From positions 26,542,862-26,606,861 of the forward strand of contig CM074511.1 in NCBI GenBank assembly GCA_037379345.1: a stretch of 64,000 nt of DNA, given 5' to 3'. The notes beneath the pieces are model-generated. The model had not been told where the DNA came from, ran no database searches, and worked only from the letters and a program-made list of their open reading frames with translations. Position numbers and translations under genes: made by a program. Source of the DNA: Perna viridis (lineage: Eukaryota). Shown here in pieces: positions 1-64,000 of the stretch (positions are counted from its first letter, which is position 1; the number at the start of each line of letters is the position of its first letter).

Positions 1-111
1 TCCTTCATCATATTCTTTTAAACTTGATATTTGATGAAGCGAATCTCAATTTTGTTGTGTTTTGTTGGTTTTTGTATTATTTTATGTTTTGCTTTCATTG
101 AATTTGTTTAA

Positions 112-504
112 GTAGCTGTCTTTGTAAGAATCATGCAAAATCTGAAAAATGTGATACACCCCAAAAAAGGCTACATATTTTTATTTTTGTAATTAAGTTG
201 TTTTATGGGTCTATATTATGAAATGTGTAATTATTCATTCAAATCTGCCTGCTCTTAGGTGATAATCAACATTAAAAGCCCAATAGATTGTATTGTATTT
301 GAGTGTCATTTACAGAGTTATCTCCCTTACTTTTGAATTCTACAGTGCATTCTATACAATTTTTATCTCCTATGAGCAGGGGTTATATGAAAAACCACAT
401 GTTAATCTCTGTTTACTAAAGCATTTTAAACAAGATATCAAAAAAAATATGTAGGCTTTCCAACCATGTATCACATTTTGCATGATTCTTATATGGAGTG
501 CTGC
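112..504 (+). mobile_element. ~393-bp non-autonomous DNA transposon (MITE), TTAA target site, copy 1 of 5
   Basis: TTAA|GTAGC...GCTGC|TTAA termini; subterminal inverted repeat TAAGAATCATGCAAAA/TTTTGCATGATTCTTA; closely similar copies at 3379, 12466, 14037, 35659. Confidence 0.85.
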
Positions 505-3378
505 TTAAAATCATAACACTAGAATATAATGTAGGTTGTATGATAAAGTGATGCATAAATCATTATGGAATTGCATACATATACACATACATGTACATGT
601 ACATGTATATATATTGAATGCATATTTCTTGAATGTCTGATACCAAATGTATTGCTGTTGTGCCATATTGCATACTGTGTTGTTGAAAAATAGAAAATAC
701 TTCCTTTATTTATGTGACGTTTGTTTATGTACTAATATTTTTTTTTAAATTATTGATAAATATATAATTTTACAATGTGTGCAATACTTTATGAAAACAA
801 AGTTTATGGTTTTTAATAAATTCTGTGATTTATTTAGGGGCATGATTATATTTTATGTATATTCATTACAAAATGAAGTCTAATGAAATGTATTTTGTTA
901 ATTAGGTAACATGGCCTTTTAATTTGCCTTTCTGCTATTTTTACAAATTTTATTTATTATTTTTTTTTTTTAAAGAAATCATATGTGATACATTGTGCAT
1001 TTGTACATTGTAAAAGAAATGATATTGCATTAGTATTAATATCAGTATATTGTATTAGTATTCTTCGAGGATTATCTCCCACCTGCAGAGTTATCTTTTT
1101 ATCTTTCTTAAAAGGAGATGTACACATGTGAGTCTTTGAGATTTATGAGCACAAAAGATTTGCGGTAGAAATAATTTTGGTTTTCAAATGTGTTAAATCT
1201 ATATCGTAGTTTTTTTTCCATTCCTTTATAACTATGCTTCCATATTTAGGTATTGCGATTGTACACAAAAATTTGATTTTGCCCTTTATTCAATCATTAC
1301 AAGATATCTTCCTTAATGGGAGACAACTCCTCACAATATTTTTATTTATATTTTGGGGGTGTAACTCTGTAGAAATTTAAGAATTCTTTTGTTCACATAG
1401 ATCTGATTATTTAAAGATCTGACATTGCCATTCAATAATAATTTCTCATAATCTCATTTGAATTCTTTTATTATAAAGAATTATTTTATCTTATTACATT
1501 TTTTGTCAAGATTTTTTGTAAAAAGTATTTTAATAATGCTTCTCATAATCTCACTTGATTTTTTTTAACATAGAATTATCATATAATATTTTTACTTAGA
1601 TACTGTATACAAAGTATAAAAATATCATTATGTGAAAAATAATGGATTTAAGTTGCTTTATTCTGCATTGAATGAGTAAGAAATTAATCTTTATTATACA
1701 TATATAGATATTTCATTACATATGGAATAAATTAGTAATTTTTTACAATTCAACAAAAGAACATAACTTTCATGTCTTTTTCAACAGATTTCCAAATTAA
1801 TAGTTACTTTCAACAGGTTTCCAAATTATAAAGTGTCTGTTTTAGAAGAGTTTTGCTTCTCCTGTCTGTTTTTTTTAATAAGTATACCCCTCTCAATGAG
1901 TAACTGTATATCTTGACTTCAAATTAATGGATTGATTTCAAATTTGGTATATGGATTCATATAGATGGGCCTAGATTGTTAGATATTTTGGTTGCTCTCT
2001 GATATTACTTCCTGTATGACTGAGGGTATGCCTAGCTTTTCATACTATTTAAAAAGTATTGGCATAAAGTAATTGAAATTTTTAAAAAGAAAAAATTCAA
2101 AGTTTGAGATTCGTGGTCATTTCCAAGAATTTTGAAATTCAAATAGGTACACATGTATATACTTGTTCATGTATTGGTAAGTTATTAAAAGTGCTCTGCC
2201 CCTTAAAAATGTCATATCAGTAGTCAGGGGGGTGTATAATGAGTTTATTCACAAACTGTTTATTGTTATCTATAGTGCTTTGTTTAAGTGATATGTTAAA
2301 AAGTAGAATCTTGTTATTTTATTTATTTATAGTATATTTACATTTTGTGTATCATTTTGTTGACTTACATAAATCATACTTGTACTTACGTTTCCATAGA
2401 AACCAGTCGGACTCATTGTAAAAATAAAATTGTACTAGAGATGTCTTCTTTTCTTAGCAAATAGCAGACTTCTTTTAAGTTGATATTAATAAGTTGAAAG
2501 AGTAATCATAAGATGGAGAATCAAACCCAGCTTAAGACAATGTTTAGGAATAATATATCAAGTGGTGGCTGTCCTTCCGTCAAACCTTTCTAAACCTTTT
2601 AAAATTGTTGATGAAACTTCAATAAAACACTTTGAAGGTTTGGCAATGAACATAGTATAGAGATTGTGCATGATGTAAGATATCTATTATTGGATGCCTG
2701 CAAGGGGAGCTAATCCTACATAAGGGTTCACTTATTTAGTTGGGGTATCACTTTTCAGCTTATGATACTTTTCGATCAGTTGTTGTTAAAAGATGAAAAA
2801 TGGATTTTAGTATGAAGTGCTTCAAAGCTCTTTAGACCACAGCCATGGCAAAAAGTGATAAAATACATGATCAATATTTTGTACTACACATAGGCTGCAT
2901 CTATTCAAAAAGATAAAGAAACTAGTCCTATTAGAACCGAAATAAATCACAGAAACTCCATTTTATCTTTGTTTTACCATGGGCTGGCCATATATGTCTT
3001 ATTTAAGCCCTTGCTATCATTCTTGGTAAAACAATGGGTAAATGATTTTGGTTGGCAAAAAATTCATACCGATGCACGAAGTATCAACTTTAAATTGTCA
3101 TAACTTTTTCATATTTTTTAAGTTTATAAAATTGTAAGTAAAAGGACTATCTGGTATTGTATTAAAGTTGTACATTAATATTCAGTGGATATGCACTTTT
3201 GATATCATTTGACAAAATTCTGCATGAATTATTGACTAGAATTTAAATATAAACTCCTATTACAGTTTACAAGTTACAGAAATGAAAATTTATACAAAAA
3301 AATATGAAAAAATTATCCATTGAATACACTTCACAGAACCAAAATCTGTTTTGAAATAACAAAGTTATAAAGATTTAA

Positions 3379-3771
3379 GTAGCACTCCAGCTAAGAATCA
3401 TGCAAAATGTGATTCATGGGTAAAAAGCCTACATATTTTCATTTTTCATATCTTGTCTGAAATGTCATAGTAAACAGTAATTAACGTGGTTTTTCATATA
3501 ACCTGTGCTCTTAGGAGATAAAAATGATATAGAATGCACTGTAAATTTCAAAATTAAGGGAGATAACTCTGTAAATGACGCTCAAATACAATAGAATCTA
3601 CTGGATTTTCAATGTGGATTATCTCCTAAGAGCAGGCAGATTTGAATGAATAATTATATGTTTCATAGTATAGACCCATAAAACAACTTAATTACAAAAA
3701 TAAAAATATGTAGCCTTTTTGGGGGTGTATCACATTTTTCAGATTTGCATGATTCTTATAAAGACAACCAC
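3379..3771 (-). mobile_element. TTAA-target MITE, copy 2 (inverted relative to copy 1)
   Basis: Reverse complement of 112-504; flanked by TTAA at 3375-3378 and 3772-3775. Confidence 0.85.
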
Positions 3772-6700
3772 TTAAGATTTGGGATTTGAATAATGTAATT
3801 GTTAATTGTTTATTATTTTGTTCATTTGCCTACCAATTTGACACTTAAAACTATGCAAATGAGTGAATATGACATCACCAATTAGATTTGCAAACTTTTC
3901 TATAACAGCTCAAAAGTCAGATAGAATGAAACTGAATTTTAGAAGTGTTTGAGGCAGCATATCTGAACAAATCTCATGTAGCTTAAATGGGAAGAAAATA
4001 TATGGCGGATTTAGACAGGATTGTTATTTTTCTTATCCAAATAAGGCATGCAATTATTATAACTTTCCAACTGAAGGGAGAACACAGTCCCTGTTTCCCC
4101 AAAGAGCCTTGGATGGTTGTAGCATATATGTTGAATTGTCAACAACTTTGTATTTTTAAAAATATGGAAAGTGTTGTGAACATTTACTAATCATATGTAA
4201 ACATGTACAGGGATCCAATATATTGATGAGCTCTGAAATGTTTTTCCTCTAACTGAAAGTAAACAAATTGTACAAAACCAATACTTATAAACTAATCTTT
4301 TAATCACAACACAAAACAAAATATGGACAAGACAAGTTCTTGATTTGAGGCAGTCGAGATGTTAGAAAATGCAGTGATGTTGTGAAAGGACGAAATGTGT
4401 ATGGTCCGATATGAACAACTTGTCACATTTGATTACCTCCCATTCAAAATATCCTGCTTACATTCATCATCTGTTAAAGAAATCAGAATCTAATGAAACA
4501 GGGAGGAATAATACTCGAGGGACTTAAACGAAAATTTTTCCAATTTATATGTTTTTTCTAGGTAATGTTAAGTTTTGTCCTTTCAAACAAAGACACATCT
4601 TGTTCTCGGAAGAAAACCATGAACAAATGAAGTCACATGAAGGCAGTGGCTCCTTGTCCACACATCCTTTTTGCGTCAAAAACATACGGAATCATGACAG
4701 AAACGCCTGATTCGTTAAGAAAATGTTGTCGAACTTGTCTGCAAATGTACTATTATTGTCATCACAAACCGTGTTCACATTTAATAAACTGAACAGTTTT
4801 CTGTTCATGTTATATTCTGGCTTGACTGCATATTAGATACTGGGAGTAAGCCTGTGTGCCTGAAAATGTACGGGTTTTATGTTGGCCAAACACAGAACAA
4901 GTCAGAGAAGTTATGATGACTAGTGTCAAAGTCGATGCATCGTCTTTACCAGGTGTTTAAAAATATATGATTAAATTATGGCTGATATCATAAATATCCC
5001 ATGTGTTAAAAAACACATTGAATATTCTTAAAATTTTAGTTTCTGTAAGGAAGGACCAGTGCGAATGGGTATGTTTTACATCTGTCGTCTGGAATTGCAG
5101 CATTATGATTTAAAATGTGTCGGACTGAATCATGTGCCAAAACAATCTTTCTCGATGAGCAAAAATAGTCTTTCAAGTTTGTTAAATGTGTATTTTGTAT
5201 TAATTCTGAATGATTTTTAATCGTTACAATGTATTTGTTACATCAGTTACGATTTAAATTGTATTTGTATCATTTTGTATATATCTGTATAAAAAAGAAT
5301 TTCTCATAATTTCCACATTACTAACGTAAATGAAACATTTCCAACATAATTCTGTGTGTTATTGAATCAAACTGGATGTGTGGACGATTAACCTGTAGAG
5401 GCTCCCCGTCCACAAATGCTTGGATGGGCAGCCACTGCCTTTGTGGAACATCAAGTATTAAATATACATTAGAAATAAAAATGCTAACAACACTTTCCCC
5501 AGAGATTCTTGTTGAGATATTATTTTTTACTTTCAACTGTAAATGACCTAAATGGAATCATATAGGCTGATGGTATTGCTTGCTATTTTTTTTCACTTTT
5601 AATTTCAATTTAATCTCTTTCAAAGATTTTTACATACTATGATTAATCAACATTTTATTCAGAAGACCCATGTGTGTGATTGTAACAATCCTATGAATCC
5701 TATCATGCTATCCTGTACAAAAGTATAAAAATTCTGAATCAAAATTATTTCTGTGTACTGCACTCATAAGAAAGCATAATAATACAAAAAGATGTACGCA
5801 TTGTTCAACATGGAACTTAATGAACAAAAAGCAAAAAAAGACAACACACTACTAACAAGTTCCACTAATGACAACACAAAGAGACTAAAGTAAAAGAGCA
5901 CCGAATGAGCTTTTATTTTTTCATAAAGCTTGCCGTCTTTGTACTTCTTATTTTTATGTTTGAAGTATTTCAGTGAAAATCTTGTTCTTTTGTTTCCAGT
6001 AAGGATTTGGCATTTTGTCTTCTCGAAATAAATGTTATTTTTGTAATGTATGCTACATGTATATGTATACGATTATTTATGTTAATGTAAAGTTAGCAGT
6101 TTGAGCTATATTGTGTGGAGCAGTGTCAATCTGAAACTTTAATGTTGTGTTGATCTTTAATGTGCAGTGCCTGACCTTTGAGATAAAGTTCAGTTTTTGA
6201 CCTTGACCTTAAGCTAGACCATGGAACATTTTTTTAGTGGTGAACAATCATGCTGTAATTGACTTGTGTACAAAATGCATTTGGACCTAGTTGGTCATAG
6301 CATACAAAAAAATTTGGGATCTTATATAAAGAACATGTGTGAAGTCTTAATTTACAAAAAATATAGTATAGGAGCTGTATTTTCTTAAGCTTGGCAGCTT
6401 GACATTATGGCTACACATTCAGTAGTTTATACTGGATATACCCTGTGGTGTTTGTTAACAACCATACCAAGTATCATTTATAATCTTTTAACAGATTCAA
6501 CAATTATGTTGAGAATCAATAGTTTAAAGTATATTGTGCTAATAAGGTAATGAGAGTTATGAACCATTTCTTACTGATGTAATCTCGATTTTGAACTTGA
6601 CCTTGAAGCTTGACAAATCTTATTCATGGCACATCCTGTGTTGGTGGTGAACTATTGTTTCCTAAATGACTTGTGCATTTGGAAATACAGGATCAAGTCT

Positions 6701-6972
6701 TATTTTCGGTGGGAAAAGTTGTCAGGGTGATGAAACGTTAAGCCTTTCTAAATGAATCTGTCAGAAGGAATTCTGAAGTACAGAAGATTCTGAAAAGAGA
6801 ACTCCAGGTGGTTTTCTTCAGTCCCAAAAAATGTTATCCAATGAAAAATTTCCGGACCAAAAATGTTATCCAATTAAAAATTAGGGTCGTTTAATTATTC
6901 ATCCAATCACTGTATACACACACTATTGCCAACTTCCGTTTTCTATGACAGGTCAGAAGCGAGCATCTTCAT

Positions 6973-7194
6973 AGGCCAAAAAAAATATTATGTCTGTTTC
7001 CTGCCACCCTACCTACCCTAGTTTTTTGCCTACCCTAAACATTTTACAGCTATTTTAGCTCGAGTACTGTTCAAGTCTAGATTGTTTCCCCATTGACTCA
7101 ATGTAAAATGTTTTTGAAAAAAAATTCTCTACCTACCAAACCTTTTTTTTTTACTTGCTGGTGACAGGAAACAAGACCATTATATTTTCTGCCT
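6973..7194. mobile_element. Small MITE with ~35-bp imperfect TIRs (possibly PIF/Harbinger-type)
   Basis: AGGCCAAAAAAAATATTATGTCTGTTTCCTGCCACC at the left end pairs imperfectly with GGTGACAGGAAACAAGACCATTATATTTTCTGCCT at the right end. Confidence 0.55.
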
Positions 7195-7524
7195 AAAGAC
7201 TAGGAATAAACTCAGTTACTTTGGAAGGGTAAACATTTTCTGCAGTGTATTGCTCGTTGAATGCCAAGTCTGGTAAAATGAGGAAGAATGTCTATGATAG
7301 TCAAAGGTCAATGGTGATAATGTAGTACTCGATCAGGACATGATGACAACTGTACATGTACATGTAGATCTTTAGAAGTAATGAACTTAGACTAGGGACT
7401 AGTCACCTTTTCCAAGTAACATTTATGGAAGCTCTTGTTCATATATATGTTGTGTATGCAAGAAAGGACAAAGGAAATTAGACACTGCAATGGAAACATT
7501 ATATGGGATTGTATTAACTGTCTA

Positions 7525-7835
7525 GGTGATCACGGTAACATGCTGCTTCAAGTGCTGGAGGTTGTGGGTTCAATCCCCAACTGAGTTCCACCAAGTACTT
7601 TAGAATTAGTAGCCATTGCTTCCTATGGTTTTGCTAGGAGTCAGAGTAATGTGTCAGAGTGAGCTGGCTGTTGGTTCTGTGAGCTACATTTGTAGAACAA
7701 TAAAAATCTGGCTCAGTGTGTTGGACTAGTATGAAGAAGGGTTTGTTTGCTCAGTACATAGTAAATTGTTCTGGCCCTGAAAAGGCTAAAATCTGCCATC
7801 TGCCATAGGACATTAAGCCATAATCAATCAATCAA
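7525..7835 (+). mobile_element. Degenerate tRNA-derived SINE
   Basis: B-box-like GGTTCAATCCC at 7567-7577, ~310 bp length, ends in (AATC)n tail at 7822-7835; body resembles bivalve tRNA-SINEs from recall only. Confidence 0.55.
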
Positions 7836-8011
7836 ATTGTCTTCAAAAAATAGAATTGATTTGTTTCCGACTGAAAAAGAATACCTCCTTCACACAGACA
7901 CAGACACACACACACACACACACCACTGCAATCCTTCATTATAGGGAAGTATATTATTTGATGTATTGTAATAATTAACAAAAAACATGTATTTTTATTT
8001 ATCTTGTAGAA

Positions 8012-9784
8012 ATGGATCTAAAGATCAAAAGTGAATGTTCAAGCCTTGATCAATTTAGTCGCCACAGCAATGATTTCCATGACAACAGTCGCCACTCAGA
8101 TTATTCTAGTCCTGAGCACTCTGAGAGCTTAATTACAAACTTTGAATCATTTCGTATTGAAGGTGGATACAGTGATGTGACACTTGTTGTGGATGGTCGA
8201 CAGTTTCCTTGCCATAGAGTCATACTTGCTGCAGGGTCCAGGTACTTTAAATCAATGTTTAGCTCAGGGATGGAAGAGTGCAGAAAGAGCAAGATTGACC
8301 TTCAGCAAGTTGACTCAACTGTATTTGAGTATGTTCTCCATTTTATATATACTGGAAGAGTACAGATCACACTTTCTATACTACAAGATCTATTTCAACA
8401 AGCATACATGTTTCAAATTGAACCTCTTGTCAATCTCTGTGTTAAATTTTTCCGAGAGAATATGAATGAAACAAATTGTTTGGCTGCATTAATGCTTGCT
8501 GATACTCATGCACACACACAGCTGTATGATATCTCCAAAGAGTTGGCTTGCTTCCATTTCAAGACAATTATGCACGATGAAGATTTTTGTCGTCTTTCTC
8601 TTCAATGTGTAATGGACCTTCTTTGTGATCGCAGGCTTCGATGTGATGGAGAACATCAAGTTTTTGAATTAGCTATCAAATGGCTGGATTCTGATGGAAA
8701 TGAGGGCAAAAGAAAGAATCTCAGATTCAAGATTTTAGAGGCAGTTAAATTTCCTTTGATTAAGAAGGAGTACTTGTTGGATATTGTATCAAAATCCCCT
8801 CATATCCTTCAAGATGAGAATGGCTTCAAGCTTTATGAAGATGCCATCATGTATCATATGATTCCAAGTAGAAGACACATGTTGAACAGCTACCAAATAA
8901 CACCAAGATTGACATGTGTTGGTCATGAATGTGCCATACTGTTGGGTGGTAGACTAGCTGACGGACTTAGTATTGATGTCGAAAGTTTCAGATCTGACAC
9001 TGGAGAATTTTCATCATTGAAGCCACTCCCATTCAAGAAGCGTAATGAGTTTACTGCATGTGTTATAGGAAATGACATTTATGTCACAGGTGGTTTACGG
9101 AGTGCAGAGTTTTGGAAGTACGACTCTGCTTTCGAGACATGGTTAAGGGGACCAAGTATGCAAGTTGCACGCAGACGCCATGCAATGGCTGCTCAACAAG
9201 ACACCCTGTATGTATTGGGAGGGTTTGATGAAGATATGGTTTTGGGTTCAGTTGAAAAGTGGACCAATGGGAATGGTTGGATGGATGGTGGTAATTTATG
9301 CCATGCAGTTGAGAATATGGGATTCATAGCACATGATTCCAATATATACTTATTTGGAGGGAAAAACAATGATGAGGTTGTAACCAACACTGTACAATGT
9401 TTCAACACAGAAACTGAGACATGCACGATTCTCTCTCAGTCACTGCCTGCTTGTGACATGTGCCTTGGGAGTACAGTGCTAAACAAACAAATATATGTTG
9501 TAGGTCTAGAAGGAGCTTTCCGCTATACTCCAGAAACAGAAAAATGGGAGGTGTTACCGGAACTAATTTGTCCAAGAGATTTTGTTAGTGTGGCAGTCTT
9601 GGATGAGAAATTATACACATTTGGGGGTAGGAGAAGAGGGGCAAAAGATAGATTGTACACTGACATTATTGAGTGCTTTGATCCAAAGAAGAATGCATGG
9701 GAGAAAGTTGGTACCATTCCAGTCCCTATGTATTCCTATGGCTGTGTTAAAATCTTTCTCAATGAAAAACCACATTCAGACTAA
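8012..9784 (+). CDS. Kelch-like protein (BTB-BACK-Kelch repeats; CUL3 substrate-adaptor family), 590 aa, single coding exon
   Basis: BTB motif SDVTLVVDGRQFPCHRVILAAGSRYFKSMF; BACK region (NETNCL...VFELAIKWL); Kelch repeats with GG doublets and conserved Y/W (IYVTGG, LYVLGG, IYLFGG, LYTFGG); polypyrimidine+AG acceptor at 8008-8009 two nt before ATG implies an upstream non-coding exon. Confidence 0.95.
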   Translation: MDLKIKSECSSLDQFSRHSNDFHDNSRHSDYSSPEHSESLITNFESFRIEGGYSDVTLVVDGRQFPCHRVILAAGSRYFKSMFSSGMEECRKSKIDLQQVDSTVFEYVLHFIYTGRVQITLSILQDLFQQAYMFQIEPLVNLCVKFFRENMNETNCLAALMLADTHAHTQLYDISKELACFHFKTIMHDEDFCRLSLQCVMDLLCDRRLRCDGEHQVFELAIKWLDSDGNEGKRKNLRFKILEAVKFPLIKKEYLLDIVSKSPHILQDENGFKLYEDAIMYHMIPSRRHMLNSYQITPRLTCVGHECAILLGGRLADGLSIDVESFRSDTGEFSSLKPLPFKKRNEFTACVIGNDIYVTGGLRSAEFWKYDSAFETWLRGPSMQVARRRHAMAAQQDTLYVLGGFDEDMVLGSVEKWTNGNGWMDGGNLCHAVENMGFIAHDSNIYLFGGKNNDEVVTNTVQCFNTETETCTILSQSLPACDMCLGSTVLNKQIYVVGLEGAFRYTPETEKWEVLPELICPRDFVSVAVLDEKLYTFGGRRRGAKDRLYTDIIECFDPKKNAWEKVGTIPVPMYSYGCVKIFLNEKPHSD

Positions 9785-12084
9785 AATGGTACAAGCATCT
9801 TTCTGTTTGCTTCTATTGATTATTGATGACTGTTTTCCATCAGAAATATTGTATGATTTGTAAGATCTTATGTGCTATTTTAAGTAAGAGCTTCTAATAA
9901 GCTTTTATAAAAGGAAGTTGCAGGACCAATTATGATTTTAAGCTTTGCTTAAAATTTTAAAATCCTGCACAATTCATTTATAAAAAAATGATGGTCTAGG
10001 TTCTCAGGACCAAAGTTACCTAAATTCCAAAGGTCCATGAAGTGGTAAAGTAGACCACAAAGTTTGGCCCTTTCTGATTTGAGAACTTGAAGGTGTACAA
10101 TTTCATAAGTTTACTTGTCTTTCATAGAGTACTGTGCAATCTAGTATCAAATTTAAATGTTTAGAGAATCTCTTGAATTGATATGCAAACTGTATTGAAT
10201 AAAAAAAATATGTAGCTTGTTTAAGGTTAGTCAGTAATTAAAATTGTTGAGTCAGATACATGTACATGTATGTGAAATTCTAGAAATCTCACATCAGAGT
10301 ATTTACCCTACTAATAGGAGTGTTTATTTTAGATTCACTGCCTACATGGACAAGAAACTCATTCATTTTGTTCTTATCTTAGTACATATACTTGTACATG
10401 TAAAATTTGTATGTGTGTAAACATGTAAAACTTGAAAATGATACAGACCAGAGTTAAAACTTTTTATGGATCTTCAATGAAGGTTTCATTTTTTGGTTTT
10501 GTCGTATAAAATTTAATTATCATGCCTATATGATGAAAGTTTTCTTAAATTTAATATAAATTTACATGTAACAAGACTTGCATGTTATTGGGATCTTGAA
10601 CCAACAAACTTTACACAAGGTTTTAAGTACTTCTTTGTCTAAGAATCAGGCAAAGTGTGTTTTGAGTGTGGCACAAGAGGAAAAAAAGACAGAGATTTTA
10701 TTGCATTATCAATAACCATCAAAGTGTTTGTTAAGTTAATAGCCTTTTCAAGGTATTGATAGGTCAAATTGAGTTGAAATGCGTTATGGAAAAATGGCGG
10801 GAAATTTTTCCTGTGCTTTTTTCCTATATAAACAGTAAAAAAAACTATGTCATAGATGCTTGGGGATAAATTTAAATAGCTTTTTGATTGTTTTCTATGT
10901 CTTGAATATATCTTAGGCTAACAAGACCAAATTGAGGAAAATTATGTGCAACACGTTGCCTGATTTTTGCATAGAATGGTACATAATAAAATCCTCTAAT
11001 TCTTGTCATGCGTTATTTCTAGATTTATTTATATTATTGTTGTTATTAACCAAAATTGTGATGCATAACCTGCTGTGGTGTACCTACACATGGTTTGATG
11101 CAGGCAAAAAAGTGCAAACTCTTGTTTTAAGTTATTTGCAAAGGAAAATAGTGCTATTTATTATATTTGATATTGTATTCTGTGTATGTAATTTATGTTT
11201 TTTTACATTATAAACTTATATGTACATGTAACATAAGTAAGTGCTCATATTGCTTTACAACTGCCTTGTAATGGTATGTACATTGTACTTACATGTATAT
11301 GTATGGTACATGTTTTTAAAATCTTTGTCAATGTGAACATTTTATGTCCTCATGTTTAAGCATATTTAAAATGTTTGTCTACATGTATGTGAACATTCAT
11401 CATCCTCATGATCAGTGTTTTAACTAACAAGTGTCTTTTTTTTAAATTGTATATTGGGAAAGTCTCATATTTATTTTGTTCATAGACCACCATACAAATA
11501 TTGTTTTATTGTATTGTGGGCTATATTGCTTATATGGGCATAAGTGACCTTTCTAATTGACCAGAATTGAACTATCACACTATAGTGATTAGTTTTTCTA
11601 TTTATCTCTAAACTTTAGTTAAAGGTAAAATGTGTCCTCAATACACATGTACTACCAAATAATCAAAGAAAAGGGTACTGTTCAGTATAATTTTTTCTTT
11701 AATTTTACACTTTGATGCATCTTTTTTTTTACACCAAATTACTACCAGTATATATTCAGTAATTTTTTTCTCCAGTTTCCTGACCTCCTTCACTACCTTG
11801 AGGAGTTCATACATCATTAATGTCAGACATATTTGATGAATATACCTATTAAAAAAATAACAAAAATAGATTCAGACTTTAAAATCCTCTATGCATTAAG
11901 TTAGCCTGTACTTAATGTGCTTACCCGGTGTCGAAATTCCCAAAGTTTGTCTCTATTTTATTGTTTAGCATTTGCAGTTGGCATTTTGTGCCCTGTCAAT
12001 CTCATTTTATAATTTCAAGTTATTATAATATACCACAAATTGGGATATTGTGGTTCTAATTTTTTTTTGTTAATTTGGCAAAAG

Positions 12085-12247
12085 CAGGTGCAGATCCAAG
12101 GACTGTCGTACCGGGCGTATGCCCCCTAAATCAGTAAGAAAACAAAATTTCCACACTTGTTTTACCCCATAATATTTTTTGCCTTGCTTTGCACAGCATT
12201 TAATTCAATTAACGCCCCCCTAAACTCAAACCCTGGATCCGCCCCTG
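12085..12247. mobile_element. 163-bp hAT-like MITE with 5-bp TSD, copy 1
   Basis: TIRs CAGGTGCAGATCCA / TGGATCCGCCCCTG; TSD AAAAG on both sides; reverse copy at 27956-28119. Confidence 0.8.
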
Positions 12248-12465
12248 AAAAGTATCGAAATTAAACACACTAAAATATAATGCATGGGAGTATTTTATAT
12301 ATTGGTGGATTATTATTGCTGAGTGATCGACAAACAATGTAGAAACAAATGCACTGTTTTCTTACCTAAAGTGACCCCCATTAACCTCATTTAAAAAATG
12401 TTATAAATGTATTTATTTATTTATTATTATTATTTTATTTTATCCAGAAAAACTGAAGAAATTAA

Positions 12466-12859
12466 GTAGCTGTCTTTGTAAGAATCATGCAAATCTGAAA
12501 AATGTGATATACCCCAAAAAAGGCTACATATTTTTATTTTTGTAATTAAGTTGTTTTATGGGTCTATACTGTGAAATGTGTAATTATTCATTCAAAATTT
12601 CCTGCTCTTAGGAGATAATCGACTTTGAAAATACAGTAGATTCTATTATATTTGAGCGCCATTTACAGAGTTATCTCCCTTAATTTTGAAATCTACAGTG
12701 CATTCTATATAATTTTTATCTCCTAAGAGCACGGGTTATATGAAAAACCACATGTTAATTTCTGTTTACTATGACATTTCAAACAAAATATCAAAAATAA
12801 AAATATGTAGACTTTTTACCATGAATCACATTTTGCATGATTCTTAGCTGGAGTACTAC
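12466..12859 (+). mobile_element. TTAA-target MITE, copy 3
   Basis: TTAA|GTAGC...ACTAC|TTAA; aligns to 112-504. Confidence 0.85.
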
Positions 12860-13808
12860 TTAATCTGTTACTGGTAGCATTAGAATTAGGCAGATTGTTT
12901 TCTCTCTGATGATAGATAAAGTTTGGTTAAAAGAAGAATGTATAATTGTTATTACACCACAGAACTTTCAGATCATGTTTTTCTTATGGTAGCTTAGATA
13001 ACTTTTGATTGATGCAACATAAAAATAAAAACTAATCAATTTTCACTATGCAAGATTATTTTTCTTTTCATCCCATAAGTTGTCCTCTTGATCCTTTTTT
13101 AGTAGAAATTTTATTTATAAGTAATGACTTTAAGTTTATTTTTATGGTGGGGTAAAAAAAAATGTGAGTTTTCTTTACAACTATGAAAGTTTTTCATGAA
13201 CAGTAGAACATTGGAAGAACATTGAACTCACTTTGCATTGTTAATTCAAAAAGCTCAAAATGTGGGCTGAATGCCACTTCATTAGAAATTGTTGTCTCCT
13301 AGATATATTTATAAAATTTTATGTTGTGTAGTTGTGGTATACAAAATTGTATGTGATACATATAAAACAAGTTATTAAAGTCTTAGAATCCATCATGACT
13401 TTATTTCAGCCAGGTATTTTAACTACACAAAAAAAGTTAGTTGGATAGAGTGTGTGTGTGGTCATTGGAATCTTTGCAGTGACATTGCAATTTCCATTGA
13501 GATACTGAATTTCAAAACAGAATTTTTGGGTTTTTTTTGATAATTTGGAAGCAAAATGCATTGAAGCTATAATTTGTTCACATTTTGTTAAAATTCAACT
13601 TTAATTGGATCTAGGTGACTAAAAAGTAATTTAAAACACACAAAGGTAGATAGAGCAAATTTATAAAACACTTAGAAATAAGAATTAAATTCAATTTTAA
13701 CAAACACCAGCTATATTAAGTGTTATAAACTTTCAAAAATCATTTATGGAGCTTCCATGTCATGTCCTTTGTCCTTAATTTAAAATTATCTAGAGAGGGA
13801 TATCTTTC

Positions 13809-14630
13809 TTTATGCCCACTGCAGACAAACTTTTGGGGTATATAGGAATCACCTTGTATGTCTGTCTGACCATTTTTCTTGTAAGTGCAACTCCTCCTAA
13901 ACCCCTCAAGAGGTTTTGATGAAATTTTAAAGGAAGGTTGGATATCATATGTAGATATGCATGAATATAGTTACTGTTGGAGGAGTCCAAAGGGAGATAA
14001 TCAAAATAGAGGGTTTTACATGGTAAAACCTTTGAAGTAGCACTCCACATAAGAATTATGCAAAGTGTGATTCATGGTTGGTAAGCCTACATATTTTTAT
14101 TTTTGATATTTTGTTTAAAATTCTCAAGTAAACAGAAAATATTATGTGACTTTTCATAGAACCCTTGTTCATAAGAGATAAAAATTACATAGAATGCACT
14201 GTAGAATTCAAAATTAAGGGAGGTATCTCTGTAAATGACAGTGAAACACAATAGTAACTGTTGGATTTTCAATATGGATTATTTCGTAAGAACAGACAGA
14301 TTGGAATGAATTATTATACATTTCATCATTTAGACCCATAAAACAAATTAATAACAAAAATAAAAATATGTAGCCTTTTTCAGGGTGTATCACATTTCAA
14401 AACTTGCATGATTCTTACAAAGACTTCTAGTTCAGAGCAACTCTTCCTTAACCGCTCAAGGGATTTTTATGAAATTTTATTAGAAGTTTGAGTATCACAT
14501 ATAGATTTGCAAGAAGGAATATAATGACTGTTGGATGACGCCAGAAGGAGATTATTGTTCTACATTTAAATCAATTAGAAGCAGTTAGGGGGGTATTTTC
14601 TTTGTGACCTTGCTCACAGTATTTCTAGTT
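13809..14630 (+). mobile_element. Helentron/HINE-like non-autonomous element with internal tandem units, interrupted by MITE copy 4
   Basis: Left end TTTATGCCC...GGGGTATATAGGAATCACC plus (TGTC)-like microsatellite; two related internal units (GCAACTC...ATGAAATTTT...TATCA..TATAGAT.TGCA) either side of the MITE; right end GGGGGTATT...GTGACCTTGCTCAC...CTAGTT. Confidence 0.55.
14037..14424 (-). mobile_element. TTAA-target MITE, copy 4 (inverted, one end eroded)
   Basis: Reverse complement of 12466-12859, more diverged. Confidence 0.8.
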
Positions 14631-15750
14631 AATGATTGAACAAAAATTGTGGTCATAGACTGATATATTGATATGGTTGCAATGTTGGCATCTGTAGACA
14701 CTTGTTCTTTTTTGTGCAATAGCATAAATATTGGTTGATCTATGTAAAATTTTATAACAAGGTTTCAAATCATATTGGTATTGATTTTGTTTTGAGTTAT
14801 GGCCTCAACTGTTTTGGAATTAGGGGAAAAATAAGTATTTTCCTGATGCCCAGACAATAACTTGAGTAAAAATGAATAAATCTCTTTTACATTGTACTAC
14901 AAGGTGTCATACTTCAGAAGGTGATTTGGGTCAGTAGGACTTGAACCAATTAAGAATCACGGGTCAGAAACCAGAATTTTTCGTTTTTAATAAAAGGGGA
15001 TGGATCTCTTCGAAATTCTACCACAAAGTAACATAACCCAATCAAATCATTATCTTGTGTCAAATGTTTCATCACAATCAAAAATCAAAGTTATATCCAT
15101 ACTTTCCCCCAGTTGTCCAGAGTTCGACCTCTGTGGTCATATCAAACTGCGTCATGCAAAGCATTTTTTGTTACCCTAATATTGATTTAATTAATGAATG
15201 TATATAATGTGACAATATTGCATTATGTAGCAACCATTTGATTTTCGGGGGTTAGGGCAATGGATTTTTTCTGAGACAAACCTTTTTTTTTTACCTTGAG
15301 CAAAAATAACTAGTAATTTTTTCCGGGGTCACCATTTTTTTCACAATTTATTGAAAACAATCTTTTTTTTGTCATCTCACTACTGCATAGCAAAAAAGTC
15401 AGACAACAATTTATTTTTTTTTGGTCATTTTTATAAAAGAACATTTTCTAGAAACAAACTTTTTTCCAAAAAAAAAAAACATTAACAGAGACACAAACTT
15501 TAATGAATATTCAACAGAGTAAGAACATGGCAAATTAGCACATATAAGATTTATAGATAACAAACTCTCAAATTGTTAGCACACAATATCAACAAAGAAA
15601 CGGTACTACAAAAATACACAAACTTATTTTGCAAAAAAAAATAGTTCAGTCGAATAATTCTAACCAGTCCTGCTGGAAGAAGAGCTGTATTTGTATTACT
15701 GTTACAGATTTATCACACTACAGCTTTTTATGTAAAGTAGCTGCTCTGGG

Positions 15751-18700
15751 TTAAAAAGACGAATGTGATTTGCCAGAACCCGGCTTCTTGGTCTCTATGA
15801 GTATCTGGCGAGGAGTTATCGATCCTTCCCGTGGTGATTCGGCGTTCGGATTTTCCTTCATATATTTCCCATTATGAAATAACGCAGGCGGAACTGGAAA
15901 GCATAAAAAGAGAACCATTTATTGAAATTCAAGTACATATAACACTTATATAAATAGTTCACGACAAAAATATCTCCGTTTTCAGACGACGCCAAAAAGG
16001 ATACCCTGTAGGTCAGGTTGTGTAAAAAAATTCTAAATAACTGGAAAAATTACGGAAAATATTCTTCATTGAGATATTGAAATGCCCCATTTGTTGTGGG
16101 GAACCAATGGAAGATGAAGGGTAATAACAAAATTACCTAACTGATAAAATCTAGTAAAAACTGGGAAGTTTGAAACCACCGCAATGTTCCTGACTTGGTA
16201 CAGGCATTTAAAAAATGACAGGTGGGTTAAACCACCATGGGACAATACTTGCTTAACCCTCCTCCAACCCCGATAGTTAACGGGATACATAACCATGATA
16301 ACAGGCGTACGTTTGCGACCAGATTAGAAATAGAAATTATAGAAGTTATAGTACTAGGAGACAAGTAAAGAAAAGCAAACTGTTCATTTCTCGTCGCAAA
16401 TCCCTATTTTACAATTATGTAAGACAACACTCTATCACCAAATAGCAGTTCTGCTAAAATTCTTAAAATAACAGTTAAATTCAGACTGTTTATCCCCTCG
16501 TCCCACAGGGGCACTTAAATTAAATCCAGATATTTAGTTGGATCCGTTGTTAAAATGGTTTTTTCTGTGTGGTATTTGTTTTTAGTTCTTTTGTGTTGTG
16601 AGGTTTGTTCATCGTCTATCGTCCCAAGCATTGTTTCATCCATGGATTACCTTCAAGTGGTGGATTCAGGGGGTCAGAACCCCCTTTTTGTACCTTCGAA
16701 TTATCCGCGAATATCGTTTTCATAAAATGAGTATACTAGTATACTAATCTGGTGATTTTTAAAATATAGATTAAGCACCTTCATCTGAAATGTTTTTATC
16801 CATCATTGAAACCATCACTCTCTGTTTATTTTTCTTGGGAGGAGTGTGATCTGCAAAAATTTGAAAGCGTTAATATATCGTTTACCTCAATCATACAAAT
16901 ATACATTATGTACTTGAAAATGAGCGACATGAAAAGAAAATTTACGAATTTTTTTACTTACATCGTTGCTTGAAAGATATGTTTTATCTAATTAAAAGAA
17001 GGTAGCCATTTTTTTTCTGCACAAGAGATAGAGGCGAATAGAGCTGTTAAAATCACAATATTAAACAAGAACGGACTTCTTTCCCGAGAAGAGATTAAAA
17101 TAAAAAAAAAACAACAGATTTTTTTCCTCATTAAGCGTTACGTATAACAGAGAAAAAAAAGTGCTCTTTACTAAACCGATCACTGGTGTGTAACTAACCT
17201 GATAGAGTCGTGTATTGTGTCGGAGGTGTGTATGGGATACTGCTAAATGCCGGCGTGCTTGTTCTCACCACAGGCTGCATCTATGACAGTAATCAAAATA
17301 TGGTGTTGGAGTTGTCAAATATTCGTATTTATAAAAATTAAACCGAAGGGAAAACACGTGAAAGTAAAATGAGAAACAAAATGAGAAATTCTAAGGTAAA
17401 AATGAACACAAAAATGCATGTATACAGAAACAGAACAAACTACAATCGTCGAACTGGAGACAACCAAAGAGAGAACAACGTCTGGCATTCGAAAACTACT
17501 CTAGATGAGGTTAGCAAGAGAGGAAAAGAACGTCTGTCACTGTTGAGCTATAGAGCTAGGGTAAATATAAATAAAGCTACGTCGACTTCACTAAAAATTA
17601 AGGATTGGTAGGCACCATCTACATTTCCGAAAACACAAATGCTTTGTCTTGTTAAACAAATTCTGTACATCCGTTACCCATTGACTCCTTTCGGCTCTTC
17701 CAATGCAAAGTGTTTTTAATTTTGTGTTGAATGACTTAAAGCACCTAACTGATCTTCCGCTAATGTGCATGCACGCAATATGGCTTCAAAGAACAATTTC
17801 TAAAAACCCGCAGAACTATTTGTGAAATGTCAGTACCCCTGTGATATCTCTCTACATGTTAATAGTAATAAATCCAGCATATGCTGAGTCTAGTACATGT
17901 TAAAAACTTATTCACATGTGTTGTGAAACTTTAAGTATTATTGTTCATGGGGTGCCAATTTTCGTGATTTCTGTGGGTAAGCCAGACCACGAAATTTGAT
18001 TCCCAACGAAAAGGAGATTTCCATTGAGGTGTATACTGAAAACCACGACTTCAAGAACCCACGTAGTTATGTTTCTTCCCTGTTCCACAAAAATTGGTTT
18101 CCACAAATTGATGTGTTTTCTCATTACCACCTTATAGCATTTGTAAACGACTACTGATCCTCTTTTTTTTAACACGTCACGAATTATAAATCACAATCTA
18201 AGACGCCAAAGTAATGACATATAGAAAATCTGTCTCCGAAGTTTTGGTTTTATTGTACATTAGAAGAACTTAACTACTGTTTTCATGCTGAAAGTCTTCG
18301 AAGGATGTCTTTGGATGATAATATTCAATAACGAAGAAAATACGACAGTAAAAACTATAATTCAATGGCAAATAAATAAAAGTAATGGTAAAACTTACGA
18401 AATCAAAGTACTGTATTTATAAGACATCAGAAAATACATGGAAACAATAGATTTATGACATTTTGTAGTTACAACGGTTGAAAAATACGTCATTCAATTT
18501 AGCTTGAAAAGAAATAACACATTGTAAAATATCGTTTAGAAAAAGAAGAAATATAGATATGTGAATTATAATTTGAAAGAAAATGAAAATAGGGAATTGA
18601 AATAGGATGACAAAATGATTATTGTTATGACTCATTGAACGATAAAGAGTCATAGACACAATTTATAGTTGGCCAAGTCTCTCTGCTTCCTCCACCTGTT

Positions 18701-21700
18701 CAGCCAGTTTAAGCTGCTCATTTGACCAAACGTATCCTCTAGTGGGTAAACGGCCTCCACTTGGTCTGCCTAACTATTACAATCAGAGAAAGCATCAAAA
18801 CTTGCTCGACCCAATTCAGTTTTGCATCTCCAATATCACCTTGACGTTTAACGTTTTTCATTTCGACCTCGTCTTGCTCCGACAGCTGTCCTCAGAGTTC
18901 GTCTTGCCCATTTTCAATTCCATTGCTTCTGTTTTATAAACTTTCTCTACCATGCTTAATCGGGAATCGAGTGTATCATTTTCCTCTTCCCCCTCTTCTT
19001 CATCGGCCCATTTGAAGACTAAGCTAAAATCAAGTTTCTCAGTTTCGGGTGCTTCAGCTCTTTCTGTCCAGTTCAGTCTTGCAATGGAGTCTGCAGGTGT
19101 CGAGCCTGAGCTGAGTTCACCTTCCTTATCTGCTTCATATCTTTTGGCCTTGTTGTCCTCTTTAGCGGAGTCGACCGACGTCAAATATATCCTGCGGTCA
19201 TCTGCTCCGGCTGTTTCCACTCTTTTAGCGCAGCTCAATCCTTTAGAGGGATCGGCTGATGTTAAGACCAAACTTGATTCATCAGCCTCGGTTGCTTAAA
19301 TTTCTATGGTACAATTGGTCTCCAGCGGCAGTGAAGAGTTCTATCGGAGATCCATCAGGGTTGCAGTAGGCAAGTTCATCGAAGCATACATTGGGATGGT
19401 TTTTCCTCTCTACAATGCCTTCTTTGATGGCTTCAATTTTACTTTTTGTTTTAGCAACCTCGAAATCTACAAACAAAACAAAAAATCGTCTTATATTAAA
19501 GAATAAGTAGTTTTTCACTCACACACAACGAAATCTTCGATATGAGAATGTGGGCGTATTATGCAGTGGACTCATAAGCAATCGTTGATATTGTAATTAG
19601 CATGAATTCTTGGCCTTTTGATTTTTATAGACCTAATAAACGGCAATCTATAAGAGTCAAAACTATTTTCAAAAACATGCTGAATAAATAAATATTCGTT
19701 TACTTCCCAAAATAAATAATGTTGCTTTTTTACAAAAGTACAATAGCATACAGAAGACATTGTCTACTATACATGACAAGTATGTTGTCGTACCAGCAGA
19801 CAAAGCCCAAAACGACATTGTTTTTGTCTGCAAAACGTTTTATGTCCAATGTTTATTATCAGAAGTAGACGTAGAAAATAATAGCAGTGATAGGACCTAC
19901 ACTGCTACCACTCTCTCCAAAGAAGAGATTGTGGAAAACCATAAATCTGTGCTATCGTCTTTTGGTCTCTCTACCAAGGACGATGATTGTGATTTACCGT
20001 CCATGTACTGGATTCTTAAACTTCACAAGAATCCATACAAACAACGTTTCATAGCTGGATCTTCAAAATGTACCACCAAACCTCTTTCAAAACTTTTAAC
20101 TTCTATACTCACAACTGTCAAAGAGGGTCTACAGTTCTACCACAACACTTGTTACTCCCGTAGTGGTATTAATTCAATGTGGATCCTGAAAAATTCGAAA
20201 GATCTTTTGGAGACAATCAGTTCAAGACTATTATCTGAATATAATAGCATTAAAACCTATGATTTTACAACACCGTATACTTCTATTCCCCATACTCAGT
20301 TAAAATCCCGACTTAAAAACATTATACATCGTTGTTTTTCCAAAAAAGATGGTACACCTAGATACAAATATATAGTTCTTGGTAGAGATTCCTCATACTT
20401 TGTAAGAAATAATTCCAAATCATCTTCCAAATATACAGAGGAAGATGTTTACAAAATGCTGGAATTTTTAATCGACAACATATTTGTCCAGTGTGGTGGA
20501 CGTGTTTTTCAACAAACGGTCGGCATTCCAATGGGAACAAATTGTGCTCCTTTACTTGCTGACCTATTCCTTCACTCTTATGAGGCTGACTTTATAGCTG
20601 ATCTGATCAGAACAAAAATGTCGTTTGGCTAGATCCTTCAATCTCAGTTTCCGCTATATAGATGACGTATTATCTTTAAACAATCCTAATTTCGGGGATT
20701 TGATACATCGCATCTACCCAAAAGAACTTGAGATAAAAGATACTACAGACACTGTAAAGTCAGCCTCATATCTTGACGTACACTTAGAAATCGATGGTAA
20801 AGGAAAACTATTGACCAAACTTTACGACAAACGTGATGACTTTTCATTCAGAATTGTTAACTTTCCTTTCATCTGTGGCAACATCCCTTCTTCTCCTGCG
20901 TATGGAGTGTTCATATCACAACTCATACGTTATGCCAGAGCTTGCCGAAACTACGCAGACTTTTTGTATCGCGCTAGAACTCTAACAAATAGGCTTCTGG
21001 AACAGGGTTATGTTGCTACAAGATTGAAGTTTTATGGTCGTCATCATGAACTCGTGGATCGCTATGGTGTATCCATCAGCACCATGAAAACTGATGTATT
21101 CAACGGGTCATAGTTTTCCTTTCCTCGTTTGTCTACCCCGGACTTGACTTTTTATGAGCAACTCGGCGGGTGTTTCTAGAAAAGAAGAGGACGCTTACCC
21201 TACCAGTGCACCTGGTCCATGCTCCCAGTTTTTAGTGGAGTCCGAGTTGCTCAATTACTTTTGTTACTTTGTATGTATGATTTTAGTTAGTTTATGTTCT
21301 TTGTTGTGAATGTCTGTTTTCCATGTCTTGTCTTTGTCCCTGGATTACATTAAGCAAATTTTTGGTCGTTCCCTCCGCGGGACTCGAACTCGTACCGCTG
21401 TGACATCTATGGCAACACCGCCTGCACTAAGTCCAGCGCCCTAGACCACTCGGCCAGCTAGGCTATATAAAAATATAGCTTTCGCTGGCCGGGTGATTCC
21501 TCCTCGGTGTTGCCATAGATGTCACAGCGGTACGAGTTTGAGTCCCGCGGAGGGAACGACCAAAAATTTGCTTCGCAAATTTGACAGTTCTAACATCGTT
21601 GGGAATTTTTCAGACCCTTCTATAAGTTTACGTTATCTTCCCTGTATCAATTTGATCCGATGGAGCAGAGTAGTGAATAGAGTCGTCACATTCTGAGACG

Positions 21701-24700
21701 TTGTATAGTATTGATTTGTTGTGACATGCATCATTAATTTGATCCTCTATCCTACATAATAACACCTAGATGAACTGTCCCGTACTACCATACATCGTGT
21801 ACTAAGTTACAGCCCTAGATTAATCCTACGAGGAGGAATCACCCAGCCAGCGAAAGCTATATTTTTATATAGCCTAGCTGGCCGAGTGGTCTAAGCGATG
21901 GACTTAGTGCAGGCGGTGTTGCCATAGATGTCACAGCGGTACGAGTTCGAGTCCCGCGGAGGGAACGACCAAAAATTTGCTTTGCAAATTTGACAGTTCT
22001 AACATCGTTGGGAATTTCTCATACCCCCCCTATATATATATATATTACATGAAGTTTACATATAATGTCCATTGATTGAGAAATAATCACTAAAGTAATT
22101 TTTGTGTGCCATTGGCAAAAATTGCTCATGAGATTAACGTGCATTTCTCTTAATGTTATAGCTGTTTAATTATTCTGCAGATATGTAAGAACGCTGATTT
22201 TTTTAAAATCGCCAGTCTATATAGTATTTTCCACGGCTTATCTCAAAATGTGAATTTCTATCAATTTTAAGCATGACTATATGAAAATGATTCGTTTTTG
22301 AAGGTAAAATTAAGGGAGAGCTAACATGACACATGAAAATGGGAATTCAAGAACAACAAATTATGAAACGAAAACAATACAGATTCCTTTAAAAAAGATC
22401 ATACGGACAAAAACAAATTGATTAAAAAGAAGACATATCATGATCAATTAAAATATAGAACCAACTAACTTGATGAAATTCCTATACGCCTGCAAGTTCT
22501 ATACGAAGTATTTCAAGTATTCTGCTCTCTACTAGAAACGCTGCTTGTTGTGGTGGAAGATGTTATATAAACTTACGACGTCGTCATTGGAGTCCAGCGA
22601 CGTCACGATAGACAGACGCAAAGATGACGTTATTAGTGCATATTCATAGCATGTCGGAACTAATCGGAAAACAACTCCGAGTCGGCAAATTTCGTCGAAT
22701 TCAGATTCACAAATATATTTTATTTAATTATTTTTTTTTATTTATTGTTTAGACGTGAAAAAAAGAACACATTCAAATGACATTAAATATATATGGTTTA
22801 CACTTGTACGCTCGGTCTCGCAATTGTAGAATAAATGCACAAAAATCACTTAAAATACCAAGGATTATCGTGAACGAAATGGAAATGGTGCCGTAATACG
22901 AACCGGAAGAGGGTGTACTAGATCAAACACAGCGGAGGGCCAGAGAGGCTGTGTTGATTTAGTGAAGGACCTCTCAAGAAAAAGTAAAGTAAAAGTATAT
23001 ATTAGGCTCATCTAGAGCATTTTGAACATTTCGTTGTACTGGAAATATTCATTAAGAAAAACAAAAAAAAAAAACAAAAAAAAAACCAAAAAAACCCCAA
23101 GAAAACAAAAAAAAACAGCATAAGAACAATTATTAGGGACATATATCATATAAAATATGTGAGATAAAGAATAAGAGATGTCAGATACAAGATATAAGAT
23201 ATCCTATATGATTTTGTTAAGAAGATATATTACATAGTTGATAAAACATCTCATAAAGTATATATACGGCACGCCGTATATTCATATTTATCCCAATTCG
23301 TAGATATGTTCTATAATTTAGTAGATATATATTGCTTTTTAATAAGATATCTTATAGAATACACAAGATTTCTCATATAATAAATAGCTTATAAGATAAA
23401 ATATAAATAAAATTGTAAAAAATATCTCATAAAGCATATAATATATCATATACTTTATGATATTTATAAACTTTATAAGACATCTTATGAACATTATTAG
23501 ACATCTTATATACTTTATGAAATATCTTATATATTTCATAAGATATCTGATCAAATGTAATATATATATATATAAAATATCTGAGAAAAAAGAAGATATC
23601 TACAAGATTATATAAGATATCTACGAATTGGAATAAAAATAGATACGGCGTGAAGAAGGTAAGTACCAAATTTGATTATCATAATCTTTTTCGTTTATAT
23701 GATTTTACGCTTTGCCTTTGATGGGCAAATTATATCTAACTTTATTGACAATGTACTGTTGTTAATATATCGCTGCCTAGATCAACAGTAATATGTAAGA
23801 CTTCCCATAACACATGATGTAAGTCAAAGTTCAAACAATCACACCCGAACTGCATATGTAACTTTGGACGGAAAGAGTTTGAGCCAAACATATCTTGACA
23901 GAGGATATACATGTGTAGGACGTCACTGGCGCTCCGTCCATAATATTTTGTATACAGAAAAATAAAACTATAGCAAAATATTGTGGTGACTTCCACATAC
24001 ACAACACCTAGAGATTGTGACGGCCGTATATGTTTTTTGAGTGATGTCAAGATTCTATTTGATTTTGACCATTTAATGATGTATCAAGTAAGAAAAGAAT
24101 GTTTCATTTTTTATGTTTCATCGGCATGCAATTTTAAGCGTTGACCGTAACATAATCTCTTCTTTCAAATATGCAATCGGTCAACGCTTTTACACGTCGA
24201 TGAAACATAAAAAATGAAGCACTGTATTCTTTATAATTACATTGACACTTCCTCTAATTTCATTTCTTTTTTATTTTAAATATACATAGAAAACGGGCTG
24301 TACACGTGTGGTCCATATAGTCGTGGGCGTGGCCTATATATGTAGTGTTTTACTGACTCACGAAACATCACATGTAAAGGCGATTATCCAATGAGATGAC
24401 GTATTTTAACGATATTTACAGTAAATGTGAACACATTTTATTGATAAATATAATCATTTCTTACCCAAATTCCTTATTATATATATACATATATCTATAT
24501 TTATCTTCCGGCTTACCTTCGTTGTTTTAGTTCCATACACCGTAGATAGCTGGACGTTATCTGAAAATTTTCACAATAAATAGTTTAATTTGCATGCACT
24601 TGGGTGATGAAAGCTTTTTTTTTTCAAATTAACTGTTTAGAAATCAAATTTGTATAATGAATTGATAATATTTGCTATTGGTTGGAAAAGGGCTGACAAT

Positions 24701-27700
24701 TGTTGACTGTACTTTGCACAAATCATTCAATAAAAGTTATCCCCCAACCCCGATTGAATTTAAGCTTATACATAACGATAACTATGATCAGGCAACAGTG
24801 TTTTGTTTTATGTTTTTCACAATGGGTTTGAGTTTCATTTGTGAACGTAGTTGATGTTGCACGTTTCTAGTTATTATTGGTATATTTCAGCAAAAGATGC
24901 CTACCCTGTCGATGCACCTGGTTGTATGTTATTTGGTTTAATTTATGTTCTTTGTTTTGTGTTTTTAATTATCTTTTCTAGTTGCTCGGATTATTTTGTT
25001 GTTGATTACCATTCGAATCATGGATTCATTGATTTTCCTTTCGTTATTTAAAAAAAAACCAATGTTTTAAATTGATAGAGCGTTAGAATACCTTAAAACT
25101 GTGTAAGCAAGTTCAAATTTTCATTTATTTGTCCTTTCATGTCGTCAACACACAACTTGACGATTGCACCAGTGATTTAAAAAAGAAGAAAACATTAGTC
25201 CCTTTCTATCAATGCAACCAAGAATGACTTACTCTTGATACGATTTTCTTCTTTTCCCTCACTGAAACTAAAAAGAATGAACAAAGTTGATAAATGCAAC
25301 AAAATGGAGGTAATCAACATAGATACACTATGTGGTCTTTAATGAAAATGAATTATGATAAAAAAAAAATCGATCTTTGTCAGGTTGGACTTCTTCGGAC
25401 AAATATTTTTTTTAATCGATTCAATGATTGGCGGCCTCAATTTTTTAAGCATGCGCAAGCATTGTGATTTTTACAGTTTGCTTTACGGATTTTGCTTTAG
25501 GATTAACACTCACATTTACAAATACATTTGTAAAAGTAAATAAACGGTCACAGTTACATCATAGAATAATTCCGATAGGATAACAGATACACTTGTAAAT
25601 TGATATTAAGCAAAAATTATTGATGTTGAATTTCCACTAAGGATGTACCAAAGATGATAACTTCATGGTACATCCTGTTTTTTTGCGTCTATTGACACAT
25701 GGTTTTACCATTGTCACACAAGGCTACGTTTTTTATCATAAAAACTAAGGCTATCAATCATTGTAAGGTTTTTAAGTAAAATATACTGCATTATTTTAGG
25801 ATGAATATGCCCCTAAACAGTTCTTGATATTTGAGTATTATTATGTGACGTCTGTTGGTCCTTATTTTCAGTTTTGTATTCGGTTCGCAACATTTGTGCA
25901 TGTGGATCGTGTCTTTTTCATGTGTTCACGTATATGCCATTTTTTTTATTTTGGCGTATTTGAATAACCCCCAAATGCTGACGTTTCGTTATTTTTTTGC
26001 CAATATTTTATTTAAAGCTTTTTGAAAAGGGCTTAAGGAGGTAGACCTAGGGGAGGGACATAACTCGTAAAATCAGCGATATGCTTGTATCACATTCAAT
26101 TTCACCAAAGCCTTTCAAGCTTTCCCTTGACACAGAATGAAATCAGTCCAAGTTACTTTTTATGTTTACATTAGATGATTGTAAAATGCAAACGTTCCAC
26201 TGATTTACATTGTAAGAGTTGCGTTATTTTTTTTTCAGTATCTAATACCTGTACTCCTTATCAGTGTTCCGCGTACAATAGAAATACAGTACTAGTATTA
26301 TAGCAAGTAGTACTATCGCACAGGCAATGGTTGAAATAACAGCAATACCGACAGTTGTTTGAGCCCAGTTTTGGGTCGAAGTAATACTTGTGTCGACATA
26401 AGGTTCTACCAAACTAACAGGAAACGATGTAAATGCCGCTGATGAAAGTGCAGTACTCGGAGAACCATCGGATTCGCTGAGAACTTTGAGTATTTCTGAT
26501 TGCGTCATGAATGTTTTTTCATTGTCAATACCGTCTATTTTATCAGCATGGAGACTCTCAACCACGTAAATAACGGACTCTGACCTTAATGAGAAAGCAT
26601 TGAAACATTAACAAAAAACAATGGTTGATATTTTGTACTCCTGTTTGACGAATTTTTGACGAAATGATATTTTTCTATATCTCACTTAGCATTAAACAAT
26701 TTATAATGTAGTTTCTCTTGTTCAACATTCCGTCTAAAATGTCATCGAACAAAACTGATATTGTTACAAGAAAACTAGAGAACGAATATGCCTCCGCATG
26801 AATAAAGGGTCATAGCTCATTAACAAAAAAAAATTGTCTCCAGAAACGAACCAATTTTAGGAGTTTAAGAGTAATCAAGGGAACCAAGATTCGAGCTGAA
26901 ATCAAGACAGGGAAAATAAACACACACAACATAAAACATGAAGTGGACGCCTGGACAAGATGCATCAGTTGGGTAAGCGTCCTCCGCTTTTCTAGAAACT
27001 CCCGCCGAGTTGCTCATACATACAAAAAATACCAGTTTTATACATGTATATTGTAATTTCGATATTCTGTACACGTGTTTCAAGGAGTAACCTCTCATCG
27101 CCAGCAGTAAAATCAAATATGTAGGAAGATCATAATCAAAATATTAGTTTTTCTCATAGCCAAATTTATCGAAAGAGGAAGCCAAATCGATCAAAACTAT
27201 GACACTGTGAGAAAAATAGGTTTTTACGGTGCAAATGGATACACTATAAGATCTACGACGACCATAAAACTTCTGTAGTGGCGACTTCAATCTTGTAGCA
27301 ACATAACTTTGTTCCAGAAGCTTAATTGTAAGAAGTCTAGCAGTGTACAAAAAGTCCGCGCAGTTATGACAAGCGCTAGCATGACGTTTGAGTTGTGATA
27401 TAAAAACTCTATACGCAGGTGCTAAAGGGAGGTTGCTGAGCGGTTCATGAATTACTCGTGTATATTATCTTGACACAAAAAGAGGGAAGGCTGGACGAAC
27501 GAACGGACAGACATTAGGAACAATATATACCCTACTCGTTGAACGAGGGTAAAAGTTAATCAAATAGTACTTACTGTGCTGTTGCTAAAAGTCGTCTACG
27601 CCTTGCTTGATTTAGATTGTTTATCTTCCAAATTCCAACACGGTTTGATGGAAATAAAGTTTGTAGAGAAGTTCTCAGCTGATTTCTATAATTACAAGAA

Positions 27701-30700
27701 AATGTTATCTTTGACATGAACATTGATTGATGTGAGGGTTCGAATGATCATATATCTTCACATAAGATTATAACACTTTTTTTTAAATCAACCAAGTTGA
27801 TTCAATTTTTATTGACAATACCAAAAGTCATTGAAAGAAGCCCATTTGGATTTGGTTTCCTATTTTGGTAGTTTTGGTTTTGAGTACTTATTGTATACAA
27901 TTAATATTTCCTTTTATTAAAATTCCTATATATTTTGATTATACTGCTGCTTATGCAGGGGCGGATCCAGGATTTGAGTTGGGGGGGGGGCGTTAATTGA
28001 ATTGAATGCCGTGCAAAGCAAGGCAAAAAGTATTATGGTGTGAACAATTTTTAAAAAAATTTGAGACCGATTAGGGGGGAGGCGTACGTCCGGTATGCCA
28101 GTCCTTGGATCCGCGCCTGTTATGGGAGGTTACACATTGAAATACGTGTACAGCATATCAAAATTTGTAATATATATGATTTGTATTTTTTTTATGTTTA
28201 AAACATTGCATACTTCTTTAATATTTGACACATTCAAACAAATAATAGACCATCTTAAACAGGTCATCCATTAAACTATTTAAAATGGGGACGAATTACC
28301 TTTGTGCTTCCAAACTATCGGCAGTAACGGTATGCTTTAGGACAACCAAGTGTTTGTTTGGGGTCAAGGAGTCGACCCTTATCATTGCAGACGTTCCATT
28401 GGCTATTGCCGTCGCAGACTGAACTCTTAGTACCACCCACATAATGTATCGACTCTGATCGTACAGATATTTAGAATTTCTAACATACAAATTCCCAGAT
28501 GGAGATTTAAAATCAAATACTCCACCGCTATTCATTGTAATGTACTGTATGGTATCTGTTGGTGCAGTAGCAATCCCAAAATCCAGTGGCGTAAGTGTTG
28601 CTATTACGTCATTGTTTATTGCGTTGGTTGGACATTCCAGGGAAAAGTAATGTGACGATGTTGTAGGTGAATTTGGATCCACGTCATTGACATCTATTAT
28701 ATTAATATTAATTGTACTTATTCCACTTAAGGAAGGTGTTCCTCCATCCTTTGCATATAGAAAGAATGAAAATGAAGTGATTGTTTCGAAGTCTGGCAAC
28801 GATTTCAATGATAGTTTTCCTCCAGCGTCTATGCTAATCATTCCTGTTGCTATAGTATTAGCCGGGTCTATTTCGTATGACACTGTTCCAAAGGCACCAG
28901 AGTCAGCATCATTAGCAGTTACCGTAAAGAGGGAAAGTCCGACAGGACTATTTTCAACCACCGAAATTGTTTTAGAAGAGACAGTAAATACTGGGTTGTG
29001 ATTGTTCATATCTGTTACTGTAATACGTACAGCTTTGTTGTATTTCAATGCAGTATTTCCTTGATCTTCTACATAAACTGTGATGTAGTATACAGACTTG
29101 AGAGAATGCTCCAAGAGCTTATTGGTCTTTATAAGTCCGTTGTTTAAAACGATAGCCAAGTCATTATTAGTATCGCCAGATCTTATGGTAAAATGAATCG
29201 TTGCTCCTGGTGCATGAATCGGATCCGGTGCTACAGTGCCTATCGTTGTTCCAACAGTTGCATCCTCTGATACGGTAAAAGAATAATCGTTAACAACTGG
29301 TGTCAATGGAGGGTCAACAGTAATTTGCACCGTTGCTGTAGCCGTTCTTCGAGTTGATCCTTTATCAATTGCGTGAATTATCAGGTTGTAGACGTCGCTT
29401 GCGGGCGCTAGATTACCAATTGTCTTTATCTCGCCGGAAATAGTTTGAATTTTGAACAAAGAATCCGTATTTCCGCTTATAATGAAGAATTCTATCTGAC
29501 CGTTAGCACCGATATCAGCGTCAGAAGCGGTGATTGTAGTTATACTTGTTCCGGTAGTCGAAGTTCGAGAAATTGTCAAGGGTATAAATGATCCAGAAGT
29601 TATAACTGGGTCGTTATCGTTGGCATCAGTTATTACAATGGTTAAACTTGTAGTACCAGTGTTTATCGGAAGTCCACTATCCGTTGCACGTATCACTAGA
29701 AGATAGTTGTCTGTTGTTTCTCTGTCCAATATTCCAGCAAGTGTTAAATCACCCGTTGCCGGATCTATCTGAAACCTGAAATCACCATTTCCACTGCCGA
29801 TGCTGTAAGTTAAGATACGATTCGGACCAGTGTCACCGTCAGTGGCCCGAAAGGGAAAAATGACATCACTAACGGCTGTCAATTCTGAAAGGCTTAAGGA
29901 ATATAACGGTTGGCTAAATGCTGGAGATTGATTGTTAATATCATTTACTGTTATTTTGACCTTGCTAGTTCCCGTCAAAGAAGGACTACCACCGTCTAAT
30001 GCTGAAACCGTTAAATAATATAGACTTTGCGTGGATGCGTCTAAAACAGAATTTGATTTTATAACTCCAGTGGCAGGATCTAAGCTAAAATGTGCATTGT
30101 TTTCACCAGCAGTTATAGTATACGTAATGGCACTGTTAGTACCTTCATCATTATCAGTGGCGACAATAGTTCCAACGAGTGTATTTGTTGTTACAGTTTC
30201 GTCAACTGAAAAGAGATATTCAGCACTCCCAAATATCGGAACTATATCGTTGACATCATTGAGGTTTATTGTCAACACTAAAAAATCTGTTTTTGCTGCA
30301 TCATTCCGGTTTTCAGCTCGTATTAGCAAAGAATATGATGCAGTTGCTTCTCTATCTAATGAGCCAACAACCTGTATTTCCCCCGAATAAGGGTCTATGA
30401 AAAACTTTCCATTTGTATTTCCTGACTGAATTGTGTATTTAAGGTCCGCTGGTGCTCCGGTTGTACCTTCAACGGCACCATCTTTGGTTGCATCGCAGTC
30501 GTATATTATGATCCCAAGGTCAGTACTTTCTATGATGTTTAATGTGTCAGTGCCAGCGATATAAGAAGGTTCAGGATATATTGGGTTGACACCGATGATG
30601 ATAGAAGTTGATGATGATCTAGGGGGTGTGCCTTGATCTTTAGCTTCTACAACGATGATGTACTGACTTGTTGTCTCAAAATTCAGAGCACTGTTTACCT

Positions 30701-33700
30701 CGAGAGCCAACCCGTCCAATCTAAAGGCGTTGCCTGTGTTACCACCTGTGATTTTGTAAAGCAAGTTCGCATTTACCCCATCATCAGCATCACTACAGAC
30801 AATGGTCGTTATCATGGCACCGAGTGCTTCGTTTTCATCTACATTGAATGTCCCAACTGATGGTGTAAATTGGGGCTGGTTATCATTCTCGTCTGTAACT
30901 TGAATATTCATTGTGGCAGTTGTAGAACCACCAAGTCCATTATTTGCTTGAATCGTTAGTGAATATGATGCAGTAGTCTCTCGGTCAAGAAGTTTTGAAA
31001 GAAAAATGCCACCCTTATTTTGATCAATGATAAACGACCCGTCATTTCCAGCTGTTATTGAATAGGATATTGTTGCACTAGCATCCAGGTCTTGTGCTGA
31101 CACAGTAAACACCTTCGATCCAATTGGAGTGCCTTCTGATAAAGATTGACTGTATATTCCACCAGGAGCGGTAGAAAGAAATTCTGTCGGAAACTCGTCA
31201 AAGTCTGAAATTGTTATATAACATGTTGTTGTGCCTGTCAATGCAGGCGTTCCACCATCTTCTGCTGTAACAATAAGTGTATACGACGAAGTTGTTTCAC
31301 TGTTAAGTGCAGAATTCAATACTAGTTTTCCAGCTGCATTAAGTAAGAAGTCACCTCCAGGATCACCATTTAGGATGTGATAGGTTAATTCAGCGTTCAA
31401 CCCTAAATCAGTATCGGTGGCTGCTAAACTTATTATTTCCGTATTAGGAGCAAGATTTTCAACAATAGGGATATTGAAGAAGTCATTTGTAAACGCAGGT
31501 TTAACATCATTTGCATCTAAGACATGAACTGTCAATGTGGCTTCTTCAAACGTCCAGCTGATTGCATCAGTTATCCTCATTGTTAATGTGTAAGAAGCAG
31601 TTGTTTCTCTATCAAGTTTATTTAAGAGATATACAGCGCCTGTGTATGCGTTTATGCTGAACTTATTTGCATCATTTCCACTTTGAATGGAAAATGTTTT
31701 TGAAGCGGTAGCAGAATTTCCAGTTACAGTGTATACGATTGTTCCAATTGACGTAGCTTCATTTACATCAACAGCATCTGGTAACACATTGAAGGTTGGA
31801 TCAGACACCACTGTAACTTTGACACGAAGCACAGATGTTTTTGGAGTTCCTGCTTGATCTGACGCTAAAATCTCTAAATTGTAAGAAGGTTGGCCTAAAA
31901 GTTTGGCAACTACAATGTCCCCATTTGCTGCGAGACTAAAGTCCGAATTTGTGTTTCCGGAGACAAAACTGTATGTTATTTGCCCATTCACTCCTACGTC
32001 ATTGTCAGAACATCCTATCGTATGTATTACATCGCTAACAGTTACAGGAGGCGTTAAGGATACACTAGCGACATTAGTACAACTCGGATGAAATTCGTTA
32101 ACATCATCAACATTTATTGTGAGGGTTGTTTGAGAAGTTCGCTTGGTTGCAGTCGATTGATCTATTGATTTTATACCGATGGTGTATGTAGTTAATGTTT
32201 CACTGTCTAGCATGGATGCTACTCTTATTATGCCTGTTGTTGGCTCAATACTAAATACTGTCATATGAGACGTCAAAGTAAATTCAACTCGACCATCATC
32301 CCCGGCATCGTTATCAGTTGCAGCAACTTTAAATATTGATGTTCCTGTAGAAAGTTAACAGATAAAAGAACTATAAGCGTGTTGGATTTAACTGAAACAT
32401 TTTAAACCATTGAATACAAACTGTATTATTCGTGTATTTAACACTCTGAAATAGTCTTTACTAACGATTAAATCTGTAATTCTAAATTACAAAACGTAGT
32501 TACTTGGATAAACAAACAAACAGGTTAACCAATGTTTTTTTTGCATTTGTTTCTGTTTGTTGTCACTGAAAACATTCTTTCGACAATTCTATAATATTAT
32601 CGCTATTTTGTTTAAAATCCCTTTGATCTTGCTACACGATAATTTTCAATCTCACGCCAGTCGCGTGAGAGTGAAAATTATCGCTAGTTTCTATGTCCCC
32701 GCGTGACATACAAGCAACATCGTAGGAATATTTGACGACCCAAATAACCGTCTGTTTGTTTACTGCGTATGAAATAATGGCTAATTTGTGGCAATACTTT
32801 CTAGTCTACAATGGAAAATGATTAAATACGGTAACTTACCCGATTATAATGAATTATTTCACAAATTTTAAACGCGACTGTCATAGTTAACCGATTTTTT
32901 TTTCAAAAAATGTGCATCACAGCTGCACAACATACGTGACGTCACGTAGCACGTCGCCGAAAAATAGTCCCGAAAGGAAATTTTGCAGCGCTTACAAAAC
33001 TTACATATTTAGGTCAAGAAAACTGAAAATAAAAGAAAACTAATACCTTACAATTCAGCAGAACAGCGATAAACAGATTTTTTTTTTCAACTCGCGGGAG
33101 TTTCTCATATCCATCTCGACGAGATAAGAATGAGAAACTCCCTCTCGTTGAAAAAATATTAAATAATCTAATATTATCAATGAAATTTCTTTGACTATTA
33201 GCTAGTGGTAAATTGTTTCGTGAGTGAGAAATTGACATACCAATCGCAGTATTTTCTTGCACGTTTTTCGAGTATGGTGTTCCAGTAAATAAAGGAGAAA
33301 ACTCGTTCACCGGAGACACTGTTATTAAAACTGTTGTCGTTCCCGTTAGGCTTGGTGTCCCTGCATCTCTTGCTTCTACTATAACAGTACATGCTGTCTT
33401 ACTTTCAAAATCCAAATTATTTGTAAGTGATATTACCCCACTTACAGAATTGATAGACATTTTACAACCAGTAATTGTATGACCACCTGTAAGAATATAG
33501 ATGAAAGATAATGATTAAGGAATGATAAATTTACAAAACAAAAAAGAAAATTGATTTTAAAATGGAAATTTTAGAAAAACTTATGAAACATATGTATAGA
33601 ACAATTTATATTGTTTAACATGTTAGGTAAAGTTTACGTTGAAAGAGTAATCAAGGTAACCAAGGTTATAGCGGTAATCAAAGAGTAGTCAAGAGAACCA

Positions 33701-36700
33701 AGGTTATAGCGATAATCAAAAGAATGTAATCCAGGGACGACGACAAGACATGGAAAACAGACATATACAAAAAAGAACATAAATTAACTAAAATCATACA
33801 TACTGTAACAAAAGAAAATGAGCAACTCGGACTCCACTAAAAACTGGGAGCATGGACCAGGTGCACCGGTAGGGTAAGCGTCCTCTGCTATTCTAGAAAC
33901 ACCCGCCGAGTTGCTAATAAAAAGTCAAGTCCGGGTAGACAAACGAGGAAAGGAAAACTATGACCCGTTGAATAAATCAGTTGAAATGAGGAAAATAAGA
34001 AAAAGAGCATGTCATTCTCGAATTTTGGTAGAAATTGACCAACTGGAACTTTGGGAAGCCATCTTAAACCGGTGTGACATACACACAAGGAATGAGGCCA
34101 CATAAAACATTTGAAAACTAACATTGTTTTCCAGGGTTTAAATATATTATATGCAATAGCGAAACTTATAGTTTTGAACTTGTATAATTAATTAAATATG
34201 AAAAATGTATTTAAGGAATATTACAATTTAATTTTTAAGGGATGCAAGTACAAATTTTGAAAATGAATTTGTACCCAAAACACTTTTTTGTCTGGGATTA
34301 TTTGATTCGCGGACTGTCGACCAATTCATAATAACTACTAATGGGGTTTTTAGTGTCATTGACTACTCTTACCAGTCTCGCACGGACGGTATTTTTCATT
34401 CATAATAATGACGCCACAGTACCAATATACACAAATTAACCTGGTTTGTTCAAAGAGAGACAATTAATCAGAAAGCTTGTTATAAATCAAATTAAATAAT
34501 TTACCTGTTAATACATAAGTTATTTGATTATTTACACCAGCATCGTCCGAATCGACAGCAGATATCGGCGGTGTCATGGTAACAGTACCAATAGCATGGT
34601 CTTCAGATAATGCAACCGTATAAACATCCTGTAAAACCAAAGAAATTAAATACACAGAAAAAAATTATAAATGGTCAAAAATCAAAATTGTTTCCATTAT
34701 TTTTACTATTTTCGACGTAACAAATTTTAAATTAAGATTGCCTTGATCGAGTTTCCGGTCAATTGCTGAATGTACATTTTCCCGAAATAATTTTCCTTTT
34801 CAAAATAGGTCACATGATTAAAATAGGCGACTTTCACATTCGCCATTCACGTCGAATCTGGTGGAAACTGATATACAGTTTTACACTAAACCAGGAAAGA
34901 ATGTAGAATTTGAAGACCACTAAACAGTAATAGTTATGTGGAAATACGTCTCCGATCACAAAATGTCTGAATTTTTTCTGTAATATTTATATCATTTAAA
35001 AAATTATAGTAATCGAATCCAGTTTCTGTTCCCCATGTTTCCCACTGCAATGTCTTCCTTCCGATCTTGCGTCTGTTGACCACAGTTGACCTCGATATGA
35101 CTGTAGAATTTTACCGGAACAGAAGTGAACGTGAAAATCGTCTATCATTTACCTGTGTAAACGCTGGCGCGACATCATTTATGTCCGTCACAGTAATGGT
35201 CAAGGTTCCAGTAGTCTTTGATGCTGATAAATTTGACGAATAAGCAGAAATTGTAAGAGCATGCGTGGTAGCGGCCTCTCTGTCAATACCAGGTGATGAA
35301 ACGTACACCACTCCTGATTCATGTGAAAAAAATGAAGATATCTATGCAATACAATTATCCACGAATTCTCCAATGAATGGATTACAAAATTCAACTATAT
35401 AGTCAAGTAACTTTTTAGGTACTTCACAACGGTTTGCATTTTTTTGTAGGATAATTTGGTACAGTACCGATCTTTTTTTTCAATTTTATTTTGCAAAGGA
35501 AAATAAGTATTCGAAGTAGTACATTATTTCTGAACGAAAAACAATGTGGATCAATGGGTAAATACTCTATTTACAATAGAGAAAAGAGAAGATCTATGAA
35601 CCATGTTTTGAATACGTGTAAATTTAACAAATAATTTTCTTTTGGACAGACAACTTAAGTAGCTGTCTTTGTAAGAATCACGCAAAATCTGAAAAATGTG
35701 ATACATCCCCAAAAAGGATACATATTTTTATTTTTGTAATTAAGTTGTTTTATGGGTCTATATTATGAAATGTGTAATTATTCATTCAAATTTACCTGCT
35801 CTTAAGAGATACTCAACATTAAAAATGCAATAGCTTCTATTGTATTTGAGTGTCATTTACAGAGTTATCTCCCTTAATTTTGAATTCTACAGTGCATTCT
35901 ATACAATTTTTATCTCCTATGAGCACGGGTTATACGAAAAACCAAATGTTAATTTCTGTTTACTGAAGCATTTAAAACAAAATATCAAAAATAAAAATAA
36001 AAATATGTAGGCTTTCCAACCATGTATCACATTTTGCATGATTCTTAGCTGGAATGCTACTTAGGTTATTCAATTGAAATCCACAGGGTAAAGTACAGAA
36101 AATTTCACCTGAATTGGCATCAATTCCAAAAAGATTGGTAGCAGTATCAATGCCATATGTTATTTTTGAATGTGTTGATCCGGCTTTGTCGGCGTCTGTT
36201 GCAGTAATTGTAACGACTGGAGTTGCCGCCGCACTGTTTTCTGCGACAGCTTACAAAAAATAAACACAAATTTAAAGCGGAATAAGAGCATTATTGTTTT
36301 GTTATTGAAGTTTTCTTCAACTACCAGTATACTTTATATGTATAAAACATGCAACTAACATTTTTTTTTAACATAAGCTGTCGACATTTTATTAACTTAA
36401 TAAATATAGTGAAACCCGTTTTAATCAAACACCTATGGGACCATGGAATTTGATTGGTTCAGACAGATGTTCGTTTTACTTAGAATCAAAGTACATTTAA
36501 ATTGATGGTTTTCAAAAGTATTTCGGTATTTGGCTTTCGGATTATTCAGGGTTAAGTTTCGACAGTTTTAATTCGGTTATTGATTTCGTTATTGGATTTG
36601 TTTTCGAATTTAAATGAAATTTATATTTTTTACAAACTGCAAATGTTCTTATTTGATATCTGGAAGTTTAAAATAGAATTGCTTTTATTTTGAAATTGCC

Positions 36701-39700
36701 ATGGAGTTGAAGTTGTGCCTCCCTAGCGTTTTGTTTTCGTGTTAGTAGAATAAATAATCTGTTCCACCTACATGCGGTATAAACTCCATTATGATCAACA
36801 TGCCAGACAGGAACATTGTCATCAACGTCTGTTACCAGTATTGTTATTTTTATTTTAGTAGGCGTAGTATAGACTGTAGGTAATGCGTCTGATACTGTAA
36901 CCTCTAAAGTCCACTGATAGGCCTCTGTTTCCGCGTCAATGGGTGATTTTAGCTTCAGTGTAGTCCCAGTTATTTCAAACTTCGTTGTATCACCTTAACA
37001 AATGGAAATAGCATTATTTATTACAATTAAACATTTTAGGTGATCTACCAAGGAAGAGAAAATCATGTTCACATGAGACAGGTGGTCTTTATTTATAGGT
37101 TCAATTTATTGAAAACAATGCATAGCTTATTTTAATCATAGACTTCTAAGACAAGTTTTTTGCTGAACCCAAATGGTGGCTTTGACCGGTTTGCTTCTAA
37201 AACTTAATATTTACAGCTGAAAAAAAACACATACATTATAAGTTTAGCCGAATTGGTGTTGATGTAATGATTACTATATACACACAAAATAAAATATTGA
37301 CAATACAATTTAAGCAAAAGCACGTATACTCTGTGGACGTGTTTATGTTTCTTTGGTAAATTTGACTGTAACATTTAAGTAAAATACAAAAATACCAATC
37401 ATATATAAATATCGCAAATTTCGCTATGCTGTACATGCCTTTCAAGGAGAAACAATAACCTCTCAACAACAGCATTAGAATAATTGCATAGCAAGATAGA
37501 GGAAAAAATAGTTAATAAGAAGTACTCAAAACAAAAACAAAAAAGAGCAAAAAAGGAGAAAAATGTGCGATACAAGTCAAAAAGTTCATTTTACTAATTT
37601 TTAAAACATGTATTAGATATGTACAACCTGATGATAGACTAAAAGTAAGTGCTGCGTCTAAAGTCTCATCGTCAGTACAGGTACCGCTAAAATCCTGTAA
37701 AACTGTTGTAGCTGTAGTATCCTCGGTAATTGTCAGTGTGTATATATCTGGAGAGCAAACCTTCAAATCAAATTGTTTTTTCTCTTTTTAAAATTATGTT
37801 TAAAATGGTTCTGTACATTTGCGTTTGTAAAGAGACAAGTTTGGACTATTTTGCACAAAGGTGGTATAAGCTCATTATTTATAAAAAAAAAAAAAAACAA
37901 AACAAAACAAAACAAAAAACAAAACAAAACAAAAAACAAATCAAAACAAAAAACAAAAAACACAACAAACAAATAAGAATGTGATTGTCGACAATTTTAA
38001 TACAAAAATACCAATCATATATATAGAAAATTTCGTGATGCTGAAAACGTGTTTCGAGAAGAAACCTTTGGCCTGAATTAATTTTGATCACAGTGAACCG
38101 AACCCTGAATTAACTGGGAATCTGGTTCAATCAGATATCTTTTGAAATCTGCTTTACGTCAGCTTCTAGTATAGAACCTGTATAATTGACAGTTTTGAAA
38201 TTAAAACATTGAATAACCATCATACCGACTTGGATAAAAAAAATACGAGAAACAACTCATACTACACACTGTTAAACGATCTGAAACGTATACAGAAAAA
38301 CGATCCATGTAACAAATACCAGTGTGACCTTACATATTCCAGAAGGGAAAGTAGTTTCTGCTTTCTACAAGACATCTCGGCTGCTCGTTAAAGGTCAAGG
38401 TAAAAGAAGATGAGCATTTGCACGATTAACTTCGTTTGTAATATTTTATTATTTTATATCTTATTTATCTGTCAATCAGGGGTGCTTATGAACCACAGAT
38501 TTATGCTTCATTATTGGTCCGTACCAAAAATATCGTCTCAGACGACAAAGCAGACGAACCGGAAGTGGAATTAGACAAAAATGGCTCGGTTCGTACCGGT
38601 CAATAGAAAACAAGTCCGGTCACGTAACGAAGGTTACACTTATGACATAAATTGTGTCGTTTATGAACCTACCGGTGCATTATCATTAACATCAGTAACT
38701 GCTATTGTAAGTGTCGTCTGTGTATTTCGTACTGGAGTAAAGCCGACATCATCCAGCTGTAGTGTAAGCAAGTGCGACGTAGATATTTCAAAATCCATAC
38801 CCTTTAGAAGAGTAATTTTACATGATGGCGTTGCTGTAGTTTCGATTCGAAACATCGTTGAGTCACCAGCTTGAAATAAATACAAAACATAAACTAATGA
38901 TAATTTGTAACATAGAGAAATACGTGTTTTGTTAACAGAGACTTGAAATTAAGTTTTACGATAAAGATGATACTTGGTGCATTCGCTTTTATATCAGGTT
39001 TACTCCATAATAAAGATGCTTAAATTTGAAATGTGCCTCTGACATTAAAGTTTCAATTAAATGTGCTAAAGGATTATGTAACAAACAAAAACTACAAGCG
39101 ATATTATTTCGTAGACCTTTATAAAATAAATTCTTTTATGGGTTTTGATTTTTGCGTAACGGGATTGTTGAAATATTTGATTGTGTGTGAGATAATAAAA
39201 CCTGAATTCATATCATGGTAAAAAAATATCAATGTTCGATGTTTTTACCTGCTATGGAACATTTCACTGTCTGGTGGGTATTTGCCGCATTGATTATATC
39301 GGGGTCAGATATTGCAGTCTCAAAGACAAGTCCCGTTCCTGTAATGATGGTAGGTGTGCTTTCTGGTAATGTAACGGTGAATGGTGTGGCATCTGTGAAC
39401 GCTGGATCTTGATCGTTTTCACCAGTAAGGGTGATATCTAACGCAACATCTGTTGTAAGTACAGAAGCACCTCCTCCATCACTAACTCGCACTACAATCT
39501 ATAGAAGACTTAACTCTTCAGGAATGAAAATCTCTTAAGATGTAGATACAGAAGACATGCAAGAAACTACGAGTTAAAGATAAACCACTGAAAGTTACCC
39601 CAAACAAAATTTCAAAAAGTTTACGGTACTAGATATAACATGGTAAAATAAAGTAGAATTCAAGTTCAAACTTAGTTTCAAATTCACTTAAAATGCATTC

Positions 39701-42700
39701 TTATTACGCGTGTTTAAACTATAATGCATAAAAATGTTATAAATAGGATTTAAGTTTACTGTGTATGATGAGGTTGGCAAGGGTGCGTCATAATCAAATA
39801 ATTTGGCCAATCGTATTTCTCCATTTACTCCATTGGCGCCTGTTTTAGTGACACTGAAGTAGCCATCGCCATTTCCAGAAACAATGCTGTATGTCACCTG
39901 ACCATTTGCACCTGAGTCGGCATCTGTACACGTTAAAGTTATTATCAGATCACCGACAGCTGCCGACTCCCTGACCTCCTTGGCATATGCTGAAGAAGTG
40001 CAGACCTATAAAACGTAAAATTCAATACCTTATTGAAAAAAACCATATCTTTTAAGAGTAGAAATTTAAATTTAAGTTATCTTTAGGATTCAGATTTTAT
40101 GATATTCAAATTCTGTACTATATGATAACACAAAGGTAAGACATTGATTGGTCGATGTTGTGTGTTTAATAGTCATATAGATATAATTTTTTAACTCGAC
40201 TATTACGTTACACTTGAAATTAAATATTTGACTCAAATTATGTATTAATTAAATTGTAGAGTAAAACATGAAGCTTGCCAAGTTTTAGCTGCATCATATT
40301 TTAAGGTTTTAATGGCTGTATTCAATCGTTAGAAAAATGAAAATACCTCTACTTACTGGTTTATTATCATTCTCATCAGAGACTGTAATGACTAAATTGG
40401 TTTGTGCAGTTTTTGCAGGAGTAAAACCAGTATCTACAATCTTTAGAGCAATAGTATGTGTTTTGGCAGCTTCATAGTCCAGACTTTCTTTTGCTGTTAT
40501 TTCACATGTTACCGGATCTACGGTTATTTTATTGGAATCTGGTGGTCCATCTTTTAAGTTTAATTGAAAGAAAAGAAATGCCATATTTTTAACTATAGGA
40601 GTGTTAATTTAAAGTCGTTTTCGGCAATTTTTTTCACCAACGAAAATCGTTAAGTAAATTAGTTTTAGCATTGTTGCAATATCGCCCAACCGAGATATTT
40701 TTGCACATTTATTAGATTTACACAAGAATTATACATTATGTAAGTCATTTGTATGTAATACCTACAAACACAGTAAAAGCTTTGTTTCGTTCATCAACTT
40801 TAGTGTTAAAACATATGTACAACTGGAAGGGTGATACTTATTTGGATATCTGTGAAAATGTTTCGAATAAAACAAAATGGAAATACAAAGTTTACTGAAA
40901 ATAATCTAATATTCATTACAAAACAAAATAAGACATTCGAAACATTTGAATTTACGAAAAAATACAAATTTCTATATTTAAATCTTTATCACTAGTTTTA
41001 TGAACTATGATGTAGATAAAACTTTGTAAAAATTTAGGAGCATTTGCAAATAGTATAATTTCAAATGCAATTATTATTTTGTACCTCTAGATTTAGTTTA
41101 CCCACCAACTTTTAAACACATGAAGCTTTGAAAATTAAAATTATCGTCTATCACATCCATGTCGAAAGGAGTCGGTGTATATACGAACGACCCGAATGCT
41201 CTATTTTCAGGCAATGTTGTTGTATAAGGGGTCCCAAGGAATGAAGGGTCAATGTCATTAACTGGGTTTACTTTTAAATTGACAACAACATTAGCTGCAG
41301 CTGACAGAGGTGGAGTACCTCCATCTGTAACTTGTACTGTTATCTAAAAAATTGAAATAATTGGTGTAGTTATAGAGTATAAAAATATGTAAGCATATTT
41401 TATTAATTATGGGTTTCAAAACAGAGATAAGCCAACATATGATAGTATAAATCTGACAACAGAATAATTGTAGATAAGTTGCAGAAGTTGTCGTGCTAAA
41501 TACATCCCCACTCATACAGAAAATTGCTATCGGATATCACTTAAAATCGCTTACAATGTATGTTCCATCTATATACAGCAAAACATTGAATTTGAAATCA
41601 GTCCATATTTTGTAAGCCGAGATTTTCGTGACGAAAATTTTCTCTATCATTCCATATATATTGAAAAACGTCAAAAGTCCCACAAAACAGAAAGTGGAAA
41701 TCGGACAGCATCCAAAATTATTTACAATATGTCCTCATGTATATAAAGCCATACGTCAATTTAATCAATCCATGGGGAGCCAAGATAACTGCGACGAAAT
41801 GCGGACGGCCGGGAGGACTATGTGACTCCACCCACAAGTGGAGTGGGGTTTAAATGTTTGATTTGAAAAGGCTATAAACTTTAACGCAGAATCAAGGCAC
41901 AATGAGCAAGACATAACAGTAGCCATTCTAGCCAGTTATCGAAGAGTAATCAAGAGAACCACAATTCTAGCGGAAATCAAAAGAATGTAATCCAGGGACA
42001 AAGCCCAGACATGGAAAACAGATATACACAACAAAGAAAATAAAATAACCAAAATAATACATACTAAGTAACAAAAGTAAATGAGCAACTCGGACTCCAC
42101 TAAAAACTGGGAGCATGGACCAAGTGCACCGGTAGGGTAAGCGTCCTTAAGTTATCTTTTTGCTTTGAAGCTTTGAACGAAAAGAGATTTATTCTTTCTT
42201 CCCATTTTCATCAAAATACAGAATACTAATTATAATCAAAAAAATAATTTCTTTATAGACAACGTATCTTCCCGGCTTAGGGTGCATTATGGGGATTATA
42301 ACAGCACATACCTGTAAACTGTGAGGAGTAGTAAAGTCGTCATAGTCTATTGCCACAACCAAACTTAAAGCTCCCGCTCCATTGATGCTAAAGTGACCAA
42401 GATCATTTCCCGAAATAATACTGAAGGTTAGAGTGCCATCCGGTGGGGCATCACCATCCGTGCAGGGTAATGTCATTAAAACTGTTGTTGCAGTTGTCGA
42501 CTCATCGAATGCATGTGAAACAGCGTATGAAGTGCACGTTGGATTATTGTTTTGGCCTGCAAAAAAGTCACAAATAAAAATGAAACTTTTTGAGCTAGAA
42601 TATATCAGCATATGCAGTAAAAATCACATACTATAAAATTCAACCTTTTGAAATGTATTTCCCAATTTTTTCTAGCAAACCAATGAAAACTTATTGATTT

Positions 42701-43376
42701 CAAACAAATCGTACGACGAATTTTACGCTTACATTTGTTTTGTAAAATCGACCGCTGGAGTCTAGTAAGTTTGAAATTTTACTCACTGTCAGCTACCCGT
42801 GTAACTAAACATACCCAAAATTTACTCATCATTGTCGAAGCAGTTTTTACAATGTTTTTTGTCTTTTTCGGACAATTTGATTGGAATTTTTTAAGTTGCC
42901 TGATTTGCATGTGTGTTTATACATATTTTTGGTCTTTTGATCAATTTGATCGAAAGTGGATGAGATGCCTGATTAGTGTGCCATACTAAAGCTTATAATA
43001 TTTCATGAGTACATTTACTGAAACAATAACAAAAACAAAAACAAAGCGAAATAAATAAATAAAAAAAAAATAAAAAATGAAAATAACTAAGTTTTCGTGA
43101 GTGCTGTTAAAGTTGCAAATTTTAATAGAAAATTCAAAGTTTATTTATATCGGTCTTGATTTACATCTTAATCTAAAAAAAAAGAAAAGAAACAAACTAC
43201 AAACCCTTTTTTTAATTCGATTTTTTTATACTTTTTTTTTTTGGTAATTTTATCTGTTGTTTGTTATACTTACATTTGAATCTACCAAATAATCCGAATA
43301 AAATTAGAAACAAAAAGAAAATTTTAGGCAAAGAAATTGACCGACAAAAAACATATCTTTTTTCCCAGGCTTTCAT
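15751..43376 (-). CDS. Giant non-classical cadherin-related protein A (~20 EC repeats, membrane-proximal domain, TM, short tail), ~2431 aa, 20 coding exons
   Basis: Phase-consistent GT-AG exons: 43376-43274 (signal peptide MKAWEK...IFFLFLILFGLFG), 42556-42312, 41343-41106, 40550-40357, 40005-39760, 39498-39249, 38869-38673, 37760-37628, 36993-36772, 36249-36109, 35313-35153, 34628-34505, 33486-33241, 32344-28300, 27685-27575, 26584-26249 (TM), 25267-25233, 24560-24517, 17280-17199, 15893-15751; sum 7296 nt is divisible by 3; DxNDN/LDRE/DxD motifs; no EGF/LamG or catenin-binding domain seen. The small tail exons are less certain. Confidence 0.85.
18663..19466 (-). pseudogene. Decayed coding exon (acidic, low complexity) inside a gene A intron
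   Basis: Strong acceptor ttttgttttgtttgtag at 19467; GC-richer coding-like sequence broken by stops and frameshifts; recurring LNW/FKW-acidic motifs. Confidence 0.45.
19760..21351 (+). mobile_element. 5'-truncated Penelope-like retroelement (RT pseudogene plus 3' UTR), copy 1
   Basis: PADKA, YWILKLHK, YDFTTPYTSIP, QTVGIPMGTNCAPLLADLFL, RYIDD, YLDVHL, KLYDKRDDF motifs; frameshift near 20615; 15-nt deletion near 21030. Confidence 0.9.
21352..22022. mobile_element. tRNA-headed non-autonomous element: inverted segment (21352-21506) plus ~1.25 tandem copies of a 409-bp unit (21507-22022)
   Basis: A-box TGGCCGAGTGG 21879-21889, B-box GAGTTCGAGTCC 21943-21954; GTGTTGCCATAGATG repeats at 21507 and 21916; 21352-21506 is the reverse complement of ~21829-21982. 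Confidence 0.85.
23270..23652. mobile_element. Foldback-type MITE with ~55-bp TIRs and AT-rich internal ~21-bp tandem repeats
   Basis: CACGCCGTAT...CCAATTCGTAGATAT at left; ATATCTACGAATTGG...ATACGGCGTG at right; internal ATAAGA(C/T)ATCTTAT repeats. Confidence 0.7.
24089..24234. repeat. Long imperfect palindrome
   Basis: TTCATTTTTTATGTTTCATCG...AAGCGTTGACCG versus CGGTCAACGCTT...CGATGAAACATAAAAAATGAA. Confidence 0.75.
26249..26584 (-). CDS. Cadherin gene A transmembrane exon
   Basis: Hydrophobic VGIAVISTIACAIVLLAIILVLYFYC, homologous to gene B exon 62434-62763 with the same splice phases. Confidence 0.9.
26866..27430 (-). mobile_element. Degenerate, rearranged 3' fragment of the Penelope-like element
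   Basis: RT C-terminal remnant (LLEQSYVATRLKSPLQKFYGRR) at ~27180-27430 and 3' UTR at 26866-27020, separated by unrelated sequence. Confidence 0.8.
27956..28119. mobile_element. hAT-like MITE with 5-bp TSD, copy 2
   Basis: TIRs CAGGGGCGGATCCA / TGGATCCGCGCCTG; TSD TTATG on both sides. Confidence 0.8.
28300..32344 (-). CDS. Cadherin gene A giant exon (4045 bp, ~13 EC repeats)
   Basis: 1326-aa ORF with repeated LDRE, DxD, DxNDNxP; acceptor at 32345-32346, donor at 28298-28299. Confidence 0.95.
33639..33982 (-). mobile_element. Penelope-like element 3' end fragment with duplicated terminal 38 bp
   Basis: Reverse complement of 52770-53078; 33644-33681 repeated at 33682-33719. Confidence 0.85.
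35659..36060 (+). mobile_element. TTAA-target MITE, copy 5
   Basis: TTAA|GTAGC...GCTAC|TTAG; aligns to 112-504. Confidence 0.85.
37882..37972. repeat. Poly-A / (AAAAC)n microsatellite
   Basis: Directly visible. Confidence 0.9.
41941..42147 (-). mobile_element. Short 3'-UTR-only copy of the Penelope-like element
   Basis: Matches the 3' UTR from AGGACGCTTACCC to the terminal TTGATTACTCTT. Confidence 0.85.
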
Positions 43377-44546
43377 GTCGAAAATGACTTACATGTTTTG
43401 TATTTTCAATTATTTATTAAGTTATTATATGAATTGAATATAATATAGTATTTGAGGTTCGCTGTCAAAAAGTGAGGTACTTTGACCTGTTATACCAATA
43501 GGAAGCTGAAAAGATTTTCCGTTCAAATGAATCCAATGAAGAAAGCAATTTATACGTAAAGGCGGGATATTATGGTTTTGTTCACGAATGAAGAAACCTT
43601 TGACGACAGTTACACTTAAACATCGTTATTACAAATATTTATTTGATACCTCGCTTGATGTCAACTAAGTTAATCTTTCATTTTGTGCTAAATAGGTTAT
43701 GGTAAATTTATATGATATTCAAAGGGGCATCGGGATTATTTAAAAGACATTCATTATAATTTTGATAGTTTCTTATGAAAGTAAAAAATTATACATAAAT
43801 AAGTTGTAATTATCTTTCTGTTTGATTTGATAAAATGATTGCTGTCAATAAAAGGTATGTATAAAAATCCAAGGGATTTAACACAGTTGAATGTTTATTG
43901 GTACATATGCAGTGCAACAAAACTCTAAAAACTGGAAGTTTTTGCATTGAAGAAAATATAGTTCTTAAGTACCAGTCAATATAAAATACAGACACTGCCA
44001 ATGGTAAAGTGATGCATGGTGTAGAAAAACCCACCAAACAAATGATGGTTCTTCAGTTTACATATGCTATATTTATACAGAGCAATTTGCATTCCAGTAT
44101 TCAGATCTACACTTTTGAGAAAGTCATACTTCCATCTCCCACTAAAATCAACCAAATGGAACCAAATCAAGAACGATAACTCTTGCAAAGAACCAATTTC
44201 ATGTACAATCTATATAATTTTTATCACAAAAGCGCAGCAACCAAATGAAAAACTAAGACTAGTTATGTGGTCAGTAACTGTCTCTAGACGTATACTTTGA
44301 ATTATCATTGAATGACATAAAGAGAGTTTTCTTATGATTAAGAATAATGAATAAGCTTTCCTAAATAAGAATAATTAATAAGTTTTCTTAAATAATCGTC
44401 AAAATAATCGCAAATATAACAATATGATTCCATAATATAAAAAATATTTGCATTTGAAATTGATATTCATGACTTTATCATAAACAATTTATATTATATT
44501 TTTCTCTAATTTGCAATGTATTTATGTATACAATGCATTTCTCTAT

Positions 44547-45718
44547 GTCCAAGACTATTACTTGAATATCATAGCATTAAAAACTATGATTTTTCAACAC
44601 TGTATACTTCTATTTCCCATACTCAGTTAAAATCCCGACTTAAGAACATTATACATCGTTGTTTTTCCAAACAAGATGGTACACCTAGACACAAATATAG
44701 AGTTCTTGGTAGAGATTCCTCATACTTTGTAAGAAATAATTCCAAATCATCTTCCAAATATACAGAGGAAGATGTTTACAAAATGCTGGAATTTTTAATC
44801 GACAACATATTTGTCCAGTGTGGTGGACGTGTTTTTCAACAAACGGTCGGCACTCCAATGGGAACAAATTGTGCTCCTTTACTTGCTGACCTATTCCTTT
44901 ACTCTTATGGTGCTGACTTTATAGCTGATTTGATCCGAAAGAAAGAATATCGTTTGGCTAGATCCTTCAATATCAGTTTCCCTATATAAATGATGTATTA
45001 TCTTTAAACAATCCTAATTTCGGGGATTTGATATATCGCATCTACCCCAAAGAACTTGAGATAAATGATACTACAGACACTGTTAGGTCAGCCTCATATC
45101 TTGACCTACACTTAGAAATCGATGGTAGAAGAATACTATTGACCAAACTTTACGACAAACGTGATGACTTTCCATTCAGAATGGTCAACTTTCCTTTCAT
45201 CTGTGGCAACATCCCTTCAGCACCTGCGTATGGAGTGTTTATATCACAACTCATACGTTATGCCAGAGCTTGCCGAAACTACGCAGACTTTTTGTATCGC
45301 GCTAGAACTCTAACAAATAGGCTTCTGGAACAGCGTTATGTTGCTACAAGATTGAAGTCATCACTACAGAAGTTTTATGGTCGTCGTCATGGATCGTTAG
45401 GGTGTATCCATCTGCACCATGAAAACTGATTTATACAACGGTTCATAGTTTTCCTTTCTCGTTTGTCTACCCCGGACTTGACATTTATGAGCAACTCGGC
45501 GGGTGTTTCTAGAAAGGCAAAGGACGCTAACCCTATCGGTGCACCTGGTCCATGCTCCCAGTTTTAGTGGAGCCCGAGTTGCTCATTTGCTTTTGTTACT
45601 TTGTATTTATGGTTTTGGTTACTTTATGTTCTTTGTTGTGTATGTCTGTTTTCCATGTTTGGTCTTTGCATTCTTTTGATTACCGCTATAACCTTGTTTC
45701 CCTTGATTACTCTTCCAA
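44547..45718 (+). mobile_element. 5'-truncated Penelope-like retroelement, copy 2 (between the two cadherin genes)
   Basis: Same RT motifs with a frameshift around the YIDD site (44980-44995); complete 3' UTR. Confidence 0.9.
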
Positions 45719-46204
45719 TGTATTTATATACATTTCACTAATTTCCAGTATATTTAATTATGTCCATACGCGCTGTGTAAATGCTAATAAATCTCACGTG
45801 TGAATTTTTCGTTCCCGACAGATGATTGGTTTAAGTTCCATTGTAACGTCATCGAATCGATTTTTTGCCTAAAACGTTACTCACAAAGGTTGAGGGAATT
45901 TGAACTTAATTGTAATTTCTTTTGTTTTGAAAGTTTGCGTCTAACATTATAACTCGTGGATTATCAGAAATCTCCATTGTGTCTTACCCAAAAACATTAT
46001 GCTCGCTGAGTTCAAAACACATTTTTAGTATTGCTATCTAACTAATGTGCTTCATAAGTTGTATAATGGTGACTTTGCCTTGACATCTGATATGAAGAAT
46101 ACCCCACAAAATTGCATTTGTTGGTTAAAACCTGTATATCTTGTTCTTTTTCTTGTTTTATTTCCAGAACTAGTATCAACACAGAAGTACTGATTTTCAT
46201 ATAT

Positions 46205-46520
46205 TTGACCTACTTGACTTATTTATTCCCATGCGGAGCATAGGCATTTGACTATTCCTCCCCATCTTATTATGTTCCTCGCTAAGTAGTGTATCGTGTT
46301 CCATTTTTGACCACTTTCATTAATGTTTATCGAGTACTCTCCTCCAGGTTAATCTTGGTTGTCCCTCTTTTCTTTTTCCTTGAAGTGTCCAGTGAGAACT
46401 TGACCGATGAAATTATTTTTTGCTTTTATGTTGTGTATTCCTTAGCCATTTCCATTTTCTTCTCTTTATTTCTTGTGTACTTGGTATCTGATTTGCTCTT
46501 TCCCAAGATGAACTTTGGTT
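46205..46520 (-). mobile_element. Degenerate 3' end of an RTE-clade LINE
   Basis: Minus-strand translation gives QEIKRRKWKWL...WTLQGKRKEGQPRLTWRR, matching the RTE C-terminal motif W.P.GKR..GRP..TW, followed by an AAGT-like tail. Confidence 0.65.
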
Positions 46521-48059
46521 AGTTTATTTAGCCATAATAACTGATGGTGTCGTATTTAAATATTTTGATATGAGTAAACAGTAATTGGTGGCAAAGTGAA
46601 TATGATATTACTTATTTAAGCATTCGGCATCATTTCATGCATTGCATATATAAGAATCGCATTTGGCTTTCTGATTCATATTTGTTTACTTTTTTCATTT
46701 TAAGTACTTCATGTATATTATTTATTTTTGGGTATTGCTCTTCATGTGTATTTGGATCTAAAGCTGTTAATGAAAGGTTAATCCTTAAAACACGAGTACA
46801 GCATACAGAAAAAAACTTTCAATATTTTCAATATTAATGTTGAACTGGTATTACAATATTTCAAATAAATCTGATCGCAAAACAATGTACATATCATATT
46901 GTGGTCATGACTTTTTTTTATTTAGTACTTAGTAGAATGCATTTGTTAGTTTGTTTTAATCATGTAAAATGCATAGGCTTACAGTTCTATTAAATCGGAT
47001 TATACTCTTACACAACAAAAAGCTTCATTTTATCATATGGAAGCGTGTGTATTATTTCTCTTTTTGTTCTTCATTCAAACAATATCAATGAAAATAGTAT
47101 GTCAAACAATAATTCTACAAATATATAAGTGTATCAAGGATTAAAAAAAACCCATAAATTTCACGAAAAATTATATGTGAAATATTTCATTCGTTTTATG
47201 GATAATGTTGGACAATATAAATATACTACTTAGAAGACATTTGTTTTTCTTACCGTTTTTGTATTCGACATATTTTAATGCATTTCAGAACCTATATAGT
47301 TCCATACATTTCTGAATTTTTAAAAAAAATGATGATAGCTTGATATCGAATGTCAATACAGAAACATGTTATAGAATTTTGAAATATTAGCTCGGAAATT
47401 TATTAATATTGATACAAATGTTCCTTTTTTAATTTCGTTTAGATTATAATGTGCGCAAAACTTCACTTTCAATACTGTTAAAAAATAACTTCAGAGAATT
47501 AAAACAATATTGACTTTCTTTCAAAAGATATTTTTCACTCATTTAGTGGATCAAAGTCGCATCCTTTAAATGTTAACGTCAAACGGTACGTAACATGGTG
47601 TTACCTTTTTAAGATGTTGTTATTCAAAGAACACGCTGTCGTTACTGTATCGTCTATTGATATGCTTGACTTAAAATCTTGAAACGGAAAACAAGTTTTT
47701 GTTTGTTAGTCACTTCACATAAATGCATAAATTTGTTGGTTTTTTTTTAAATCACTTCATCATTAAATGAGATAGAATGACCTGTGGTAGCAGCGTGAAC
47801 CCATTTAAACTGCTTAATCACATAAATAAATGTAATAATATTTTCTGTCTGGATTTTTTTGATACGTCATCATGAACTCTTATATATTTTTTTCTATGGA
47901 TCGGTTGATATTTTTTTGACACGATCAATTAATATTTTGATATCTGTTCAATATTGAGAACTTCGAAACCTGAAAACAGGAAAAATAAGTATTACAGTAT
48001 TATTTATTTTAAAATAGACTATGTTTTCTATTTTCTCAATGTATAAAATCTTTCAGAAT

Positions 48060-48545
48060 TTCACTATGTGTATAAATTGTTTCATTATGTCACTATGAGG
48101 ATAAATTGTTTCATTATGTCACTATGTGTATACAATTTTTTTCATAATGTCACTTTGTATGTATGTTTCATTATGTCACATACATAAATTATTTCATGAT
48201 GTCACTATGTATAAATTGTTTCATTATGTAACTATCTATGAATAGTTTCATGATGCCACTAGTAATAAATTGTTTCATTATGTCACTATGTATGAATTTC
48301 TTCATAATGTCACTATGTATAAATTGTTTCATTATGTAACTATGCATTAATTGTTTCATTATGTCACTATTAATAAATTGTTTCATTATGTCACTATGTA
48401 TGAATTTCTTCATAATGTCACTATGTATAAATTGTTTCATTATGTAATTATGCATTAATTGTTTCATTATGTCACTATGCATGAATTATCATCAGGTCAC
48501 TATGCATAAGCCGATTCATTATGTCATTATGTATAAATTGATTAA
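48060..48545. repeat. 27-bp minisatellite, ~18 copies
   Basis: Unit TGTATAAATTGTTTCATTATGTCACTA; explains the spurious HSDIMKQFI ORF. Confidence 0.9.
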
Positions 48546-49119
48546 AATGACTATATTATAATCATGTAGGAGTACTTTGACATTGACATTCAGTTAAAAT
48601 TATTAATACAGTCCCTAAATTTCTATTGTCACTACGTACAATTTTTAAAGTCACTTTGTATGATATTTTTCCTCTTTATAAATTGTTTGATGTGTCATAT
48701 AAATGGATTAACTTAATTCTGTCTCATGCATAAATTGTTTAAAATGTATTTTACTGTATATTACAGGAAAGGAAACAAAAGACTGCAACAAATAATTTCA
48801 TGAAGCTACATATCCATCATTAAAGATGTAAAGACCAAAGTGGGAAGATTTTTTATCACATTTGCAATAAAAGTAATCTGTAGAGATAAGTCTTTACTGT
48901 GTCTCATGATATGTATTTGACCTCTGTTTAAATTTGACAGGAACACCGAATAAATTCTGCTTATTTACAAGAAGAAAGTTTATTACTCCAATAACAAACT
49001 TAATAATACATCGTAAAAAGTAATGATGTGCAATGTATTGGGCGAATTGTTGAACAATGAAATCAGATAGACCGTCGCCAAGATAAAAGTATTCACACTA
49101 CAGCAGTCTATTAAAGTAA

Positions 49120-52100
49120 ATGATCTATAATCCTACCGTTCTTTGTAATGCAACCAAAATGGTCATCTTAGTGTATGGATTTTTATTCGTTTCAGGATAT
49201 TTTTCGTTAGGATGTAAGGTTTTGTTTTTGAACATCATTCAACTTTGGTTTTGTCTTGAGTACTTCATGTATACAATTAATTTTTGGATTTATATCTTCA
49301 TCTATAATTGATGCTAATGCAGCTGATGAAAGGTTACTCTTTAAAACAGCATATCATATATATTTATATTGATATTGCTTTGTTAGTTCAATTCAACATT
49401 TCTTATATGAGTTTATTTCTTACCATTTTTTTTTATTTATGGCAGTGATACAATTAATAAATATATATATAAAAACAGTAGACATATATCACGTTAGTTG
49501 TTGTTGTTCTATAGAATCATAATATGTAATATGTAAATTGTAACTGTTTTGAAGATGTAGTCAATAAATGCTTTATACTACATTATTCCATTGATTTATA
49601 GTAACAGTAAAAATTTTTATAAAACGATTTTAGTTTGTAGAGTATCAAATCTCGTGGTTTTCATGCTTTGGATAAACAACAAATTCAATTCCAATCAAAT
49701 GTGAAATTACAATTAAAATCTTTGTTTCCCTTGTGTAATCTAACGAACTTAAAAACTCACTAATTATCAAATAGTGACAAACCACACAAAATGATACCTA
49801 CGAAAAAAGAACTTCCACAGTATTTAAGTGTTTGCATTATCATTTAAGATTTATACATAATTTTAGAATAACTGCTATTCAAGAAACACATTGAAAATGC
49901 ATATTTTTTTTTTATACATTTAGCAACAGCAAATACGAGTCCAGCATGTCCATCATTATTCAACAGTGTAACGATACCCGAGGACACAGCTGTAGATACC
50001 ACTTTATTTACTCTTACTTGTGATGATTCTGACTCCGGCGTTGACGGTTCATTAACTTACGTTATTGCGTCCGGAAACGATGTGAGAAAATTCAACCTCG
50101 TTCTAACTGGAACAATAGCTACAATTAAAAGTGCAAGAACGTTCGATTTTGATGACAAATCTTCAAAGCATAAATATGTAGTAAGTTTTAGGTTTTTTAA
50201 TGAGTTCATAATTTCGACTTAAAATATCATGTACGATATGTTTAAAGTAAGTATTTTAAAATGCTTTACTTTTGTAAATTTTAGATAGATTTTACAAAGA
50301 AATTCAAAATTTCTCACCCATGTTAAAGCGCATCTTTTTTTAAAGAAATAGTGAACAATACCTAGATGTATATATATAACATGCTATCAAAGTCCCAGAA
50401 CTTTGTTTCTCGTTATTTTGGTTAATCCTAAATTCTCTATAATTCAGTATAAATACTTTCATCGTGATTTTCCTTGTAAAGGATTTTTTGGGAATTAATT
50501 TAAAAATAATTTGAAATTTATGCCTTTTTGGCAATCTATTTAAATGATCTTCAATACTTTTGATGTTTGTAAGTTTGACTTTTTTCCGTAGCTTATGATA
50601 GATGTGATTGATGGAGGAACACCGCCATTGAAGGTCAGCGTGACCTTGGACATAAACTTGACTCCAGTAAATGAGTTTGATCCCCAATTCATGGCAATTC
50701 CACCATCATTAGTTCTTAAAGAAGATACAGCCGTTGGAACTATGATACATGATACAAAGCCTTATGATCAAGACTTAGATGAACATATGAAAAGTCAGAA
50801 AACAAAAGTAACATTGATCTGTTAGTATAACAAATATTGTTCTACACGCGCCATTTTTATGCTTTTTTAGTTTTTAAACTCTATAAAAAAATATCCATTT
50901 TGCAATTTCTAGTTGCAAAGACATATCTAATGAAATTTCAGACATCATTGTCATCATTAATAAATACGATTTGTTTTGCTTTTTTGACGAGAACGCCATT
51001 TTAAATTTAGCATGCCATTTTTTTTTATTGCGACTTTAAAAAGTACATCGCAAAAATTTCTGAATTCAAAATAGACACGAAACAGGTCCCTTCGCATTTT
51101 TTTTACAGAAATCGAAGTCAGTATTATTCATTGTTATTTGTTCGTATTCGTCTTCCACCTACGGTCTGCAAAAACAATAGAAATAAACTCTGTTGTTCCT
51201 AAAGCAAGCAAACAAATGTTTAGAACACTGTTATAATGTTTCGTCCATGCATTACAGCTGCTTCCAGTAATAATGTGTTCTTCGTGGACGAACTGACGGG
51301 TAAAATATTTCTACGCCATCCACTGGATTTTGAGACAGTTTCAAATCACTATCTTCAACTAAAGATAACAGACATAGGACAGTCACCAAAAAGATCTACC
51401 ACTGCCCCTCTCAACATCACTGTCCATAATGTTAACGAACATCCACCGGTACTATACTTATTTCTTCTCTTTATTTTCTTTAAAATGACTTTGCATTGTC
51501 TAGTTTATCACCGTAACACGCTTGGTGAACATCAGATAAAGATTAAAGATATACAAAATTCGAAAAAAAAACACACTAATTAAAATGTTTACTGTACAAC
51601 AATTGGTGCACAACGATCCAATCGAGAAAACAAGAAAATGGAAGCAAATTAAGGAATGACAACATGAACGTAAGTACATGTACACCTGTACAATTAAGAC
51701 TCATAGATGGTCGTTTTCTTTATAACGTCTTGAATTCTCTAAAAAAATCAAAAGGAGACTTGGTAAAATATTGATATCAGTAAATATATGTACTGAATAT
51801 TGCATTCCAAAATCTGTATCATATGCCGTATCAACTCGAGACTTCTATATCTATCCAATGGGCCATCGGCCCGCAGTGTGATATAGGTCGAGGGGTGATA
51901 CAGATTTTGACATGTTATGTTTGATATATTATATTTAAACTATACTTCTATTCCCCATACTCAGTTAAAATCCCGACCTAAAAACATTATACATCGTTGT
52001 TTTTCCAAAAAGATGGTACATCTAGATACAAATATATAGTTCTTGGTAGAGATTCCTCATACTTTGTAAGAAATAATTCCAAATCATCTTCCAAATATAC

Positions 52101-55100
52101 AGAGGAAGATGTTTACAAAATGCTGGAATTTTTAATCGACAACATATTTGTCCAGTGTGGTGGACGTGTTTTTCAACAAACAGTCGGCACTCCAATGGGA
52201 ACAAAGTGTGCTCCTTTACTTGCTGACCTATTTCTTCACTCTTATGAGGCTGACTTTATAGCTGGTTTGATTAGAAAGAAAGAATATCGTTTGACTAGAT
52301 CCTTCAATCTCAGTTTCCGCTATATAGATGACGTACTATCTTTAAACAATCCTAATTTCGGGGCTTTGATACATCGCATCTACCCCAAAGAACTTGAGAT
52401 AAAGGATACTACAGACACTGTGAAGTCAGCCTCATATCTTGACCTACACTTAGAAATCGATGGTAAAGGAAAATTATTGACCAAACTTTACGACAAACGT
52501 GATGACTTTTCATTCAAAATTGTCAACTTTTCTTTCATCTGTGGCAACATCTCTTCAGCTCCTGCGTATGGAGTGTTTATATCACAACTCATACGTTATG
52601 CCAGAGCTTGCCGAAACTACGCAGACTTTTTGTATCGCGCTAGAACTCTAACAAATAGGCTTCTGGAACAGCGTTATGTTGCTACAAGATTGAAGTCATC
52701 ACTACAGAAGTTTTATGGTCGTCATCATGAACTCGTGGATCGTTATGATGTATCCATCAGCATCATGAAAACTGATTTATTCAACGGGTCATAGTTTACC
52801 TTTCCTCGTTTGTCTACCCCGGACTTGACTTTTTATGAGCAACTCGGCGGGTGTTTCTAGAAAAGCAGAGGACGCTAACCCTACCGGTGCACCTGGTCCA
52901 TGCTCCCAGTTTTTAGTGGAGTCCGAGTTGCTCATTTACTTTTGTTACTTTGTATGTATGATTTTAGTTACTTTATGTTCTTTGTTGTGTGTGTCTGTTT
53001 TCCATGTCTGGTCTTTGTCCCTGGATTATATTCTTTTGATTACCGCTATAACCTTGGTTCCCTTGATTACACTTTCAAGTATTGTCTGTGAACGGGTGGA
53101 ATATAGGGAGTGCAATATAGGTCTAGGAGTGTGATATAGGGTATGCGATATAGGTCTAGAGGTGTGATATAGGGTATGTGATTTAGATCTAGAGGTGAGA
53201 TATAAGTAATGCGAAACAGGTCCACAGTTGTGATATAGGGTATGCGATATAGGTTTCAAACAAATACTTATCACGCATATAAAACAGGTATATTTTAATC
53301 TAATTGTTCTTCCCGGATTCGTAAGATTTAAAAATTTTCCGAGAACACTGACTACAGTTTGAATGTCCGTCAGATATTGAATGCTGTGAATAAAACTGGT
53401 GTGATGGTGGGAAAATTTCCCTCTTTTTTATAATTCATTACAATATTGACACATACTACATTTTCTTTCTAATTTGTTTATTCTAGGTATGTTCAGCACA
53501 AATATATAATGTTAAGATGATGGAAACAGAACTACCTGGCACAAATTTAATACACATGGATTGTAAAGATTTAGAAACTCCTCACCTTACGTACAAATTA
53601 CATAGAGGTATGAGCATTTATTCTTTTATTATAACTTTGAGGGCGCTGTAGTGAAATATTTCTATTTGATCATGCTATTCATAACAAAAATACTTTGCAA
53701 TATAGGAGTGTTTTCTATAAAGTTTGCCAGTTATTTTAATGATTTAGTTATAAATGTTAAGTTTACAATACGCATGGTTAAATTCTACATTACAGCAAAA
53801 ATATCTTGCATCGTACACATTTTGAAATATTTTCACATTTTCACAAACATATTAAAAAAAAACTGAAAACTGATGAAACTGTTATTATGTTTAACATTAT
53901 TCATGTACCTTCATTTCTAGTACCTTTTACTTAAAAAAATTCCTATTATTTCCAATTTGAATATTTGGAGTATCGATATTTAAACTTAAACTTCTTAAAA
54001 ATCTTATACTTTTACGCACTTTTCAGGTGATACAACAAAATTCCATGTCGAGTCTCACGGCGAAATCAAACTAAAGTCACAAATAGATACCGACACCGAA
54101 GATAATTTCTGGACGATCCAGATTGAGGTCCGCGATCATGGTGTTCCACGTCTAGATACATTCGTTGATGTCAATATTTTCGTTGAAGACGTTGATGACA
54201 ACAAGCCTTATTGGCATCCTGCCAACAATGGAACTTACACAGTCTGTTTGTATATATTTACAACAGTTTAATAAGTACAGATAAAAACAAAGACTTCTTT
54301 TTATATTTAACAAAATTTTTTAAAGTATACTTGGAAGAAATGTTAAGTACGAAGTATGAATATAAAACAAAAACAAAATAAATCACTCAAAAAAAATAAC
54401 AAAAACAAAGAAAATAAAACCCAAATTAGTAGTTATGCATAAATCAACTTGCCTAATTGATAGCTTTGCTTTTTCGAAATAACAAGACTAAGCCTGAAAA
54501 AATTTCTACTGTGTACAACTGAGAATGGTTGTTGTAATTTGCAATATTGCATTAACTGCATTCTGTATAATAACAGCAATTCAAGAGAACTCTGCAGTTG
54601 GCACATTTATAACAGCACTTACTGCAGTCGATGAAGATAAAGCAGGCAGCGACCATTCTATTGTGAAATATGCTATAGAAGATGTGACAACTCGGTTTAC
54701 CATAGAAAAACTTTCGGGTAAAATGCTTTATTCTTTCCCATGATACACTGTCATTTTACTTATACGCGATTTCGACACAAGCTCCGAAACAGCGTCTGAC
54801 GTTCAGAACTCCTCTAAACGCTGCCGCCAGCCCTCTCAGAAAATGCAAACATCTTGCAAAGTCGGGAAAAAGTGAATAGTTTTACGCGAATTATCCGATT
54901 GTCAAACAACGTATGATTTGAATTACGCCCGAGAATTTCGAAAGGCCTCTCTGTAGCGGTTAGTAAGAGAGGAAACGAACGTCTGGCGCTGCGTGGAGCT
55001 TGAAAGAGTTACTCTTGTTGTAAGTCGCGATATTTTGTAGACACTTTAAATACCTCTAAAATAACAACGAAGTTAAGCTACTGTGATTCTGCTTAAACAA

Positions 55101-58100
55101 TAACTATGAAAATGGGCAATTTGAATTGTTAAGTTCTGTGAAACCACTACCGGGGTACTATTGAAATCACTGTTCAAATTGGGAGGTTACAATTGAATTT
55201 GGCAATAAAGGGTCCAAATCTCCCTAGGTTTATATGTTTATTGTTTTTATTTCCCATAGGAAAAATCCTTGTCGCTCATCCAAACCTAGATAGAGAAGAC
55301 AAAGGTCAATACAAACTGGCTGTCTCTGCATTCTCTTCATCCATACCATCAGAAAGAGTTTTAGGTGAAGTCAATATTATCATTATTGACGAAAATGATA
55401 ACGCTCCGATATTTTCTCAGGTAAAGTCTATAAGTGTCTCTAACTCTTAGGAAAACATTTTATCATATATATTTATTGAGTAGTGAGAAATGATTTAACA
55501 ACTTTTTACACGTGCGTGCCGTTTCGTGTATTCTTACACTTAGAGTAAAAATTGAAGCAGGTTTAAAAACAGAAAAATTCAGTATAATGAATTTACATAA
55601 CACTTAAGATATTAAACATAGAAAGGGAACATCTAAAATGCTCTCGGACGTGCCAAGAAAAATGCGGTTTTAATGCGTGTGCGGCACTTGAGAGAAATAA
55701 TTACGATATTCATGCACCAATTAGTTAGCATGTCAAGTACGCATTTCATCATAGATAAATAACCAATATGGAAGTTCCCTGTTTTTTTTCGTGATTTGCA
55801 TGAATGCTTACAATACAATGCCAATTGACAAATTCAGTTCAGCTTTTACTTTGCTGTTCAGCTGTTGGTAATTTCTTTGAGCGTTCATATGCAGAATTTT
55901 CTTTTGTCTTTACACGTTAAACGCACAATCATTTTCATCTTTTGTCTCTTTAAAGGAGTTGTATTCTGCCACATGGCCAGAGGACGCAACAATCAATACC
56001 GTTTTATTGACTATTCATGCTACTGACGTCGACGAAGGGAAAAATGGAAAAATATCCTACTCGCTTCGAGGTACTAAAAATCATGTGGATGATACTGTAT
56101 TTACAAAAATCCTTCTTTAATTAAAATGAAAAAGGGATCATAGTAAGGACCTATTTAGACCTAAAAGTAATGGGGAATTTCAGAACAAGACATTAACAGC
56201 GACACAAAAACAACAAAGATAAAAAAAATAATTCCACATAAGCTGCTTATGGCCATTTCTGGAAGTAAATGCAAGACGAAAGATGTGAAGACAGTTTGCT
56301 TTGACGTTTAACTATGTTCATGCTTAGAAAATGAAAGTGTTAAGAATATCTGTAAATGGCTTAATCTAATATAGCAAAAGAAATCTGATATTGAAAATAA
56401 AGAAAATAAAAGATGTATTCTTTACAGATGGAAACATAGAAGAAGGATGTCGAATGTCAATACATAAACACTCAGGTCGGATATCTTCAGATAGCCAGTT
56501 AGATTTTGAACGAAAGCCATCTTGTTTCCTGACAGTCGTTGCAAGTGATGAGGGAGATGTTCCACTTGTTACAACAGCAAGTGTTATCATTTCCATAACT
56601 GGCGTTAATGAATATAAGCCAGTATTTTTGCGACAGTCATACACAGTTTCTGTTCCTGAGGATACGGCAGTGGGTAAGTATTCTTCTTCAGAGCTAGCAT
56701 TGAATTTAATCTGATATTCTTAGCATTGATTAGAAATTATCTTCTCACACTAAAGACAGCTTCGATGAGCAATTATATATATACGTCTCAGAATGTGACG
56801 ACTCTATTCACTACACTGCTCCATCGGATCAAATTGATACAGGGAAGATATGTAAACGTATAGAAAGTTCTGAAAAATTCCCAACGATGTTAGAACTGTC
56901 AAATTTGCGATGCAAATTTTTGGTCGTTCCCTCCGCGGGACTCGAACTCGTACTGCTGTGACATCTATGGCAACACCGCCTGCACAAAGTCCAGCGCCCT
57001 AGACCACTCGGCCAGCTAGGCTATATATATATATACTGTAACCTGCAACCGATCATGTTTATTTCAAATTAATGTTCTTACCAAACTTCGATATAATTAC
57101 CTATTGCTACGTGAATGTTGACATTGCAAAAATAATCCTATTACAAACACATGTATAGTACTTCATTTGAATTTTTCACATGTGCTGCCTTACTTGTTTT
57201 TTTAAGGTAGTTCGATCGTCCAGGTTGAAGCAAGTGATGACGATCATGGTGTTGACGGTCAAATCATTTATTCATTAGCAACACATTCTGACATATTTGT
57301 TGTCGACACAGATAATGGTATTGTCAAATTGCTTAAACAATTGGATAGCGAAACTGATGCTTCATACCTGGTTGAAATTATAGCCAGTGATAAGTCACCT
57401 ATAGACATTAAATCTTCAACCACTACTCTAACATTAACCGTTGATGATATAAACGAAGAAGCACCAAAGTGTCAAACAGTGGTCAATGTTAATATTATGT
57501 CAACCATTACAGTGGGAGATCTTGTCCATGAGCTAAAATGCACGGACTCTGACTTGGGTCCAAATGGAGACTTATCATACAACATAGACAAAGGGAATAC
57601 AAATCTTGCATTCGCTGTTGACTCACAGGGACATTTAGTTTTATCTAAAACACCGGATAAAGTCTTGTATGATTTGGAAATCTCTGTGTTTGATGGTGGG
57701 ATACCTCAAAAGAAGACCTCGGTATTTATACATGTAAAAGTAACTGGCGAACCAGAATTCATGAATTTGCCAGTGACTTTGGATGTCAAAGAGTCAGAAC
57801 AAATCGGAACTGTTGTTTACACAGTCAAGTCAGCATCACCCTCAAACAATATTCGTTTTTCAATTGATTCGGGAAATACAGATGACGTGTTCGGTATAAA
57901 CGAAATGTCGGGAGATATATACATCGTTTCCGATCTCGATCGTGAAAAGATGTCTTCGTACGGACTTTCAGTTCAGATTTTTGACACCGTTTTAAAACTT
58001 TCATCGTCAGAGATCTTTACTGTACAGTTAGGGGATGCCAACGATGAAGTTCCTAGATTCTCAAATACTTTCTATAAATTCTCCGTTGTTGAGAATGTTC

Positions 58101-61100
58101 CTCTGATGTCAACCGTAGGTCAGGTATTAGCTAAGGATAACGATATTGGAAATAATGCAGCTATCAAGTACGACATTGAATCAGGAAATGTAGGAAGTAC
58201 ATTTTCCATGACTGACAGAGGAGATATAGTACTTAATAAAGCTTTAGATGCTGAAACGCTGACAGAATATAGGCTCAGTATTGTAGCATCAGACAAAGGC
58301 AAACAACCACTTACAGGAACAACAACAGTGGTTGTCGTGGTTACAGATTTCGATGAGTTTCCCGCTACGTTTGAAACGGGAACTCACCATTCATTCACTC
58401 TGTCTGAAGGTTCGGCACTTGGTGAGTTTGTATTCAAAGTTCGAGCTAAAGATTTAGACAGGAACGCTGTCATGGAATATATGATTACCGAAGGAAATGA
58501 TGGATCTTTTATTATAGACAAGAAATCAGGTGAGATCATTCTAGGAAAACATGTTGATAGAGAGGAAGTTCAGGAATATAACCTGACTATTGTTGCAGAC
58601 AACGGTGTGGGTGACTCAACGTCGTTAGTTCTTACAGTGAAGATATCCGACGAAAATGACAATGACCCGTACTGCACTGAAAACTATATAACAGTAACTG
58701 TTGACGAGAATAGTACTCTTGGTAGCTCTGTTATGGCTCTTCAGTGTAGCGATAATGACAAAGATGAAAATGCCAACCTGATATATAGCATAACATCTGG
58801 GAATACTAATGGTGCTTTCCGATTAAATGGCAACAGTTTGGAAGTAAATAGACAACTGGAGTATGAAATTACTAATAACTACATGTTAGGAATAGAAATA
58901 AAAGATCAGGGGTCACCTCATAGAACATCTTCTGCTATAATAGCCATCAATGTCGTTCCTAACTACAAACAACCGAAACTATATAAAACCATTGAAAATC
59001 TAGAGACAAGTGAGGCAACTCGAATAGGAACGGTTCTTTACGATATTGATGCAACCATAGACGGTGCAAAAGAAGGGGATTGGAATATTCCTGGTGATTT
59101 GGAGTACCATATGCAAAGATCTAACAGTGCTAAGGACTTTACAGTAGACATTAATTCTGGAGAAATCTCAGTGAGTGGGGCTCTTGACAAGGAATTAATA
59201 GACCACTACACATTACAGATAAAATGTATAAACAAATATAATAGAAACCTTTTTGAAGTGATGACATTAGAGATTGAAGTTTTAGACGAAAACGATAATG
59301 CTCCAAACTTCAAAAATGCTGCTTATATCTTTTTGGTGGACGAAGACGCGACAAATGGTTCATTTGTAGGAAAAGTAGAAGCATCTGATATGGATTCGAA
59401 TGAGAACGCAGAAGTTGAATATAGTTTAATAGCAGGAGAGGGTATGGAATCCTTTATAATGGATGCTACGACGGGATTGATCACCGTTAACAATACTCTC
59501 GATGCGTCGGTAAAACAAGAATACGTTTTAACTGTAGCTGCAAGTGATAATGGTAGCCCAAAACTCACAAGTACAGCAAAGATCATGATTAAAGTGAATG
59601 ATTTAAATAACCATGTGCCACGATTTCAGCAGAAGACATACAAGGTTGACGTAAGCGAAGCAGTTGAGGTGGGAAATGTTATTTTTCAAGCCCATGCTGT
59701 TGACTTTGATACCGCATTAAATGGTGTAGTAAGATATGGCATAGAATCTGGAAATGATAAATTAAGGTTCAAAATTGACTCAGAAAATGGTGCTATAACC
59801 ATCGCCGGTAAAATTGACAGAGAAACTCTTGACACCTACAAAATAGCGATAATTGCAAAAGATGGTGGAACTCCTCCTAAGACATCCACGACCACTCTCA
59901 GTATTAATGTAATAGATATTAATGATAATCAGCCAATTTTTTCAAGGTTAATCTATGACATCAAAATAGACCGCTTCATTACCGCTGGTACGCAAATCGC
60001 AAAAGTATTGGCCACTGACAAAGATAGGGATGAAAATGCAAGAATTGACTATTTCATCACGAATGGTAATGATGAAAATTACTTTCTTATCAACATTACA
60101 ACTGGTGAAATTCAAACGGTAGCACCACTTTCGATTGCACCTGACTATCTTGAACTACAAATCAAAGCTGCCGACAATGGATATCCGAAACAAAAGGCAT
60201 TTGCTAAAGTCCACATTGCTATTTATCCTTCTGTTATTAATACAGGAACACATTTCCAATTTTTCGTTATTGAAGATTCTAGAATAGGGACCGAGGTAGG
60301 TACCGTTATTCCGGATAGAATTCATGGAAACAGTAATGGTCAGCCGATATTTACAATTGTTGGAGGGGATCCATATGAAGAATTTTTGATAGAACGAACG
60401 ACAGGAATAATAAGAACAGAAGAAATTTTAGACCGAGAAACACAGCATGAATACTTCCTTACTATTCAAATAGAGGATATGAAGATCAACAAAACAAAAT
60501 ACCATAAGCTTGTCCATGTTGTTATTGAAGATATCAATGACAACACTCCAATGTTTCTTGTCCCATATAACGTCATTTCAGTTGTTGAAAACAGTCCTGT
60601 TGGTTTACCAGTTCTTCATTTCTCTGTAACAGATTATGATATCGATGAAAATGCAAACGTTACACTATTTATTGACCCAGCTGATCCTCTGGCACATGCG
60701 TTATTCGAAATAGATACTCGAAGTAACAATTTAATACTAAAAATTGAACCAGATTATGAAATGATTTCAGATTTATCGTTAACTGTATTTGCTGTAGATG
60801 CCGGAATTTCGTCCAGAACGGGAACTGCTGAAGTGGTTGTCACTATTCTGGATGTAAAGGATACTAAACCATATGATGATTTACCGGCTAGTTACTTTTC
60901 TTTAGAGGTTCCTATAAATGCAAGGAATGGAGACATTTTGACTACGTTCACCCCGCATAATTTCGGCATTTACCAAGCACTGACGGATCCAATTAGGTTT
61001 TTGACAATGAATAGAGGTGGAGTCTTTGATGTTAATCATGATGCAGGAGACTTGTATGTCCAGAATGAGAAATCTCTTCACAGAGAAACTCGTTACATTA

Positions 61101-63818
61101 TGTGGGCTATTGCTCAGGTTTCAAGGAATGCTACATGGAATGGTGCAGCTGGAATAATCAGAGTCGATTCATTTATACCTAATGAACACATGGTTGTTAT
61201 TGAGCATGATGTATCAGCTGGAATATTACAGTCCCAAAAGTAAGAATAACTTTTTTTAAATGTATATATTAGAGTTCATAGAATTGAGTTATTTGTTTAT
61301 ACGTTGTACCAGTGTCGGGTCCTATTCTTCAATGAACATTTTAGCTAACCCACTGGAAAGACTTATTGTCATATTTGTGTGGAAAAAAAAAGATTTAAGA
61401 GCTGTGGCAACTTTTACGCGTCAAATGGCGTCACAAAGTAACGTTTGTTTGTTTTATTTGCAATTTAACGAAATTGGAACGTTTGTAGGTAGTTTTTTCG
61501 GCCTGGGTGTATTGGTCACATGCTCCACAAACTTATTAGCTTGTCAAACGTTGTCTAGATACAACAGTCTTTCATGGTTGATATATTAGAGTTGTCGAAT
61601 GGGAAATCAAGGAACCATGATACGACCGGTAATTAAATAAAAAGAACACACACACACACACACACACAACAAATAACATGAAATCTCCTGAAAAAACAAA
61701 TGTGATGAAATCAAGTGTTTATCGCTAATTTGGAAGAATAAACTTTTTTTTTGCTTCACGTTGAACAATGGTTTCCATGTTCTGCATAGGTGAACAACAA
61801 AAAAGGTATTGTAAGCAAGATGTGCAAGCATGTATGTGTATATCAAATACCCCTTTAACGAACATTTGCGATAAACCGTAAGCTTACAAAATTAACGAAA
61901 GCCATTTATGAACAGAATGATTTTAATCCTAGTGTTGTTAACACTCTAGAAATTTTCAGTCGTTAAAAATGGTGGTCAGTAAAATAATATTTGAAAAAGG
62001 ATTTTCATTAAAATTGATTACACATATTTTCAGAAATAAACTAAAATTTGCCTTGCAAGACTTATTCCCGTCAGAAAACAGAGTTGGGGTATGGAAAATT
62101 ATAGAAGATGACACAGTCATTGGAAGGCGCAAACTTCTAGCCACTGGGTAACTGAACTACCATATGCAATGATAAATAAATTTTGTTTAACTACAATTTA
62201 TATTTTAATTTGATTTCATTAAAATGAAATGAAAAAAGCAGTCAAAAATGGAACTTTCTAGGTATTTTAGAAGATATGGCATGTGTAAAATGGTTCTGAT
62301 CTAACGTGAGGATTACATAATCAGAAACTCTTATATATTATTATAATACACTCTTCATTTATGTAGAGTAGTATTTATTGCAAACAAAATATTCTAACTG
62401 ATGATCTTTAACAGACGCTTTATATTTTTTCAGGTCAAGAGCACTTGTATACGTTGTAAAAGATCGTTCTACGGATACGTTGAAAGGAATAGAAAAAGAT
62501 AAATCATTCCTTGCCAAAGAAGAGATCTTAAAAGTCTTGCAACAGTCAAAAGATGGCACACCAGCGCATCCTATGAATGGGAAAAAGTTTGATACTTTCC
62601 CTGTGACGTCTGTAAAACCATATTACGTTCCGGAAACTCCGGCCCCAGCTTGGCATGAAACTGATGTAGGGATAGCAGTATTGTTGTCAATTTTTCTTAG
62701 TTTGATTTTGCTGGCTATTATTTTGGGCTTGTATTTTTACTGTACACGACATGGGCCGGATAGGTATGTTAAGTCAGTAGGATGGCAAATGATAAAACAG
62801 GAGTTTAACTTCTATTATATCTGTAATTTCGTAACCGATACTGAAATGTTGTAATTTATTGCTGTAGTTGATCTGTTGATTATCATTTTTTTAAAGATTT
62901 CAAACAGGTGCATTCACGACATGTGGTATGGTAACTTAGGCATTCTGGTATTACAAGTCGAGAGGAAATGCAGAAATCAAAAGAATGTAATCCAGGGACA
63001 AAGACCATACTTAGAAAACAGACAAACACAACAAAGAAAAAAGTAACTAAAATAATACATATAAAGTAACAAAAGTAAAAGAGCAACTCGGACTCCACTA
63101 AAAATTGGGAGCCTGGACCAGGTGCACCGGTAGGGTAAGAGTCCTAAATATAAGCAGATGCATCAATTTATGCCTGCAACATATTTTAAGCAGTGTTTTT
63201 TTTATTATACCGACCTAGTATTTATACTAGTAATGAAATACATTCCCATTTCAGATCTCGAGAATCATCAAAGATTACTGTAAAATGTAAGTTCCTTTTT
63301 GACACTCACACTTTCACACATGATCAACACAGTAGTTCCGCTAAATATTATATAATTTTAAATATTTTTATTCATTATATTTATCTATACATTATTTCAA
63401 CTTTACCTGGTTACTAATGGCAGCTGCTAATATTCCTGTTACGCTATTTCAAGTTCCAGAGAACGATGACATCTATCCTGAGGATCAATATGATGTCATA
63501 GCCCCAAACTACCCTTATGTCCGACGCTCGCCAGCTTTCAAGCCATGGGATGCATCATGCAACTCAATCAATGGAAGTGATCCAGACTACCTCAGAAAGC
63601 AAGAAGGATGGGATAACTTGCTAGAAACTGGTGGTTATGGAATTTACAGTTTCAGAAAACCTACAGCCCCACCTCCCAGGCCTGAAGAGATAATTGATGT
63701 CAAGAAACACAAAATAAGACCATGGTTTTTCAAGTTCAAAGGGAATAAATCGGACTTAGATCATCCAGATAGATCACTGACATCTTATAAAACTAAAGTG
63801 GAAAGATTTGATGGCTAA
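49120..63818 (+). CDS. Giant non-classical cadherin-related protein B (~18 EC repeats, membrane-proximal domain, TM, tail), ~2215 aa, 15 coding exons
   Basis: Phase-consistent exons: 49120(or 49159)-49213 (signal peptide MVILVYGFLFVSGYFSLG), 49924-50180, 50592-50820, 51258-51448, 53487-53607, 54027-54245, 54577-54717, 55260-55420, 55956-56070, 56428-56673, 57207-61239, 62034-62147, 62434-62763 (TM), 63255-63286, 63454-63818; sum 6648 nt is divisible by 3. Confidence 0.88.
51942..53078 (+). mobile_element. 5'-truncated Penelope-like retroelement, copy 3 (intact RT C-terminal half)
   Basis: 265-aa ORF with GTPMGTKCAP and RYIDD ending ...KTDLFNGS*; complete 3' UTR. Confidence 0.9.
53100..53257. 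repeat. ~33-bp minisatellite (TGTGATATAGGGTATGCGATATAGGTCTAGAGG), ~4-5 copies
   Basis: Directly visible, starting ~20 bp after the end of retroelement copy 3. Confidence 0.75.
56784..57021 (-). mobile_element. Second locus of the tRNA-headed element, embedded in (TA)n
   Basis: Reverse complement of the 21872-onward head plus the 21507-21700 body; (TA)5 on one side and (TA)7 on the other. Confidence 0.85.
57207..61239 (+). CDS. Cadherin gene B giant exon (4033 bp, ~13 EC repeats)
   Basis: 1304-aa ORF collinear with the gene A giant exon; acceptor 57205-57206, donor 61240-61241. Confidence 0.95.
62970..63145 (-). mobile_element. Short 3'-UTR-only copy of the Penelope-like element
   Basis: Matches the 3' UTR starting at AGGACTCTTACCC. 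Confidence 0.8.
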
Positions 63819-63834
63819 TTTTCTTCCGTTTGTG

Positions 63835-63848
63835 AATAAAAGATTAAA
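63835..63848 (+). promoter_or_regulatory. Candidate polyadenylation signals of gene B
   Basis: AATAAA 63835-63840 and ATTAAA 63843-63848 just after the stop codon. Confidence 0.5.
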
Positions 63849-64000
63849 ATTTGAGTGATTATGGCCTACTTGCTCGCAGTAATTTTGTCTGTTTAAAAGC
63901 CCATGCTATACATAAACTTCTTTCATAGTCTAAATTCCCATATTTCATACACATTCTGCATAAGGTAGATCATACCTATTACACTGAACATTCTTTTCTA

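Follow-up and report, generated by a model that had tools for sequence, protein, structure and literature searches.

A pseudoknotted RNA with two palindromes in the 3′ UTR of Naiad Penelope-like retroelements, a candidate dimer-forming ribozyme

Small self-cleaving ribozymes cut at a specific site and produce a 2′,3′-cyclic phosphate and a 5′-OH. Only about ten classes of natural self-cleaving ribozymes are known, and pistol, hatchet and twister-sister were found as structured RNAs in places where other ribozyme classes are common (PMC10085705). In Penelope-like retroelements (PLEs), helix III of the hammerhead ribozymes is short and palindromic, and cleavage takes place in dimers (PMC4209133; PMC6765202). 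In the one PLE that has been studied in vitro, the hammerhead cuts ~85-90 nt upstream of the first reverse transcriptase (RT) start and requires protein to do so; insertion does not depend on it, and RNA-seq reveals no read ends from its cleavage (PMC11167929).

Naiads are a PLE clade characterized by an N-terminal GIY-YIG, CxC and DKA motifs, a tail and tandems (Craig et al. 2021, PMC8557442). Canonical hammerheads are reported as absent from them and SECIS elements as present in four families, and the missing hammerheads had been left as an open point (PMC8557442). Here we describe an RNA element, termed motif A, from a window of 64,000 nucleotides of Perna viridis DNA (the whole stretch analysed), where it recurs in the 3′ UTR of such a retroelement.

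Motif A copies and their host element

The original prediction placed motif A at 21155, 33819 (minus strand), 45487 and 52835. All four copies are present, with exact starts at 21155, 33819 (minus strand), 45488 and 52836, and they are 92-97% alike. BLAST yields seven matches in the window, comprising these four full copies, two truncated copies and one diverged copy, and a covariance model recovers the same seven with E values below 0.01 (Table 1). The anchor copy spans 99 nt and has its first base 41 nt past the stop of a broken RT frame. As proposed, the motif forms a GC-rich island (53% GC) in a U-rich UTR (30% GC and 55% T downstream), and CTGANGA, the signature of a hammerhead core, occurs on neither strand of the two UTR copies checked.

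Based on its N-terminal GIY-YIG, DKA, CxC, tail and tandems, the host element is a Naiad PLE by sequence. A longer copy of the window family (L383) encodes a zinc finger and a GIY-YIG upstream of the RT, then CxC (reading CSC) and GPKY. The GIY-YIG match has an E value of 0.0018, which is under the Pfam cut-off, but the domain lies upstream of the RT and the ORF stops after the RT. DKA is present both in the window ORF and at a second locus (L376). The window family likewise exhibits 5′ truncation, 38-nt go-back joints (in the 30-40-bp tail class) and tandems. Table 1 gives the position of a head-to-tail array of ~16 units; the five units compared in it are 99.8-99.9% alike, and the ORF is broken in the unit read.

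The motif core has 11,054 exact matches in the P. viridis genome (control, 0), and the 3′ 24-mer has 16,389. The motif has diverged by 4.5% among 115 genomic copies, compared to 3.6-5.0% for its flanks. The host family of the window copies is thus one large, young Naiad family within which the motif decays neutrally. Because motif and flanks decay equally fast, the likeness among window copies reflects recent descent and says nothing about function, and the evidence for the structure of motif A comes from other families rather than from the four window copies. The fold energy of the motif alone is modest (z -2.07; 6 of 200 shuffles are as good).

Table 1. Positions of motif A, its parts and neighbouring features (window coordinates unless a locus is named)
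Feature	Position	Strand	Remarks
Motif A, anchor copy	21155..21253	+	decayed at 21185 and 21205
P0, 5′ strand	21155..21166	+	pairs with 21242-21253; sequence varies among families
P1, 5′ strand CGGGTG	21167..21172	+	partner CACCYG 21209-21214; alternative partner 21196-21200
P2, 10-nt loop-less palindrome	21173..21182	+	covaries; predicted intermolecular duplex
P3, 3-bp stem with 7-nt loop	21183..21195	+	invariant AG and 5-nt pseudoknot strand (21188-21192)
Junction strand YACYC	21196..21200	+	conserved; unpaired in preferred fold
P4, 4-8-nt loop-less palindrome	21201..21208	+	broken in anchor copy; predicted intermolecular duplex
Pseudoknot, 3′ strand	21215..21219	+	complementary to P3 loop; directly after P1
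P5 hairpin (CTCC/GGAG)	21220..21241	+	length and sequence variable
Motif A copy	33819..33917	-	core intact
Motif A copy	45488..45585	+	several substitutions
Motif A copy	52836..52934	+	
Motif A copy, 5′-truncated	42082..42147	-	begins at motif position 34
Motif A copy, 5′-truncated	63081..63145	-	begins at motif position 34
Motif A copy, diverged (83%)	26941..27016	-	3′ part absent
Naiad RT	19753..21113	+	5′-truncated, frameshifted; DKA, YIDD; without C-terminal endonuclease; stop 41 nt before motif
U-rich spacer and 38-nt tail	52935..53078	+	reaches 3′ end of element
Junction stem-loop	L410 1050-1130	-	directly after element 3′ end; outer stems differ yet pair in published consensi
Sister Naiad 3′ UTR element	16189-16290	-	also L417-L424
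Head-to-tail array, ~16 Naiad units	G000:C3:46027362-46079052 (L409-L416)		3.41-kb period
Fold-back insertion	21352-21573		ends anchor copy; related pieces 21829-22026, 56770-57035
Long single-exon cadherin-repeat ORFs (two)	28296-32354 (-), 57206-61243 (+)		facing apart
BTB-Kelch ORF	7979-9784	+	
Another ~400-bp repeat family, five copies	108-508, 3374-3776, 12459-12863, 14031-14435, 35652-36063		

Fold, covariation and palindromes

Read 5′ to 3′, motif A consists of P0, CGGGTG, the palindrome P2, P3 (3 bp, with a loop of AG plus N5), YACYC, the palindrome P4, CACCYG, N5′, the hairpin P5 and P0′. The stems drawn in the original prediction are largely right, in that the closing stem, CGGGTG/CACCTG, the 10-nt palindrome and the CTCC/GGAG hairpin are all present; missing from that model were the pseudoknot, the second palindrome and the dimer signal. 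A hairpin given as AAGC-AGAGGAC-GCTT also exists, although its arm in the anchor copy reads AAGA (21185) and three pairs, not four, are found across families. P4 is broken at 21205 in the same copy, and these two substitutions identify the anchor copy as decayed.

The search pattern does not require N5 and N5′ to pair, and yet four to five pseudoknot pairs are present in 105 of the 118 listed AT-rich matches, compared to 0 of 17 GC-rich chance matches. Compensatory changes across families, whose absence would have spoken against the original prediction, are evident: the covariation score among the aligned representatives is 0.552 versus 0.161 when shuffled, with slid controls near ~0.1, and both partners vary in each of the five pseudoknot pairs and the four P2 pairs (24-26 aligned representatives). 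Because these representatives were hand-picked after the pairing had been seen, the test was repeated on cluster medoids defined only by the flanks of the 118 listed matches. The pseudoknot then accounts for 115 of 125 pairs in 25 clusters (20,000 shuffles: mean 73, sd 4, maximum 93) and, at a stricter clustering threshold, for 139 of 155 pairs in 31 clusters (shuffled maximum 111). The shuffles take no account of relatedness, but 19 distinct 5-mers occur in the loops.

In 15 of 23 representatives, no unpaired base separates P0, P1, the pseudoknot and P5 where they join, as against 1 of 17 chance matches. Moreover, the non-Watson–Crick pairs of the pseudoknot comprise six G-U and no A-C, which indicates that the sense strand is the folding strand. 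Covariation is seen in P0, P2, P4, P5 and the pseudoknot, and the core is invariant. This invariance is partly forced by the search pattern in the alignment; the core is also present in 10 published consensi retrieved by a 7-mer alone. P1 shows no covariation because its sequence is nearly invariant, and an alternative helix, GGGTG/YACYC, pairs as well as P1 in the alignment, such that covariation cannot separate the two. We prefer P1 for its length, for the gap-free junction it creates and because one published consensus breaks the alternative. In the preferred fold, YACYC is a candidate catalytic or contact strand. A compact, covarying fold with invariant unpaired bases is a feature of small ribozymes, and motif A has it.

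Both P2 and P4 are palindromes without a loop. Their centres are Watson–Crick self-complementary in 22 of 23 P2 stems and in 15 of 22 P4 stems, where about 1 in 4 is expected for each, and the occurrence of all four self-complementary central dinucleotides means that double changes were needed. A tight hairpin would leave its two central letters free, and yet these letters are self-complementary, which suggests that two RNA copies pair with each other. For the P2 and P4 segments alone, the median hairpin energy is 0.0 kcal/mol, compared to self-duplex energies of -13.2 (P2) and -10.3 (P4) kcal/mol. Exceptions exist, in that two families have a P2 of odd length and some P4 centres are unpaired. 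From these models, we consider it probable that two motif A RNAs form a dimer.

Spread among Naiads, position in the UTR and a sister element

The architecture of motif A follows the ORF in at least 12 of the 54 Naiad consensi of Craig et al. 2021 (PMC8557442), a lower bound that comes from string searches and reading by eye, with consensi named from neighbouring headers. Two are from Clytia, five from bivalves (CGi, Sglo, Olur, Tgra, Pmar), four from hemichordates and one from a fish (Cmel), so that four phyla are represented (Cnidaria, Mollusca, Hemichordata and Chordata). Although 12 of its consensi contain motif A, the accessible parts of that report do not mention it. The P. viridis genome itself holds a second motif A family with changed stems and may contain more; patterns with changed letters retrieved mostly decayed copies of the first family there, plus this second one.

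Metagenome contigs gave at least 122 matches to a fixed-letter pattern, and prokaryote genomes gave 13. Seventeen of the 135 listed matches (12 prokaryote records, and 5 contigs with GC ≥55%) were set aside as chance. Among the remaining 118 is one contig of 407 nt from a prokaryote assembly, which matches a bivalve consensus. Among the matches listed, an RT ORF ends 41-350 nt upstream of motif A in nine loci, two of which encode RTs 30-37% identical to the rest. The upstream DNA examined at L128, L146, L154, L175, L178, L196, L226, L233, L238 and L242 contains no Naiad RT; motif A families of this kind may represent elements of other hosts that are truncated or non-autonomous. Scanning viral contigs with patterns returned 0, 1 (chance, L091) and 0 loci, and searching viral contigs and phages for RTs yielded no useful match. 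Judging from these comparisons, motif A is a real and deeply conserved pseudoknotted RNA of a Naiad subgroup.

Copies end sharply at motif position +235 to +245, and thus motif A ends ~140 nt before the 3′ end of the element. In the tandem array of full-length units, a second stem-loop adjoins this end (z -2.81), and its core is also present at the 5′ start of 10 or more published consensi (PMC8557442). A TATA-like box is located ~125 nt after the element junction (L410). We infer that this junction stem-loop is a better candidate than motif A for RT recognition or initiation. The original prediction of a cis-acting RNA in a PLE 3′ UTR for binding, initiation or processing therefore holds as regards a conserved cis-acting RNA without a hammerhead core, whereas the proposed role in initiation is weakened by the distance to the element 3′ end and by the different conserved stem-loop adjoining that end. 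By the geometry of the PLE studied in vitro (PMC11167929), motif A would sit where a hammerhead would, and not at the RT start site.

A different UTR element occupies the motif A slot in the consensi Mgal, Bpla, Mphi, Scon and Mmer (PMC8557442), the first three of which nevertheless have the junction stem-loop in common. This combination suggests that the slot carries a portable, self-contained module, with RT recognition left to the junction stem-loop. The sister element has 371 matches in the P. viridis genome, obtained with a second pattern after the first had given 0 matches in that genome and in the loci, and it follows a Naiad-like RT in 4 of 9 loci. Its best Rfam match is twister-P1 (13.2 bits and E 3.3, against a gathering threshold of 67.2), extending over UAA, GCC and the CCAAG loop; the larger scan of eight loci gave no twister match for it. 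The element resembles a circularly permuted twister whose stems are short and palindromic, the Rfam match being weak, and the literature searched contains no description of it. The Naiad UTR slot seems to take different modules, at least one of which is ribozyme-like. Replacement of hammerheads by motif A is not strict, since Naiad-1_Chem has both motif A and an 'HHR_core' note. Naiad-1_Chem and Naiad-2_Chem also share a conserved GC-rich element ~150 nt upstream of motif A.

Possible functions and relation to known RNAs

By analogy with the systems above, we propose with a probability of about one half that motif A is a dimer-forming self-cleaving ribozyme of an undescribed class, which does in Naiads the job of hammerheads. 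Besides the covariation, the depth of conservation and the dimer signal described above, this reading is supported by the lack of canonical hammerheads in Naiads, by the twister-like element in the sister slot and by the presence of head-to-tail full-length units. P0, P1, the pseudoknot and P5 would stack in a junction without unpaired bases, while P2 and P4 would form duplexes of 10 bp and 4-8 bp with a second copy, either in a tandem transcript or in trans. These duplexes would keep the two conserved strands, AG and YACYC, within an active site that cuts multimeric or read-through transcripts, perhaps only with the help of the element's protein. We are slightly more tentative about the fuller proposal of a new ribozyme class that dimerizes via two palindromes, has spread with Naiads over four or more animal phyla, reaches tens of thousands of copies in individual genomes and is interchangeable with twister-like and hammerhead motifs.

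Several observations count against a ribozyme. The invariant P1 helix also fits recognition by a protein, and the twister likeness of the sister element is far under the Rfam cut-off. The hatchet dimer, formed through a palindrome, is dispensable, an objection that is weakened because the hatchet palindrome itself is not conserved (PMC6561176). In two RNA-seq runs from one study, both strands of the motif are read to depths above 1,000, and no site was found where many molecules start or stop (29-nt and 8-nt bins). This null result is weak, given that reads fall on both strands and probably derive mostly from passive copies. The 5′ ends of 89 copies selected by their 3′ end spread from -560 to +180 with no peak in the motif. 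A cut site at motif position 34, suggested by two window copies that start there, was rejected on the lack of a pile-up in these 89 further copies. However, the PLE hammerhead studied in vitro leaves no read ends (PMC11167929), and negative mapping is therefore expected even for a ribozyme. The idea of an unrecognised ribozyme, also part of the original prediction, gains indirect support, and no cleavage signal from RNA-seq or 5′-end mapping.

It is less probable that motif A is a non-catalytic element for dimerization and RT binding (packaging), whereby templates pair via P2/P4 and the Naiad protein binds P1/YACYC, which would favour the template jumps and partial tandems typical of PLEs. The same structural and dimer data fit this explanation, as do the invariant sequence of the P1 helix and the flat read-end profiles, and a dimer is predicted for a PLE protein (PMC11167929). 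Ty1 and retroviruses provide known cases of RNA dimers driven by palindromes. However, the motif is kept over RTs that are 30-37% identical and yet a different element takes its place in the closer relatives Mgal, Bpla and Mphi, and it stops well short of the element 3′ end.

We regard as improbable a purely regulatory 3′ UTR element that acts on stability, 3′-end formation, translation or nuclease progress and has no role in cleavage or RT binding. Its location past the stop codon would suit such an element, as would a pseudoknot with a multiway junction. The sense-to-antisense depth ratio also dips smoothly to 0.57-0.7 over the motif, whereas the ORF has 1.1-2.2 and the tail 0.8-0.9. Structure or decay may account for this, although the dip is confounded by a few expressed host loci, such that cleavage, structure and the mix of source loci are not separable. 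Regulation leaves the self-complementary centres of two palindromes unexplained, and the 5′-end pile-up that a nuclease block would give at the 5′ edge of the motif is not seen.

More doubtful still is a far-diverged twister. From the closing stem through the core stem and three hairpins to the pseudoknot between loop and 3′ strand, the helix order resembles twister P1-P2-P3-P4-P5-T1 (PMC6154101), and the sister Naiads have a twister-like element in the same slot. However, compared to the Rfam consensus, there is no UAA after the closing stem, no CCAAG loop (the loop is AG plus five variable letters), no second pseudoknot to give T1 plus T2 and, because P0 and P1 abut, no internal loop with a U-A site between them; nor does twister match motif A at E values up to 5-10. 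A DNA-level feature or chance, with palindromes acting in DNA or descent alone, would agree with neutral decay within the family but is largely refuted by covariation across families, the G-U polarity of the sense strand, the freely changing palindromes and the failure of chance matches to form the pairings.

Known RNA families fare no better as identities for motif A, in which no known catalytic core is present. The window has 0 Rfam matches at gathering thresholds, and none falls on the motif at E up to 5 (eight loci) or 10 (one copy). HDV-like ribozymes are built on two nested pseudoknots, in which P2 forms 5′ of P3 and P1.1 has 2 bp. The P3 loop is the only long-range partner of the 3′ strand in motif A, which with the absence of an Rfam match sets it apart from that class. 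Hammerhead identity was rejected for want of a CUGANGA/GAAA core and of an Rfam match, and pistol, hatchet and twister-sister because their topology differs (PMC6154101) and no Rfam match appears at E up to 5-10. Antisense folding and resemblances to antisense splice sites, tRNA-like structures, SECIS and SRP-Alu were dropped on G-U polarity, size and the perfect closing stem. We found no description of motif A in the published, freely readable literature searched.

The work provides a 50-nt core, a fold supported by covariation and many natural variants. If motif A cuts, it is a new ribozyme class, and PLEs would require dimer-gated RNA cleavage irrespective of the fold that provides it. Otherwise, it would be the first RNA-dimer signal for the telomerase-related RTs of PLEs and a lead on the origin of tandem insertions.

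Among described RNAs, motif A is comparable to the minimal type-I hammerheads of PLEs (Cervera and de la Pena 2014, PMC4209133; PMC6765202) in being located within the terminal repeat region, ahead of the RT start. Those hammerheads have a short palindromic stem that requires a second copy, whereas motif A has two palindromes, a likeness that is one of analogy only (PMC4209133; PMC6765202). It differs from them in its core, its 5-bp pseudoknot and its two four-way junctions, and in that cleavage is here only predicted. With twister (RF03160; PMC6154101), it has in common the helix order with a pseudoknot from a loop to the 3′ strand, but it has none of the conserved twister letters, one pseudoknot rather than two and no internal loop at a cleavage site. 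Like the dimerization palindromes of Ty1 and retroviruses, its self-complementary stretches could unite two genomic RNAs; unlike those, they lie in the 3′ UTR of a non-LTR-like element, where a compact core with a pseudoknot contains both loop-less palindromes. Structured RNAs that form dimers in the terminal repeat of a PLE are a known kind; the fold of motif A matches no family.

Follow-up and report, generated by a model that had tools for sequence, protein, structure and literature searches.

A high-copy, non-coding 410-bp element of Perna viridis with a tRNA-Leu-derived head, the insertion signature of Penelope-like elements and a likely Neptune-like partner

The window, a stretch of 64,000 nucleotides from contig CM074511.1 of Perna viridis, contains a complex of repeats next to a Penelope-like element (PLE). 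We numbered the repeat unit such that u1–u409 correspond to window positions 21618–22026. The following features were located:

19467..22469, minus strand: probable host-gene intron enclosing the whole complex (3,003 bp; GT..AG on the minus strand)
19754..21351, plus strand: Naiad-clade PLE copy, 5'-truncated, frameshifted and lacking its last ~43 nt
21352..21506, minus strand: inverted arm covering u212–u365, with an outer end that matches neither family end point
21505..22026, plus strand: main arm of 522 bp, u297–u409 plus one full unit, i.e. 1.28 units
21610..21624, plus strand: internal copy of end site A, ..CAGACCCTTCTATA, a putative start of reverse transcription
21692..21707, plus strand: end site B, ..TGAGACGTTGTATA, 83–84 nt past site A and similar to the Neptune-like end ..TAGACGTTTATA
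21799..21910, plus strand: predicted long hairpin, in which a degenerate inverted A-box/D-arm copy pairs with the tRNA head
21872..21960, plus strand: tRNA-Leu-derived head, located mid-unit (A box 21879–21889, B box 21943–21954)
22019..22045, plus strand: terminal copy of site A with a (TA)n tract behind it (22031–22045)

Repeat mapping showed a direct repeat of 113 nt (21505–21617 and 21914–22026, 96% identity, spacing 409) as well as two inverted arm pairs (21352–21439 with 21895–21982, and 21442–21506 with 21829–21893). The inverted arm meets the main arm at a 2-nt CG overlap, 21505–21506. This confirms the tandem-plus-inversion architecture with a flip at CG that had been proposed in a preliminary description of the sequence, and the arrangement is a trait of the whole family. 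The head-to-tail array, put there at about 1.25 copies, measures 1.28 units and does contain the A and B boxes. The adjacent retroelement indeed stops short of its normal end, 40 nt before the conserved ..GATTACTC or about 43 nt when the final T's are included. In one contig from a sequencing run guessed to be RNA, position 19466 is joined to 22470. An empty allele of the site was not seen in three runs of one sample, which is uninformative. We read the complex as a single head-to-head insertion of a 410-bp element that is non-coding and present in high copy number; the locus itself, with its Naiad junction, is ordinary.

A 23-mer of the unit has 3,707 exact matches in the genome versus none for the reversed control; the family comprises thousands of copies. 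A unit length of 409 bp, as first described, holds for the window copy. For the family it is about 410 nt, since most copies have one more G. The longest stop-free stretch of the unit is 83 codons. A metagenome scan with the same 23-mer gave no matches, with near-genome records possibly absent from the scan. We mapped the ends of segments in 62 position-ordered loci (70 fetched, of which 8 were overlapping or segmentally duplicated and were removed). These gave 140 segment 3' ends, 83 of which fall on one of two sites 83–84 nt apart, 40 on site A (u399–u8) and 43 on site B (u82–u90). The 5' ends are scattered over the unit and occupy 20 of 21 bins of 20 nt. Among 70 complexes a head-to-head junction is present in 32 and an arm exceeding one unit in 22, giving partial tandems that resemble pLTRs; the longest array seen has 3.25 units (L077).

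When all unique loci were considered, 83 head-to-head junctions were available. Both arm ends are canonical in 27 of them, and 21 of these pair site A with site B (p = 0.003). The inversions therefore carry a one-sided tail as in PLEs, where tails are one-sided (PMC8557442) and, according to the experiments described in PMC11167929, defined by two internal starts of reverse transcription. One non-canonical arm end, like that of the inverted arm in the window, was found at 46 of the 83 junctions, and 1–4 nt of overlap at 34. TATA follows within 12 nt after 66 of 83 canonical ends, and (TA)n is present at 60 of 77 unit ends. At the four comparable sites among 163 complexes tested we observed target deletions of 33, 43, 58 and 158 bp and no target site duplication (TSD). 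The insertion signature (tandems, 5' truncation, inverted arms, one-sided tail, no coding capacity) supports classification of the unit as a non-autonomous Penelope-like element. The preliminary reading of a PLE-type element that does not code and shows partial tandems, inversions and permuted ends agrees with the end mapping: 5' ends are permuted nearly everywhere on the unit and two 3' ends are fixed. The end mapping and the comparable sites contradict the opposite case, in which copies would be monomeric SINEs with a tail, a TSD and a constant 5' end.

The head was aligned to the tRNA-Leu(TAG) and tRNA-Leu(AAG) genes called by ARAGORN in the same genome. A first search pattern for host tRNA-Leu had given only copies of the element (12 of 49 loci examined); a second one found the genes. 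Over the A box and D arm 22 of 24 nt are identical. The head had been described as Ser/Leu-like. The Leu part stands, whereas AAGCGATGG, the Ser-like letters, is seen only in the last copy in the window. A tRNA gene at this position was rejected, since ARAGORN calls no foldable tRNA in the window or in any of 16 loci scanned. The sequence preceding the head had been said to fold back onto the A box; this fold is real and spans more than was claimed (21799–21910), with a predicted energy of -61 kcal/mol and a z-score of -6.8 on the family majority sequence. A T5 run (21862–21866) lies in its loop, at the presumed transcription start. A further T5 run (u398–402) separates the head from both end sites; 192 of 221 copies have it intact, and it is likely a Pol III terminator. 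There is a modest excess of 5' ends at the tRNA head. Ends at u398–402 (8 of 206 versus 0–3% elsewhere) show no clear enrichment. The intact run and the end counts thus give Pol III transcription no direct support. As a rule for the choice of end sites, accessibility of UAUA was rejected, because the UAUA of site B is predicted to be paired, as are unused UAUA motifs.

Diagnostic positions were compared between units. Differences amount to 13 of 155 positions for consecutive units, 42 of 161 for opposite arms and 36,044 of 77,413 for units of different loci; the difference in allele sharing between consecutive and inverted units is significant (p = 3e-5). Of 47 arms that reach the tRNA head, 38 carry on upstream of it, and 1,033 exact matches in the genome span that point. 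Arm stops are enriched at u236–255 (10/47, p = 0.003), as a linear 5' end or stalling at the hairpin would give. Allele sharing together with read-through of the presumed promoter start favours re-copying of one RNA past its own start, which may have been closed, nicked or multimeric. The circular or multimeric template suggested before is favoured in this respect, and the RNA may have been a circle.

The best-surviving alternative agrees that a PLE mobilises the unit and proposes a linear multimeric transcript, made by Pol III or by Pol II reading through tandem source loci, without a circle or a jump from one end to the other. A homogeneous source array would lead one to expect just as much sharing of alleles by consecutive units, arrays reach more than three units, no ribozyme was found in the unit that could produce ligatable ends, and a linear multimer is the model put forward for the Sm-alpha tandems in the review PMC6765202. 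However, such an RNA would have to come from arrays of ~570 nt or more, found in about 8 of 70 complexes, and its transcription would have to pass three T5 runs. Copying of linear RNAs with 5' truncation would presumably shrink the arrays in every round unless they were rebuilt. In addition, length variation of the T/TA loop, where the RNA ends are presumed to lie, affects 34 of 102 copies versus 13 of 198 full-length T-runs at u398; this variation might be a junction scar, although slippage explains it as well. We regard the linear multimer as a rather unlikely but serious contender.

Regarding the enzyme, the element next to the complex had been taken as the autonomous partner of the unit. 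It carries a DKA motif, and its RT is followed by a stop without a C-terminal endonuclease; longer copies of the family have a GIY-YIG domain at their N-terminus, a Cys finger and a CxC linker. By these features, which are diagnostic in PMC8557442, it is a Naiad, an assignment based on motifs. We also found a second family that encodes an RT, then a Cys finger and then a C-terminal GIY-YIG domain, with an open frame of 843 aa at locus L238. The motifs of this frame (ADKG, CRPCGDKRCKTC, YLLQCRCGMQYVGET) differ from the Hydra motifs given in PMC8557442. From its RT, CX2-5CxxC finger, C-terminal GIY-YIG and DKG we call the family Neptune-like, as it may belong to Neptune or to Nematis. A 24-mer of it has 333 exact matches in the genome, so that by exact-motif counts the unit outnumbers it about tenfold.

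Several properties connect the unit with the Neptune-like family. Its two end points are 83 nt apart, versus 84 in the unit, (TA)3 follows 13 of 18 and 10 of 15 of its ends, respectively, and five of six of its inversions pair a tail with no tail. The unit lies within 110 bp of Neptune-like copies at 14 of 29 sampled loci, as compared to none of 29 loci with Naiad ends (p = 1.5e-5; the Naiad loci are best-scoring matches, not position-ordered). Two loci (L214, L225) show 5'-5' joins and mosaics of both elements without a TA spacer. Most joins pass through a TA tract, so a common target alone explains much of the co-location. The likeness of the sequences themselves is weak. When the tails were aligned end to end the score was matched by 3 of 2,000 shuffles, and when the first Neptune-like end was slid over both strands of the unit the best position was site B, with a score of 31 versus 27.2 ± 1.4 (top 30) for 60 shuffled units; the Naiad end region reached 29 in this sliding test. 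Unanchored local alignment of the Neptune-like tail to the whole unit was not significant (60 versus 52.9 ± 4.5, top 70). Weak GIY-YIG matches at L076, L119 and L133 indicate that the genome may hold further TA-targeting PLE families. Judged by spacing, (TA)n, end motif and co-location, all of them circumstantial, the Neptune-like family fits far better than Naiad as partner of the unit.

Naiad as the partner or a second one, with the window junction as a template switch between two RNAs, seems improbable. No other RT family seen comes close to it in abundance (17,976 exact matches of its 3' 22-mer), Naiads of other species often prefer (TA)n targets (PMC8557442), and one other copy of 29 (L041) ends at the same base as the window copy. 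Unit complexes directly adjoin Naiad at 7 of 49 outer 5' edges, in some cases head-to-head (L107, L136) and in some via the natural 3' end of Naiad (L128). Against an edge-density null this enrichment is significant (p = 3e-6; 0.6 expected), but it was dropped after a coverage control, which presupposes target deletions: Naiad covers 14% at 30 bp versus 9–14% at 200–1,000 bp. Naiad and unit have no sequence in common (scores of 22–24 versus shuffle means of 23–24). The Naiad family end is conserved in 30 of 30 matches at 29 loci, (TA)3 is found at only 1 of 30 such ends, and the Naiad tail repeat is 38 nt long (33642–33720), not 83. Lastly, the Naiad-unit junction of the window occurs exactly once in the genome. 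The proposed pairing with the adjacent element is therefore not borne out by common sequence, ends or junction counts, and Naiad is likely an uninvolved neighbour, clipped when the unit inserted.

The unit had also been described as retrozyme-like. The type I hammerhead that defines retrozymes is missing: CUGANGA, C.GA.GA and CUG..GA cores are absent from both strands of the doubled unit, in the majority sequence and the window copy, and an Rfam scan returned no ribozyme family at E-values up to 5. The GAAA/CUA hairpin pointed out earlier has hammerhead-like letters with no CUGA core ahead of it. A true non-LTR retrozyme whose ribozyme motif is unrecognised or dimer-dependent would be in line with the resemblance of the unit to the mussel retrozymes of 350–390 bp described in PMC7229834, in size, in forming tandems and in its rod-like fold (z = -4). 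Rfam also misses the hammerhead-like core in the 3' UTR of the Neptune-like family (CUGA.GA, a short stem and a GAAA core, with a weak stem I), which points to low sensitivity to minimal motifs. In view of the missing cores we consider a retrozyme slightly more improbable still than mobilisation by Naiad. An ordinary tRNA SINE (SINE2) or satellite, with tandems and palindromes made by recombination or by Helentron-type amplification at the DNA level, has in its favour the A/B-box head and the unequal recombination to which bivalve SINE tandems and palindromes are attributed in the text of PMC11481361, but it is largely refuted by the end mapping and very improbable, as there is no fixed 5' end, the head lies mid-unit and is read past by most arms, two alternative 3' ends are paired across inversions, TSDs are missing at the comparable sites and no constant terminal module was found around the repeats.

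We consider it likely that the unit was copied into (TA)n by a Neptune-like PLE enzyme encoded elsewhere, that its RNA was re-read past its own start and that Naiad is a bystander. In the proposed mechanism RNA polymerase III would, somewhat more probably than otherwise, transcribe the unit from its internal A/B boxes and through one T5 run. The Neptune-like RT/GIY-YIG protein would quite probably nick both strands of TA-rich DNA and begin reverse transcription within the RNA, at a pair of AGAC-N5-7-UAUA sites that imitate its own two, usually with one arm per site, leaving an 83-nt 'tail' on one side only. The long hairpin may keep the RNA ends together, so that the RT circles a closed or nicked ring and produces permuted arms of 1–3 units; for this step the chances seem even, and multimeric read-through RNA would be the alternative to the ring. 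At this site the end of Naiad was quite probably lost to a deletion of the target that removed 43 nt or more.

Several known systems resemble the unit in part. As summarised in the review PMC6765202, Sm-alpha and Sj-alpha of schistosomes are likewise short, tandem-prone and non-coding with a Pol III-type promoter inside the repeat, and an upstream copy can transcribe the next one, as the unit might; they differ in carrying a self-cleaving hammerhead, and the review text names no PLE partner. Animal non-LTR retrozymes are described as tandem units of 300–400 bp, proposed to be PLE passengers with circular RNA; unlike the unit with its tRNA-Leu head, they contain a type I hammerhead and derive from PLE pLTRs (PMC7229834; bioRxiv 10.64898/2026.07.22.740005), and the words 'tRNA' and 'promoter' are absent from the main text of the preprint. 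MRC1 and other non-autonomous Chlamys elements are non-coding PLE passengers with pLTRs, head-to-tail copies and no canonical hammerhead. They belong to green algae, have an N-terminal-EN partner and resemble their autonomous family at the 3' end, whereas the unit is like its presumed partner in motif and spacing only; a tRNA head is not mentioned where PMC8557442 describes them. In PAc, as reported in PMC11167929, two internal RT starts also set an optional tail, both strands of an AT-rich target are cut and extended, and hammerhead cleavage is dispensable in vitro. Its starts lie in an AC-rich stem-loop without target homology and its tails are 30–40 nt long, whereas both starts of the unit end in UAUA, able to pair with a TA target, and the tail has 83 nt. 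Cassandra, Helenus and Ajax are non-autonomous with a Pol III promoter in the terminal repeat and a borrowed non-LINE RT, but according to the description in PMC10886601 they are LTR elements with a PBS and a 5-bp TSD that are moved by Gypsy or Copia. In the literature searched, with Repbase and Dfam outside the search, we found no description of a PLE passenger that lacks a ribozyme, has a tRNA head and is assigned a named partner; the family may be listed under another label in the supplements to PMC8557442, PMC11481361 and the bioRxiv preprint. Tentatively, the unit might represent a distinct class of animal retroelements: ribozyme-free PLE passengers driven by Pol III, with a unit RNA closed into a circle covalently or by base pairing, and recognised by a copied pair of start sites at the exact 83-nt spacing of the partner instead of by a common 3' tail.

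Penelope-like elements are the closest relatives of telomerase. How they select an RNA, and how their tandem and inverted insertions arise, is, going by the discussion in PMC11167929, still largely open. That the unit keeps only the motif pair and its spacing in common with the presumed partner points to a minimal cis signal, and a passenger of 410 nt provides a natural and short substrate for testing in vitro. If the proposed reading is true, SINE-type parasitism, in which a tRNA promoter is combined with a borrowed RT, would include, besides LINEs and LTR elements, also PLEs without a ribozyme.

The complex in the window has the tandem-plus-inversion positions of the preliminary description: a 113-nt direct repeat recurs at a spacing of 409, and the inverted segment (21352-21506) overlaps the direct arm by the CG microhomology described at the flip. 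With the unit numbered u1-u409 (21618-22026), the order is Naiad up to 21351, u365 to u212 inverted, u297-u409 plus a full unit, and (TA)n. Judging by one contig of a presumed RNA run that joins 19466 to 22470, the complex seems to lie inside a 3,003-bp intron (19467-22469; GT..AG) of a minus-strand host gene; one exon would span about 18858-19466 and the next begin at 22470. Further features of the window are:

7979-9784, plus strand: BTB-BACK-Kelch gene
28296-32354, minus strand: single-frame gene with 12 cadherin domains
57206-61243, plus strand: single-frame gene with 12 cadherin domains
56770-57035, minus strand: second, shorter unit copy (u241 to about u90) flanked by two TA tracts
33642-33982: Naiad fragment, its own 38-nt tail repeated
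41984-42147: Naiad fragment
44547-45668: Naiad fragment
51941-53032: Naiad fragment
62984-63145: Naiad fragment

Including the fragment at 19754, Naiad makes up 7.6% of the window. The shorter unit copy lies a short distance upstream of the cadherin frame starting at 57206.

In the 723-Mb genome, a 23-mer from the unit is matched exactly 3,707 times (reversed control: 0). Position-ordered matches on contig C1 were used for end mapping; two earlier samples consisted of best-scoring matches and were biased. After removal of 8 overlaps or segmental duplicates from 70 fetched loci, 62 loci with 70 complexes and 140 segments were analyzed. This mapping of start and end points, proposed in the preliminary description as a check, gave two fixed 3’ end sites and variable 5’ ends: 40 of the 140 segment ends fell on site A (u399-u8), 43 on site B (u82-u90) and 57 were scattered, the latter partly representing internal pieces of mosaics, while 5’ ends were spread over 20 of 21 bins. 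TATA follows 66 of the 83 canonical ends; inside the unit it is confined to u4, u87 and u241-254, the first two being the end sites. Head-to-head junctions were present in 32 and arms longer than one unit in 22 of the 70 complexes. Across all unique loci we counted 83 head-to-head junctions, 27 of them with two canonical ends, and A was paired with B in 21 of these 27 (p 0.003). Penelope-like insertions are described as partial tandems with an inverted 5’ copy and a one-sided tail (PMC8557442); this tail corresponds to the sequence that separates two internal RT starts (PMC11167929). The insertion pattern of the unit is the one described for Penelope-like elements (PLEs), so that the architecture proposed from the window extends to the family in its partial tandems, head-to-head junctions and A/B tail pairing.

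In 6 of 163 complexes the two flanks each had a match in another repeat copy, and 4 of these complexes were informative. At these four sites 33-158 bp of target were lost and no target duplication was found; a short TA run lay at the cut in two of the four empty-type sites. The unit shares its tRNA-type head with SINEs, but an ordinary SINE, expected to have a fixed 5’ end and a target site duplication, was rejected on the dispersed 5’ ends and the four sites free of duplication. One complex (L145:1241-2096) is inserted in Naiad sequence, of which 158 bp were deleted, and ends in (TA)19 without counterpart at that point of Naiad; TA tracts may therefore lengthen during or after insertion.

A flank screen revealed a second repeat at unit edges, a Neptune-like family, which is a better partner candidate than Naiad. 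It has an 843-aa open RT-finger-GIY-YIG frame and a 3’ UTR with a hammerhead-like core (CUGA.GA/GAAA) and an 83-nt tail. Its two end points, each preceded by TTTAGACG, are 83 nt apart, compared with 84 nt for the AGAC sites of the unit, and (TA)3 follows 13 of 18 and 10 of 15 of these ends. Inversions paired a tailed with an untailed arm in 5 of 6 cases. Thirty position-ordered loci were fetched and one overlap was removed; of the remaining 29, two of them discovery loci, 14 had the unit at most 110 bp away, whereas none of 29 Naiad loci did. Most joins between this family and the unit run via a TA tract, which shows a common target; a few are direct 5’-5’ joins or mosaics (L214, L225). The end-to-end alignment score of the two tails was equalled by 3 of 2,000 shuffles and the best match to the Neptune-like end on the unit is site B; an unanchored search of the Neptune-like tail against the unit was not significant. 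The sequence likeness is weak, though located where expected. The Neptune-like family is represented by L238, L237, L241 and L229-L235, and seven near-identical copies are clustered on contig C10 (39.72-39.91 Mb). The position of L238 is:

G000:C1:67574240-67578255, minus strand: Neptune-like L238

Weak GIY-YIG matches (30-33%) at L076:2148-2417, L119:2431-2703 and L133:2283-2519 may mark further PLE families.

The preliminary description had paired the unit with the adjacent RT element (19754..21351). This fragment has a DKA motif and no endonuclease downstream, and longer copies of its family carry an N-terminal GIY-YIG, a Cys finger and CxC; judged by its sequence it is Naiad by the criteria of PMC8557442. 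Naiad is highly abundant, with 17,976 exact matches of a 3’ 22-mer, and ends in ..GATTACTCTTT; (TA)3 follows 1 of 30 ends. The proposed pairing was not supported: direct comparison found no sequence common to Naiad and the unit, their junction in the window is unique in the genome, and adjacency is near background coverage. Naiad adjoins 7 of 49 outer 5’ edges of unit complexes, an apparent enrichment over fragment-edge density which was rejected given a coverage of 9-14% of positions 200-1,000 bp from the same edges and target-deleting insertions. We read the window Naiad as a chance neighbor clipped by deletion, although broken ends may now and then capture Naiad cDNA. At L202:1500-2960 and L128:2173-2556 the natural 3’ end of Naiad directly abuts a 5’-truncated Neptune-like copy or unit at the truncation point, perhaps because Naiad can prime on broken ends.

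The head of the unit, its A/B-box region, shares 22 of 24 nt with host tRNA-Leu(TAG) and (AAG) genes across the A box and D arm, and the B box matches. An actual tRNA gene was nevertheless rejected. The A-box/D-arm region is repeated in inverted, degenerate form in the 70 nt upstream, and the predicted hairpin (-61 kcal/mol, z -6.8) is possibly a fossil of an old head-to-head insertion. Tandem arrays with the tRNA-Leu pattern occur at G000:C6:6.63-6.78 Mb (60 matches, spacing about 1,087 bp; 2 of 3 loci gave a call, both with anticodon TAG) and C7:14.45-14.55 Mb (at least 40 matches, spacing about 700 bp; both of 2 loci with anticodon AAG).

Which RNA is copied was addressed by allele comparison. 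Diagnostic positions differed in 13 of 155 comparisons between consecutive units of one arm, 42 of 161 between opposite arms and 47% between separate loci; rare alleles were shared in 154 of 804, 52 of 863 and 1.5%, respectively. Most tandem units therefore go back to a single molecule or to one homogeneous source, and the two arms of a complex often to two. If a Pol III transcript began near u250 and terminated in the T5 at u245-249 of the following unit, its length would be one unit and the hairpin would keep its two ends together. The presumed start is crossed unbroken by 38 of 47 arms and shows a threefold excess of stops, and the loop at the presumed RNA ends is more variable in length than the other T5. 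The conserved T5 at u398-402 counts against this model, as it would have to be read through. Chances for re-copying of the same molecule appear evenly balanced, and a covalent circle, at about half that likelihood, is rather doubtful; closed circle, nicked circle and multimer are all possible templates.

The unit resembles non-LTR retrozymes (PMC7229834; bioRxiv 10.64898/2026.07.22.740005) and the Sm-alpha element (PMC6765202) in how it works, as far as the available parts of these sources describe them, but differs in the hammerhead that defines both. A motif scan of both strands found no hammerhead core in the unit and Rfam reported no ribozyme, so that the label retrozyme-like fails on its defining feature; the scan carries more weight here, because Rfam also overlooked the Neptune-like core. 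Non-autonomous PLEs without hammerhead are known in algae (MRC1; PMC8557442, in part). The main text of a bivalve SINE survey (PMC11481361), in its accessible portion, does not mention Penelope, and our search of published papers found no account of a tRNA-headed, hammerhead-free element of PLE type. The unit combines a SINE-type head with retrozyme- or Sm-alpha-like behavior in hammerhead-free form, a combination apparently new to the literature searched.
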